64,000 nucleotides of DNA. Origin: Leucoraja erinacea. Its lineage: Eukaryota. The stretch spans positions 16,678,001-16,742,000 of the forward strand of contig NC_073380.1 in assembly GCF_028641065.1 (NCBI RefSeq), written 5' to 3'. Numbering within the stretch: position 1 is the first letter of the stretch; every line of letters begins with the position of its first letter. Below the pieces are notes generated by a model, which saw only the letters and a list, made by a program, of their open reading frames with translations, searched no databases and was not told the origin of the DNA. Both the position numbers and the translations under genes were made by a program. Positions 1 through 64,000 of the stretch are shown here, piece by piece.

Positions 1-79
1 GAGTCACCCGGGGGGAGGATGTGGGAGCTGGAGAGCTCTACCAATATTCTGCGGAATATCTATAACAGGACTTACTGGA

Positions 80-1345
80 GCATGTTAGGGTGGATAAATC
101 CCCAGAGCCTGAATGTGATGTCAGAGCCAAGTATGCCAATGGAAGCAAGAGAGCAGATTGCTGAGGCACCGATGGAGATTTTCGGATTTTCCTTAGCCAC
201 AGGCAAGATACAAGAAAACTGGAGCATAGCTATTGTTGTCCAATTGTTCAAAAAGGGCAATAGGAATATCTGTAAACTGCAGTCTGGTGAGTCTTACAGC
301 AGTGGTAGGGGAGACGTTGATTCCAAGGGACAGGGTTTATGTTCAACGTAAAGGCAACGTTAAGTGTAGTCCGCATGGTTTTATGCAGGGGAGACCAAAT
401 TTCTCAAAACCGACTGAGATTTTCGAAGCAGTAACAAAGACAATTGATGATGGCAGAGTGGTAGATGTAATTTACATGCATTTTAGTAATGTATCTGATT
501 AGGCCCCCCATGGTTAGGTGGGTCCATGAAAATAAAGCCTGAGGGAACTGAGGCATGTTGACAAACAAGATCCAAAATTGGCTCGGCTTTGGGAGGTAGA
601 GGGTGCTGATGACAGATCATTTTTAGCCTGGATAGACACAAAAAGCTGGAGTATCTAAGCGGGCAGACAACATCTCTGGAGAAAAGGAAGAAGGGTTTGA
701 ATAAGGGTCTCGACCCGAAACGTCACCTATTCCTTTTCTCCAGCGATGCTGTCTGACCCACTGAGTTACTCCAGCTATATGTGTCTATCTTCAGTATAAA
801 CCAGCATCTGCAGTTCCTTCCTCCACATTTTTGGACTGGATGTCTAAACAAGTGATGTATCACAGATATCGGTGCTGGGATCTTTCCTGTTTGTAATGAA
901 CATAAATGACTTTGATGAGAATGGTGGTGGTCTGATTAGTAATTTTGCTGAGGGCAAGAAAATTGGTGGGGTTATAGGTAGCAAAGAAGGTTGTCCAAGG
1001 ATGCAGCGGGGCATAGATCAGTTGGAAAATTGGGCAGATCTGTGGCTGATGGAATCCAGATATATGTGGGTTAAATTCTGTAACGATATGCAGAGTAAAG
1101 GGCAGGGAGTTTCAGAGCATAGATATACAGAGTGACCTTGTGGCGTACGTCCATGGCTCCCTGAAAATGCCAACACAAGCGGACAGGGTAGTGATAAAGG
1201 TATTTAGTATGCTTGCCTTCAAAGGCACAACATTGGACTACTTAATAAGAGTCGGAACATCATATTGCAGCTGTACAAACATTAGTTTGACTGCACTTAA
1301 AAGTACAGGTAATTCTACTATAATGTTTGTTCCCATAACATGAAA
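80..1345 (+). mobile_element. Degenerate CR1-clade LINE ORF2 (RT) fragment, interrupted by a Penelope-like terminus at about 630-830
   Basis: Frameshifted peptides ENWSIAIVVQLFKKG, HGFMQGR, VDVIYMHFS, LFVMNINDFD..ISNFAE resemble CR1 RT motifs. Confidence 0.8.
630..828. mobile_element. Short inverted pair of Penelope-like terminal repeats with degenerate hammerhead core
   Basis: gatagacacaaaaagctggag...tctctggagaa is reverse-complementary to ttctccagcgatgctg...ctccagctatatgtgtctatc; contains GGGTCTCGACCCGAAACGTC (705-724). Confidence 0.7.
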
Positions 1346-1659
1346 TGGATATAATGCAAGTGATAAATTAGTGAACACTATCTACATTACATGGGACAAT
1401 TTGGTTATTATTTCAATTACACTTGGGAAATAGAGAACCAATTAAAAGTTACTTTGGAAACTGACATGCAGCGAAAAAGCTGTCTTGCATTTAAACAGCA
1501 TTGGGGGAAAAAACCCCGTTCCCATGTAACCTCCCCACAGTAATTGCAAGTCATTGTTTCTTAAGAATATAGTGGCTACATTGACTGTGGGGGGGACATT
1601 GAAATTGAAGAGCAATCACTTCTATTGACACTTGTGCAATGATACTCTATTGAAGTATC

Positions 1660-2472
1660 TAGAGTGTTTTACTGCTCTATGTCCCGAAAAGGAACACTGA
1701 AATTCTCACTTGCAGCAGCAGCAGCATGACACATTTGGAAACACAGTACTCAATTGATAATATAATAAACAACAAAAACTTCAATAAATAAAAAACCCAA
1801 TCTAGTACAAAATCAAACAAAGCCCAAAGTCTCTGGGTCAACGCAGGTAGTTCGTAGTTTAGAGTTTAGTTAGAGTTTGCAGTGTTCAATAGCCTGATGG
1901 TAGTTGGGAAGAAGCAGTTTCTGAAACTGGACATTACAGTTTTCAGATTCTTATTCCTTCTTCCTGATGGCAGGAGTGAAATGGGAGTGTTGCCTGGGTG
2001 GTGTGGATCTGTGACGATGCTGGCTATCTTTTTGAGAGCAGCTCTTATAGATCGCTTTGAAGGTGGGGAGGTCAGTGGACCGGGGCAGTGAACACCACTT
2101 TTTGTAACATCCTTTGTTCTTGAGCATTTGAGTTACAGAACCAGGCCTTGATGCAACCAGTCAATATGCTCTCTACTGTACACATGTAGAAGTTCAAGAA
2201 TGTATTCGTCGGCATACTGAATTTCCTCAATCTTCTAAGGAAGTAGAGGTATTTATGGCCTTTCTTTATGATTGCATCACTGTGCTGGGTCCAGGGCGGA
2301 TCTTCAGAGATATGCACGCCCAGGAACTTGAAATTGCTGACTCTCTCCACCACCAACCATTAATGAAGACAAGTTTGTGGATCCTTAGTATTCCACTTCG
2401 AAAGTGACCAATCAGTTCCTTGGTGTTACTGACATTGAGAGCAAGTTTGTTGTTCTGGCACCATTCAAACAT
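1660..2472 (-). mobile_element. Rex1/Babar-type LINE 3' fragment
   Basis: WCQNNKLALNVSNTKELI and VERVSNFKFLGVHISED...YLYFLRRLRKF...VESILTGCIKAWF, typical of the post-RT region. Confidence 0.8.
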
Positions 2473-2649
2473 AAACCTTTATGTTATAAAAACCTTTATT
2501 TTTTTAAACTCTGCAGGAAAAATAATTTTGTTATAGTGAGTCTAAGACCCTCTAGCCACTGACCCTATCAGACAGTCTTTATAATGCAATTTTCTATAAC
2601 ACAGGGTTTCTTAGGAATGCATCTATTGTGATATATCAGAACTACTAGT

Positions 2650-3085
2650 GCTGTGTATCATTCTGGTCACCATACTACAGCAAGGATGAAGCAGCAATAG
2701 GGTATTGGAAATTCACCAAAATGTTATCTGGCACGGAGGGCTGTACTTAGTGGACATCTGATAAGTCTTTTATTATCCTCATTGGAACATTTTGAGGGGC
2801 TCAGATAGTCAAATTATTTTACCAAGTAAAAAAAGTAAGTCTTAATCAGAATGGTATAGGTTTAATTTTAAGGAGATCTAAGGGATAACATTTTCACACA
2901 GAATTGTGAATATGTGGAATGAGATGACAAAGAAAGCTGTGGGTGCAGATACACTATAACGTTTAAAAGACATTTGAATATAGAAAAGTATGGATGGATA
3001 CAGACCTAATGGAGGCAAATGATATTAGCATCACAATCAGTGAATAAAAAGGGCCTGTTTCTGTGTTACATGGTTTTATGATTCT
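2650..3085 (+). mobile_element. CR1 3' end, degenerate
   Basis: ttctggtcaccatactacagcaaggat, ttttcacacagaattgtg, gggcctgtttctgtg and the tail resemble the other CR1 3' ends in the window. Confidence 0.7.
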
Positions 3086-3409
3086 CATTTACAGCATTCA
3101 GTACTCCTGATGTGGCCTCCTCTACATTGGTGAAACCAAGGGTAGACTGGGAGACTATTTTGCCGAATACTAGTGCTCAGTCCGCCTGGGCCTGCTAGAT
3201 CTCCAGTTAGATAACCATTTTAACAGCCTTTCCCATTCCCACACCAACCTTTCTATCCTGGGCTTCCTTCATTGCCAGAGTGAGGTCACCTGCAAACTGG
3301 ATTACAGCACCCACATATTCTGCTTGGGGAGCAAATAACATCCAATGGTATGGATGTTGAATTCACTGATTTTAAGTAACTACTTATTCCACCCCCCTCG
3401 CCCTTCTCT

Positions 3410-3700
3410 CCCCCCCACGCCTCAACAAGCCCCCTCTCCCCTGTGCCCCTCCTAGATACACCTATTCTCCCCCCCCCCCATCAACAAGCCCCCTCTCCCC
3501 TGTGCCCCACCTAGAAACACCTATTTCTCCCCTCCCCCCCCAACAAGCCCCCTCTACCCAGTGCCCCCTACTCCTATTTCTTCCCCCCCCATCAACAAGC
3601 CCCCTCCTCTGCACCCCACCTAGATACACCTATTTCTCCCCCTCCCCCCCATCAACAAGCCCCCTCCTCTGCGCCCCATCTAGATACACATATTTCTCCC
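3410..3700. repeat. C-rich minisatellite, about 5 copies of a ~58-nt unit
   Basis: ccccccatcaacaagccccctctcccctgtgccccacctagatacacctatttctcc recurs near 3411, 3471, 3531, 3586, 3645. Confidence 0.9.
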
Positions 3701-3959
3701 CTCTTCCTTCCACCTACGTTCTTTCTTCCAGCTTTACGTTTTCAAACTCTTCAACCCATCTTTCTCACACCTTGTGTCTTTGCATCTCTGTCCTTTGTCC
3801 ATCATCTGCCTATCAAAGACCCCCTACCTATATCATCCACTTGCCTAGCCTCTCTTCCAGCACTCTTTCTCCCCCTTCCCCCCCAAAATGCATTTGAAGA
3901 AGGGTCCTGACCCAAAATGTCACCTATCCATGTTCTCCAGAGATGCTACTTGCCCGACA

Positions 3960-4238
3960 GGGCACGGTGGTGTAGCAGTACAGCTACTGCCTTACAGCGT
4001 CAAATACCTGGGTTTGATCCTGACAATGGGTGCTTGTCTGTACGGTGTTAGTACGTTCTCCCCATGAGTTTTCTCTGAGACCTTCGGTTTCCTCCCACAT
4101 TCCAGACGTATAGGTTTGTAGGATAATTGGTTTTGTATAATTGTATGAATGTAAAATTGTCCCTAGTGTGTGTAGGGTAGTGTTACTGTGTAGTGATCGC
4201 TGGTCGGTGCGGACTCTGTGCTGTATCTCTAAATTAAA
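3960..4238 (+). mobile_element. tRNA-derived V-SINE (HE1-like)
   Basis: tRNA-like head ggcacggtggtgtagc...gggtttgatcct (A/B-box-like), core ggtttcctcccacattccagac, CR1-like tail tgctgtatctctaaa. Confidence 0.85.
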
Positions 4239-5723
4239 CCCGCTGAGTTACTCCAAAACTGCGTCAGTTTGCAAACCTGCATCTGCAGTTCCTTACGACC
4301 ACCTATCACTTGCAAGGCTTTTCCCTTTTCTTGCCTCTTTTCTAGCTTTCTCCCCCCCCCCCCCCCCCCTAATACAATCTGAAGAAGCACCCCAACCTGA
4401 ACCATCTGTATGTTTCAAGGTAGTTATGGAGAAGGATTAGGATTGTCCACTAAATTGGAGGAGAAACAATTTCAACAACGCAAGACGGCACCTGGCAAAA
4501 GTAAATTGGCAGCAGCTGCTTGTGGGTAAAACAACATCTAAGAACTGGAACTGTGGGAGCTCAGGACAATCTGTTACCATGAGGTTGAAAGGTAAGGATG
4601 GGAAAATTAGTGAGCCCAGGATGACGAGCAATGTTGAGAAGTTGAAGGAGAAAAAAGGAAGCTTATTATGGGCATTGGCAACTAGAATCCCTTTGAGGAA
4701 CATAGATAATACAGGACAGTACTTAAAAAGAAGATTTGGACAGCATAAAAGGGCCACGAAGTATCATTTGAAAGTACAAGTAAGACCAAGTTATTCTCTA
4801 AATATGTTGAGAAGAGTCACAGGGTGAAGAGTAGGGATAAGAGTTGCAATCTGTGTGTGGACCAGATATGTGAGGCAATGTCCTAAATTAATACATCTCA
4901 TCCATAATGACGAAGGACATGCTTGAGGAAGCATTCAGGGCATGGAATGGTGGTAATCTGGTGCATGTTAGCATTAGAAAGGAACGTTTTGTACGAATAA
5001 TGGTGGATATTTGCCATGGGACCAAGGAGGTGCATCTCAGATAGCTGTCGGAGGCAAGAGAGGAGATTGCTGGATCATCTTTAGCTGTTGATGAAGTACT
5101 GGATTACTGGAGAGAACAAATGTTGTTCCTTTATTCAATAATCAAGTTTGTGGTTCTCACATGATAGGAGGAGAAATTTTTCAAAGGGATAGAATTTATC
5201 TTTACATGCAAAGCCTGGGATTGATTAGTGTTTTTCATAGGAAATTCTGTCTCACTCATTTGATATATTATTTAATAGGTTTCTTCACATATTGACATAT
5301 GAAGTGGTATGTCTTGCCTACATGGGCTTTAGTGAGGCCTTTGACAAGATCCGGGACATTTGGGTACTCCACAATGTTATAGCACAGGACATTCAGAGCA
5401 GGCTTCCAAATTAGATCTAAAACTGGCTTGGTAATAGTGGCCGAGTGTGGTGGTCAAGGGGATGCTTTTTCAATTTGAAATCTGTGATTAGTGGTGTTTG
5501 CCATATACAGTGCATTAGGAAAGTATTCAGGCCCCTTCATTTCTTCCACATTTTGTTATGTTACAGCCTTATTCTAAAATGGATTAAAACCATTTTTTTA
5601 TCATCAATCTACACATAATACCCCATAATAATAAAGTGAAAACTGGTGTTTAGAAATTTTTGCAAAATAATTAAAAAGAAATAACTGAAATATCACATTT
5701 ATTTAAGTATTCAGACCCTTTAC

Positions 5724-6884
5724 TCAGTAATTTGTTGAGGCATCTTTGGCAGCGATTACAGCCTCAAGTCTTCTTGGGTATGACGCTACAAACTTGGCAC
5801 ACCTGTGTTTGGTAATTTCTCCCATTCTTCTCTGCAGGTCCTCCCAAGCTCTGTCAGGTTGGATGGGGAGCGTCGATGCACAGCTATTTTCAGGTCCCTC
5901 CAGAGATGTTCGATCGGGTTCAAGTCCGGGCTCTGGCTGGGCCACTCAAGGACATTCACAGACTTGTCACAAAGCCACTCCTGCATTGTCTTGGCTGTGT
6001 GCTTAGGGTCGTTGTCCTGTTGGAAGGTGAACCTCTGCCCCAGTCTGAGGTCCAGAATGCTCTGGAGCAGGTTTTCATCAAGGATCTCTCTGTACTTTGC
6101 TCCGTTCATCTTTCCCTCGGTCCTGACTAGTCTCCCAGTTCCTGCCGCTGAAAAACATCCCCACAGCATGATGCTGCAACCACCATGCTTCACCGTAGGT
6201 ATGGTATTGGCTAGGTGATGAGCGGTGCCTGGTTTCCTCCAGACGTGACTCTTGGAATTTAGACCAAAGAGTTCAATCTTGGTTTCATCAGACCAGAGAA
6301 TCTTGTTTAGAGAGCTAGATAGGGCTCTTAAAGATAGCGGAGTCAGGGGATATGGGGCGAAGGCAGGAATGGGGTACTGATTGTGGATGATCAGCCATGA
6401 TCACACTGAATGGCGGTGCTGGCTCGAAGGGCCGAATGACCTACTCCTGTACCTATTGTCAATTGTGTATTGTCTATGCCTTTTGGAAAACTCCAAGTGG
6501 GCTGTCATTTGCCTTTTACTGAGGAGTGGCTTCCGTCTGGCCACTCTACCATAAAGGCCTGATTGGTGCAGTGCTGCAGATATAGTTGTCCTTCCGGAAG
6601 GTTCCCCCATCTCCACTGAGGAACTCTGGTGCTCTGTCAGAGTGACCATCGGGTTCTTGATCACCTCCCTGACCAAGGCCCTTCCCCCCCCGATTGCTCA
6701 GTTTGGCCGGGCGGCCAGCTCTATGAACAGTCCAGGTGGTTCCAAAGTTCTTCCATTTAAGAATGACGGAGGCCACTGTGTTCATCGGGACCTTTAATGC
6801 TGCAGAAATTGTTTATACCCTTCCCCAGATCTGTCTTAACACAATCCTGTCTCGGAGGTCTACGGAAAATTCCTTCGCCTTCAT
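5724..6884 (-). pseudogene. Tc1 transposase pseudogene (frameshifts, CR1 insertion)
   Basis: [39 protein letters not shown]...[11 protein letters not shown] with 34 residues between D and E. Confidence 0.92.
6308..6477 (+). mobile_element. Short CR1 3' fragment inserted in the Tc1 transposase
   Basis: gatcagccatgatcacactgaatggcggtgctggctcgaagggccgaatgacctactcctg plus (attgtct)-like tail; same family as 60912-61091 and 41245-41560. Confidence 0.9.
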
Positions 6885-7454
6885 GGCTTGGTTTTTGCTC
6901 TGACATGCACAGTCAACTGTGGGACCTTATATAGACAGGCATGTGCCTTTCCAAATCATGCCCAATCAATTTAATTTACCACTGGTGGACTCCAATCAAG
7001 TTGTAGAAACATCTCAAGGATAATCAATGGAAACAGGATGAATCCAAGCTCAATTTTGAATGTCATAGCAAAGTTATTTATTTTTAATTACTTTGCAAAC
7101 ATTTTTAAATACCTGTTATTGCTTCTTCATTCTGGGGTATTGTGTGTAGATTGATGATAAAAAAAATGAATTTAATCAATTTCAAAATAAGGCTGTAACA
7201 TAACAAAATGTGGAAAAAGTGAAGGGGTCTGAATATTTTCTGAATGCACTGCACATTAACTATTTGCAAGTGAATGCAAGTGGATGTCTAAGGCAACGGC
7301 ATGATATATTTTAGCTGCAAGGTTGGATGGGGCAATGGCAAATGGAGTTTAATCCAGACAAATGTGGATTGATTTCCAAACTCTTCTTATAGCTGTAACT
7401 CTCTAACCTAAGTCCATGGGTCTCTGCTTGAAACAAGCAAAGAAACAATCAGAG

Positions 7455-7940
7455 AAACAAAGAAATGCAGATGCTAGTTTACAAAAAGAAGGCACAAAGT
7501 TATGGAGTAACACAGCAAGGTCAGGCAGTATCGCTGGAAAACATAGGAGTTGTTTTGGGTGAGGACCCTTCTTCAGACTGATTGTGATGGAGGGGGGAAA
7601 AAAGCTGGAAGAGAGGAGGGCAGGACAAAATCTGGCAAATGACAGGTGAGTGAGGTTTTTGATAGGCAAAGGTCGGACAAAGGCCACCGATGTCAAGACA
7701 TAATGTGTGAGGCTAGGATAAAAAACCAGAGGGAGGAATGTTGGTGAGGGGAGGCGAGAAATTGGTGTGAGCCCAGGTGGGGCACAAGGAAGAGAGGGGT
7801 TGGAAGGAGGAGGGATGGGTATAGGTTAGTTATCTAAAATTGGAGTATTCAATGTTCATGCTGTTGGGTTGTAAGCGACCCCAAGCGGAATATAAAACAA
7901 GCATGTGGGATGCTGGCACATGACCGTTCAAGGTGGAGGG
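7455..7940 (-). mobile_element. Penelope-like 3' terminus
   Basis: Reverse complement of the 3090-4410 family, including cacaatcagtCTGAAGAAGGGTCCTCACCC. Confidence 0.7.
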
Positions 7941-8508
7941 AAACAAAGGACAGGTTGCAAACCTTGAGTTTACGCACTGGGAGCGCACAAAAGCTCTATG
8001 TAAATGGCAGTAAGAATATGCCATCTCACAAACTCCACAGGCATGTGCCCTATCAGAGACCTGTGGAAAAGTTTGTCTGTTCAGTCAGCTCAGAACCCAC
8101 AAACAAGTCAAGTCAAGTCAAACATGGAAGCAAGTCATGCTCAACCCTGAGGGCTGTGAAGGATGAAGAAACATTCTCTGGCGTTTCCCAGTTATGCTAC
8201 CTTCCAGTCTGCCATTTGAAGGTTATGCATTTTCTCTGTGAATTTGTTTGGTTTTCCAGCTGCAGTAAAAAGCTACATTCACCACAGTTGACGATTATTT
8301 GGGCTAAATATTGATTGTTACATTTGGTACAACATTTAATCAAATAGAAGCAATTATACATGTATAAATAATATAATACTGATTCCCAAAGTTCATTCCA
8401 GAAGGTAACTAAATGTAAGGTAAACCCCAGGTGGTTACAGCTTACAGGTAGAATGTAAGTTGTTCTATCATGATTCACCTGCGATACAAGTTATTTGAGC
8501 TCACTCAC

Positions 8509-8565
8509 CAGTGCCTCAATCCGTGGACAGTGAATCGATAACTGAATCAACGTGTTGTCTGTGAT
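8509..8565 (-). CDS. FBXL2: FBXL2 exon, 57 nt (ITDNTLIQLSIHCPRIEAL)
   Basis: tgtgtttctccacag|ATC ... CTG|gtgagt; phase 0-0; next expected exon (SLSHCELITDDG...) not seen in 1-8508. Confidence 0.95.
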
Positions 8566-11500
8566 CTGTGGAGAAACACATTTGTTATTGAAACTATTTG
8601 TCTTCCACCAACCAATTTACAAATATAATGGGCTGGGTTCAGACTGCCTACTTGGAATCACTACCCACCGTTACCTAGGCTAGATGCAAAGGGATGAACC
8701 TGCCGAATCACCCATCAGAGTCCAGCTTAATCGAAATGGCAACAGAGCATCGGATGGCGCAAGTCATGGGTCTGACACACCTCTCATCATCATTAAAACC
8801 CAACAAGACTGGGGCAAAACACTACCAAAAGCAGATGGCGGCATTTATTTTAATAGATTTTAAACAATTGTGAGAATCAAATTGGAATAATTCAAAACAA
8901 TTTAAAATGTTACCAAAAAGCAAAACTAAAAATTAAATGAATATTTAAGAAATCAAAAACAATTTAGCAAAGTAAATTAACGCCACCTTAATCTTCACCA
9001 TATCCTGCAAATGGTGAGGTAATTCTCCAGCACAGTGCTCCACAGTTAGCAAACAGACAGATCAGGCTCTATTAATCTCTCAATATGTCTCATATTTCAC
9101 AGTATAGAACATAGAAGTACAGCACTAGAACAGACCCTTTGGCCTACAATGTCTGCCGAACATGATGCCAGGTTTAGTTTAGAGATACAGCATGGAAACA
9201 GACCCTTTGGCCCACTCAGTCCATGCTGACCATCGATCACCCGTTCACACTAGTTCTATGTTATCTCACTTTCACTCCACTCCCTACACACTAAGGGGAA
9301 TTTACAGAGGCCAATTAATCTATAAATCCGCGCATTTTGGGAATGTGGGAGGAAACAGGATCACCTGGTGGAATCCCACGCAGTCACAGATAGCAGCCGG
9401 GTCTCTGGCGCTGTGAGGCAGCAGTTCTACCAGCTGCACCACTGTACTGCCCTAATCTAAATTCCTCTGCCTACACATAATCCGTATCCCTCCATACGCT
9501 GCATTAGGATTCTCCTTAATGTTATCTGCAGAGCTATCTCCTGTCCACTTCTTGCCATCCCGATTTCTTTCTTAAGTATGCTCCTCAATCCCCTAAACTC
9601 CTCCAGTGATATAGTTGATCAAAGATGCCTATACGTGGCCGATGTCTCTTTTTTCCTGACCAGAGCCTCAATTTCTCTCATCAGCTGGGATTCCTTACTT
9701 CCAGCTGCCTTGCTCTTCACTCTAATAGGTCGTCCCTTTGCCCATGAACATCCTACTTCAATCAGCCGTAGGAAGATCCTGTCTAATACCATCAAAATTG
9801 GCCTAGCTCCAAATCAGAATCTTAACTTGTGGGCTTACCCTGCCCTTATCCATATATATTGTAAAGCTAATAGAACTGTGGTCGCTGTTCCCAAATTGCT
9901 TGCCCACTGACACTTCAGTTACTTGCCTTTCCCAATTTCCTAAACTTTGCCCTCTCCCATGTGGGGCCCACTACATATTGCCTGAGGAAACGTTCCTGAA
10001 CACATTTGACAAATTCTACCCCTTCTAAGCCTTTGGCACTATGACAGCACCAGTGAATATCGGGAAATTTTAAATCCTGTAGCGGCACCAAACGTGGTCA
10101 GGAAAAGGCCAGACGCCGTCAGGTTTAAACAGCAGTTTTATTCAGGTGTTACATGTACGTTTGGTCCGCTAACGTAATTGTCATTGCTGCTGTAGCTGAG
10201 CGAGGATGTTCTCTCGGGCTCAGCTACCTGTTGACTCCCCAGATCTCAAGGTGAGATAAGCTTAAGTAACAGGACATTCCCCCTAGCCCATGACCTCACG
10301 TGCCAGCCCTTGTAGCTACCGACGAGTGTTCGACCAGAAGTGGTCTGTGTATCAGCTGATGCCACAGGACCCCCCCAAGAACCGGAGGAAGGAATAGAAT
10401 GGTCGAGGGCGGCTCCTGCATGTGGGTCGGGGACACCCCGGGCGTGGGTGGGGACGGAGGGCCCTGCGGGCGCAGTCGACGCTCCGGCTGTGGGCGATCC
10501 CGAGGTATGCCGAGGGGTGTGAGGAGACCAATGCAGAGCCGCCAGACGGAAGAGGCACAATCGTATCTCCTCAACCAGCTAAGGGATCGTGTCCTGAGAA
10601 ATACGGCCCCCAGCAACGGCTGGGAGACGTCGGCAACAATGAAGAAAAAACTAAATAAAATAAATAAACTGATTGCTAAACCTGGCGTGGTGATACAGTG
10701 TAAACAAAGTGAAAAGAAACAAAACAAACTAAAGTGAGCAATCACGTGCAAAGTGGTAGGTAGGTTCAAATTGTCCAGTGTCCATGGTGCAGGATGGGAA
10801 GCTGTGCTGGAAAACCAGAGGTTGCAGTGACAGCCTCCGACCTGAATGAGGCGCTGTTGCCGGTGGTCAGGCTGCAGGGACGGCATCCGGCTGGAAGGTG
10901 GCGCTGTGGACGGCGGTCAGCGGCCGCAGCCTCTCAGCTCCGGTGGTCGGCTCCGGGCAGGTCATTCGGGAGTGCTTGATGGCCGACACACAAGGACTGT
11001 GACTGGACCGCACTCCTTGACCCGGGCGGCCTGCGACATACCTTAGGATAGGGACGGGTTGGCGGCAGCGTCGTTCTGCAGGGCTGGGTAATCGGCTGCA
11101 GACATCAGGTCTCCCGAGGCTGCGAGCGTCGGGAGAAATCCAAATTTCCAATTTGGATAGTCGGGGTCACCAATGTAGTGGCACCAAACGTGGTCAGGAA
11201 AAGGCCAGACGTTGGGCAGGTTCAAACAGTAGTTTTATTCAGGTGTTACATGTAAGTTTGGTCCGCTAACGTAATTGTCATTGCTGCTGTGGCTGAGCGA
11301 GGGTGTTCTCTCGAGCTCAGCTACCTGTTGACTCCCCAGATCTAAAGGTGAAATAAGCTTAAGTAGCAGGACCCTCCCCCTAGCCCATGACGTCACGTGC
11401 CAGCCCTCATAGCTACTGATGAGGGTTCGACCGTAGTCTCCCATGACTAATTTTTACTGCACAGTAGTTAATTCTTTCTCTGCAAAATTATGAAGTGCTT

Positions 11501-14500
11501 TGTAATCGGGCATGCTCCCCAACATTCAAATATGGGATACGGGATTCACAATACGGGATTGAATTTGAACCCAATAATCTGGGCTGGTTTGAAACACAAC
11601 AGGCAAAAACAATCTTATATTGCTACCCAGTTTCTCCTTCCAAAAAATTACATGAATTTCTTCTGATGTTCTTAAAACGCATGAAAAGCAATATTGCAAT
11701 ATTCACAGAAAAAATAAATTCCTACCAGAATGCACTCCTCCAGATCCATTTTTTCAAGTTCATGACAATTCTGGAAGATAAATCAAGAAAATCACTAATG
11801 AATTTCAGTATAATGTCCTACTTAAGTTTTAGGCTCTCTGCCAAACATATCAGCATAATTTAAAATCGTGTTTAGCATAAATATGGTAAACCCTCGTTAT
11901 AATGGGCTGTGGTAGGGAGGGGGGGGGAGGGAATGGTGTCCGTTATTGCTGATTGCCCGTTTACACAGAAGAGACACAAAGTGCTGGAGTAATGCAGCAT
12001 TACTGGAGATGACGTTGGAACCTTTCTTCTGACTAATTTAGTCTGCTGAGTGATTCCAGAACGTTGTGTCATTTCACCTTAATACTAGGCGCTGATGCCG
12101 CTGGTTTGCATCAGTGAGCCCTTCGTCTCTCTCTGCATGGTCTGGTGACACGACTTGTTGCGGCACACGTTGTAGCCGCTAGCCATCGGTGCCTTCTTCA
12201 GAACACTGCTGCCGACAAGAAACACTTGGTCACAATGGGGCTCTCTCCCCTCTCACCTGCTGCTGCTGCTTCCAAGCTGGAGTACGTTGGCGACTCCGGG
12301 AAATGACGAGAGGAGGAGGCGATGGTGGAAGGGGGGGTGGAGGAAAGGTTGAATGGACAGAGGGCAGGAAAAGGAGGAGGCAGCGATGGTTGAGCGGGGA
12401 GCAGTCAAGGCGACGAGCCAACAGGAAAAAGCAGCAACAGTTGGGAGGGCAGAGAGCTCTATGGTGACCGAGTGTGTCCTGTCGGTGGTGGTGGCCTGGG
12501 AAAAGCATTGTCCCCAGGGGCTGCAACGTGAACCACAACAACAGCTGCTTCAACCGGACCATGTGGTGATGAAGAAGGGCTCGCTGGTGCATCTTGCGAG
12601 TCGGGAGTGGCGTTGGAAACTAGGCCTCGAAACAGCCAGAGAGGCACTGCGTGCCAGGGGGTGATGTTCACAGGTCCGTCCGCTACCTCTAAAATCCCTA
12701 AAAAAAAGGGTCTGCTATAAAGGGGTCTATTAAAATTAGAGTTTAATGTAGTATCTTGCTCTTATGACTGATCTTCTGAAACATACTGACTGTTTAATAT
12801 ATTTTTTAAATCCGTTGTTGGTATTCATTTAAAGAAGGATAACATTGAAAACAGCATGATGCTAAGCTTGTTTAGAACCACACTGTGCATTATGAACAAT
12901 TCAGCTCTCTATTATACATACAAGAATAGAGGCCCTTGAGAAGATGTACAAAAATCATAAAATATGAACCAGGATTAAGAGGATATCTCAGTAGCACAAT
13001 CTCCAAACAGAAAAAGCATATTCTTTATTCCTTGTTGCAAATGCCTATTTCACTAACTGGACAATGCTAGCACTGTTCATGTTAGAGGTAAGTTAGAGAG
13101 AAAGCAGTCTCTTGGGACCAAATGGCAGCAGCAGCAGCCAGATCGGTGACATTATAAGTGGCTCTGTTGTTCATCAATGGTAGGTCGAGGTGGGAAATAG
13201 TGATTAGTCAGGGCACAGATGGGCATTTCTATAGTAATGAGCAAAACTGCAGGATAGCGTATTGTCCCGCTGGTGCCAGGGTCAAAGATGTGCCTGTGTG
13301 ACCACAGTACATTTTGAAAGGAGAAGTTGAGCACACAAGAGGTTGTGGTCCATTTTGCGACCATATTAAAATGTTTTATTCCATATGTTGTTGAGTTGAA
13401 ACCACAGCTGTAGACGTCATCTGTTCACGATTCCTAAAGTAGTTAAAGTGAAAAGCAAACTCTGTTCCCGAAAGGACAATCGACCATTGACTTCACTTGT
13501 CTATTGTTTTTCAGCTCCCAGTTACCTTGTTCAGTAATACAATCTTTTAGAGCAGGATCTACAAGCTAGATTAGATGTATGAATGATTGAAATGTTTGAA
13601 AGATACAGCATGGAAACCGGCCCTTCTGCCCACCAAGTAGATGCACATATTTACACTAATCTTATATTATCCCACTTTCTCATCCACACTTGGAGCAATT
13701 TATAGAGGTCAATTATCCTGCGGAAAGAACCTAGAGCACCCAAAGGAAACCCACATGGTAACAAAGTAACTATTATCTTTAGGTTGAAGAAAAGCCTCTT
13801 CCCATCAAATGTAACTATGTTTTTAAATGTTGTTTAATTTTTAATATTATATAAAACAATTGCTGAAAGTTTTAAAAAAATGTATTAATTAAATTAGGTG
13901 ATCAGGCCCTTAAACAGTTGAAGCAGCTTTTGGGATGATAATCAGCCAGAGACACCAATAGCAAAAATCAAATACACAGGACAAGATGTTAAAAGTCCCT
14001 TGTGCCAATAGGTGGGGAGCATTTCACGACATTCGTTGATTGTTGAGAGTGGTAGACGCTCAACATCGGTGGGGGGCGGGGAGGGTGATACGTATATCTT
14101 GGCCTGTGTAACCTTCAGGATAGTTGGGCACAGGACACATCATCAGTAGTGTACCCTTGCATCACTGGGTGTTTCAGCCTTTTAACACTATACACCCTCC
14201 ACAAGGGCGGCCCGCTGCAGGATGATCAGCCCTCAGCGCGTGTCCCGTGTCAAACCATTCCAAAGATTCACCCTGAGGTACTTGGGGCCCAGCATAACAA
14301 TATGCACACCAGCATATTTTTGTCTGCAAGAAAAATACCAACTTAGAATAACTGATAATTTATTGTCTATTTATTTGTTGTTGTGTGGCATCTAATGTAA
14401 TGCTGCAGCAAGCAAAACTTCTATTCTTCCAGTTCGTATCCAGTGCATATGACAAATAAACATTCCTGATCTTGTATTTACCTTTTTAAAGTGATTTTCA

Positions 14501-17500
14501 CAAATATTGTCATAGAATCTCACAGCATGGAAATAGACCCTTCAGTCAAACATGCCCATGCCAACCAAGATGCCCCATCTAGTTGTCCCATCTGCCCACT
14601 TGGCTCGCATTTGGCTCATATCCCTGTGAACCTTCCCAATCTATTTTAAATGTTGTTATAATACCTGACTCAGTCAGCTGGCTCACTCAGCTCGCTCTCC
14701 CTGGATCCCATGTGATCTAACTTTCCATACAGAAACTTAACAAATGTCTTGCTGATGTCCATCTTGACAATATCTACCGATCAACCTTTATGCTTTGCCA
14801 TAGAGCCACACCGCGTGGAAACCTGCCCTTTAGCCCACACTGGCCAACATGCCCATATCCTTTAATTAACTCCTAGATCCCTCTGCTCTTCAATACACAC
14901 GAAAGCCATTCTATTCACTGTGAAGGTTCTGCCCTGATTTGACTTCTTAAAAAATAACTCCTTGCACTTATCTGCATTAAACACCATTCCTTAGCCCAAA
15001 CAATCAAGATCCTACTGCAATTTTTTTACAACAATATTCGCTCTACTTCACAATCCACTCACTTTAGTTTCATCTAGAAACTTACTAATCATGCCTGGTA
15101 TGTTCTCATTCAAATAATTGATATGGTTGGCATACAGCAATGGGCCCAGCACCAAACTCTGAAGCACACCAATAGTCACAGGCCTCCAGTCCGAAAAACA
15201 ACTTCCACCACGCTTCTTTCCATGAAGCCAATTTTTAATCCGGTTAGCTAGCTCTCCTTGGATCTCATGCTATCCAACCTTCCAGAGTGCCTACCATGCA
15301 GGACCTTGTCAAATGCCTTACGGAAATCCATATATACGTGTAGCTCTGCCCTCATCAACCTTTTTGGACACATCTTCAAAAAATGCAATCAGATTTGAGA
15401 GACACAATCCCCCATGTACCTGCTGACCATCCCTAATCAGCCTTTGTCCATCCAAATGCACGAATATCTTATCCCTCAGAATACTTTCCAACCACAAATA
15501 TTAGACTCACTGGCCTTTAGTTCCTGGGCTGTTCCTTGCAGCCCATTTTAAATAGAGACACAACATTTGTCACACACCAGTCTTCTGGCACCTCATAAAT
15601 CTGACTCATAAATCTTACGCAGGGCTCCTGCAATTTCTTTTCTCTCTTCCCAGTGTCTTCAGATATATTTGGTCAAACCTGGGAAATTTGTTTACCTTCA
15701 TATGCATTAGTACCTTCAGCACCTCATCCACTGTAATATTGACTGCCTTCAAGACACTCCATTGGCTGCCCTAAGTTCCCCGGCACTCATGTCTTTCTCC
15801 ATAGTAAAAAAACAGAGGGGAAATGCTCATTAAGGGTCTTGCTAATCTCCTGTGGCTCCACACAGATTTGATTCCTGAGTGGCCACATTCTCTCTCTGAT
15901 TACTCTTTTTCCCTTAATATACTTACAAAATCTCTGGGGATTATCCTTAATATTATCTGCCATTTATTCCTGCCCCCTCCTGATTTCCTACTTTAGCGTG
16001 CTCTTCGGTTCCCAAAACCTCTTCAGGAATACACTTGATTACAGCTGCCTCCACCTGCTCCAATGCCTCCTTCTTATACTTGACCCGAGCCTTAATTTCT
16101 CTCTTCATCGAAGTTTCCTTACGCTCTTCAGTCTAACAGGAACATGCATGCCCTGAACTCTTGTCAGCAAACTTTTAAAAATATCTCACTTTCCTGACAT
16201 TACTTTTCCTTCAAACTACCTGCTCCAATCAACTTGAGCAAGTTCCTGTCTAATATCTTCAAAGTTGCCCTTGCCCCAATTTAGAATTTTTACTTGTTTA
16301 TTTTAATTGAATTTGTTAATTTAACTGCCCTGTCTCTATCCATAACCATCTTAAACCTAATGGAACAGTGGTCGCTGGGCCCAAAAGTCTCATCCATAAA
16401 CACTTCATCCACTTGCCTCTCCCAATTTCCTAAAAGTAGATCAAGTGTTGCCCACTCCTTTGAAGGGCCCTCTGCACATTGCCTGAGAAAACTTTCCTGT
16501 ACACATTTGACAAATTCTGTCCCATCTAAATCTATGACAACCATATTAGTTCTGCAGCTGCCTGCAATCTCCTGGTATGTTTGCACTTCTAATTTCCGTG
16601 GACTATTTAGGGGCCTATAGTACACCCCAACAAGGTGATCATCCCTTTCTTCTTTCTCAGCTCCACCCATATAGCCTCACTAGACGAACCACCAGTTATT
16701 TAATCTCTGACCACTGCCATGACATTCTCCTGAATCAATAAAGCAACACCCCCTCCTCTTTCACCACCACCTCTACCTCTCCTGTAGCATCAGTACCCTA
16801 CAACATTAACCTGCCAGTCCTAAACCTCTCTTAACCAGGATTCTTTATTGACTACAACGTCCCAGTTGTGCACACCTATCCACGCCCTGAGTTCATCTGC
16901 CTTACCCGTCAAACCTCTCGCATTAAAATAAGTGGAATTCAAACCAACAGTACTTACTCGTTCCCTACAATTCTCTTGCCTATTCTGTCCGCTGAACTTT
17001 CTTTCATCACCTACCATTCTGACTTCCAGCCTCTCATCTACCTTGGTCCTGCGTAGGATCCCACCCCCCTGCTAATCTAGTTTAAATCCACCTGTGTAGG
17101 ACTAGCAAACCTGTCTGCCAGGATACTGGTTCCATGCTAATTATCTCTAATAAGTCCCTGTCTATCCAAGTGGACAAGCATATGCAATGTAGGAGTAACA
17201 GGGTAATTTGACACAGCAATCTGCTGAATTTAGTTGAATTTCAGATTCAGATTCAGATTCAATTTTAATTGTCATTGTCAGTGTACAGTACAGAGACTAC
17301 GAAATGCATTTAGCATCTCCCTGGAAGAGCGACATAGCAAACGATTTGAATAAATAATAATAAGTGTCCGGGGGGGGGTGGTGATTGGCAGTCACCGAGG
17401 TACGTTGTTGAGTAGAGTGACAGCCGGAAAGAAGCTGTTCCTCGACCTGCTGGTTCGGCAACGGAGAGACCTATAGCGCCTCCCGGATGGTAGGAGGGTA

Positions 17501-20500
17501 AACAGTCCATGGTTGGGGTGAGAGCAGTCCTTGGCGATGCTGAGCGCCCCCCGCAGACATGGGGAATTTGACCCATTCCCCATGCCCTTTGCCCGTGTGT
17601 GCTTACTAGAATAGTATACAATGATTCTCCACGCAATGAATTCTCCATCCTGGGGATCAGACATAAAAGCATAGCAAGATCTCATTGGTAGCAAAATAGC
17701 ACCACTGTGGCTCTATATCCAGTATTTCGAGGTAGTTTTTAAAAGAACACAACGTTGGAGCATCGCTTTGGTTCTTATCAAAGCAGAGGGGCATTAAAAT
17801 GTCTCTGATAATTAAAACTATTGAGAATTTTGCTTCCAAATGACATATTCACTGTGTTACAACTTCAAAGTTAACTTGACTTTTTATTTGCAACTGATAA
17901 CATAGCTACATGCTTACTCTTGCAGTAGTGTGATCATTGAAATCAATGGCTTTTTAAATGATAATTCACAGATACACACACAATTATAACAACTATGATG
18001 AATCTGCATCCCAAAGAAACTTACTCTTGCTAACACTGTAAAGCCAGCATCTGTCAAATGTGAACATCGCGCTACCTCCAAGATCCTGAAAAAAAAAAAT
18101 ACAGCAGCCCCCGTAAATCATTTTAAAATCCAACTGTACCAGATTCAAAGTCTTTAATCTCTGCAGTTATTTATAATTCTTGATGAATTAAAAAATTGCA
18201 GCAATGTAGAAAATGAAATAATGGATCTCAATGATTACTATTTTATTGAGACAAGAAACTGCAGATGCTGGAATCTTGAGCAGAAAACCCAAAGTGCTGG
18301 AGAAACTCAGTAGGTCAGGCATCACCTGGGGAGGAAACAGACTGGCAACATTTCAGGTCAGAACCCTTCTTCAGATTGTCCATTTACTCAATGGCTGCTG
18401 TCTGACCTACTAAATTCCTCCAGCAGTTTTAAAAAAAAATCACTATTTTTTTCACTTGCCATTAATTTAGCTAACCCCAGAATTTGTTTGCATTAAGATC
18501 AATTTCACACATTATGTCCAAGTATTACAAAACTGCAGTGACTATTAACAGATATATGGACCCCCCTTTGATGGTTTTAATTGAACCAAAAGTACAGACT
18601 ATATTTCACAAAGTATTATGCAGCTTTGCTTTTTCCTAATGTACAAATATACTGACCTTTAAACACTTCCATTTTACAAAAAACTTTGAGGAGGATTACA
18701 AAAAGAACATTCTGGAAGTCAAACTGTTTACAATTATGGAAGTGTTTGCAACCAAAAGGCAATTTATCCTATTGTCATTGTGAGCATGATTAAATGTTCT
18801 AATTTAACAGTGTATGTTGAAAATAAATGGTGTGAACTTAGAAATAGTTTAGAACTTATTTTGAGACTCCACATAGCCAGAGTAGTAGGTTAGAGGGTGA
18901 AAGATGCACTTCCAGGTGATACAGTAAAACTGTAATGAAAAAGAGGGTGAAAATGCACTTCCAGGTAATAATGTAATAAAAAGAAACTGCAGATGCTGGT
19001 TTATACCAATGATAGACATAAAATGCCGGAGTAACTCAGCGGGTCAGGCAGCATCTCTGAAGAAAATGGATAGGTGATGTTACAGGTCGGGACCCTTCTT
19101 CAGACTCCTGCCTTTAGCCAAAAAAAACACAGACTATCAGTGCACCTCCTTGCCTGGGGTCATCTGTTACTGGCCCTGATTTCACCAGTTTTTAATGCTT
19201 CCAGTTTTTTTTTCACCCACTCTCGCTACTACAATCAGTCTGAAGAAGGGTGATGACCCGAAACGTCTCCTATTCGTTTTCTTCAGAGATCTGCTGATTT
19301 ACTCCAGCATTTTGTATCTATCTATGGTATAGTAAGAATGCAGACCATGGTGGCTTAACTGTGCTGAATCTCAGCTGCAACAACAAGAAGGTTAGTGCAA
19401 TTACTCCGAGCTGGAATAGCACAAGAGATGATACAATTAGCTTCAACCAATTAAGATAGGTGGTGATGATCTGGAAGACACTGATGTTATGGACAGGGGT
19501 GAATTGCAAATAATACTCATCCAGATTCTTGCTCAGGTGATTAGCATTAACTTATAAATGGCATAAACTACAAAAATCTAATAGCCCCAAAATTGAACCA
19601 TGAATTTTCAATATTTTGAACAGTCATGCAGAAACCTCCTGGCTTCCAATACTGAAGACCAATATCAACAAGAACTAGATGATGGACAGCTGTACAGGAG
19701 TGAATCTCTCAGTTCCTTACTTTTTCAGACTTTCTATCTACATCATTTCTCAATCAGATATGATAAAAAATGAACCACCACCCACTTCAGCAATTCAGTT
19801 CAGCAACATTTAAAAAGTTGAGAATTTTTAGAACAAACTAGTCTATTTCAGTCGAGCTCATCATAAAATTGAGTCTTCATTCCCAATCCATTATGTACTG
19901 CAGCCACTTACCAAGTTTATTTTTCAACACTTCCCAGGTCTGCAACCTCTCTCCCTTGGAGAAAAACAGGACATCAAATTCAAGAATAGACAGCATCAAG
20001 ATCCCCCTTTCCCATCACAACATTTTGAGCTGCAGCTATTGACTAATCACATTGCACAGCTGAAGCTGCAGATGGACTCACAATAGAGCATCCGCAATCT
20101 CCTGGACACTGCGGATGGCACAGTTGTTAGCCTGTCAGCCCAAAAGTAATAGATGCACAGGGAGAGAAGTGATGAGTGACCACTAGAAAAAGCAGTAGAC
20201 ACAGGCAGGTAGGACTGGAGTCCCTTGTGGCCAACACCAGCATAAACAGATATACACTGTGTCTACTGCTCTGTGGACACTGTTAAGGAGCTACCTGATC
20301 AGGAGAAAACCATCTCCTAAAACTGTAGCAACACATTTGACTCTGTTCCCCGGAAGAAAGAGAGCGCTATTTTGGAGGCAATATTGTGAAGGTAACAGAC
20401 TAGCTTTGGTCCTTTTTTTGGGGGCCATCGATGAGGCCCTGAGATGGTATGTTGCCTACCTGTTGCCAGAGTCAAGAGTATCTCACAGTAGGTGCAGAAT

Positions 20501-23500
20501 ATTCTGAGGGGGAGGATGGTGAATAGTTAATGGTTAATGGACACGTCTGTACCAACGACATAGAGAGGAAAAATAATCAGGTCCTGCAACCGCCACGGAT
20601 GTAAACTTTGGATTATTTCTGATGCCTGGCACTCCTGAGCAAAGAAATAGGAAGATAGGTGGATATAATATGTGGCTGCAGCAATGGTGGCAGATCATTG
20701 GGACTGTTTTGGGGGGTAGGTGGGATCTGTGCAAGTGAAATGCAGATACAAGGAACTGCAGATGAGGGTCCTGCCCCTCCTCTCTTCCCGCTCCCCCACC
20801 CCCCATCACAATCAGTCTGAAGAGGGGTCCCAGCCCGAAACGTCACATATCCATGTTCTCCAGAGATGCTGCCTGACCCGCTGAGTTACTCCAGCACTTT
20901 GTGTCCAAGGCAAATTGGATCCAAAATTGGGTTGATATTAATTGATGAGAGGCAAGGACTATTTATATGATTGGAAGTCTGTAAACAGTGGTACCCGTGC
21001 CCTTACTGTTTTCCATCCACATTTATGACCTAGATTTTAATGCAGGATTTGTAAATTTGCAAATGACACACAAATGAATTACAAGCAGGATAGTCTCGGA
21101 TTACAGAAAGATATTATAGGATGGTAAATTGGGCAAAGCAATAGCAGATGGAATTTAACCCTAATGAGTGGGAAGACAGTCATTTTGGAAGGTCAAATAA
21201 GGGTAAAGAATGAAGGTAAGGATAACAAGGTATGGAGGGCACATGGGGAAGAAATTCTTCACTCAGATTAACACTACAGAGATTCTCACAATAGTTATAA
21301 TGTATCTAGTAGAAGACTTGATATAAAACTATAATCTAGGTGCTGGTAATTGAGATTAATCCAGATGGGTCTGAAGGAGCACAGCCAGTCAGAAAGCATC
21401 TGTTGAGGGAAATCGACAGTCAGTATTTCAGGTCATGGATTGAAAGATTAGTATAAAGAAGCAAGGGACTGGGGTGGGCGCTAAAACTGGATAGATACAT
21501 TCAGGTGAGGAAGGGTCGGTTGGTGGATAGAGTCATGTGGGGGAGGGCATGGATGGCAACAGCTTGTACAACAGTCAAGAACCTTAAAGCTAAATAAAAC
21601 AATGTAGTCCACTTAACTGACAACCCATTTCCCCCATAACATGAATTCCCTCCATCAACAGCACACTGCTTCGGCACATGTACACAATGCAGTTCTTGCC
21701 ACAGAAACCTCTTTAGCATCTCCCAATTACACAAGCAGTAACGCTGAGGAAATCCACACATGCATGTTCCCCTCCCCTCCAAATCACAGAGCATCCTGAC
21801 TTCAAAATATAATGTCATTCTTTCATTATTGCTTGGTTTCCTGGAGTTCACATCCTGAAAATGCCGTGGAAATATCATCCTGCAAGAACTGCAGCAGTCT
21901 TGCAGTGATGTTTAAGGCTGCAGGTCACCTTCTCAAGGCTCATTGAGACTAATCAATAAATGATGACTTTGTCCACATTTCAATATTGGAATAAAGAATA
22001 ATTTTCGGCTCACAATCATGCAGGCAGCACAGACACAAAGAATACAGATTCTAGGAGAAAGCCATCACTAATTTCTAATAGCAACTATACTCCAAACCGC
22101 GGAGTGTCCCGTCCCAACGTCAGAGCTTCGATCATCCCGACGAGAGGGCCTGTACATGGGGCCGTCTGTAGCGGCGACTACGGAGGGTCAAGGCCCAACA
22201 CGGGTGAACAAAAAGCAGGAAGACTGACTGAATTTTATTGCCTTACATCACAGTGATCACTGTGGTGGATGTTTATGTTAAGTTCTATCGTGAATTGTGT
22301 TCTTTTAATTGCATGGCTGCATGGTAACTCAAACATCACTGTACCTTAATTGGTGTATGTGACAATAAATGTGAACTTGAACACAGGAAACAAGTGCAAA
22401 CTTGCTCACTTGACCCAGTTCCTATGGACAAACTTGTGCTGGACAATGTGAAAAATAGTAACACACTACATCGTTGCTTAGCAAAAAACAACAATTGCCA
22501 CGATAAACAACTCATTGGAAGATTGTTGGCAACAGTGCTAAGATAATTTCTTCAGTAAATTGGAGGCAAAAGAAGGAGAAAATCTACACCTGATGTCTAG
22601 ATTATAACAATCTAACATCGTGCACTATACACTATAAATGGATTTCTTACCATTTATAGAGTATTTTAAATTACATGATATTAATTTTATATTTGATCTG
22701 TGTATCAATTGCCAAACGAGCACAATCTTACTGGTAAAATCATTGCAACAACATCCAGAAACAACTAAAGTTAAATAAAATTGTGAAATCACACCAAAGC
22801 CTCTACTTCCAATGAAGGCTTAGGAATTCGGCATGTCCCCAATAACCCTCAAGAACGTCTCCATATGTGCTGTAGAAAGCATTTATCGGGATGCATCACA
22901 GCATGATTTGGGAACAGCTCCATCCAAGACGGCAAGAAACTACAAAAAATTGTGGACATAGCCCAGACCATCACACAAACTAACCTCCCTTAATGCATCG
23001 ACTCCATCTACACATCAAGCTGCCTTGGCAAGGTCCACCATCATAATCAAGGAGCAGTCTCATCCCGTCACTACCCCTTCTCTGCTCTCCCATCAGGCAA
23101 GAGGTACCGAAGTTTGAAAACGCCTACCTCCAGATTAAGGGACAGTTTCTTCCCAGCTATTATCAGGCAACTGAAACTGTTGTTTCACCAACTAGAGAAC
23201 CATCTGTCCTCCTATCTATCTTATTGGAGACTTTCAAACTATCTTTAATTGTATTTTACTAGAGTTTATGTTGCACTAAATGTTATACCCTTTATCCTGT
23301 ATCTGTTCACTGTGGACAACCTGATTGAAATCATGTATATTCTTTACTGGACAGCACACAACAAAAAGCTTTTCACTGTACCTTTGCAACCGTGACAATA
23401 ATAAACTAAGCTAAACTAAATAAACTAAACTATGTACAAGAACAAAAAGTCATTGGGTTCAAAGAGGATGTCTGCACTTTGCTAATCTGAAATGCCACCT

Positions 23501-26500
23501 AGTCATCATGTCAGTTTTCCTTAATCCTATCTCTAATGACATTGTATTGTATTGCATTCAAATTTATTGTCATTGTCTCAATTTGAGACAACAAAATGAA
23601 TTTCCCTTACAGGCAGTATCATAAAAAAAAAAATCCAAAAAATAAATAAATAAAAAATAAATGATAAACATATTAAAAATAAAATTGAAATTGAATTAAA
23701 AAAAAGCACAAACACAGAAAGTCCACGACACAACATAACGTAAATGGCACCAAGGTGAGGATGGCACTATAGTCCAGCCAGCCTCCCCTCCGTGTTCATC
23801 CGTGCTTATGTCACCATTTGTTTGTATGGGCCTTTTTTTCCATCTTGTCATTAATTGGAACCATCCTCACATAATTTCCTTATATTTTGTTTTTCTCTTT
23901 AAACTGGTTCCATTAGAGCTTCGTTCGCATGAAGCAATTTTAACCATCAAATTATCTCAACTTTTTGATTTTCCAATGAAAACCAGTGTTCAGAAAATAA
24001 TTTTAATACTATAAAGGCTTAATTATATACCATACAAGTGCAGTAATTATGTGATTAGATAACCAACTAAATAAATACATTCTTCGTCTAAATGAAGAAT
24101 GACCAACACTGCTTTTAATTTACTCCCTTGTTAATGTTGCTCAATGAAAACATTGTAAAGAAAAAAGTTGCATTTATACTGTGTTTTTCACTACCTTTGG
24201 ACATGCCAAAGCACTTTATAGCAAATAATGCACATTGGTGTGGCCACCATTGTCATTTTGAAACTCCACGCAAAAATCTCCCACCAACTCCTTTATTGAT
24301 TAAAGTTAATAACGCAATGACTTCCGGCTTTATAAATTACTGTAAAGGAGAGAAAATAAAGTATTGATTTAATAAATCTAAAATATGCTATTCCAGAGAT
24401 CATTGCACTTCCTCAGCATTGCATGGGAGCATCAAACCAGCATTTGTTTTCAAGAATATGCAGTAGGATGTGAATCTTCTAACTCTGATTCAAGAGTAAC
24501 ACCAATTGAGCCATGGCTGACAGCACAAAACTACATCACCCTCTTCAAAAATGGGTTGGATATTAAACTGTGAAATATTTGGAATGTTTTGTGACCTAAA
24601 GGTACTATGTAAATTGCAAATTATAGTTACTGCAAATAGTAGATAACTATAAGCATTTTATTTTCAGTATTAACACTTGAACATCGGATCTGATTAGTAC
24701 TCACTTTATTCTAGGACAATTCAATCCCAATGCGGTTATGGAAGCATCAGTAATATTTCCACATCCAGATACACAGAGAAATTGGAGTTTGTGGCAACCT
24801 CTGCAAACACTTACTAATCCTTCATCTGTGATTTGCTACGACAACAAACAAAATTTACAGATTATTAACTTCCACAAAATATCACATTGATTACAAATCA
24901 AATAGATGCTCAGAATTTGTGGATAATCACATGGAGGCCACATCAGGTATTAATTTTTATCACAAACAGTGATGCCTCAAGGAAGGGTTTCCTCCCAAAA
25001 GGTCATGGAGTCTCTGGCAACTTGTTTCATGCCCCCACCACCCTTTGTGTCAAAACGTTACCCCCTCAGATTCCTATTAAATCTTTTTCCCTTCACCTTA
25101 AACCCATGTCCTCTGGTTCTTGATTTCCCCTTCTCTGGACAAGAGCCTCTGTGCATCTACCCGATCTATTCCTCTCATGATTTTATACACCTCTGTAAGA
25201 TCATCCCTCATCCTCCTGCACTCCAAGGAATAGAGCCCCAGCCTACTCAACCTCTCTCTGTAGCTCAGACCCACTAGTCCTGGCAACTAGTAGTGGTAGG
25301 CTAGAAAATAAGAAATGGTCAGTTCTCAAGCAAACAATCCCAATCTCTCCACACTTACGCAGCACCTGGCTGCTGAGTAGGTGGGGGTGTGAACAAAAAT
25401 ACTTGATTGATTTTGGATATCCATTTCTTTGGAAACTGTAACATGCTCATTTGGTGGTCCTTCATATTCTGTGGTCCAAATAGAGAAGCCAAGACCCAGG
25501 AAAAATTAATGACATTTCACACACAAGGTAATCAATGAATGGCATAATAACTAATTTCAGGTTCTGGACATTCCTGCTTTCAAAGTGTAAAATACATCAA
25601 TAAAAGTATTGTGCAAAGAATATTCTCAAAAATCCATTATTGATTTCTGCTCCAAATAACAGCGTCTCCTTAGAATTACTTGAGTTTGTCAGTTAGTGAA
25701 GGATAATTGGATTCATTGGAAATGCATCATGCTCATCATGTCACATGAACAGATTTCATAGAGCTGTGTTCATTGCAGACTCAAGTGCAGAAAGTTGTGG
25801 TTCATGATTCCAGAGCACTTCCTGGTGGGTTTATTGGCACAAATTTCAGGCAAAATCATAATTACGGACAATGATGAGTACTTTATGTAATACATTACAC
25901 ATTTATGAAATCACCAAACATCGATTAAAGATGCTTCAGCAGTGGGAGCACAATCGCCAAATAAAATCGATCAATATAATCTGGTCAAAAAGAATTAAAT
26001 AATCAAACAATATTTTTTTTAACATCAAGAGATTAGAGTGGGTCCTTTAGAGATTAGACATTCCATTGAACTCCAAGGGAGCAAATTTTTGTATATAGTA
26101 ATTATCATTCCCAGTTTCAGAACTTCCCCTTAAAGGAAACTAATTAGTAAATTAGAATAGCAAATGGAAAAGAAAATTGAGAATGCTAACTATACACAGA
26201 AACATGGGCGGAAATCCTGGGGTGGGGGGGGGGAAGGGATACGGCCCTCCCATGGTTTGAGAGGTGGGGGACAACCCACCCCATGTTTTGTAATCCGGAT
26301 TTTGAAATTTGGTGAAAAAAAATTGATTAAAAACGCTGTTTACCATGAGACAGTGGGGGTGTCACTGTTAACCGCTTGTTAAATGTCCCTACCAACATCG
26401 TATTAACACGATGTGTCACCAATTGCGTTTTGACCTTCAAGTATTACTGAAGGTATTCACGGAGAATTTCTTAAAGTGGTGGATGGGAAAGATTTAAAGG

Positions 26501-29500
26501 GTATCGGATTTAAATGGGTCAGGTCATTAAGGGCTCCGGTCGAAATTGGGTTTCCTGGCTGGCTTGCAGGTAGGTCCCTCATTCACGGTCACTCATGTTA
26601 TTTAGTATTTTTTTCCATCTTTCTCTCTCTCTCTTTCCCCCCTCCAAGGTTGGTTCTTCTGTTTGCCTTTATTTGCTTCAGTTTTGTTTAAGGTGTTATT
26701 TATCACATTGTAGCTTTTGAAAGATTCAAGCGGGTATCGGGTACTTTCTAAGGGCTGAATCGGCCAGTTTGCGGGGCCTTTCACCGCCCGGCACGGCTTA
26801 AAATCAAACTGCTGCATCAAGGCAATCGAGGCTCGCGATGTTGAAGCTGGCCGATTTTAAGCCGCGCTGGGCGATGAAAGGCCCTGCGAACGGGCCGATT
26901 CAAGCCCCACGATTCGGAGCGACGAAGCTGCTGTTGCTGGAGTTCGGAGTCGGTCATNNNNNNNNNNNNNNNNNNNNNNNNNNNNNNNNNNNNNNNNNNN
27001 NNNNNNNNNNNNNNNNNNNNNNNNNNNNNNNNNNNNNNNNNNNNNNNNNNNNNNNNNNNNNNNNNNNNNNNNNNNNNNNNNNNNNNNNNNNNNNNNNNNN
27101 NNNNNNNNNNNNNAATTGTGACCCCCCCCCCAATTGTGTCCCTCCCATGTTTTTATAGCGATTTCCGTCCCTGCACAGAAATATAAAATAAGATAACAAC
27201 CACGCTGAAATGGATTTTAGTTATTAAAAGAACAAAACCGTTCGATTTTAAAGTAGGCTACATCGTTCTCAACTCTCAATAGTATTTCCAAAGCAAACTA
27301 CCATCTCTCTTATCCTTGCTGGTCACTTTCATGCCTGTACATTGAAATGTTTTTAAAAAAAAAGTTATGGTTCAGAAGCTGGAGCAGTGGTGTACTGAGC
27401 TGAGAGACTAAATGAGTACGGGTGAATTGTTTACTTTTAAAAAAGGAATGCTTTTACATTAAGTTTTAGAACATTATGATAGTTTAAATGTTTTTAATAA
27501 TTTTTATGATCATATGTACAGTTTTTAAATATCTCTTGAGTAGCAGTAACAGGGATGTAGGATTTAAGTTTGGCTACACCAGCAGGAACTCTGGTTAACC
27601 AGTCTAAGTTATAGAATTATGCGGCCCAGAAGCAAGACCTCAGACCTAACTCCTCCATGTTGATCGGGTTGCCTTTTTGAGCCAGATTCATTTTCCTTCA
27701 TTTGGCCCATATCCTTCTACATCTTTCTTATCCATGTACCTGCCACAATATCTAGTTAAAAGGTATGTATACCTTTCTCTACATTTCCTCCGGCATACAT
27801 CAACGACCCAGTGTGTGAAAAAATAGTTCCCCATGGCAACATCCTTGTGAATCTTTTCACACCCTCTCTGGATTAATCTCATCCTTAAAAACAAACTGCA
27901 ACATAACCAGAACTGCTCACAATATTCCAAGTACAGTTTCACCAACGTCTTGTACATTGGCAACATGATGTCCGACTAATGAAGGCAAGCATGCTATATG
28001 CTTTCTTGATCATCCTGCCTAACTGTATTATAATTTTCATGGACCTCTGTTCTACAACACTCCTCAGGGATCAGCTATTCACTGAATATGTCCCACACTA
28101 TGTTAACTTCCCAAATTGTATCATACTGCACTTGTACAAGTTATATTCTATTTGACATTTCTTTATTCAATTTCCCAGCTGATCTTGATCCTATTGTAAT
28201 CATAGATAACATTCTTCATTGTCCGCTATACCACCAGTTTTGGTGTCATCTGCAAACTTACTAATCATGCCAACTACATTCTCATCAAATCATTAATATA
28301 GATGACAAACAACAGGGGAACCAGCACTGATCCCTGCAACACATCACTGATCACAAGCCTCCAATCTAAGAAACAATCCTTCACTACAGCCTATGTCTCC
28401 TTCCACCATATATTCTGTATTCAACTGGCTAGCTCACTCTGGATGCCATGTGATCCAACCTTTCAGATCAGCCTACCATGTGAGACTCATATACGGTCTT
28501 GCTAAAGTCCACGTGGCCAACATCTACTGCCCTATCATTGACAATCCTCTTCGTTAACTTCTGGAAAAAAGTTAAATTCATAAATATGATTACCCACACT
28601 CAGCCATGCTAACTATATCAACTTTCATTTACAAATGCAGGTAGATTCTGTCTCTCAGGATCGCCACCAGTAATGTTTCTGCCACTGTTAAGCTCACAGA
28701 CTTGGCTTTGCAGCTTTTCTTAAATAAAATTCCAACATTAACCACCCTCTGGTCTTCCTGTACTTCCCTGTGGTTACCAAAGATACAAATATTTATGCTA
28801 GGACCCCAGTAATTTCTCCCCTGCTTCCCACAAAATCCTAGGATAAACTTATCCACCTTCACATGCTGCAAGACCATCCACACCATTTCTTTCATTATGT
28901 GGATACATTTCAGTGCACTACTATTCAATTCCCTGAACTCAGTAGCTTCCATGACTTTTCCCACAGTAAATACAGGCAAGACATGTTCACTTAACACCTC
29001 ACCCATCTGCCATAGCTCCACACATAAATGAGCACACTGATCTTTAAGAAGACCTATTCTCTCAGATCTCAGCTTGGCGGATACAGTAGGTACAATGAAA
29101 TTCCTTGTTAGCATGAAGCTCAGAGAATAAACATTATATAGTAATGATATACCCGAAACATCACACATTCCTTCTATCCAGAGATACTGCCTGAGTTACT
29201 CCAGTATTTTGGTGTAAACCAGCATCTGCAGCTCCTTCCTACACACGATTATAGTGTAATCTGAAGTAATACAAAATCAAAATACCGAAGTACAATAACA
29301 TAGTAACCAAGTGACTTCATGATTTTTCTGGCCTGTGACCAGTGGAGTGCCGCAGCGGACGGTGCTGGGTCCACTACGTTTGTTTAAAAAACCCAATTTG
29401 GATGACAATGTAGTTTACATTGTTAATACATTTGCAGATAACACCAGATTTGATGGCTTAGTAGACAATGAAGAAGGATATCTTAGTTTACAACATGATC

Positions 29501-32500
29501 TAGATCATTGGGAAGGTGGGCCAAAGAATTGCAAATGGAATTTAACTCTGACAAGTGTTAGTGTTTTGGTATGCACTTCCTGGAGCAGGACTAACACTGT
29601 GAATGTCTATTCCTGGAGAGTACTGCAGAACAGAGAGAACTGCACGTGCAGATGCATGTGTTCCCCAAAAGCGGTCAGTCAGGTAGACAGAGTGGTGAAG
29701 AAGGTGCTTGCACACTTGCCTCCATTGGACCACACTTTGAGCACCGCATGCAGTTCTGTTTGCCCAGCTGTAGAAAGGATGTTAATAAGTTGGAAAGGAT
29801 GCAGGAAAGGTTCACCACATGTTATTTGAACTTGCGCTTTTCAGTTCAGTTCAGTTTAGTTTAATTCAGTTTAGTTTATTGTCACGTGTACCGAGGTACA
29901 TGGAAAAGCTTTTGTTGCGTGCTAACCTGTCAGCAGAAAGACAATACATGGTTACAATTAAGCCATTTACAGTGGATAGAAAGCTATTTAAGAGCGTGAA
30001 GCGATTGTAAAATACGTTTGGGAGAGGTTGGATAGTTTGGGACCTTATTTTGTAGCATAGGAGGCCGAGGAGTGATCTTAATGAGGTGTACAAGATCATG
30101 AGGTACATGGATAAAGTGAACAATCCCCAGGGTAAAGGATTCTAAAACTTACATGGCATAGGTTTTAGGTGAGAGAGGAGAGATTTAAGAGAGGCCTTAT
30201 GGGCAACCCTTTCATTCAGAGGGTAGTCCGTATCTGGAATGAGCTGCCAGAGGAACCTATAGAAGTGGATACAATTATGACTTTTAAAAGACATATGCAT
30301 AGATATATACATAGGAAGAATTTGAAGGCTATGGGCTAAATGCAGGCAAATGGGACTTGCCCAGTATACCAACATGTTTAAGAAAGAACTACGGATGCTG
30401 GAAAAATCAAAGGTAGACAAAAATGCTGGAGAAAGTCAGCGGGTGAGGCAGCATCTATGGAGCGAAGGAATAGGTGACGTTTCGGGTTGAGACCCTTCTC
30501 CAGACTGAAACGTCACCTATTCCTTCGTTCCATAGATGCTGCCTCACCCGCTGAATTTCTCCAGCATTTCAGTACACCAACATGGTCTGTACATACATAG
30601 TGGGCCGAAGAGCCTGTTTAGCTGTATAGCTCAATGACATTTTAGAAGTTTGAAAGTTGTGGGGAAGAAGCTGTTCTTTTGTCTGATGTCCAAGCTTCCA
30701 AGCACCTGTATCTTCTTCCAAAAGGTTGAAGAGAGAAAAGGGAGTAGCTTGGATGACAGGCATCCTTAACGATACTTCCAGCCTTCCTGATGCAAAGCAC
30801 TGTGAAATGGACTGGATGGAATGAAGTGACAAGCCTGTGATAGTTGGCCAGTGTTCACCACTCTCTGCAGTTGCAGGCAATCAAGAACAAAGTAGCTGCC
30901 ATACCAGTTTGAGATACATCCTGACAAAATACTACCCCCCCTGGCTTCCCTTTTACTCTTAATGTACTCAGAATCTTTCAGGTTTCTCTTTCACCTATCT
31001 GCCAAGTATATCTCATATCGCTATTTGTCCGCCTGAGTCGCTTCTTAAATGAATTCTGTATCTCTTCTTCTCACAAAGTGATTTACTTGATCCCAGCTGA
31101 CTATACCTGACATATGCCTTCTCCTTTTTCCTGACCAGAGTCTCAATATCTCTCGTTCCCTGGTCAATATCACCAAGATTCCCTAGTGCTCACAGCCTTG
31201 CTCTTCACTTTAATAGGAACATGCTGACCTTGAATATTCCCTGTCAAACTTTTTAAAATGTCGTACTTGACAGATATCCCTTTACCTGCTAACAGCCACT
31301 CCCCAGCAACCTTTGCAAGTTCCAACCTAATCCCATCAAAATTACCTTTGCCCCAGTTGAGGACTTCAACATTAAGACCCGTCCAATCTTTTTCCCTAAC
31401 TATGTTAAAACTAATAGAATTATGGTTACTGGTCCCAAATTGCTTCCCCATTGACCCTCAGCCATAAAAGATCGAGTGTAACCCTTTTTGTATCTATATA
31501 TTGCTTGTGGAAACCTGTCTTGAGATATTAAATATTTTCTACCCTATCTAATCTCTTAGTTGTATGGCAGTCCCAGTCCACAATAGGAAAGTTAAAAACA
31601 CCTGCTATTATTCTGACATTTATCTGCAATCTCACTACATACATGCGCTTCTATGTCCTGATAATATTGGGAGCTTATAGTACAATCCCAAAGAGATCAC
31701 CACCTTCTTATTTCTATGTTATCCCCACATAGCCTCGCTGGACATAACCACAGCAATATCCTCTGTAAATACTATAGCCATGTTCTCCCTGAACATTATC
31801 ACAGCTCTCACTCCACTCTTATCACCACCTCTATCACACCTGCAGCTGCCAGTCCTGTCCATCACTCAGACATGTCTCTGTAATAACTATAATCTCCCAG
31901 TCCCATATACCTATCTATGCCATGAATTAATCTGCCTTACATGTCAGGCTTGTTACATTTTTAAAATCGATGCAGTTTAGCCTCAGAAGCATCTTCACTC
32001 ATTTTCTGGCCTCTATCTGTTCTATCTACTGTTCTTGCTGACTGTAACTTCTATCGTTTCTTTAACTATCTTTTCTGCTACACCGCGCTGGATTCCATCT
32101 CACCGCCAGGCTAATTTAAATGTTCCCGAGTATTAAAGTAAATCAAGATATTGGTCCTCCTCCAGTTCTGGTGCAACTAATCCCTCATGTACAGGACAAC
32201 CTCTGCCATAGAACAGATCTCAATGGTTCGGGAAGCTGCAAAAGGATCTGGGAAGTCTACTGGGAAGCAATGGTTCTTCCAAGTTGTGGATTACTTACAA
32301 CAGGCAGGCGAAAGTACTGAAAAAATACCATTTACACTAACTTTGCAAAGTCCTCCAAATTAATTGGAAGGATAGGTGAATCAATGTCAATATTCCATCC
32401 TAGGCTCACATTGAAACCATAATTATTTTCAGTCAACTACACTGGGCAGAACACATCAATCGCAGGCCTGATACAGAGCTTTGTTATTGGAGAAGATTTC

Positions 32501-35500
32501 TAGACAGAAACAAGTACGTTACCCAAAGTTTCCTGGGTAAAGTACAGCATCCCTACTGACTACTGAGAACCTCTTGACCATGACAAAATGCTTAAGGAAA
32601 GCCGTGCTCAAGGAGATATTGAGAACCTTCATTGAAAATAAATTGGAAGCACACAGAAGTCCTGGATAAGTAATAAAAGGAGCACACCACCTCATCAATT
32701 ACCCACCTGCCTGGCTGACCAATCAGCCTCATCGTTACCTATATACAGAAGAATCTACAGTGCCCATATTGGCCTCATTAACCGCCTCATACCTCACAGA
32801 ACCAGATTTGAAAAGTTATCCTCCGTACCAAGGCCCGTGTTGCGGGGTTGAAGAGCTCCTGGAGCGGGGCCTGACATCACTGCCCCGCGCAGCTGGAATG
32901 GCCGCGGGACTTTGCGAGCGCACGCCGGGGGCTCTAACATCAAGACCCGGTGTGCGACCTCGCACCACCCGGCGTGGCTTCAATGGCCGTGGGACAATCG
33001 CCATCGCCAGCCGGGGGCTTTGACTTTGACTCTGACATCAGGGGGGGGGAGAGTGCAGTGGAGAGATAAGTTTTTTTGGCCTTCCATCACAGCTATGTGA
33101 TGGATGTTTATGTAAAATGTAATTATGTTGTGTCTGGGGTCTATTTGTGTGTAATGTATGGCTGCAGAAACGGCATTTCGTTTGTGGACCTCCAGGGGTC
33201 CAAATGACAATTAAATTGACTCTTGACTCTTGACTTGACTTCTCAAGACCTCACTCCCACCAATTCTACTTTAGTAGAGATATTGTTTTTTATTGATTTT
33301 GTCAGTAACAAATATATATTTAGTTTTTGATGTAAAAAATTAAGTAAAATGAAGAGTAGTGATTATATTATAAAACGGTTTCCATAACTGACATCAATAT
33401 TAATTAGAATCTTTGCAGTCAATCGGTCAGACACAAACACGAGATCTAAAATTACTTAACAAAGAAAAATGTAACTAAAAATTTGAATAAACCAGTACTC
33501 ACTGAACATGCTTGCAAATTAAGTGTCATTAGTTCTGGACAGTGGATCTGAATGTGTTTCAGCGAGTCATCATCGAGCTGTTGGAGAAACATACCCATTT
33601 TACTCTCTTTGCAACAATAGATCACAATCAGATTACAACAGTGATCTAGGCAAGTCTGAATGGAAGCACGATAATGGATGTTACTTTCGTCATGTAGTTA
33701 ATAATGATCTTTGCAACAGGAACCACAGGTCGTTCTGCTTTAACGTGTATTGAGCAATTCAAAAACATTATTTGTATTACGAGGGTCTAATTGGGTAAAA
33801 TTTGATTTTGATTGGGAACCAGTCATAGATTCAGAGTCATCTAGCAAGGATACCGGCCTTCAGCCAATCCATCCATGCGGACCAAGATGCCACATTTAAG
33901 TTAGTCCATTTTCCCGTGACTAACCTATATTGCGCTCAACATTTCCTATCCATGTACGCTCGAAGGTATTTTAAATGTAGTTACTGTACTTGCCCCAACT
34001 ACTTCAACTGGAAGCACATTTTATCAACTCATATATACAAGTGCTTGTAATGCTGCTGCAAGTAAGAATTTCATTGTTCTGTTGTCAGTACATACGACAA
34101 TTAAAGTCTCTTGACTTGACTCGTTCACTATAATCACTACTCTGTGTGAAAATGTTGCCCTCGGGTTCCCATTATATTTCCCCTCTCTGCACCTTAACCT
34201 ATGTCCTCCAGTTCTTGACTCCCCTTCCCTGCGCGTTCACCCTATCTATTTCTCTCATGATTTTATACACCTCCTCAGCCTCCTTGCGCCAAGAAATGAA
34301 GTCATAGCATGCCAACCACTCCCTGAAGCTCAGGTCCTTGACTCCTGGCAACTTCCTCTCTACACTCTTGCCAGCTAAATGGCAACTTTCCTATTGCAGG
34401 GTGAGCAAAACAGAACACATTACTCCAAGGGCAGCCTCACTTACTATGCATAATGTCACAACCTCTATGCTCAATTCCCCAACTGATGAAGGCTAGCTTG
34501 TCAACACACGTCTGCACCGCCTATCTACCTGCAACGTCACTTTCAGGGAAGTATGTGCAGTTCTTGTACTCCTGGAAAAAACACTTAAAAATTACTTTGT
34601 AAATTTTCTTATTAGAACACAGCTGATATTTTCACCATGGGTTGCCACAGATATTGACAAGCAGTCTCTCTGTGTAATGATGTACTCTTAAACAGTGTAA
34701 CATGCAGCCTTTAGTATTTTTTAAACTAACCATTTTTAGCTTGCAGTAACAAAAATAAACTTATAGCTATTAGAAATACCTTTATTTTTGAAAATCCTGC
34801 AAGGAATTATTATGAGACTGAAACGCCCCTTTTTTACTCATTAACACAATTGTATCCTTTATCTGTGCACTGTGAACTGCTCGATTGTTAATCACGTATA
34901 GTCTTTTATTTGACTGGATAGCAGCCAAACAAAAGCTCTTCACTGTGCCTTGGTACATTATTATTTATTAATAATAAACGACACTAAGCCAAAACTAAAC
35001 TTCCTCACTAAAACTTGCTCAGTGGAACTGAAATCTGCTCAGACCCACCATAGCTCCAAATATTAGATCTTATTTTAAATATGGAGACACAATGGGAAGA
35101 CAAATGTGTGTTCTCAATGTCAGAGAAAGTTCAGATAAGGTGTGGCACCAAGGGATTTAAAATTAAAAAAATGGAAATTGGAATCAGCAAGAAAGCAGAT
35201 TTGTTGATAGTATCACACCATGCACAAATGAAGATGGTAGTGTTTATTAAGTTATCCTTAGGCCATCACTGCAGGTTCCTGCAATGAATTATCTTCAGTT
35301 GCTTTATCAATGATCTTTTTTCTCTATTATAAGCTAGCACTTCTCCATAAAGCATTTTCATCAATATCCTGGGAAGAGAGAGAGAGACAGGATTATTATC
35401 ATTGACCACAAACTCTATTGGACTAACTCAGTAAAATGTGTACTTGTGCAGGTCAGAGGCTAGGCATTCCATGGTAATGGAGTTGACTTCTTGGTGCACA

Positions 35501-38500
35501 AAGCAGTTCCCCTAACTGCAAGATATGCATCAGCTATTTGATGGAAGACTCTACACTTGCCTGGATGGATACAGCTGCTTCAACATTCAAAGTACTCAAC
35601 ACCAGGTATCATCATATTCAACTTGATTCTACAACTGGCACACCTTGGCTGCATTAATCACTAGTTTAGTTTAATTTAGAGGCACAGCATGAAAGAGGCC
35701 CTTCAGCCCACCGAGTCACCGCCGACTAGCAATCAACTGTGCACTAGTTCTATCCTCTACAATAGGGACAATTTCCAAGTCAATTAATCTACCAACCTAC
35801 ATGTCTTTAGAATGTGGGAGGAAACTGGAGCATCTAGAGAAAACCTTGCGACCTGGTGTTGAGATAACAACCTTCTCTCAATTTCAGCAAGACAAAGGAG
35901 ATAGTGATTGACGTCAGGAAGCAAAGCGGTACACATATTGACGGCATTGAAGTAGAGATGGTTGAAAGCTTCAAATTCTTAAGTGTAAATTTCACCAACA
36001 ACTTCTCCTGGATCACCCATATTGAAGCAATGGCCAAGAAAGCACACCAACACCTCTACTTCCTGAGAAGGCTTAGGAAGTTCGGCATGTCCCCAACAAC
36101 TCTCACCAACTTCTACAGATGTGCCGTAGAAAGCATTTTATTGGGACGCATCACAGCATGTTTGGGACCATGTGCAGGGAGGAACTGCAGATGCTGGTTT
36201 ACACCGAAGATAGACACAAAAGGTTGGAGTAACTCAGTGGGTCATGCAGCATCTCAGGAGAAAAGGAATAGCTGAGATTTCGGGGTGAGATCCTTATTCA
36301 GACTGAGAGTCAGGGGAAAGGGAAACAAGAGATATAGACGGTACCTAGGATAAATTAATGGAAGATATGTGGAGCCCTCTACTAACACTCTCTGCTGCAT
36401 AGCGAGCTGGTCGTCACTCTCTACAACTTCTCCTTTGACTCCTCCCATATCCCCCAAATCAAAGGCAATTGCATGGGCCTCTTTGTAAGGTATGTTGAAC
36501 AATCCCCGTTCCAGGTGTACACTGGCCCTATCCCCAACCTCTATCTCACTACATTGACAACTGCATTGGGGCTACCTCCTGCACCCATGCAGAACTCATG
36601 GACTTTAACTTCACTGCTAATTTCCATCCTGCACTCAAAATTAGTTGGACCATTTCCAACACCTCCCTCCCCTTTTTTGATCTCACCATCTCCATCACGG
36701 GAGATAGACTATCGACAGACATCTATCGGAGTGGCGGCGCGGCTCTGGCCGCAGCGGCTTACCGGCAGTCCCGTTGTTTTGTGTTTTTTATGTTGTTTAT
36801 TTTGTTTTGGTTAGTCTAGTTTTTTAGTTTTAGTTTGTGTTTTTGGGGGTGGGGGTTGAAACGGGGTTTGCAGTCTCTCACTGCGGGGGAATACGACCTT
36901 TTTGTCGTATTCCCCTTCTCTGCCTCCGTCTGCGATGAGGCGTAATGGAGCTGACGACCTCGAGGCTCCGGAGGCAGAGCCCGCCAGGACTCGCAATGAG
37001 CTCGCTCCCGTGAGGGCGGCAAGCCCGTGGGTGGAACGAGGCTCGCGTCGGAGCGGCCGAGCTCGGGGAGGTGCGGCGCTCGCAGCCCGAGGGAGGTTCG
37101 GCGCCCAAGTCGGGGTGGCCCGGTCCGGGGGAGAAGCGACGCCCAAGTCGGTGCGGCCCGGTCCGGGGAAGAAGTGACGCCCATGTCCGGGGCAGCCCAG
37201 CCCAAGGCTGAAGAGGGCGCAGTACTCACGTGAGGGTGGCTGGGACGGTGTTCTGGCGGTGGTGGCCTGAGTCCGGGGTTCGGCCGCGGGCCAGCGGCTG
37301 CGTCTGCAGAACTGGTGGGCGGCAGCTTCAACCACCCCGGGCGGTGTTTGAGCCGCGGGACTGTTTTTAACATCGTCCGGGGAAGTATCGCCCCAGCGCA
37401 GAGGGAGAAGAGGAGGGAAGAGACTGCAGATCTAAGACTTTTACCTCCATCACAGTGAGAAGATGCTGGGTAGACTCACTGTGGTGGATGTTAATATGTG
37501 TTTATTATTGTTTTATTGTATTGTATAATATGTATGACTGCTGCAATTTACTTCAGACTTCGGTCTGAATGACAATAAAAGGCTATCTATCTATCTATTA
37601 CAAACCTTATGATTCCCACATCTATCTAGACTTCCCCCACAACCACAGGAGATGCAACATCTGTCTCTATACCTCCACCCTTCACTCTGTCCAGGCACCC
37701 CAACAGTCCTTTCAGGTTAGGCAGACATTGACTTGCACCTCCTCCAACCTCATCTACTGTATCCGCTGTTGCAGGTGTAAAATCCTATATATCGGCGAGG
37801 ACCAAGCGCAGGCTGGGCGTTCGTTCCGATGAACACCTTCGCTGTCTGCCTCGGTCTACGTGAAATCCCAGTTGCCAAACACTGGTTTGGGAATAGCTCC
37901 ATTCAAGACCACAAGAAATTGCAGACAATCGTGGACGCAGGCCAAACCATCACACATACCAACCTCCCTTCCATTTACTTCTCATGTTGCCTCGGAAAGG
38001 AAACCCCCAGCATAATGAAGGATGAGTCACACCCTGGCCACTCCCTCTTCTCCCCTCTCCCATCGTGCAAAAGGTATAAAACAATGAAAAATCACACCTC
38101 CAAATTCAGGCAGTTTCTTCCCAGCTATTATCAGGCAACTGAACCGTCCCACAAACAACTAGAGAGCTATCCTGTGCTACTATCAACCTCATTGGAGGTC
38201 CTTGGACTATCTTTGATTGGACTAAGCATTATTTCCTTTATCATGTCTCTGTACACTGTGAATGGCTCCATTGTAATCAAGCATTGCCTTTCCTCTGACT
38301 GGTTTGCCCTGAACTCAAACCCCATGCGGTCACAGGGAACACATACAAACTCTGTACAGACAGCACCCTTAGTCAGGATTGAACCTGGGTCTCTGGCGCT
38401 GTAAAGCCAATTCTTGGAGGTTGTCCTGTAAAGTGGCAGCGATAGAGTTGCTGCCTTAAGGGCCTGTCCCACATTCCCAAGTTACTCACGAATTCTCCCG

Positions 38501-39685
38501 AGTTTTCCATTTGATTCACTCGGAGAATTACGGTAATAGCCAGCTATAGGTACTCGGGGCTATTTTGTTTCACTCGTGGACATTTTTCATCATGCTGAAA
38601 AAACGTCCCGACTTACCTGATGCCCCGAGTACCTACGGCTGGCATTACGAGCCGCTACGAAATATCTACGGACGCCTACGGCCTCCTACGGGCTCGCTAC
38701 AGACATTCTCCGAGTTTGAAGCAAGGGGAAAACTCGGGAGAATTTGTGAGTAACTCGGGAGTAACTCGGGAAAGTGGGACAGGCCCTTAAGGCAACTCTA
38801 CCGCTGCCACCTTACAGGACAACCACCAAGAATTCTTCAATAGCACCTCCCAAATCTGCAACCCACACCGCAGACAGGACAGATGAAGCAGCTGCAGCAA
38901 GAATAAAACAATTGAGGGGCAGCACAGTGGCGCAAAGGGTAGACCTGCTGCCTCACAGCACCAGAGACCCCGATTCGATTCTGACCTTGGGTGCTGTCTG
39001 TGTGGAGTTTTCACTTTCTCCCAGTGACTCCTGGTGCTCTGGTATCCTCCCACATTCCAAAGCCGTGCGGGTTTGACAGATGTAAAATTGCCTCTGGTGT
39101 GTAGGAAGTGGATGAGAGAGATAACATTGAACTAGTGTGAATGGGTGTCATGGATAGTCAGCAAGGTCCCGGTGGCTGAAAGGCCTGTTTCCATGCTGTA
39201 CCTTTGAACTTGAAACATCATAGTTATTTATCATTTCAACATGGAAATGGATAGTTGATTGTCAATGGTCAAAATCAGCACAGTAGGTCCGTACTGACCC
39301 TGGTGGCAAACGGCTGCCTTTTTGAGTTGCCTGGTTCTTGGATGCCTAGTTCTGGACTCCCCCTATATTGGGAATATGTTTCCTGCATCTAGCTTGTCCA
39401 ATCCCTTAATAATTTTATTTGTTTCAGTCCGAGTTTGGTGTTTCACAGAATGACCATTGGGTGGATGGGACGAATGGTGTTTTTGAAAGATTTTAGTTTA
39501 GTTTAGAGTTACAGCGTGGAAACACCGAGTCTGTGCCAACCAGCGATCACCTGTAAACTACTTCTATCCTGCACACTAGGGACAATTCAGTGTGTAGGGT
39601 AGAACTACCGGAGTGGTTCTATGTTTCCTCCCACATTGTAAAGACAAAGACATTGTGACGGGATGGGTTTGCCCCGGAAGCTGCG

Positions 39686-39733
<48 letters not shown>

Positions 39734-42700
39734 ACCATGCGGCCACAGGGGACCCCCGAGACCAGGATCAAACCCAGGCCAATGGGACCGCGAGGTAACA
39801 TCTCCACCAGCGAGAAGTAAACCAACATCGCTGGAGGAAAACTAAGTGTCCTGGACTGAGGTCAGGATGTGGCACTGTAAGGTAGGAACTTTACCGCAGC
39901 GCCACTGTGCCGCCCCATGGTATTGTGTATTTTGTGTCCTTTACTCTTTATTGTGTAGGGTATGTTTATTGAATGTTTACTGGTAATATACGGTTCATAT
40001 TAAACCCCTCATTGGTTTATAGCAGACGTTTGGTAATAACGGACACCATCACCCCCAGTGCGGACTGTTATTGCGATGGTTTACTATAGTGAACAATCTC
40101 CAAGCTGCACTCTATCTTATTGGCATTACACGATAATTAAAAGTGTGCAATGTTTTACAACATGGTTGTCCAACAATGTCTGTATCAAAGAAAGGCTCGA
40201 GAAGAATTACAGAAGAATAACTGTTATTCAACAGCCTCGCAGACTCCAAATTGCAAGTAAAATGAACCCTGCCTTACAGGCGTTTTTCCAATCATCTCAG
40301 CTTCTGGGATTGATCTTTGAGAATAAACAGGGCAGGAGCAGAATATTTGTTCTCCTCATTCCTGCTCTGCCATTCAACATCCAAGTTAATCTGCCACCTC
40401 AATGCTGCTTTCTTAACCATAGCATCAGATAAATAAAAACAAGTGTGATGTAGAAGAGAAAACTTGACAATATTTTAACAATCAGCACAGGAGCACCTCA
40501 AGGCTGCGAGCTCAGTCCCCTGCTGTACTCACTCTATACTCATGACTATGTAGCCGGACATGGTGCGAACTCCATCATCAAGTTCGCCGACGACACCACT
40601 GTTGTGGGATGTATCACTGATGGGGATGAGTCAGAGTATAGAAGTGAATCGACCGATTGACCAAATGGTGCCAGCACAATAACCTGGCTCTCAACACCAG
40701 CAAAACCAAGGAACTGATTGTGAACTTCGGAAGGGGTAGGATAGGGACCCACATTCCCATTTATATAGATGGTGGAAATGGTCAAGAACTTCAAATTCCT
40801 GGGCGTGCATATTTCAGAAGATCTCTCCTGGTCCCATAACACTGATGCAATCATAAAGAAATCATCAGCACCTCTACTTCCTGAGAAGATTACGGAGAGT
40901 CGGTAGAAGTTACAGGAGCCTGAAATCTACAAAATCCAAGTTCAGGAACAACGACCTCCCCACAGCCATCAGACTATTAAACACAACTTCAAACAAACTC
41001 TGAACTATAACAGCCTATTGCACTTTATCGGTTTATTTATGTGTATGTATATATATATTCTATGGTATATGGACACACTGATCTGATCTGTATTTATGCC
41101 TACAATATTCTGTTGTGCTGCAGCAAGCAAGAATTCTATTGTCCTCTCTGGGACACATGACAATAAACTATCTTGACACTTGACTTGACTTGAGATCTGT
41201 GGTGTTGTAGTTTGTTTTTCTGCATGGTGGTTACCTATAAATAAGATCATAAGTGATAGGAACAGAATTAAGCCATTCAGTCCATCAAGTCTACTCTGCC
41301 ATTCAATCATGGCTGATCTATCTCTCCCTCCTAATCCCATTCTCCTGCCTTCTCCCCATAACCTCTGGCACCCATACTAATCAAGAATCTATCTATCTCT
41401 GCCTTAAATATATCTATTGGCTGCCTCCACAGCCTTCTGTGGCAAAGAAGTCCATAGATTCACCACACTCTGACTAAAGAAATTCCTCCTCAAATCCTTC
41501 CCAAAAGAAACTCCTTTAATTCTGAGGCTAAGACCTCTAGTCCTAGACTCCTCCACTAAATAGGCTCAACAGTTGGAAAGAGTGGTTTCATCCATAACAT
41601 AATCTGTTATTGATTGAAGTACTGTTTCTGATTGTTGATGATTCAACTACCCCAGTGGCTCTGATGCTGATTAGTAGGATAATCCTGAGGTAGTGGTTGA
41701 ATGATGACTTCTTTCCCCTTAAAATATTTCAAACATTTTTGAGCAACCTTTTAAAGCACTATAAATTGTTCCTAAAGAGACTAATCAAAATGAGAATAAC
41801 AAAATTGGCCACTGAATAGAAATTATATTAATTTTAAAGTGTCATCAATGACAAAACTTGAGAATGAGTACATTGGGATGATCAACTTTGTAGACGGAAT
41901 AAAGAAAAATAGATGGTCAAAGTTACACAGAAAATTGAAACACTTGTCTAAATTACCACAAATATTGAAAGAAACAAGGCACGTGTTAATGAGAAAGAAT
42001 GAATATGACAAACATCTTAAGGGAAGAGAGCGGATGCAAACACTGGAAGTGATACTAGCATGACAGCGTTAGAGGAATCAAGTGACTTTCCAGGGTTTGT
42101 ACAAGATTCACAAAATGTACAGTTCTTTAGTCATAGCCTCTCATGATATGGCAATGCATTCGTTTGTTTATGAAGTTTGAATGGATGGATGAGGAAGAAC
42201 ATAATTTATAGTAAAATAATTGGTGAATGAAAATTACCAACCTGAGTGCACCCTCTTAAAAACATGGCCTTCAGACCACTGCATCCTCCCACTAGAGCCT
42301 CTATCCCATCCTTGGTCACCTGATCACACCAGGAAATGTTTAAATGCTCAAGGTTTCGATTGCCCTCACTGAAAGGCAAAAACAGATGCAGTTCAGCAAA
42401 GGTTTCATATATTTTATAAACTTAAAAGTTAATTGATGCCTCAAATTAAGTTATTAAACCATACAATATGTTTCTTAAAATCACTTCTTGACCACTTTGC
42501 GATGTTAGCAATGCTTTAAACAATAAATTCTATTGATGGCTTCTGACAACATCAAAACACAATTGTATTGCTACCATCTGGTGACAAAAATAGGATTTTG
42601 TCTCCTTGGTTTTACATGTTGCTAACAATATGAGGTAAATCTGTATTGTATGAAACTGCTAATAAATGTTTTGTTTTGTGACAAAATAGCACCCTTAGTC

Positions 42701-44972
42701 AGGATCAAACACAAGTCTCTGGCACTGTAAGGCAGCAACTGCCACTGCACCACTGTGCTACCTTGGTTTATTTCAATAACAGTACAGTAAAATTCTGTTA
42801 ATCAGGCATTGACTTTGGTGATGCTGGATTGACAGTACCTCAGGAATTTTAGATGTTATTCTAATTAATCTTCCAACACACTTCTAACTTTTTAAAGATA
42901 TTACACGGTAGTAGAAATAGTACATTTTCCACTGTACCCTGTAAATTTAATGGGTATGAAAAACCAAAATTGTTAAATTTCAAGTGCAAATGGAATCCAG
43001 TGAATTCTAAGAAAGCATAAGAACTGGGGCCCCAATGTGTTCATGGGTAAAGCAGGGTACAATGAGCTTGGTGCCGAACCATCTAAACAATCAGATAGCG
43101 ATTACTGGAGCTTCACTGTACTTCCATCTTAGTCATTTGCTGCCAAAAGTTTGATTAAAAACCTCCATTAAAGTATTTTACATAAATCATTATGTTGAGA
43201 TACTGGGGAGAGAACTAAAGCAATGTGGGCAGGGGAAGGTTGTTCAGCCTCCAGGCCTGCTCCTCCATTCAACAAGATCATCTTTGGCCTTCCGTCTCAA
43301 CACCTTTTTTCTACCTCATCTCCATAATTCTCATTCTTTCTGATATCCAGAAATATACCCATCTCTACTTCAAATCTGAATAATGAACGAGCCTTCACAG
43401 CTCAGTGGGTAGAGAATTCCAAATATTCTTTCTCTGACAGAAGAAACATGTTCCCTCTTTTCAGTTTTAAATGGCCCATACTTATTTTAAGACCAAGAGC
43501 CCCAGTGGGGCAAAACATCTTTCTTGTGTTGAAACATCTAAAATACTTAGAGGGCTCAGAGGTTATTTCTCTTTTCTCTGAATGTCAGAGGACAGAGGGC
43601 CAACTAGTTCAGCCTGTCCTCATGTGACAAATACACCATCCCAGGAACCACCAGCCTGGTTACTCTTCATTGCATTTTCCCTTTAATCTTTACCTCCATT
43701 CTTAGGTAAGAGGACTAAAATTACAAATAATATTACAGGCACAGATTGTCCCAGTCCTTCAAGTCTACTTGAAATCTGTGAACCAATAAGAGACAATTCA
43801 TAGATGAATCCACAATTCGCTAATATTAACACGTACAAAAAGTTTCTATTCAAGCTTCTATTCTATTCTAGGATGGAACTGCAGATGCTGATTTACACCG
43901 AAGATAAGATAAAATGCTGGAGTAACTAAGCTCACAGGCAGCATCACTGGTTAGAAGGATTGGGTGACGTTTCAGCTAGAGACCCTTCTTCAGACCAATG
44001 GGTGACGTTTAGGGCTGAGACCCTTCTTTAGACCTGAAGACCGTTCTCTTCGCTACTCCTTGGTTCACTCATCCCTTCCCATCCAAACCACCCCCTCCCA
44101 GGTACTTCCCCGCTTGCAGGGGATGTAACACCTATTCCTATACCTCCTCCCCTGCCTCCATCCAGAGACCGCAGCTGTTCTTCCAGGTGAGACAGAGGTT
44201 CACCTGCACTTCCTCTAACCCCTCCCAACGTCTACGCCCCACACTTGTACACTGACAATGACATCAGGTAAAATATGAGTTTATCTGAATCTAAAAAAGG
44301 TCTTTATTGTGTGTTCCTGATGGCGTTTTAAGCTTCTTCAGCTGTTCACTTTTAATTATAAGAATTATATATCACCACATCATCAGGATTTTAGAGGTGA
44401 TTAGGTGGGGCATGGCCAAAAAAAGGTTGGGAACCACTGCTCTAACCTCATCTACTGCATCTGGTGTTCCTGATGTGCCTTCTGCACATCAGCAAGACCA
44501 AGTGCAGAAACGGTCACTGAACACTTAGCTCAGTCACCCAAGGCCTGCTGAATGTTCCGGTTGCTAACCACTTTAACACCTCTTCCCATTCCAACCTTGC
44601 TGTCCTGGGCCTCTTCCATTGCCAGATTGAGGCCATACGCAAATTGGTAGAACTGCACCTCATATTCCGCTTGCAGCTCAACGATGTGAACATTGAATTC
44701 CCCAATTTTAGGTAACAGCTAATAAACCCCGCTCTCCCCCTCTCCTTTCTTCTCCACATACCCGGATCTCCCCCTCCTCTCTCTCCTCCACGATTCCTGC
44801 TCTCCCCTCCACTTACCTCTCTACCCCCCACCCCCTGTGCCGTACCTAGACGCACACATATTTCTCCCATCCCCCTCCATTCCTTCATCTGGATTCACAA
44901 TTCGCAACTCTTCGCTTTTGACTCACATCTTTTCTCTTCCATCTCAGGCCTTTGGCTAACCATCTGCCTATC

Positions 44973-45006
<34 letters not shown>

Positions 45007-46932
45007 ACCGCTTGTGTTAATCTATTACCTGCCCCTCCTCTAGCTTTCTTCTGATCTCCAATCAGTCTGAAGAAGAGTCCTGACCCGAAATGTCACCCAT
45101 CCAGGTTCTCCAGGGTTGCTGCCTGATCTGCTGAGTTCCTCCAGCACTTTGTCTTTTTTTCGTACATTTTTCAATTAACTGTTTGGGATTGAATTTATGT
45201 GGCAAATGAAAGAACATTATTTCTTCCAGTGATAAGAGTAAATGTAGATGCTGTTGAAAATATTGTAAAAAATGTTGATTAAAAAAAATGCTCCATAATA
45301 ACAAGGGTCTGAAGAAGGATTTTGGCCCGAAACATTGCCTATCTCCTTCACTCCATATATGCTGCTGCACCCGCTGAGTTTCTCCAGCATTTTCGTGTAC
45401 CTCCATAATAACAATGTGATTATAACCATAAGCAATTTTCTTATATTGGTCTTTGGGTTCATATTCCGTAAAATAACTTTTTATGTTTCAGTGACACAAA
45501 AATAATAAGCTGGAGGGAATTGTTAAGATCTAAACCACAATTGAATGAATTCGATTAAAGGAACATTTTGACAAAGAACATTAGAAACAGATTAGAAAAA
45601 AAGATGTGCAGAAGAGTCAGTCTTACAGCACAGAAACAGGCTCTTCAGCCCAAAGTGTTTAAGCCAACCATCAAATACTCTTCGGCACAACACCCATTTC
45701 TTAGCATTTGCTCCATAGTCTTCTATGCCGTGGCAATTTAAGAGCTCGTCTAGGGACATTACAGGTATAAGTGCATGAGAATACCATCCACTTGGGTAGT
45801 TTGTTTCACATTCCAACCATGGGTGGAAATACCGGGGGTGGAGGGCACAAAGGGGACACACCACCCTCATTTATTGAGAGGTGGGAACAATCCCCCCCCA
45901 CGTTTTGTAATCCGTATTTTGAAATTCGGTGAAAAAAAAAAAATGTTAAAAATCTCCGCTATCTGTGGCAGTGCGGGTGGGACTGATGATTGAGGGCGCC
46001 GATTGGATGAGAGAGACGGCAGTCAGCAGGCAGGGTGGGGGGGGGGGGACATGATGATTTAGCGCGATGATTGGAGGAGGGGGGTGTAAGGGGGTGAGAA
46101 GTAAGGGGGTGGGACTGAGGATAGAGCGCTGTGATTGGAGGAGGGAGACGTCCGGGTGAAGCAAAGATCACAGAGCGGAGCTTGAATCGGCCCGTTCGCG
46201 GGGGACTTTCACCCGGAGCGGCTTAAAATCAGCCGCGGGATCTTCCACCGACACGCGGTCAAATTGCTGCATCGAGGCGATCGAGGCTCCCGATGTTGAA
46301 GCCCCCGCCGGGCGATGGAAGATCTCGTGGCCAATATAAGCTGCGCCGGGCGATGATAGGCCCTGTGAACCGGCCGATCGAAGTCCCACGATTCGGAGCG
46401 GATGAAGCTTCTGTTGCTGGAGTTCAGAGTCGGTCCCCAACCAGGTCAGCCCCCGATGTTACCGTCAACAGGGCCCACGGCTGAAGCCTCGCACGTGTGT
46501 GTGTGCGCGCATGCGCACCAAGAAATTGTGTCCCTCCCCCATGTTTTGATACCAATTTCCACCCCCGATTCCAACCACCCTCTAGGTTAAAAAAACCCTC
46601 AGGCTCTCTCTAAATTTCTACTGTCTTACCTAAACTCTCTGCTTTTAAACACCTCTTCACAATTAATCAGCATTATCCTGAATCCGAAAACTAGTCAGAG
46701 TATGAGAGATAATCAGTATGAAACAAGTCCCTCGGCCCATCACTTCTGTGCTGACCAAGTTGGCATTTTGGGCTTGGCCCGTTTGCCTGCATTTGGCCCA
46801 CAGCTCTCTAAACTTTTCATACATCTGTCCAAATGCCTTTTAAAAGTTGTCATTATATCTGCTATAGCTTCGCCTGGGAACTCTTTCCTGAAATTGACTA
46901 TCATCTGGGAGGGGGGGGGGGGGGGGGGTATG

Positions 46933-46963
<31 letters not shown>

Positions 46964-49900
46964 TATGGGAGGGGGATGTCTGGGAGGGGGGTATGGGTCT
47001 CCCATACCAATGTCCCATTGGTATGGAACTTTTGCATTGTTCAGCTTGAAATTGTGCAATCTGGTGCATACTGTAGTGAGTCTTTTAACTTACACTTGAA
47101 TGCAATATTTATGCTTTAAATTGGATTATCTATGAATAAGGTTAGGCTACATTACATCCCTAATTACATTCCACAGTAGAGCCAAGCTCTGATCAACAGG
47201 TGATTCATGTATGGAAATCAGATTATAATCAAACACTTGGCCCATGTTGACCAACCTGGGTCTCACTGCACACCTGTTACTGCTCCTGACCCTGACTCCA
47301 GTTGCATACCTTCTCTCATTCTGACCCTGAGTCCAGCCTTACACCTGGCCCCCTATTCTACCCTAATCATAGCTGCTAACCTGCTTAGGTCCCTAGTGCT
47401 GAACACTCCCATTGTCCCAGCTTTGGCTGCACACCTAGTACCATTCCAGACCTTGACTCTGGATGCACACTTGGCCTTTCTCCTAGCCCCTCTGCACTGA
47501 CAATATATCTGGCCCACACATAAAGCCCCATATCTGACGCCCTGGACTTAACCTATTACGCAAGTCCACAGATGCTTATCTAATGCGGTAATCTTTTATG
47601 CGGCACTTCACAGCCCAAATTTTGTATAACAAAATTTGCTACATCCATTGTCTTCCTTGTTATCTAACATGCTAGTTACTTTGTCAAATGTCATCAATTG
47701 ATTGAACACAATTTCTCATCCATAAAATTATACTCACTCAGCTGTATAAGTATTCTGTTACCATTTCCTTCATTTTCCTAACCAACTGTCCAGAAGTCAT
47801 TTTCACCCCCAATATTTTCAGTATTTTGCTGTCTTCCTCTCAGCTGGGACTTTTCCGAAATGCAAAGTCCAATAACTATATATACAAGCAATATTATTCT
47901 ATTAAATGTGATCTTGAGAGTACATAATATTTTCTGTGGTATTCATAACACAACAATGATCATATAGCCGCACAGAAATAGATCGATCAGCCCAACTGAT
48001 TCATGCTGGCTAAAGTCCTTACCTGAGCTGGTCCCATTTGCCTGCATTTGGCTCATGTTACAGAAGGTTCCTGTCCAAGTTCCTATCTAAATGTTTTTAA
48101 ACATTGTAATTAAACCCACCTCTACTACTTCACCTGGCAGTTTTTTTTTCATCTACCACCGATCTCTATGTGAACAAAATGTCCCTCAGGTCCCTTTTTA
48201 AATCTGTCCCCTTTCGCCTTAAATCCATACCCGAGTTTTAGATTTCCCACCCAGGGGAAAAAACTTTGACCATCCATCGAGAGTACATGAAGTCTTCTAG
48301 CTTGGGTAAGAAACAAGGAAGCTTTATGATCATAACCTTGGCAATGATGGACAATCAAACTAGCCTCTAGCATGAAGGAGTATCAAAGAAAGCAACAGAT
48401 CAAAGAATAAAGAATGCAGCTTCCACTAGCACAATTTCAATGAAATAAAGCTAGTGAAAGACAGCTATTTAATAATTAAGAATGAACTGTTATTTTTCAG
48501 ACTGGTAAGGATGAAAAGTAATGCTGGATAAATATTTTCCCTTTTCCAACTTGACAGGTGTCATTTGGAGGAGTTTTAGCTGGCAAATGCTGCAAGCACG
48601 AATAAAAACCTCATCCAGAGGTTAGGGGGTGGATTTCCAATGGCGTAAAAGACACTGAGGGATGTGTGCAAAATTGTTCTACTCAGGTTAAATTGGTTTC
48701 CAACTGCACAGCATTGTTTTACTCTGTTGTGTAAAAGATTTTCTAAGCCTAGATTCTCTCCAAAAGCTGTACAGTAAAAGATAATAAAATGCAAAACAAC
48801 TACTTGTGCAATAAATGAGCATCACATAACAGAACAACTCCTTGCAAGAATGTCCATACAGCATCACGCTGAATCAGCAACTCTGCTTCTCTCCCTTACA
48901 ATATCCAACATAATCAATACATCAATATTTTACATTTATATTACACATAGAATGGCCAAAAATCAAACAGCTAGTTTTAATCCCAAAAGGATTACAAGAA
49001 TATTTCATACAATCCTAAAATATGAAGATTACTCTATTCCCTGAGTAATTTACTGATCTTAACAGGGCAAGTAAAGGTTGTCTCTGTAGGAGAAGAATTA
49101 AAAAAATCATTTCGCAGTCTAGTATATTAAAAGGAAAAATAAATCCAAGACAAAAAACATTTTAATGCATACCAGGAAAAATCCTCCAGAGCAACAATTT
49201 TCCAACCATTAATAATCTTCGAATATACATAATTATAAATATTCCTAGATCAACTCTAAAGTTTACACTTTATTATTCAACTAAACAACAGTTTGCCTAT
49301 TTTAATTGTAAAGGAATGAGTATTTATTGCATCTGGGAAAGGGACGCAATCTTAATAGAAAAAGTACCATGACTATGTACTATGACCAAAGGAAAGTGAT
49401 TCAGTACAACTCTCCAAAACCCAGCAAATGGGTGCAGTCCATTTTAATATCATATTTGTTTGAACATAGTGGGAAGGTGAATAATGAATGAGCTACAATC
49501 TCCAGTGTAAACTCACTTACACAAGTCATCAAAATGGTATTCAATAAATATACTTTCCTCGGATCTCACTATATTGAATTCAATTTAGAAATAGTGCAAT
49601 TTATAAGTAGTGCAAAAGTCTTCACAGAAGCATGAATTTTCCGAATTTTATGTATTATTACTGGGCAGTGCATATTAAGAATATGATTTATTGGTTGGAT
49701 AGTTCTACACAACAGACAGAATGGATAAAAATGGAGAAGGAGGATTGTCATCCTTGTAATATAGGAACGATCCTCTTTTCCCCAAAAAAACGGAATAACA
49801 CAATATATAAGAAGAACCCAATTATATATGGTACAATAAGAATTTGGAAACAAATAAAATTATCTTTAAAATTAAGAAATCTATCACTGTTAATGCCAAT

Positions 49901-52900
49901 AGCGAATAACCCTTTATTTAAACCATCTCTTATTGATAAGACATATAACCAATGGGAAAGTCTCGGAATTAGAAGGATCAGGGATATGTACGAAATGGGA
50001 AACCTACTATCATTCCAACAACTACAATTAAAATTTAAATTGAAAAACAACCAATATTTTAAATATCTTCAGATTTGCGACTTTGTGAAAAAATATATAC
50101 AAGGATATCAAAAAGTAACTCCTGACTTATTGGAAGAAGCAATGAATATTGAAGCTGACTCACAAAAATTAATATCCTATTTATATAATAGTATTCTAAA
50201 TATAGACCTACCATCGACAGAGGTACTTAGAGAAGAGTGGGAACAGGAATTAATGCTAAAAATTACGAAGGTTAAATGGGAAAAATACCTGATATATATT
50301 CACAAATGTTCAATTAATGTAAGACATAATCTAATTCAATTTAAAATTGTACATAGATTATATTATTCAAAAACAAGATTGAACAAATTTTACCCAAATA
50401 TATCCGCCACTTGTGATAAATGTCTAGCCCAAAAGGCAACTATAACACACTCCTTAGTTTCCTGCATAAAACTTTATAGATTTTGGAATGATATTTTTGA
50501 AATACTTACAAAATTATTCAAGACAAGAATGGAACCTAATACTGAAATGATTATATTTGGTGTAATGGAAGATGGGAATAAATTGAACACATCTCAAAAT
50601 TTATTCCTTAACTATGGTTTAATAATAGCAAAAAAATTAATACTTAAATTTTGGAAGGGTACATCAATACCAACGCTTAAAATGTGGATTGCAAGTATGT
50701 TGGACACCGCTCATCTTGAGGAAATGCGATTCCTCCTAATGGATAAACCAGACCAATTCATAACGAGTTGGTCTCCATTCGTCGTTTTTTTGGAATCATA
50801 TGGTGCAACACAATTGTAAAAAATAACTGTTTCAGGACTGGACGAGGGTTGGTCAAGATTATAAATAATGATCTCCTTTTCTTTTCACTATTTTCTCTCT
50901 CAACTTTCTTCATTTACTCGTTTTCTTTCTTCACACACTATATATTTCACATCTTTCTATCCTTTACTATCTAACTTAAAAAAAAAAAAAAAAAAGAAGC
51001 ATGATTCAGGCAGTTCTGCTACAATGCAATAGTTGTATTCCTAAGAAACCTTGTGTGTGAGCAAAAAATGTGTAAAACAATTACAATGAGAAAAATGGGG
51101 ACATGTGCTAAAGAGATCTGTAAAAAACATTCTGCCCCCACCCCACCAAGGATTTTCAAAAATAACGGTCTTTTTAATAGCTACGAGTTTATTTTTGGTA
51201 CAAAGGCTGTATGTTATATTATATAATAGCATATAGTTGCACAAGTGTCAATAGAAGCAATTATTGTCAATTTAATCGGCTGTTATTAAGAGATAATGAT
51301 GTTTGACTACTGCGGGTGGGTTAGAGAGGGAGTGGGGGTAGGGGATGTTGGTAGATGGAAACAGTTTATTTTCAGTACACTGTGTCGTCGTCGTCCCCAA
51401 GACAGCTCTCCTTTCTGCTGCTAACTCATACCAAGTCCTGTTCACCCCATAATCTGTGTTTTTGAAAACAAATTCAAGCTATAGTTTCTCATATTACCCT
51501 TGCAAAGTTATTTTGAAATACTTAATACTTCACTTTTTACCCTTTCTTTGGTTGGTATTCCCACTTAAAACACATTGGAATAGGAGCAAATCAATATTCA
51601 GCATCTACCAATCAGGACTGTGGAGTCAAAGTCATCGAGTCTGAGCAATTTTGGTGCTGCTGGAGTCGGAGTAGGTAAAAAAGTCCCGACTCTGACTGAC
51701 CTCAACATAAATTTCAGAGACTACGTAAATGGGAAAAAATCCCACTTTTTAAACATACCGCACACTTTATTTCCACCCGAGAGAATAAGAAATCACATTG
51801 GTGCTGCCATCTGGCTGCAGAACGACGAAAAACAAAAGGTAAACATTTAGCTCATACCTGTGGCCATAATTTAATATATTTAATAAATTATAATTTAACT
51901 CAATGGAATTTTAATTTTGTCATAGTCCTATATGTTTTTTTTTTCTTTTAGCATAATGAATTATGTTTATCAAGAATAAACAATAAAAAAAAAGCCACAA
52001 TAGCACAGCTACAACCATTAGACTAAAAACTTTAAGGACATGGGTTTAAAAGGCAGCCTGATGATTCATGTAGTTCTTATGAAGTGCCATCTTGTGTAAT
52101 GTCATCATAGCAGATTTAGAATGATTATACCTAGGAGTCGGAGTTCGGATACACAAGAAATCAAGGAGTCGGGTGTTTTGGGTAACAACTCCACCGCCCT
52201 GTTACCAATGCCCATGACCATTGCCAAGACAGTTTTCCCATGTCTGGCACCAAACTGGATACAATATTGCCCACCCCACTCTGATCTGCCTGTGGCCAAC
52301 AGCACTGCCACAATGAGGCGCAATACAAACATCTTTTCCAAACATCCAAACTCAATATTTAATTCTGTACCTTCAGCGAATTCGCTTTGGGTATAGTAGA
52401 CTGGCCATTTCTACTGCAAGTTGTCCACCTGTGGTACTGGCTCAGTATAAGTCAATGAGCAAAGCTAATAGCCTTGTCCGACGGCTCTGTATCCCATAAC
52501 CTTCTAAAAGTTATTTTGTTCATATTCACATAACTGCCATCATTTCTTAGCTCCCTTCACTTTACAACTTCCCTCATTATCATCACAACAACCAGTCTCC
52601 CACCCTACATTCTCTGCAATTTAAAACTAACTAGTCTTTATTTATACATATTAAAATATTTTCAACAGATGCTACTCGAGTTCCTTGCATTTTCTGTCCA
52701 TATTTCAATCTTAAATTAAGGAGTCAGCCATTCATTATGGATGAAAAAAAAATGTCTTCATCTAGTGGATACGCAGATAATTCCCAGGATTTACCAAGAG
52801 CCATGGAGTACAGGCACTGACTATATTCTAGACAGAAATAGTTTAGAGTTTTAGATACGAAGAGAATCAATGGATGCGAGATTTGTGACGAAAGGTGGCA

Positions 52901-55900
52901 CTGAGATAAAAGATTAGTCATAACCTTCTAAAATACGAAAAAGGAACAGGTGGACCAAATAATCTACAACTATTTATCTTTCTTGTATTCTTATCCATCA
53001 CCTATGATATAGCAATTCATGATTTCTCTTAGATTTTTCCACTCTCTCCACTTACATTTACCGTTTCACTATTTTTCATGCAGATTTAGCTTCATCTGCT
53101 AGATCAATGTCCCCGTCAAAATTCTCGATCTCATACATTCTCCGCAACATCTTCTAGTCCAGCTTCGCTATCCAACCTCCCATGTGACCTTTCAATTTTG
53201 TCCTACGTATGCTTTCTGCTCACCAGCGAGCATGTCAAAAAGTTCAGCTGATTCCATCTTATTATTTTGAATCCCCTTCTGCATTGTTATCGCTCGCCTC
53301 ATTGGAACCTTGTTACAAATTAGTGCCCATTCTCCCACGTGGGATATTGTTGTATTAAGGATAGAAAAGAAATGCAGTGATAATCATTAGTTTCACTAAC
53401 TGAATTATTCTAAAACTGAACACTAGATGACAGCAAACACAGCAAGTTTCATTCAAACTCACCCAGCCACTTTCCATCTGAAGGGCAGCTCCTATGAAGC
53501 TCATACTTCCATGAACTAAAATCTTTTGAGTCTGTTGGATTTAAAATCATTTACTTAGGTGGATAAATTAAGCACAATTTTACCACATCCTCCTAATTCA
53601 TCCTGCTTTATTTACTCCAATACAGCTTATTGTCTTTTCCGGATCCAGAAAAAGTAACAGAACACTTAGCAGACAAGATACTCCACGATCAATAAAAGAT
53701 GAAATGTATCTATTTGACTACAGCACCATGTGGACCTAGCATCAGTTAGGCAAGAGGACAAAAAGTAACTAACAATCTTCATCTTCAAGGACAATGCACT
53801 GGATCATCAGAAAAAGACATAGGAAAGTCTCTGAAAAAGATAAATAATCCTTGCCCTGAAGGAAATTCACTGCAATATAAAACATCGGATCAACTCATGT
53901 ACCTGGAGAATCTCTCCCTTTGAACAAGTGATCCCATGACAATGAGTTTCAATAACATATGTGCTTTATGGAATGCTTATTCTCCAAATGAATTCCCGAC
54001 AAGACTGGAGTAAATACAAGACTGTAGGGACTGTAAGAACTTCACACAACAATGCCTTCATTTAGGTTACATATACAAATTATTTCAAAAATTCAAAGCC
54101 TTTACATGATCCCAGTGGCACTCCACTGGTTACATCTTACTAACCAGAATAGACTACTAATGCCTACTCACTTTCCTGTTAGCCAGCCAGCTTTCTGTTT
54201 GTGGCAAAATGTTACCTCTTGCACAGCGAGCTTTTATTTTCCATGATAATCATTGATCCAGTGCCTTATCAAATGCCTTTTGAAAATCCAGGTTTAAGAT
54301 ATCTACCAATTCTTCTTTAACTATTACAAATTATCTCTTCAAAGAATGCCAATAAAATGGTCAAACATGATTTCACTTTCATGAAACCATTCGAATTTTC
54401 TTGATTACCGTCAATTTTAACGTGCAGCCAGCAGTATTTAAAAAAAAAGTTTCTAACATTTTGTGCAGTAACATGTTCAGTTAACTGGCATGCAATTTCC
54501 AGCTTTGTCTCCCTTCCCATTTATATAAAGGAACCATGTTCACCTTTCCCCAATCTCATGGAACATTTCTCCAAATCATGGGAATTATGTAAAATTAAAA
54601 CCATGCATCAATGACAACACATGCCACAATTATAACCCCAGGATAGAGTTCGTCAAAACCTGAGGACTTGGCAGCTTCCAATTCCAACAATTTGCTCACT
54701 ACCACTTCCCTGGTGATTGTAATTTTCACTCCGTTCCTTCTTCCCTTCCCAGAAATAAATGTAACAAGGGAATAGATTATCACTTTCATCTTTTATAAAA
54801 GTCCTCCAAAAACCTTTCAGGAAGAAAATCTCATACTGGGTAATGGAGAGATCCAATTAATTATTGGACTATTTAATTGGAAATTACCAAGATTTAAGTA
54901 TATAAAATGAATTGTTAATCAAATCATTGAAATCTTTGAAAATGACTGCAGAAAGAGGAAGATCACAACTATGTATCCATATTGCAATTTGGATGAATAG
55001 CAATTACAACCAGCTAATAAGGCTTAATTTTTGAAAGGATCCAAACTCAAAATTCAGATCTAACAATTCTATGATCATCAGTCACAAAATTGAAAAGACC
55101 AAGTAAATATCTGTAAATAGATACAAAAAACTCAGCGGGTCAGACATCATCCCTGAAGAAAAGGAATAGGTGATGTTTCGGGTCGAGGCCCTTCTTCAGA
55201 CTGAGAGTCAGGGGAAAGGAAAATGAGAGATATAGATGGTGATGTCGAAAGATATAGAACAAATGACAGATATGCAAAAAAGTAACCTTTATCATTGTGA
55301 CCAAGTTTGCGGATGAAAGATAGGTGTGAGGCAGGTGGTGTTGAGGAATCAGGGAAGCTGCAGAGGGACTTGGACAGGTTGGGAGAGTGGGGAAAGTAGC
55401 AAATGGAATATAGCATAGCAAAGTGTACAGTCATGCACTTTGGCAGAAGGAATTAAGGTGTAGATTACTTTCTAAATGTTCAGAGGATTCAGAAATCAGA
55501 GGTGCAAAGAGACTTGGGAGTGCTAGTGCAGGATTCCCAAAGTTAATTTGCAGGCAGCATGTCTGGAGAAAAGGAATAAGTGACAATTTGGGTTGAAACC
55601 CTTCCTCAGACTTCTTCTTCTTCGCGTCCGTTGCAATCTCAGATGTCGTTCTGCCAGTATCTGGCGCAGGTCACAGCTGGTCGGGTTGGTTCAGCCAGGT
55701 CCTGGGGGCTGCATTGGGGGGCGTCGTCACACTCCAGTAGGTGGGACATTGTCTGTACTGCTCCACAGCTGCATGTGTCTTCTGCCTGGTAGTTCCATGC
55801 TTTCATAAGTGCTTTGCACCTCACCTGCTCCACTCGTAATCTGTTGAGGGTCTTCCAGGTTGGCCATGGGAGGTCGTGCCCGCTGGCGAGGCATTCAGTC

Positions 55901-58900
55901 GGAGTGATTCCTCTCTCCATCCAGTCGTGGGCTCGTGTGTTGAGCTGGTTCCATTCATCTTTCCAGATGTTGGTCCTTGCTGTTTCTTTGGTTGTCTGGA
56001 GAGGTGGGACTGTCTGCAAGAAACTGGCTCTAGATTTCAGTCGGGGTGGAGGTGCTGTGTGTCCGTGCAGGGGGTGCCTGGTATCGATCTCCTGTGCTCT
56101 CCGCTCGTCTTGGGCGACGATGGATCGTCTGATATGAGGGGGAGGGGGCAATACCAGCTAGGGCGTAGAGGCACGGGACTGGCGTTGTCTTTATGCATCC
56201 CGTGATAATGCGGCAGGTGTCGTTGAGGGCTGTGTCAACCAGTTTGGTGTGGTGGGAGCAGCTCCAGCTTGAGCACACGTATTCAGCTGTGGAGAAGCAC
56301 AGGGCTAGGGCAGTTGCACGGATGGTTGGTGGATCAGCGCCCCACTTTGAGTTTACCAGTTTGCGCAGGATGTTGTTGCGAGTGTTGACCTTGGCTTTGG
56401 TGTTCTGAAGGTGGGTTTCGAAAGAGACTGAAGCATCATCTATTCTATTGTTATGGAGATGCTGCCTGACCCGCAGAGTTGCTCCAGCAGTTTGTGTATA
56501 TCTTTGGTGTAAACCAGCAACTACAGTTCCTTCCTACACAGGTTAATTTGCAGGTTGAGTCAGCGGTTAAGGAAGAAAAATGCAATGCTAGCATTCAGTT
56601 CAAGGGGACTAGAATATAAAAGCAAGGATGTAATGCTGAGGCTTTATCAGGAGCTGGTAAAGCCACATTTGGAATATTGTGCGCAGTTTTGGGCCCCATA
56701 TCTGAGGAAGGATGTGGAAGCCATCATCGGACACTTTTAATGTGGACATTGATAGATTATTGTTTAGTAAGGGTGTCAAAGGACACGGGGAAAAGGTTGA
56801 GAGGAAAAAATAGATCGACCATGATGGATAGACCCGATAGGAGCAGAATTAGACCATTTAGCCTCTGTCATGTGGTCTTAAATGGGCTTCTAAACCATGA
56901 CCAGTGGTAATTGTTTGACAGGCCTGGCATCGGACCCCTGATATTTGTAACCGAGATAAGAGAAGGCATTTGCATACCAAGGCCGACCCTTCTGTTATCC
57001 CAGACTATATCTAATGTTGTACAGAAAGTGATTCTGGCAAGGTTTACTTTTGGAAAGGTGCCAAAGTGATGGAGGATGAGCATTTTTTTGCTAGAGGAAT
57101 AAAGTCGCAATGTGCAGATAACCAAGATTATTGGGACTTGGGCAAAGCGGATGATAAAGAAGCAAACTCATGACAACAGCAGCAAGGGGTGGGGGTGACC
57201 ATTTAAGTTAAAATAAACCACCTACTTCAGGGAAGATGGATACCTCAAAACTGCCATCCCAAGGTAGTGAACGAAACACTGGATATCTCAATCTTACAGT
57301 TTACACCTGCTTCAGTGTTTGTGCAAGTCTCATTTATACATTCAATTTTGGGTGATGCTAAATCAGTGCAGCACCCTGGTTAGTATCTCTGCAACCTTTG
57401 CACACATGGAAGCTCTTGTATTAACTTCAGCTAGTTTTTTACTGCTAACATCCATTACTCAAGTTTAGCCACTTATAATTTAAATGTAATTTATAATTCT
57501 TAGGTTATATTCCGCATATCAGAGTATTTTTTCTTTATGAGAACTATTTTTTAAATTGTTGTCCCTTTGCATACAAGTGCTCTATGAAGAGAACTGAACT
57601 AGATCAGCTTCCCAATGCAAACAAATCTATGTTCAAAAGCTCGGCAATAACTTTGGATAAATGTTAACATTGACAACATAACATGGGCCACCCTGTCATG
57701 GATCAATTAAAGTACTCACTAATTGATGAAGACTGTTGCAGGTTCTAAATTGACTACTTTAATTGTTTCATTTTACTTTCTTTAATTTAGTAACATTGTA
57801 ATCAATGAGTCAAAAGGAATGAGGAGACCAGGCAAGTAGTGTTGGGAACACTTTGGATCAACTACTGTTTGTCAATTGGCAGAGTAGTATTGAGGAGCTG
57901 ACTAGCTTACTCCTGCTTCTCAAATTCATGAAGAGCATTAGGCATGCATTTCACATTTCAAAAATATATATTTATGGTGGTACAGTTGCACAAGTAATTA
58001 AATACAAGTGAACACTTAATTTATGTGGAGAGAGATAAAGCTTCTTGTCAATGATCATACATCAACTCATTAATCTGAAACTTTACTTGTTTCTTTCTCC
58101 ACTGATATTGCCTGAACTGCTGGGTCTTTTTACTTATTTGAATTCACTTCCTAATAGCCATTCCTTTCATGGTAGTATCAGTTCAGGAACTTGGGGAAAG
58201 ATTCATTGAATTGGAACCATATGATAATGCACAGGGGCAGTTTCAAAGGTATAATTAATTTGCATATTTTTATAGTTCATGGAATGCTCAGCTACTTACG
58301 TTCATATTGTAATTATCTCCCAGAGGCAAAGTATTTGTTTGAAAAAAACAATCATGCAAAAACAGAATCTATTGAGACCAAGTGCACCATTAATTGCATT
58401 CCTAACGGCCATCAACAAGAGTGTGGTGAATATAATCCTGAAACTGCTATAGCCTTTGTATTCTCGAAGTGTTGCCAGATAGAGGATTTCAATTATCACT
58501 ACCTAGCTTTGAAGGATCATCAATACATTTTGAATGCAAGATGATGTGTGGCCTGCGAGTTGCTGGCACATTCGTGCATTTTTTGGGTGGTAGAGATTAG
58601 AAGTTGGGAGGCGTCAATGAAGAAACCTTTGTCCATTATAAATGATACATTTTGTACTAATGGTGGGCCCATGGAATTAATGTTGTCATGGATGTGGATG
58701 GGTGACAAACAGGTAGGTTAGTTTGCACTGGTTGACATGGAGCATCAAGTAATTTGTAGCAATATTCATCCAACGAGAACAGTCTTGAAAGTTCTGGAGG
58801 CATCATGATGGTTAATAAAATGATCTGTAGTATGAAGTTAAGCAAATCAGAAAACTGACATCACAGTGCCATTACCATTGAAAAATGTATTCTGTGGAAA

Positions 58901-61900
58901 TCATTCTCGGTGCTGCAATAGAACTCTGGCACTTCATTATGGATATCAAACTTTTCAATATACCCCCTGAGCGACACCGATTCCTTTCAATAATGAAGGG
59001 TTATCTAATCAATCTGGTATTATCAAAGATTTACAGTAGAGTTTGGCTGTATGCTGAGTATACAAGTATAACTTATCCAATAAAGTCAAAATTTTAAATA
59101 CTCATTTATCTTCAGAATAACATGCACCTGAAGGATAAAAAGACCTTTATCAGCTAAGCTTCGTGATTATTTTTTCTTCAGAGATGGTTAAACACATGAT
59201 TAGAAAAGTCTAAATTTACTAGTTGATGTCAAAGTTTTTCATTAATTTGAATAGAATATAAAATTGATGAGTCTGCAGACAGTTGTTTACTGCATCAAAA
59301 TCAAAGGCCAACGATCGAATACTGAAACAAGAGCTTGTGGACAAAGATGATTAATGGGCACTTTAAATGCCAGCATTTAATTATGTAAAAGACATGCTCA
59401 TTATGGTTTTAAAATTATGCAGGTATGGGAAAACATTAAAATAAACTATACAACCATCATTTATCAGCTTCATTAGTATTAAATAAAATGTTCCAATCTG
59501 TCAGTGAGATAGCATTGGATATTTGTGGGGGGAAAAAAGCAATTTGTTGTTCCAGGACTTAAGAAAATGAGCACAAAACAAGCTCCATCTTCAATTCAAT
59601 TTATTGACACTTCCACGCTGACCAAAAGGTTAGCCTTTTTTTGATTAAATAAAATCATTTTTTCCTACTAAACATCTATTGTTGATTTATTCATAAGTAT
59701 AATGCAAAAGCAAATCTATTAATCACACTGCTTGTAAATTGACTCCCCATTAGCCGATTGCATTTCACCCTTTCATCGTACGATGCATTGCTTTGTTGTG
59801 TCCAAACTCCTTGCCCAAGTTTGGTCCATGATTTCAAATAGCCTGCCCAACAATTTGTGTCTATAGAACAATGGATTAATAGTAAGTAGCCATCTTGTCA
59901 AATGACGAATAAAAGTAATTAGTTCAGCTACTAAAAGTAATTAGTAATTTCTGGCTGTAAGGAGGACAAAGAGTGCACAGCCAATGTTATTCCTCTCTTC
60001 CAAACCTAACTTGCAGTATGACAAATCCCTCCAGTAGGTTCCAATGTGGTGGCAAACAGTACTGTGTCCCTTGATTGTTATTTATAGCTTTCACTTGGAG
60101 AACAGATATTTTCACAAGTATAACATTTGTTCCTTTTCCAGATTCAAATGCTGTGAGCAGCAACTGTTCTTGAAACGGATGCAAAACAAATGCAGGTAGT
60201 TAATAATGTGAAACAGCAGTGCTAGGTTTAAGCATCCCAAATCATTGCCTTTCAAAGATTACTCCGAACGCTGTACCTATGGTATTTTTTCTCTCAGCAA
60301 ACTCAACCCAAGCATTAACCTGCCATGGCTGTTGTCTCCAAATCCACATTTGATGTTTCTGCTTGGTTTTGTGGCTTCCTTCCCATTTTGCAAACACATT
60401 TACGAACTAGATAAAATAAGGATGCAGAGAGAGAGAGAATATAAAAAAGTAGGAAGTGACTGAGGAATATGGGAGGAAACTATTCGAGCAAAAGTAGAAA
60501 TATTAAGAAAATTACGGAGATCTGCCTAATCTTCCTAAAAGATTCAAAATAAGAACTATGTTTAATTCCGATGGCACAAAAATCAAATTGTAATTGTAAT
60601 CAAATGCAAGACATTGGACAGCTCAATAAAATTATAGTGGTTCAATGAATATTAGCCATAACAGTTGTTATAACAAAAGCGATGCAAGATTTGTTAGAGT
60701 TCTTAGAAAAATAACTCCTTCAGCCTAATTTTCCGGAAGTGGCGGCGCTGTTCTGCAGCTGCAGCTCGCCTGCAGTCCGTTTGTCTTCTCTTTTTTTTTG
60801 TTTTCTTTTTGTCCTGTTTTAGTTAATTTTAGTTAATTTAGGTTGTGTATGTGTGGGGGGTGGGAGAAACGTGTTTTTTGTCTCTTCCTTCGGGGGGATG
60901 CGACCTTTTCTTAGAAACATAGAAATTAGGTGCAGGAGTAGGCCATTCGGCCCTTCGAGCCTGCACCGCCATTCAATATGATCGTGGCTGATCATCCAAC
61001 TCAGTATCCCGTACCTGCCTTCTCTCCATACCCCCTGATCCCCTTAGCCACAAGGGCCACATCTAACTCCCTCTTAAATATAGCCAATATAGTCGTATCC
61101 CCCGTCTCCATCTGCGCTGAGGCCTATTGGCGGAGCTGGGGGCCTCCAACTAGGACCGACATCGAGGCTTTGGAGGCAGAGCCAGGAATTTCCAACGCAA
61201 GGCTGGCCGACTTCGGGGCTGTGGTGGCGGTGACCCGACTTCCGACCCGACTTCGGAGGCTCGGCCGCGGGCCCAGTGGATGACATCGTCGGGAGCTCGC
61301 AGGTCCCAGGTTGGTGACCTGTTTTCCGGAGCTCCCGCAATGACAGCTTCGTCCGCTGGACTGGAGGGTGGCAGCTTCGGCAGCTTCGACCGCTCTGGGC
61401 CGCGGAGTTTGAACTGGCCCGTTCGAGGAGCTCGGATGCGGCCGTTGGACTTACCATCACCTGGCGGGGTCACAACATCGGAAGCCTGGATCGCCTCAAC
61501 GGAGAGGGAGAACAAGGAGGGAAGTGACAAAGACTTAAGACTTTTGCCTTCCATCACAGTGAGGAGGACCTGGTGAACTCACTGTGATGTATGTTAAATC
61601 TGTGTTTATTGTGTGTTTTGTTATTTTATTCTATGTTATGACTGCAAGGCACGAAATTTCGTTCAGACTGAAAAGTCTGAATGACAATAAAGGATATTTT
61701 ACTTTACTTTAATTTGGTAGTTTAAATAACTGATGACTCCACACTTTGAATGATTCAAGGTAATACAATCTAACACACACCATTATCATTGAACACGTTT
61801 GAACAATGGCAAATGCTCACTTTTAGCAAAAAACAGACTCCTGGAGGAAGTCAGCAGGTCAGGCACCACCTGTCAATGAAATGGTCCGCGACATTTTGGG

Positions 61901-63944
61901 TCAGGACACTTTTTGTATGTCCCCCTGCAGAGATGCTGCCTGTCCCGCTGAGTTACTCCAGCATTTTGTGTCTATCCTCAATTTAAACCAGCATCTGCAG
62001 TTCTTTCCTACTCAGTATTAAATAAATTGTTTCCATTTTCCAGAAGCCCAGCTTCTTCAAGCTGCAACAAAATATCTTCAAAAAGAAACCTATCTCTTCA
62101 GTTTAGTTTATTGTCACGCGGTACAGTGAAAACCTTTTGTTGCGTGCTATCCAGTCAGCATAATGATAATACAAGATTACATAATGGAAGTAATGAAGGT
62201 CTTGGTTTACAGGGTGGTGGTGCTGACTCCCCTTTTTTTTTGCACCAATCTGTAATATCCACCAATTTCAGGTTAAGAATATTGAGTCTTCCACCAGCAG
62301 TGCTCGTGTCAAATGAGAAAATCATCTAAAGTAAATACTTGCATCAAAGCCTTACACTTTCAGAATAAGCTCCACTGGATGGGTCAGCATATCCAGATGG
62401 CCAAGAACTGTCTCCTTTGTCAAGTTCTCTTCTTCTAGCTCCCCGTTGACCAATGCTCAATAAGGCAGCCAAGAGAAAATGATACAATTGCATGCTCAAG
62501 GTTGCCCTCAGTCATCGAAGCAGCGACACCAATACTTAGAAAGAGCAAGCTGCTCAGCATGGCACCATCTGGTTCACCAAGGCACATTCCATTTCAATGC
62601 TCCACATCTTGATTCTTGTGCACTTTGCAGTTCCTTGTGTCTCTCAACAACTTGATGCCGTGAGGGAAGCTGACCAGCGACAGCTGCAAGTGATGCTCGA
62701 CCAGGCAGTAATATGCCCCTACTGCCAATGAATATGTGCACCCAGAGTCAAACTCCTCAATCAGCTGAAGACCCACATCAAAAAGAACATAAATGCTATA
62801 ACCTTCAACTTAAGGCAGCAGTCTACATCATCTGCAAGTGCAAATAATAACATCTGTTGACATTGCCCCTGTTCACTACTTCAGTGTGAACCATGGGTGA
62901 ACATAGAGGCAGATGACTGAACTTTTATTGCCTTCCCTCACAGTGGGGAAACGTTGATTCTGCTGTGTGGGGATGTTCATGTTAAATTCTATCATGTGTT
63001 GTGTTCTTTTTATTTATTTGTATGGCTGTATGGCAACCCAAATCTCGCTATACCAATTGGTACAGTGACAATAAATGTAAACTTGAACTTGAACTTATCA
63101 CTTCAAACTACATAGCCTTCACAAATCACAAATCCATGTTGATTTGCCCAAATCAACAGAAAATTTAAGGCATTCCATTTTCCACTACAAATTGAGGAAA
63201 AGGTCTAATTATAGTTGGAATATCTCAAAGCTCTCATCAATGCATTCAAATTAATCCTGGATGAACATCTGGAGATATTACTATGATAATTTTAATCCCA
63301 CTTTTTTTCTCTTATGCTACTCTTGATAAATCCTTGTCCCCTGTTCAATATTCGTTCCTATTAAGCCACAATTAGCCAATGTCTACTATTCATATTGCCC
63401 ATATTCCCATTTTTAACAACTCCACATTTTACAGACTATCTCCCCCCAATATTAAATGGGTTATGAGATTCCTTGCAATATATTTGTATGTTTAATGTTT
63501 GCATTCAATCTTTGAATTTGTACTTCATCCATTCTTGTAGCATTTATTGCCTTGAAGATCTGAGATTTTTTTTGCCTCATTTTAAATCAACATAGAACAA
63601 TGAGTACAGCAAAAGAGCTGTTGGTCATGACATTAAAACTAAATAAAACAGTGCACACTGTGAGTGAACAATAACAATCCAAGAAAGTCAAATATTACAT
63701 ACCTCAAAGCCTTTAACGCGTTGTTTGTTATAGATACACAAGATGTGAGATCTAGATTTTTCAGTTTAGTGCAAAATTTACTAAGGCTGACACAGGTGCT
63801 GCAAAAAAAAAGTCAAAAATATTACTCACCTCACAAATAACACAAATCAATGAAATATAGATACCTTCTACTTACCTATCATTAATTTTTGTGCAACCAT
63901 TGAGATTTAAATCTTCAATATTCTTACAGTTCTGCGCGAAGGTC
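8509..63944 (-). CDS. FBXL2: F-box/LRR-repeat protein 2, partial multi-exon CDS (8 internal exons, LRR region)
   Basis: Spliced exons give TFAQNCKNIEDLNLNGCTKINDSTCVSLSKFCTKLKNLDLTSCVSITNNALKALSEGNRNLEHLNISWCDQVTKDGIEALVGGCSGLKAMFLRGCTQLDDDSLKHIQIHCPELMTLNLQACSQITDEGLVSVCRGCHKLQFLCVSGCGNITDASITALGLNCPRIKILEVARCSHLTDAGFTVLARNCHELEKMDLEECILITDNTLIQLSIHCPRIEAL (661 nt = 1+220 codons, no stops). LDLTSCVSIT, ALGLNCP, CSHLTDAGFT and EECIL match FBXL2 rather than FBXL20 (LDLASCTSIT, ALGQNCP, CSQLTDVGFT, EECVQ), by recall of the human proteins. Confidence 0.93.
9175..9452 (-). mobile_element. V-SINE (HE1-like) nested in a CR1 3' end
   Basis: tttagtttagagatacagcatggaaacag tail, tgggaatgtgggaggaaac core, gggtctctggcgctgtgaggcagc head. 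Confidence 0.85.
10078..11432 (-). mobile_element. Internally deleted Ty3/Gypsy LTR retrotransposon (about 1.35 kb)
   Basis: Direct repeats 10078-10366 and 11174-11432 (minus-strand TG...CA, AATAAA); PBS TGGTGACCCCGAC at 11160-11172; G-rich PPT-like tract 10367-10384; protease remnant FIVADVSQPLLGAVFLR. Confidence 0.9.
11160..11172 (-). promoter_or_regulatory. Primer-binding site complementary to the tRNA-Trp 3' end
   Basis: TGGTGACCCCGAC one base after the LTR-terminal CA; complementary to ...GUCGGGGUCACCA. Confidence 0.85.
11726..11770 (-). CDS. FBXL2: FBXL2 exon, 45 nt (NCHELEKMDLEECIL)
   Basis: tttatcttccag|AAT ... CTG|gtagga; phase 0-0. Confidence 0.95.
11884..12748. mobile_element. 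Tigger/pogo-like non-autonomous element with GC-rich palindromic interior
   Basis: TA|tggtaaaccctcgttataa ... attaaaattagagtttaatg|TA degenerate TIRs; internal inverted repeat 12189-12275 vs 12423-12508. Confidence 0.5.
14510..17130 (-). mobile_element. Long degenerate CR1 ORF2 (endonuclease to 3' UTR)
   Basis: YFNARGLTGKADELRAWIG..WDVV..KESWL, LVGVYYRP, FVKCVQESFLRQ..ATLDLLLGN..GPSDHCSIRF. Confidence 0.88.
17243..17558 (-). mobile_element. 5'-truncated Rex1/Babar-type LINE 3' end with (TGAATC)n tail
   Basis: HPNHGLFTLLPSGRRYRSLRCRTSRSRNSFFPAVTLLN, then catttcgt...aatgacaattaaa and tail. Confidence 0.85.
18025..18085 (-). CDS. FBXL2: FBXL2 exon, 61 nt (ILEVARCSHLTDAGFTVLAR)
   Basis: ttttttttcag|GATC ... 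AGA|gtaagt; phase 2-0. Confidence 0.95.
18983..19330. mobile_element. Inverted pair of Penelope-like termini with hammerhead cores on both strands
   Basis: aactgcagatgctgg...gacccttcttcagact (minus) and cagtctgaagaagggtgatgacccgaaacgtc...ctccagcattttgtatct (plus). Confidence 0.75.
19240..19267 (+). ncRNA. Minimal type-I hammerhead ribozyme-like core
   Basis: CTGAAGA-A-GGGT-gatg-ACCC-GAAA-CGTC; activity untested. Confidence 0.55.
20050..21350 (+). mobile_element. Old CR1 remnant (ORF1 esterase-like part and RT pieces) with a Penelope-like terminus at about 20750-20905
   Basis: agatggtatgttgcctacctgttgccagagtc (RMVCCLPGARV-like) and gtaccaacgac (GTND-like); hammerhead core 20817-20844. Confidence 0.65.
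22097..22382 (+). mobile_element. 5'-truncated GC-rich non-coding retroposon (family of 36727-37592)
   Basis: ttgccttacatcacagtgatcactgtggtggatg hairpin, terminal hairpin, gtgacaataaa and gaactt tail. Confidence 0.7.
22795..23430 (+). mobile_element. Rex1/Babar-type LINE 3' fragment with (TAAAC)n tail
   Basis: ctctacttcc..aaggcttagg (LYFLRRLR-like), catcaggcaagaggtacc (PSGKRY), gtgacaataataaactaa. Confidence 0.8.
24705..24835 (-). CDS. FBXL2: FBXL2 exon, 131 nt (QITDEGLVSVCRGCHKLQFLCVSGCGNITDASITALGLNCPRI)
   Basis: ttttgtttgttgtcgtag|CAA ... ATAAA|gtgagt; phase 0-2. Confidence 0.95.
26203..27173. mobile_element. hAT-type MITE, copy 1 (spans assembly gap)
   Basis: TIRs catgggcggaaatc / gatttccgtccctg; perfect 8-bp TSD cacagaaa at 26195-26202 and 27174-27181. 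Confidence 0.9.
26958..27113. other. Assembly gap (156 N)
   Basis: Run of n. Confidence 1.
27610..29065 (-). mobile_element. Degenerate CR1 ORF2
   Basis: MLPMYKTLVKLYLEYCEQFW, IGLLKDQCAHLCVE...LLVAILRDRIYLHL; tcatctgcaaactt encodes KFADD on minus. Confidence 0.85.
29330..30630 (+). mobile_element. Degenerate CR1 RT to 3' end with nested Rex-like tail and Penelope-like inverted pair (30380-30570)
   Basis: TSGVPQRTVLGP, NTFADNT, QFCLPSCRKDVNKLERMQERFT. Confidence 0.85.
30935..32230 (-). mobile_element. Degenerate CR1 endonuclease region
   Basis: GKQFGTSNHNSISFNIV..VLNWGKGNFDGIRLELAKV. Confidence 0.8.
32825..33240 (+). mobile_element. 5'-truncated GC-rich non-coding retroposon
   Basis: ccttccatcacagctatgtgatgga hairpin, tggacct-ccag-gggtcca hairpin, aatgacaattaaa, (GACTCTT)n tail. 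Confidence 0.75.
33503..33577 (-). CDS. FBXL2: FBXL2 exon, 75 nt (LDDDSLKHIQIHCPELMTLNLQACS)
   Basis: gtttctccaacag|CTC ... TCA|gtgagt; phase 0-0. Confidence 0.95.
33825..34570 (-). mobile_element. CR1 3' fragment
   Basis: Matches the other CR1 3' ends (ctatctatttctctcatgattttatacacctc). Confidence 0.75.
35660..36170. mobile_element. V-SINE fragment (minus) joined to a Rex1/Babar fragment (plus)
   Basis: gaatgtgggaggaaactggag core; VEMVESFKFLSV...HLYFLRRLRKFGMS...FYRCAVESIL. Confidence 0.8.
36365..37880 (+). mobile_element. Penelope-like RT and GIY-YIG fragments, interrupted by the GC-rich retroposon
   Basis: LFVRYVEQSPF, NFHPALKISWTISNTSLPFFDL...DRLSTDIY|YKPYDSHIYLD, CTSSNLIYCIRCCRCKILYIGE. 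Confidence 0.85.
36727..37592 (+). mobile_element. Apparently full-length GC-rich non-coding retroposon (bipartite non-autonomous LINE-like)
   Basis: 5' cggagtggcggcgc, T-rich tract, 12-bp hairpin 36886-36915, GC-rich core, two 3' hairpins, aatgacaataaaa, (CTAT)n tail; TSD atctat 36721-36726 / 37593-37598. Confidence 0.8.
37880..38310 (+). mobile_element. Rex1/Babar-type LINE 3' fragment
   Basis: WFGNSSIQDHKKLQTIV...DESHPGHSLFSPLPSCKRYK. Confidence 0.8.
38460..38786. mobile_element. TTAA-targeting MITE (Kolobok/T2-like)
   Basis: TTAA|gggcctgtcccac ... gtgggacaggccc|TTAA; subterminal actcgggag/ctcccgagt repeats. Confidence 0.85.
38915..39215 (+). mobile_element. V-SINE (HE1-like)
   Basis: gcacagtggcgc...gattcgattctgacc head, ggtatcctcccacattccaaag core, CR1-like tail. 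Confidence 0.85.
40480..41192 (+). mobile_element. Rex1/Babar LINE RT fragment with 3' UTR and (GACTT)n tail
   Basis: TGAPQGCELSPLLYSLYTHDYVAGHGANSIIKFADDTTVVG, WCQHNNLALNTSKTKELIV. Confidence 0.9.
41245..41560 (-). mobile_element. CR1 3' fragment
   Basis: ccattcaatcatggctgatctatct family 3' UTR. Confidence 0.85.
42242..42368 (-). CDS. FBXL2: FBXL2 exon, 127 nt (EGNRNLEHLNISWCDQVTKDGIEALVGGCSGLKAMFLRGCTQ)
   Basis: ttttgcctttcag|TGAG ... CTCAG|gttggt; phase 2-0. Confidence 0.95.
43875..45160. mobile_element. Penelope-like element: inverted terminus with tandem hammerhead cores, GIY-YIG remnant, terminal repeat
   Basis: Two minus-strand cores at 43963-44035; ttccaggtgagacagaggttcacctgcacttcctctaac (FQVRQRFTCTSSN); plus core 45067-45094. 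Confidence 0.8.
44221..44439. mobile_element. hAT-Charlie-like MITE inserted in the Penelope GIY-YIG remnant
   Basis: Right end ggttgggaaccactg; 8-bp TSD ctctaacc 44213-44220 / 44440-44447; left TIR damaged. Confidence 0.7.
45818..46567. mobile_element. hAT-type MITE, copy 2
   Basis: catgggtggaaat ... atttccacccccg; perfect 8-bp TSD attccaac 45810-45817 / 46568-46575; shares gttttgtaatccg..ttttgaaatt.ggtgaaaaaaa with copy 1. Confidence 0.9.
47265..47480. repeat. Decayed ~36-nt minisatellite
   Basis: gcacacctg...ctgaccctgactccag-like units repeated 5-6 times. Confidence 0.55.
49636..50994 (+). mobile_element. Young 5'-truncated L1-clade LINE, antisense to FBXL2
   Basis: Uninterrupted ORF2 C-terminus to 50819 (PNFMYYYWA, QFKIVHRLYYS, CCHC CDKCLAQKATITHSLVSC, AKKLILKFWK), T-rich 3' UTR, poly(A), 10-bp TSD agaagcatga 49626-49635 / 50995-51004. 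Confidence 0.93.
51613..52201. mobile_element. hAT-type MITE with (GGAGTC)n subterminal repeats
   Basis: caggactgtggagt ... actccaccgccctg; 8-bp TSD ctaccaat 51605-51612 / ttaccaat 52202-52209. Confidence 0.85.
54080..54780 (-). mobile_element. Old CR1 RT remnant
   Basis: AAKSSGFDELYP, NGFMKVKSCLTILLAFFEEI; cttatcaaatgccttt encodes KAFDK on minus. Confidence 0.75.
55115..56910. mobile_element. Nested cluster: CR1 RT/3' fragment (plus) with Penelope-like termini, containing the Vingi insertion
   Basis: ccaagtttgcggatga (KFAD), LEYKSKDVMLRLYQELVKPHLEYCAQFWAPYLRKD; Penelope termini 55115-55290, 55552-55612, 56430-56540. Confidence 0.8.
55613..56424 (-). mobile_element. Vingi (Ingi-related) LINE 3' fragment with (GAA)n tail
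   Basis: KAKVNTRNNILRKL...TALALCFSTAEY...ALNDTCRIITGC...LAGIAP/PHIRR...RLKSR...WKTLNRLR...CSCGAVQTMSHLLEC; one frameshift near 56140; possible TSD agact. Confidence 0.8.
60733..61709 (+). mobile_element. Apparently full-length GC-rich non-coding retroposon, second copy, with CR1 insertion
   Basis: ccggaagtggcggcgc, T-rich tract, split hairpin, GC core, ccatcacagtgag...ctcactgtgatg, ttcagact-gaaa-agtctgaa, aatgacaataaa, (TTTAC)n tail; flanking taattt. Confidence 0.8.
60912..61091 (-). mobile_element. Short CR1 3' fragment
   Basis: tagaaacatagaaattaggtgcaggagtaggccattcggcccttcgagcc, reverse complement of the 6308-6477 family. Confidence 0.9.
61830..62012. mobile_element. Penelope-like inverted terminal pair
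   Basis: gagatgctgcctgtcccgctgagttactccagcattttgtgtct with degenerate inverted copy upstream. Confidence 0.65.
62330..62870. mobile_element. Old RTE-like remnants
   Basis: tgcccctactgccaatgaatatgtgcacccagagtc...acccac (CPxCxxxC..H motif, plus) inside minus-strand RT-like sequence (LADD). Confidence 0.5.
62905..63096 (+). mobile_element. 3' end of the GC-rich retroposon family
   Basis: ttgccttccctcacag...ctgtgtgggga hairpin, terminal hairpin, gtgacaataaa, (AACTTG)n tail. Confidence 0.7.
63703..63798 (-). CDS. FBXL2: FBXL2 exon, 96 nt (TCVSLSKFCTKLKNLDLTSCVSITNNALKAL)
   Basis: tttttttttgcag|CACC ... TTGAG|gtatg; phase 2-2; preceded by a 77-nt intron. Confidence 0.95.
63876..63944 (-). CDS. 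FBXL2: FBXL2 exon, 69 nt (TFAQNCKNIEDLNLNGCTKIND)
   Basis: ttgtttttgccttcag|GACC ... GATAG|gtaag; phase 2-2. Confidence 0.95.
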
Positions 63945-64000
63945 CTGAAGGCAAAAACAAGTAGATTCAATTTACAAAATAAATAATGAGAAAATCATAA

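What the first reader, a model, noticed from the sequence alone, without database searches (positions are those of the whole stretch)
36727..37592. GC-rich non-coding retroposon family with covarying RNA hairpins and a cUUCGg to GAAA tetraloop swap
Seen: five related copies (22097-22382, 32825-33240, 36727-37592, 60733-61709, 62905-63096), with no tRNA head and no shared ORF. The two long copies start with (c)ggaagtggcggcgc-like sequence, then a T-rich tract. Hairpin A is GGGGAATACGAC/GTCGTATTCCCC (36886-36915) versus GGGGGATGCGAC/GTCGTATCCCCC in the other copy (A-U to G-C compensation plus a G-U wobble). Hairpin B, ccatcacag.../...ctgtggtgg, is kept in all five copies with loops of very different length and becomes ccctcacag/ctgtgtgggg near 62935. 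The terminal hairpin is TTCAGAC-TTCG-GTCTGAA (37552-37569) versus TTCAGACT-GAAA-AGTCTGAA (61662-61681), with a different stem sequence near 33185. All end in tgacaat(a/t)aa plus a microsatellite, like the Rex1/Babar 3' ends at 17243 and about 41160. Established: cUUCGg and GNRA are the two most stable tetraloop classes, and stringent LINEs recognise 3' stem-loops. Inference: this is a structured, non-autonomous RNA mobilised by Rex1/Babar machinery with an internal promoter (ETS-like CCGGAAGT start). It may be poorly described.
Basis: partly seen in the sequence, partly recalled or inferred. Interest (0 to 1): 0.7.

Follow-up and report, generated by a model that had tools for sequence, protein, structure and literature searches.

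The report
Structured protein-free hitch-hikers of Rex1
This is one copy of a very abundant group of 0.8-1.0 kb jumping elements that encode no shared protein, keep four predicted RNA helices while their sequence drifts, and likely borrow the copying enzyme of Rex1 retrotransposons, a pairing I found no paper on.

Summary
The element is real (36727-37598), but the five window copies belong to five different families (A-E), not one. Each family has full-length 0.8-0.9 kb members with a sharp 5' end; a 600-kb blind sample suggests about 80,000 copies genome-wide. There is no tRNA head, Pol III box, shared ORF or TSD. The terminal stem base matches intact autonomous Rex1 LINEs, so Rex1 mobilisation is likely. 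The head resembles the Rex1 5' end, where the ORF starts a few bases in, but 0 of 105 heads keep that ATG; one L2-type copy has a similar head, so the donor is unsettled. The tetraloop story fails: other families use AAUU, CCAG, AUCU and longer loops. The ETS motif is in 1 of 19 families. A young sister family ends in an L2-type tail. RNA reads show no 5' start. Verdict: new variant of ORF-less LINE-dependent retroposons; this scan has reported it many times on other DNA; Repbase/Dfam could not be checked.

The parts
36727..37598 (+). Full-length family A copy, inserted into a Penelope-like relic (label recalled) without TSD; host frame reads TDIY|YKP across the junction
36727..36776 (+). GC-rich head resembling Rex1 5' ends; GTG at 36731-36733 where Rex1 has its start ATG; presumed internal Pol II promoter (untested)
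36777..36863 (+). U-rich tract with several T>=4 runs, G run, GAAAC
36864..36878 (+). 5' arm of long-range helix P1
36886..36915 (+). Hairpin A
36917..37412 (+). GC-rich, CpG-rich middle, variable between families, predicted to be closed by a second long-range helix
37419..37433 (+). 3' arm of long-range helix P1
37446..37488 (+). Hairpin B (most sequence-conserved part; loop 4-25 nt across families)
37547..37579 (+). Terminal stem-loop whose base is shared with autonomous Rex1 3' ends
37580..37598 (+). (CTAT)n tail, microhomologous to the target site
60733..61709 (+). Full-length family B copy with 177-nt insertion at 60912-61088 in the loop of hairpin A
32833..33240 (+). 5'-truncated family C copy (young family)
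22090..22382 (+). 5'-truncated family D copy
62890..63096 (+). 5'-truncated family E copy
23562..23807 (-). Sixth, degenerate 3' fragment of another family
40500..41190 (+). Broken 3' fragment of a Rex1-like LINE with the same terminal stem base (not part of the element; partner type)

Best explanation
These are copies of a superfamily of ORF-less 0.8-1.0 kb retroposons that are likely copied by Rex1 reverse transcriptase, which would bind a conserved 3' stem-loop of a predicted folded RNA likely made by RNA polymerase II from a LINE-like head. Shown: unit length, shared architecture, covarying helices, shared stem base with intact Rex1, no TSD, no Pol III boxes. Inferred steps: (1) the head, probably a Rex1 (CR1-group) 5' end whose cap-proximal ATG was lost, starts Pol II transcription; (2) helix P1 closes an exchangeable GC-rich middle next to hairpin A, with hairpin B and the terminal stem outside; (3) Rex1 protein binds the stem base (loop identity irrelevant) and primes target-primed reverse transcription at sites microhomologous to the microsatellite tail; (4) the body survives partner turnover by tail exchange, as in family F with an L2-type tail.
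For: Unit: 26 of 30 top A hits, 22 of 24 C hits, 14 D and 9 E hits are full-length with unrelated flanks, whereas LINE copies are variably 5'-truncated. Abundance: 22 hairpin-B-bearing 3' ends in 599,900 blindly sampled bases; 23 clusters at 80% identity among 125 near-full copies. Structure: own-family arms pair better than cross-family arms in 17 families: P1 z -5.3, A -4.5, B -4.3, terminal -7.0, against z -2.0 to +1.0 for 12 control arm pairs; 9 non-bulged terminal stems: 98.9% cells paired, 5 of 10 pairs with two-sided change, 0/500 shuffles reach the score; fold z -3.6 for the window copy; sense folds better than antisense in 5 of 5 (marginally in D). Partner: intact single-ORF APE-RT-PF09004 elements; 3' 45 nt of A-E score above all 1474 control windows; A/B share 11+11 nt around the loop with one Rex1 family. 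No TSD of 8 nt or more in 43 of 45 copies. Pol III unlikely: 0 of 19 heads have an A+B box pair, 18 of 19 have T>=4 runs in the first 200 nt. Head: A, B, C score above 1000/1000 shuffles and all 1474 windows against six Rex1 starts; 0 of 105 parsed heads have ATG there (GTG 68, TAG 20, GGG 7).
Against: No mobilisation or promoter assay. RNA reads lie on both strands with no 5' start in 7 RNA runs. Head similarity beyond the 8-nt core is modest (z 0.4-3.2), weak for D and E (22 and 5 of 1000 shuffles), and one L2-type copy has a similar head (best match Rex1 13 of 18, L2 copy 4, F module 1, with six Rex1 templates against one L2; family A scores 39 to L2 versus 37 to Rex1). The ATG lies in the part of TISU that PMC2518114 reports as needed for YY1-dependent transcription, so losing it should weaken that promoter. 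Family E keeps a second ATG at +18. The 3' score is partly circular (sequences were trimmed at TGACAATAAA). Permutation tests ignore phylogeny, and arm matching could partly come from template-switch correction. The middle and hairpins A/B have no match in the six Rex1 families.
Confidence: 0.75

Rival explanations
1. Chimeric, SINE-like superfamily: the head and conserved body come from a source other than Rex1 (an L2 5' end or a host GC-rich promoter), and only the tail is Rex1-derived and exchangeable.
For: Young family F shares the body (66% to E over 730 nt) but ends in the tail of a different RT LINE; one L2-type copy has a head-like segment; hairpins A, B and the middle are absent from six Rex1 families; GC-rich-headed SINEs of unknown origin are mentioned in PMC5786205.
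Against: Heads match Rex1 starts at the same +1 position, followed by a T-rich tract in both; 13 of 18 best matches are Rex1; the L2 segment is from a single copy.
Confidence: 0.35
2. No promoter of its own: the RNA is made by read-through from host genes and its 5' end is set by processing (for example self-cleavage) or by where reverse transcription stops.
For: RNA reads on both strands without a 5' start; the YY1-type ATG core is lost; head sequences differ between families.
Against: Sharp, family-specific 5' ends in all six families examined; no Rfam ribozyme match; no conserved ribozyme-like fold at the 5' end in my folds; CpG observed/expected 0.83-1.02.
Confidence: 0.15
3. The elements are just the 3' UTR or 5'-truncated remains of an autonomous LINE.
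For: One locus (L095) has a Rex1 ORF followed by an element body.
Against: That locus is a Rex1 fragment with its own tail nested in the element's U tract; Rex1 3' UTRs read here are 130-300 nt; flanks upstream of full-length copies are unrelated.
Confidence: 0.04
4. The element encodes a helper protein (antisense 219-aa frame in the window copy).
For: 223-aa antisense ATG frame in the family A majority.
Against: 29 of 300 composition-matched shuffles reach that length; 31-231 aa among 31 copies; 34-166 aa in other families; no Pfam match and no homologue among 984 candidates.
Confidence: 0.03

Closest known systems
Bipartite ORF-less non-autonomous LINEs / SIDEs (RIME, NARTc, Bov-A, RTESINE, Vingi and R2 derivatives, PMC5786205 passages; Persaeus from CR1-Zenon and Ag-Sponge, PMC6740152 passages)
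   Same: No ORF, no small-RNA head, LINE-like 5' and 3' ends, probably Pol II, dependent on a partner LINE.
   Different: Partner is Rex1 (word absent from both papers); terminal homology is only about 45 nt per end instead of whole UTRs; about 700 nt of unrelated, structured body; dozens of diverged families; start ATG absent.
Stringent-type SINE/LINE pairs and HCD-SINE superfamilies of sharks (HE1/HER1, SacSINE1, CmiSINE; PMC3747384 and PMC5499810 passages)
   Same: 3' stem-loop shared with partner LINE, microsatellite tail, conserved body with tail switching.
   Different: No tRNA/5S/7SL head, no A/B boxes, early T runs, two to three times longer; body conserved in pairing more than in sequence.
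Autonomous Rex1/Babar LINEs (single ORF, no ORF1; PMC13343379 and PMC6274825 passages)
   Same: Terminal stem base, oligonucleotide tail, no TSD, similar first 45 nt.
   Different: No APE/RT ORF; 0.8-1.0 kb versus 3.1-3.4 kb.
GC-rich-headed SINEs of birds (named in PMC5786205, citing Suh et al. 2016; original not read)
   Same: GC-rich non-tRNA head of unclear origin on a LINE-derived tail.

Membership tests
SINE (Pol III, small-RNA head) | Head derived from tRNA, 5S, 7SL or snRNA | tested here: not met
   ARAGORN 0 genes; no relevant Rfam hit in families A-E
SINE (Pol III, small-RNA head) | Internal A and B boxes, no early T runs | tested here: not met
   0 of 19 box pairs; 18 of 19 with T>=4 runs in first 200 nt (box patterns recalled)
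SINE (Pol III, small-RNA head) | 3' end shared with a partner LINE | tested here: met
   family F with the second LINE
Bipartite non-autonomous LINE / SIDE | No protein-coding ORF | tested here: met
Bipartite non-autonomous LINE / SIDE | 3' end homologous to the partner LINE | tested here: met
Bipartite non-autonomous LINE / SIDE | 5' end homologous to the same partner LINE | tested here: inconclusive
   Significant for A, B, C against Rex1 but short, modest beyond the core and matched about as well by one L2-type copy
Bipartite non-autonomous LINE / SIDE | Whole element explained by internal deletion of the partner | tested here: not met
   About 700 nt of body has no match in six full-length Rex1 families
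Bipartite non-autonomous LINE / SIDE | Pol II transcription from its own 5' end | tested here: inconclusive
   No 5' start in 7 RNA runs; short-read libraries, not CAGE
Rex1-mobilised element | Intact partner present and same insertion signature (microsatellite tail, no TSD) | tested here: met
Rex1-mobilised element | Trans-mobilisation by Rex1 protein | not testable with these tools
   needs a cell assay
Catalogued repeat (Repbase/Dfam) | Match to a deposited consensus | not testable with these tools
   no such library on hand; 9 paper searches found no description

The most novel reading that the evidence does not exclude
A third route to LINE parasitism: a Pol II retroposon superfamily that took a LINE's combined promoter/start-codon head (YY1/TISU-like), dropped the ATG so the RNA is transcribed but not translated from the cap, and wrapped an exchangeable GC-rich cargo in a conserved RNA scaffold (P1, hairpins A and B) that works with Rex1 or L2 tails. 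Its dozens of natural variants define the Rex1 recognition element as a stem base independent of the loop.
Probability: 0.35. Interest if true: 0.72.

Novelty: new variant of a known kind. Interest (0 to 1): 0.5.

Why it matters
About 80,000 copies would make this a major, probably unclassified repeat class of this genome, and CpG-rich enough to affect nearby regulation. Rex1 has no described non-autonomous partner in the papers I searched and its RNA recognition is little studied; the families act as a natural mutagenesis series that predicts what Rex1 binds (stem base, not loop) and makes it directly testable. The side observation that autonomous Rex1 ORFs begin a few bases from the 5' end in a TISU-like context offers a testable explanation of how a single-ORF LINE is both transcribed and translated.

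Tried and rejected
Tetraloop-class constraint: rejected. ETS promoter as family trait: rejected, 1 of 19. LINE-UTR origin: L095 is a nested insertion. Antisense ORF: chance. Hammerhead-like reading of GAAAC plus a downstream motif: considered by eye, core not conserved; no Rfam hit. Pairing of hairpin B with 18S rRNA (lead from e1-9269020): no arm of A-E beats shuffles (9-34 of 40 as good); the 18S copy lacks its extreme 3' end and 28S was not tested. RNAalifold on a plain alignment of 17 terminal regions recovered only the 4 basal pairs because bulged and non-bulged stems misalign. First two control pairs were invalid (an empty segment) and were redone. One search used a structure off by one column (44.9% paired); corrected. 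A regex for a repeated module in the middle found little. Metagenome scan: 10 hits, none extends beyond about 40 nt, no head. Run search: no RNA holder listed. Bacterial promoter scan is irrelevant here. L2 5' ends could be read in only one copy.

Full report
OBSERVATION. The window lies in a 2.19-Gb animal genome; its LINE landscape suggests a cartilaginous fish (inference; PMC13343379 passages, report the highest Rex1 coverage in rays). The five copies, however, belong to five families: each retrieves its own set of 84-98% identical genomic hits (first-look candidates 4589, 7125, 2765, 4923, 4553; 40 scored each), while family majority sequences align to one another at 58-75% over parts. Three window copies are 5'-truncated; the copy at 60733 carries a 177-nt insertion in the loop of hairpin A. 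The focal copy (family A) spans 36727-37598 and interrupts a host frame cleanly (TDIY|YKP), with only tail microhomology at the junction (the Penelope-like label is recalled, Pfam gave nothing).

A UNIT, NOT A UTR. 26 of the 30 best A hits start within 2 nt of the same base with unrelated flanks (best hits are biased to full length). Extending the truncated copies gave full-length forms of 798-906 nt for B-E (22 of 24 C, 14 of 25 D and 9 of 25 E loci used). All share one order: GC-rich head, U tract, G run, helix P1 5' arm, hairpin A, GC-rich middle, P1 3' arm, hairpin B, U tract, terminal stem, microsatellite. One locus with a Rex1 ORF upstream of a body proved to be a Rex1 fragment nested in the U tract. 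Profiles run over all loci gave 125 near-full copies in 23 clusters at 80% identity. In 60 blindly chosen 10-kb stretches, 22 of 38 3'-profile hits covered hairpin B: about 37 per Mb, roughly 80,000 copies (Poisson range about 50,000-120,000). Median identity to the family majority is 96% (A, C) and 89-91% (B, D, E). DNA contigs of a second species label cover family C.

NO CODING, NO POL III. No tRNA, no relevant Rfam family, no A+B box pair in 19 heads and T>=4 runs in the first 200 nt of 18 of 19. The antisense 219-aa frame is within chance and not conserved.

STRUCTURE. From the 23 clusters I dropped 5 lacking an intact end and 1 with an insertion, leaving 17. For each helix I compared pairing energy of own-family against cross-family arms after removing row and column effects: P1 z -5.3, hairpin A -4.5, hairpin B -4.3, terminal stem -7.0 (all p 5e-5), while 12 control arm pairs from the same families gave z -2.0 to +1.0. 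In the terminal stem, base-anchored counts in 15 of 17 families show invariant pairs 1, 2 and 5, A-U/G-U at pair 3, and 2-5 pair types at pairs 4 and 6-9; on 9 hand-picked non-bulged stems 98.9% of cells pair and 0 of 500 shuffles reach the covariation score. Loops are free: UUCG, GAAA, CCAG, AAUU, AUCU and 3-8-nt loops, so the tetraloop swap is a two-family coincidence. The P1-enclosed region folds better than shuffles (z -3.6 on 100 shuffles for the window copy; -3.2 to -7.7 on 12 shuffles for majorities) and better as the sense strand. These tests do not model the tree, and template-switch correction of inverted arms may contribute.

PARTNER. The genome holds many intact single-ORF elements with endonuclease, RT and PF09004 domains, matching the description of Rex1 as lacking ORF1 (PMC13343379 passages) with a conserved 3' UTR and oligonucleotide tail (PMC6274825 passages). 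The last 45 nt of A-E score above all 1474 control windows against six Rex1 ends (partly circular, and one Rex1 end was cut short by my parser). A and B share 11 nt on each side of the loop with one Rex1 family. TSDs of 8 nt or more were found in 2 of 45 copies. Stringent 3' recognition by LINEs is established for other clades (PMC3747384 passages), not tested for Rex1 here.

HEAD. The six Rex1 families start with AAGATGGCG or AAATGGCG, and in five of six the ATG, 6-8 nt from the shared 5' end, is in frame with the long ORF. This matches the AAGAUGG context of TISU, a YY1-bound element for transcription and for translation from very short leaders (PMC2518114 passages). The element heads align to these starts (A, B, C above all shuffles and windows; D, E weaker), both are followed by T-rich sequence, and none of 105 parsed heads (20 unparsed) has the ATG. 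Against this: similarity beyond the core is modest; family E keeps a second ATG; the ATG is in the part needed for YY1 function; and a single L2-type copy has a comparable head. I put Rex1 as head donor at about 0.55. The ETS motif is private to family B.

TAIL EXCHANGE. Following a lead from earlier notes, 171 of 217 hairpin-B hits had a Rex1-type end within 260 nt; most of the other 46 are mutated ends, insertions or false hits, but 3 carry a different tail. Two of these define young family F (about 1.0 kb, tails 97-99% alike, 9 of 30 loci full-length), whose last 55 nt match the 3' end of another RT LINE (L2 label recalled from its motifs).

EXPRESSION. Seven RNA runs give reads over the whole element on both strands, with pile-ups at T and A tracts typical of internal priming and no 5' start. 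Inconclusive.

COMPARISON AND NOVELTY. It works like a bipartite ORF-less LINE derivative or SIDE (PMC5786205, lists RTE, Ingi, Vingi, R2; PMC6740152, adds CR1-Zenon), but fails the internal-deletion test because about 700 nt have no Rex1 match. It fails the SINE head tests; known shark SINEs are tRNA-headed (PMC5499810 passages). Nine paper searches found no description; all seven papers were seen as passages only, no supplements, and Repbase/Dfam were unavailable. This scan has noted the same superfamily many times in this and other genomes; those notes are not independent support.

VERDICT. Real; new variant of a known kind; Rex1 mobilisation likely (0.75); interest 0.5.

Noticed in passing
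L217, L220, L223, L225, L228, L234 (oriented 5' ends): Autonomous Rex1 families begin with a TISU/YY1-like motif whose ATG, 6-8 nt from the 5' end, opens the long ORF in five of six families, followed by a hydrophobic stretch.
   Followed up: partly
L306-L335 (family F): Young 1.0-kb member with an L2-type tail; its head holds GCCATCTTGG, the reverse complement of the CCAAGATGGC that starts its 250-nt 3' module, so the two ends could pair.
   Followed up: partly
window 26200-26955 and 45815-46560: Two copies of an element with terminal-inverted-repeat-like ends that carry, in antisense, a fragment of the GC-rich middle (62-72% to several families): possibly a DNA transposon that captured it.
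   Followed up: partly
L242:6824-6704(-), L101:6982-6927(-), L014:3663-3772: Hairpin-B copies ending in further tail types, different from both the Rex1 stem and the family F tail.
   Followed up: no
L095, L023, L115, L144: Frequent nesting: a Rex1 fragment inside an element's U tract, family A inside family C, and elements adjacent to or inside other family members.
   Followed up: partly
window 36386-36726 and 37599-37860: Host of the focal copy is a broken RT/endonuclease relic (Penelope-like by recall), split in frame by the insertion.
   Followed up: partly
window 29884(-) and 62116(-): Other short repeats ending in TGACAATAAA plus microsatellite without hairpin B; may be further Rex1-tailed elements.
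   Followed up: no
window 49611-50819: 402-codon open frame on the + strand, not examined.
   Followed up: no
L119:1885 (run X21): 245 reads continue into poly(A) a few bases after the AATTAA of family C; polyadenylation or internal priming cannot be told apart.
   Followed up: no
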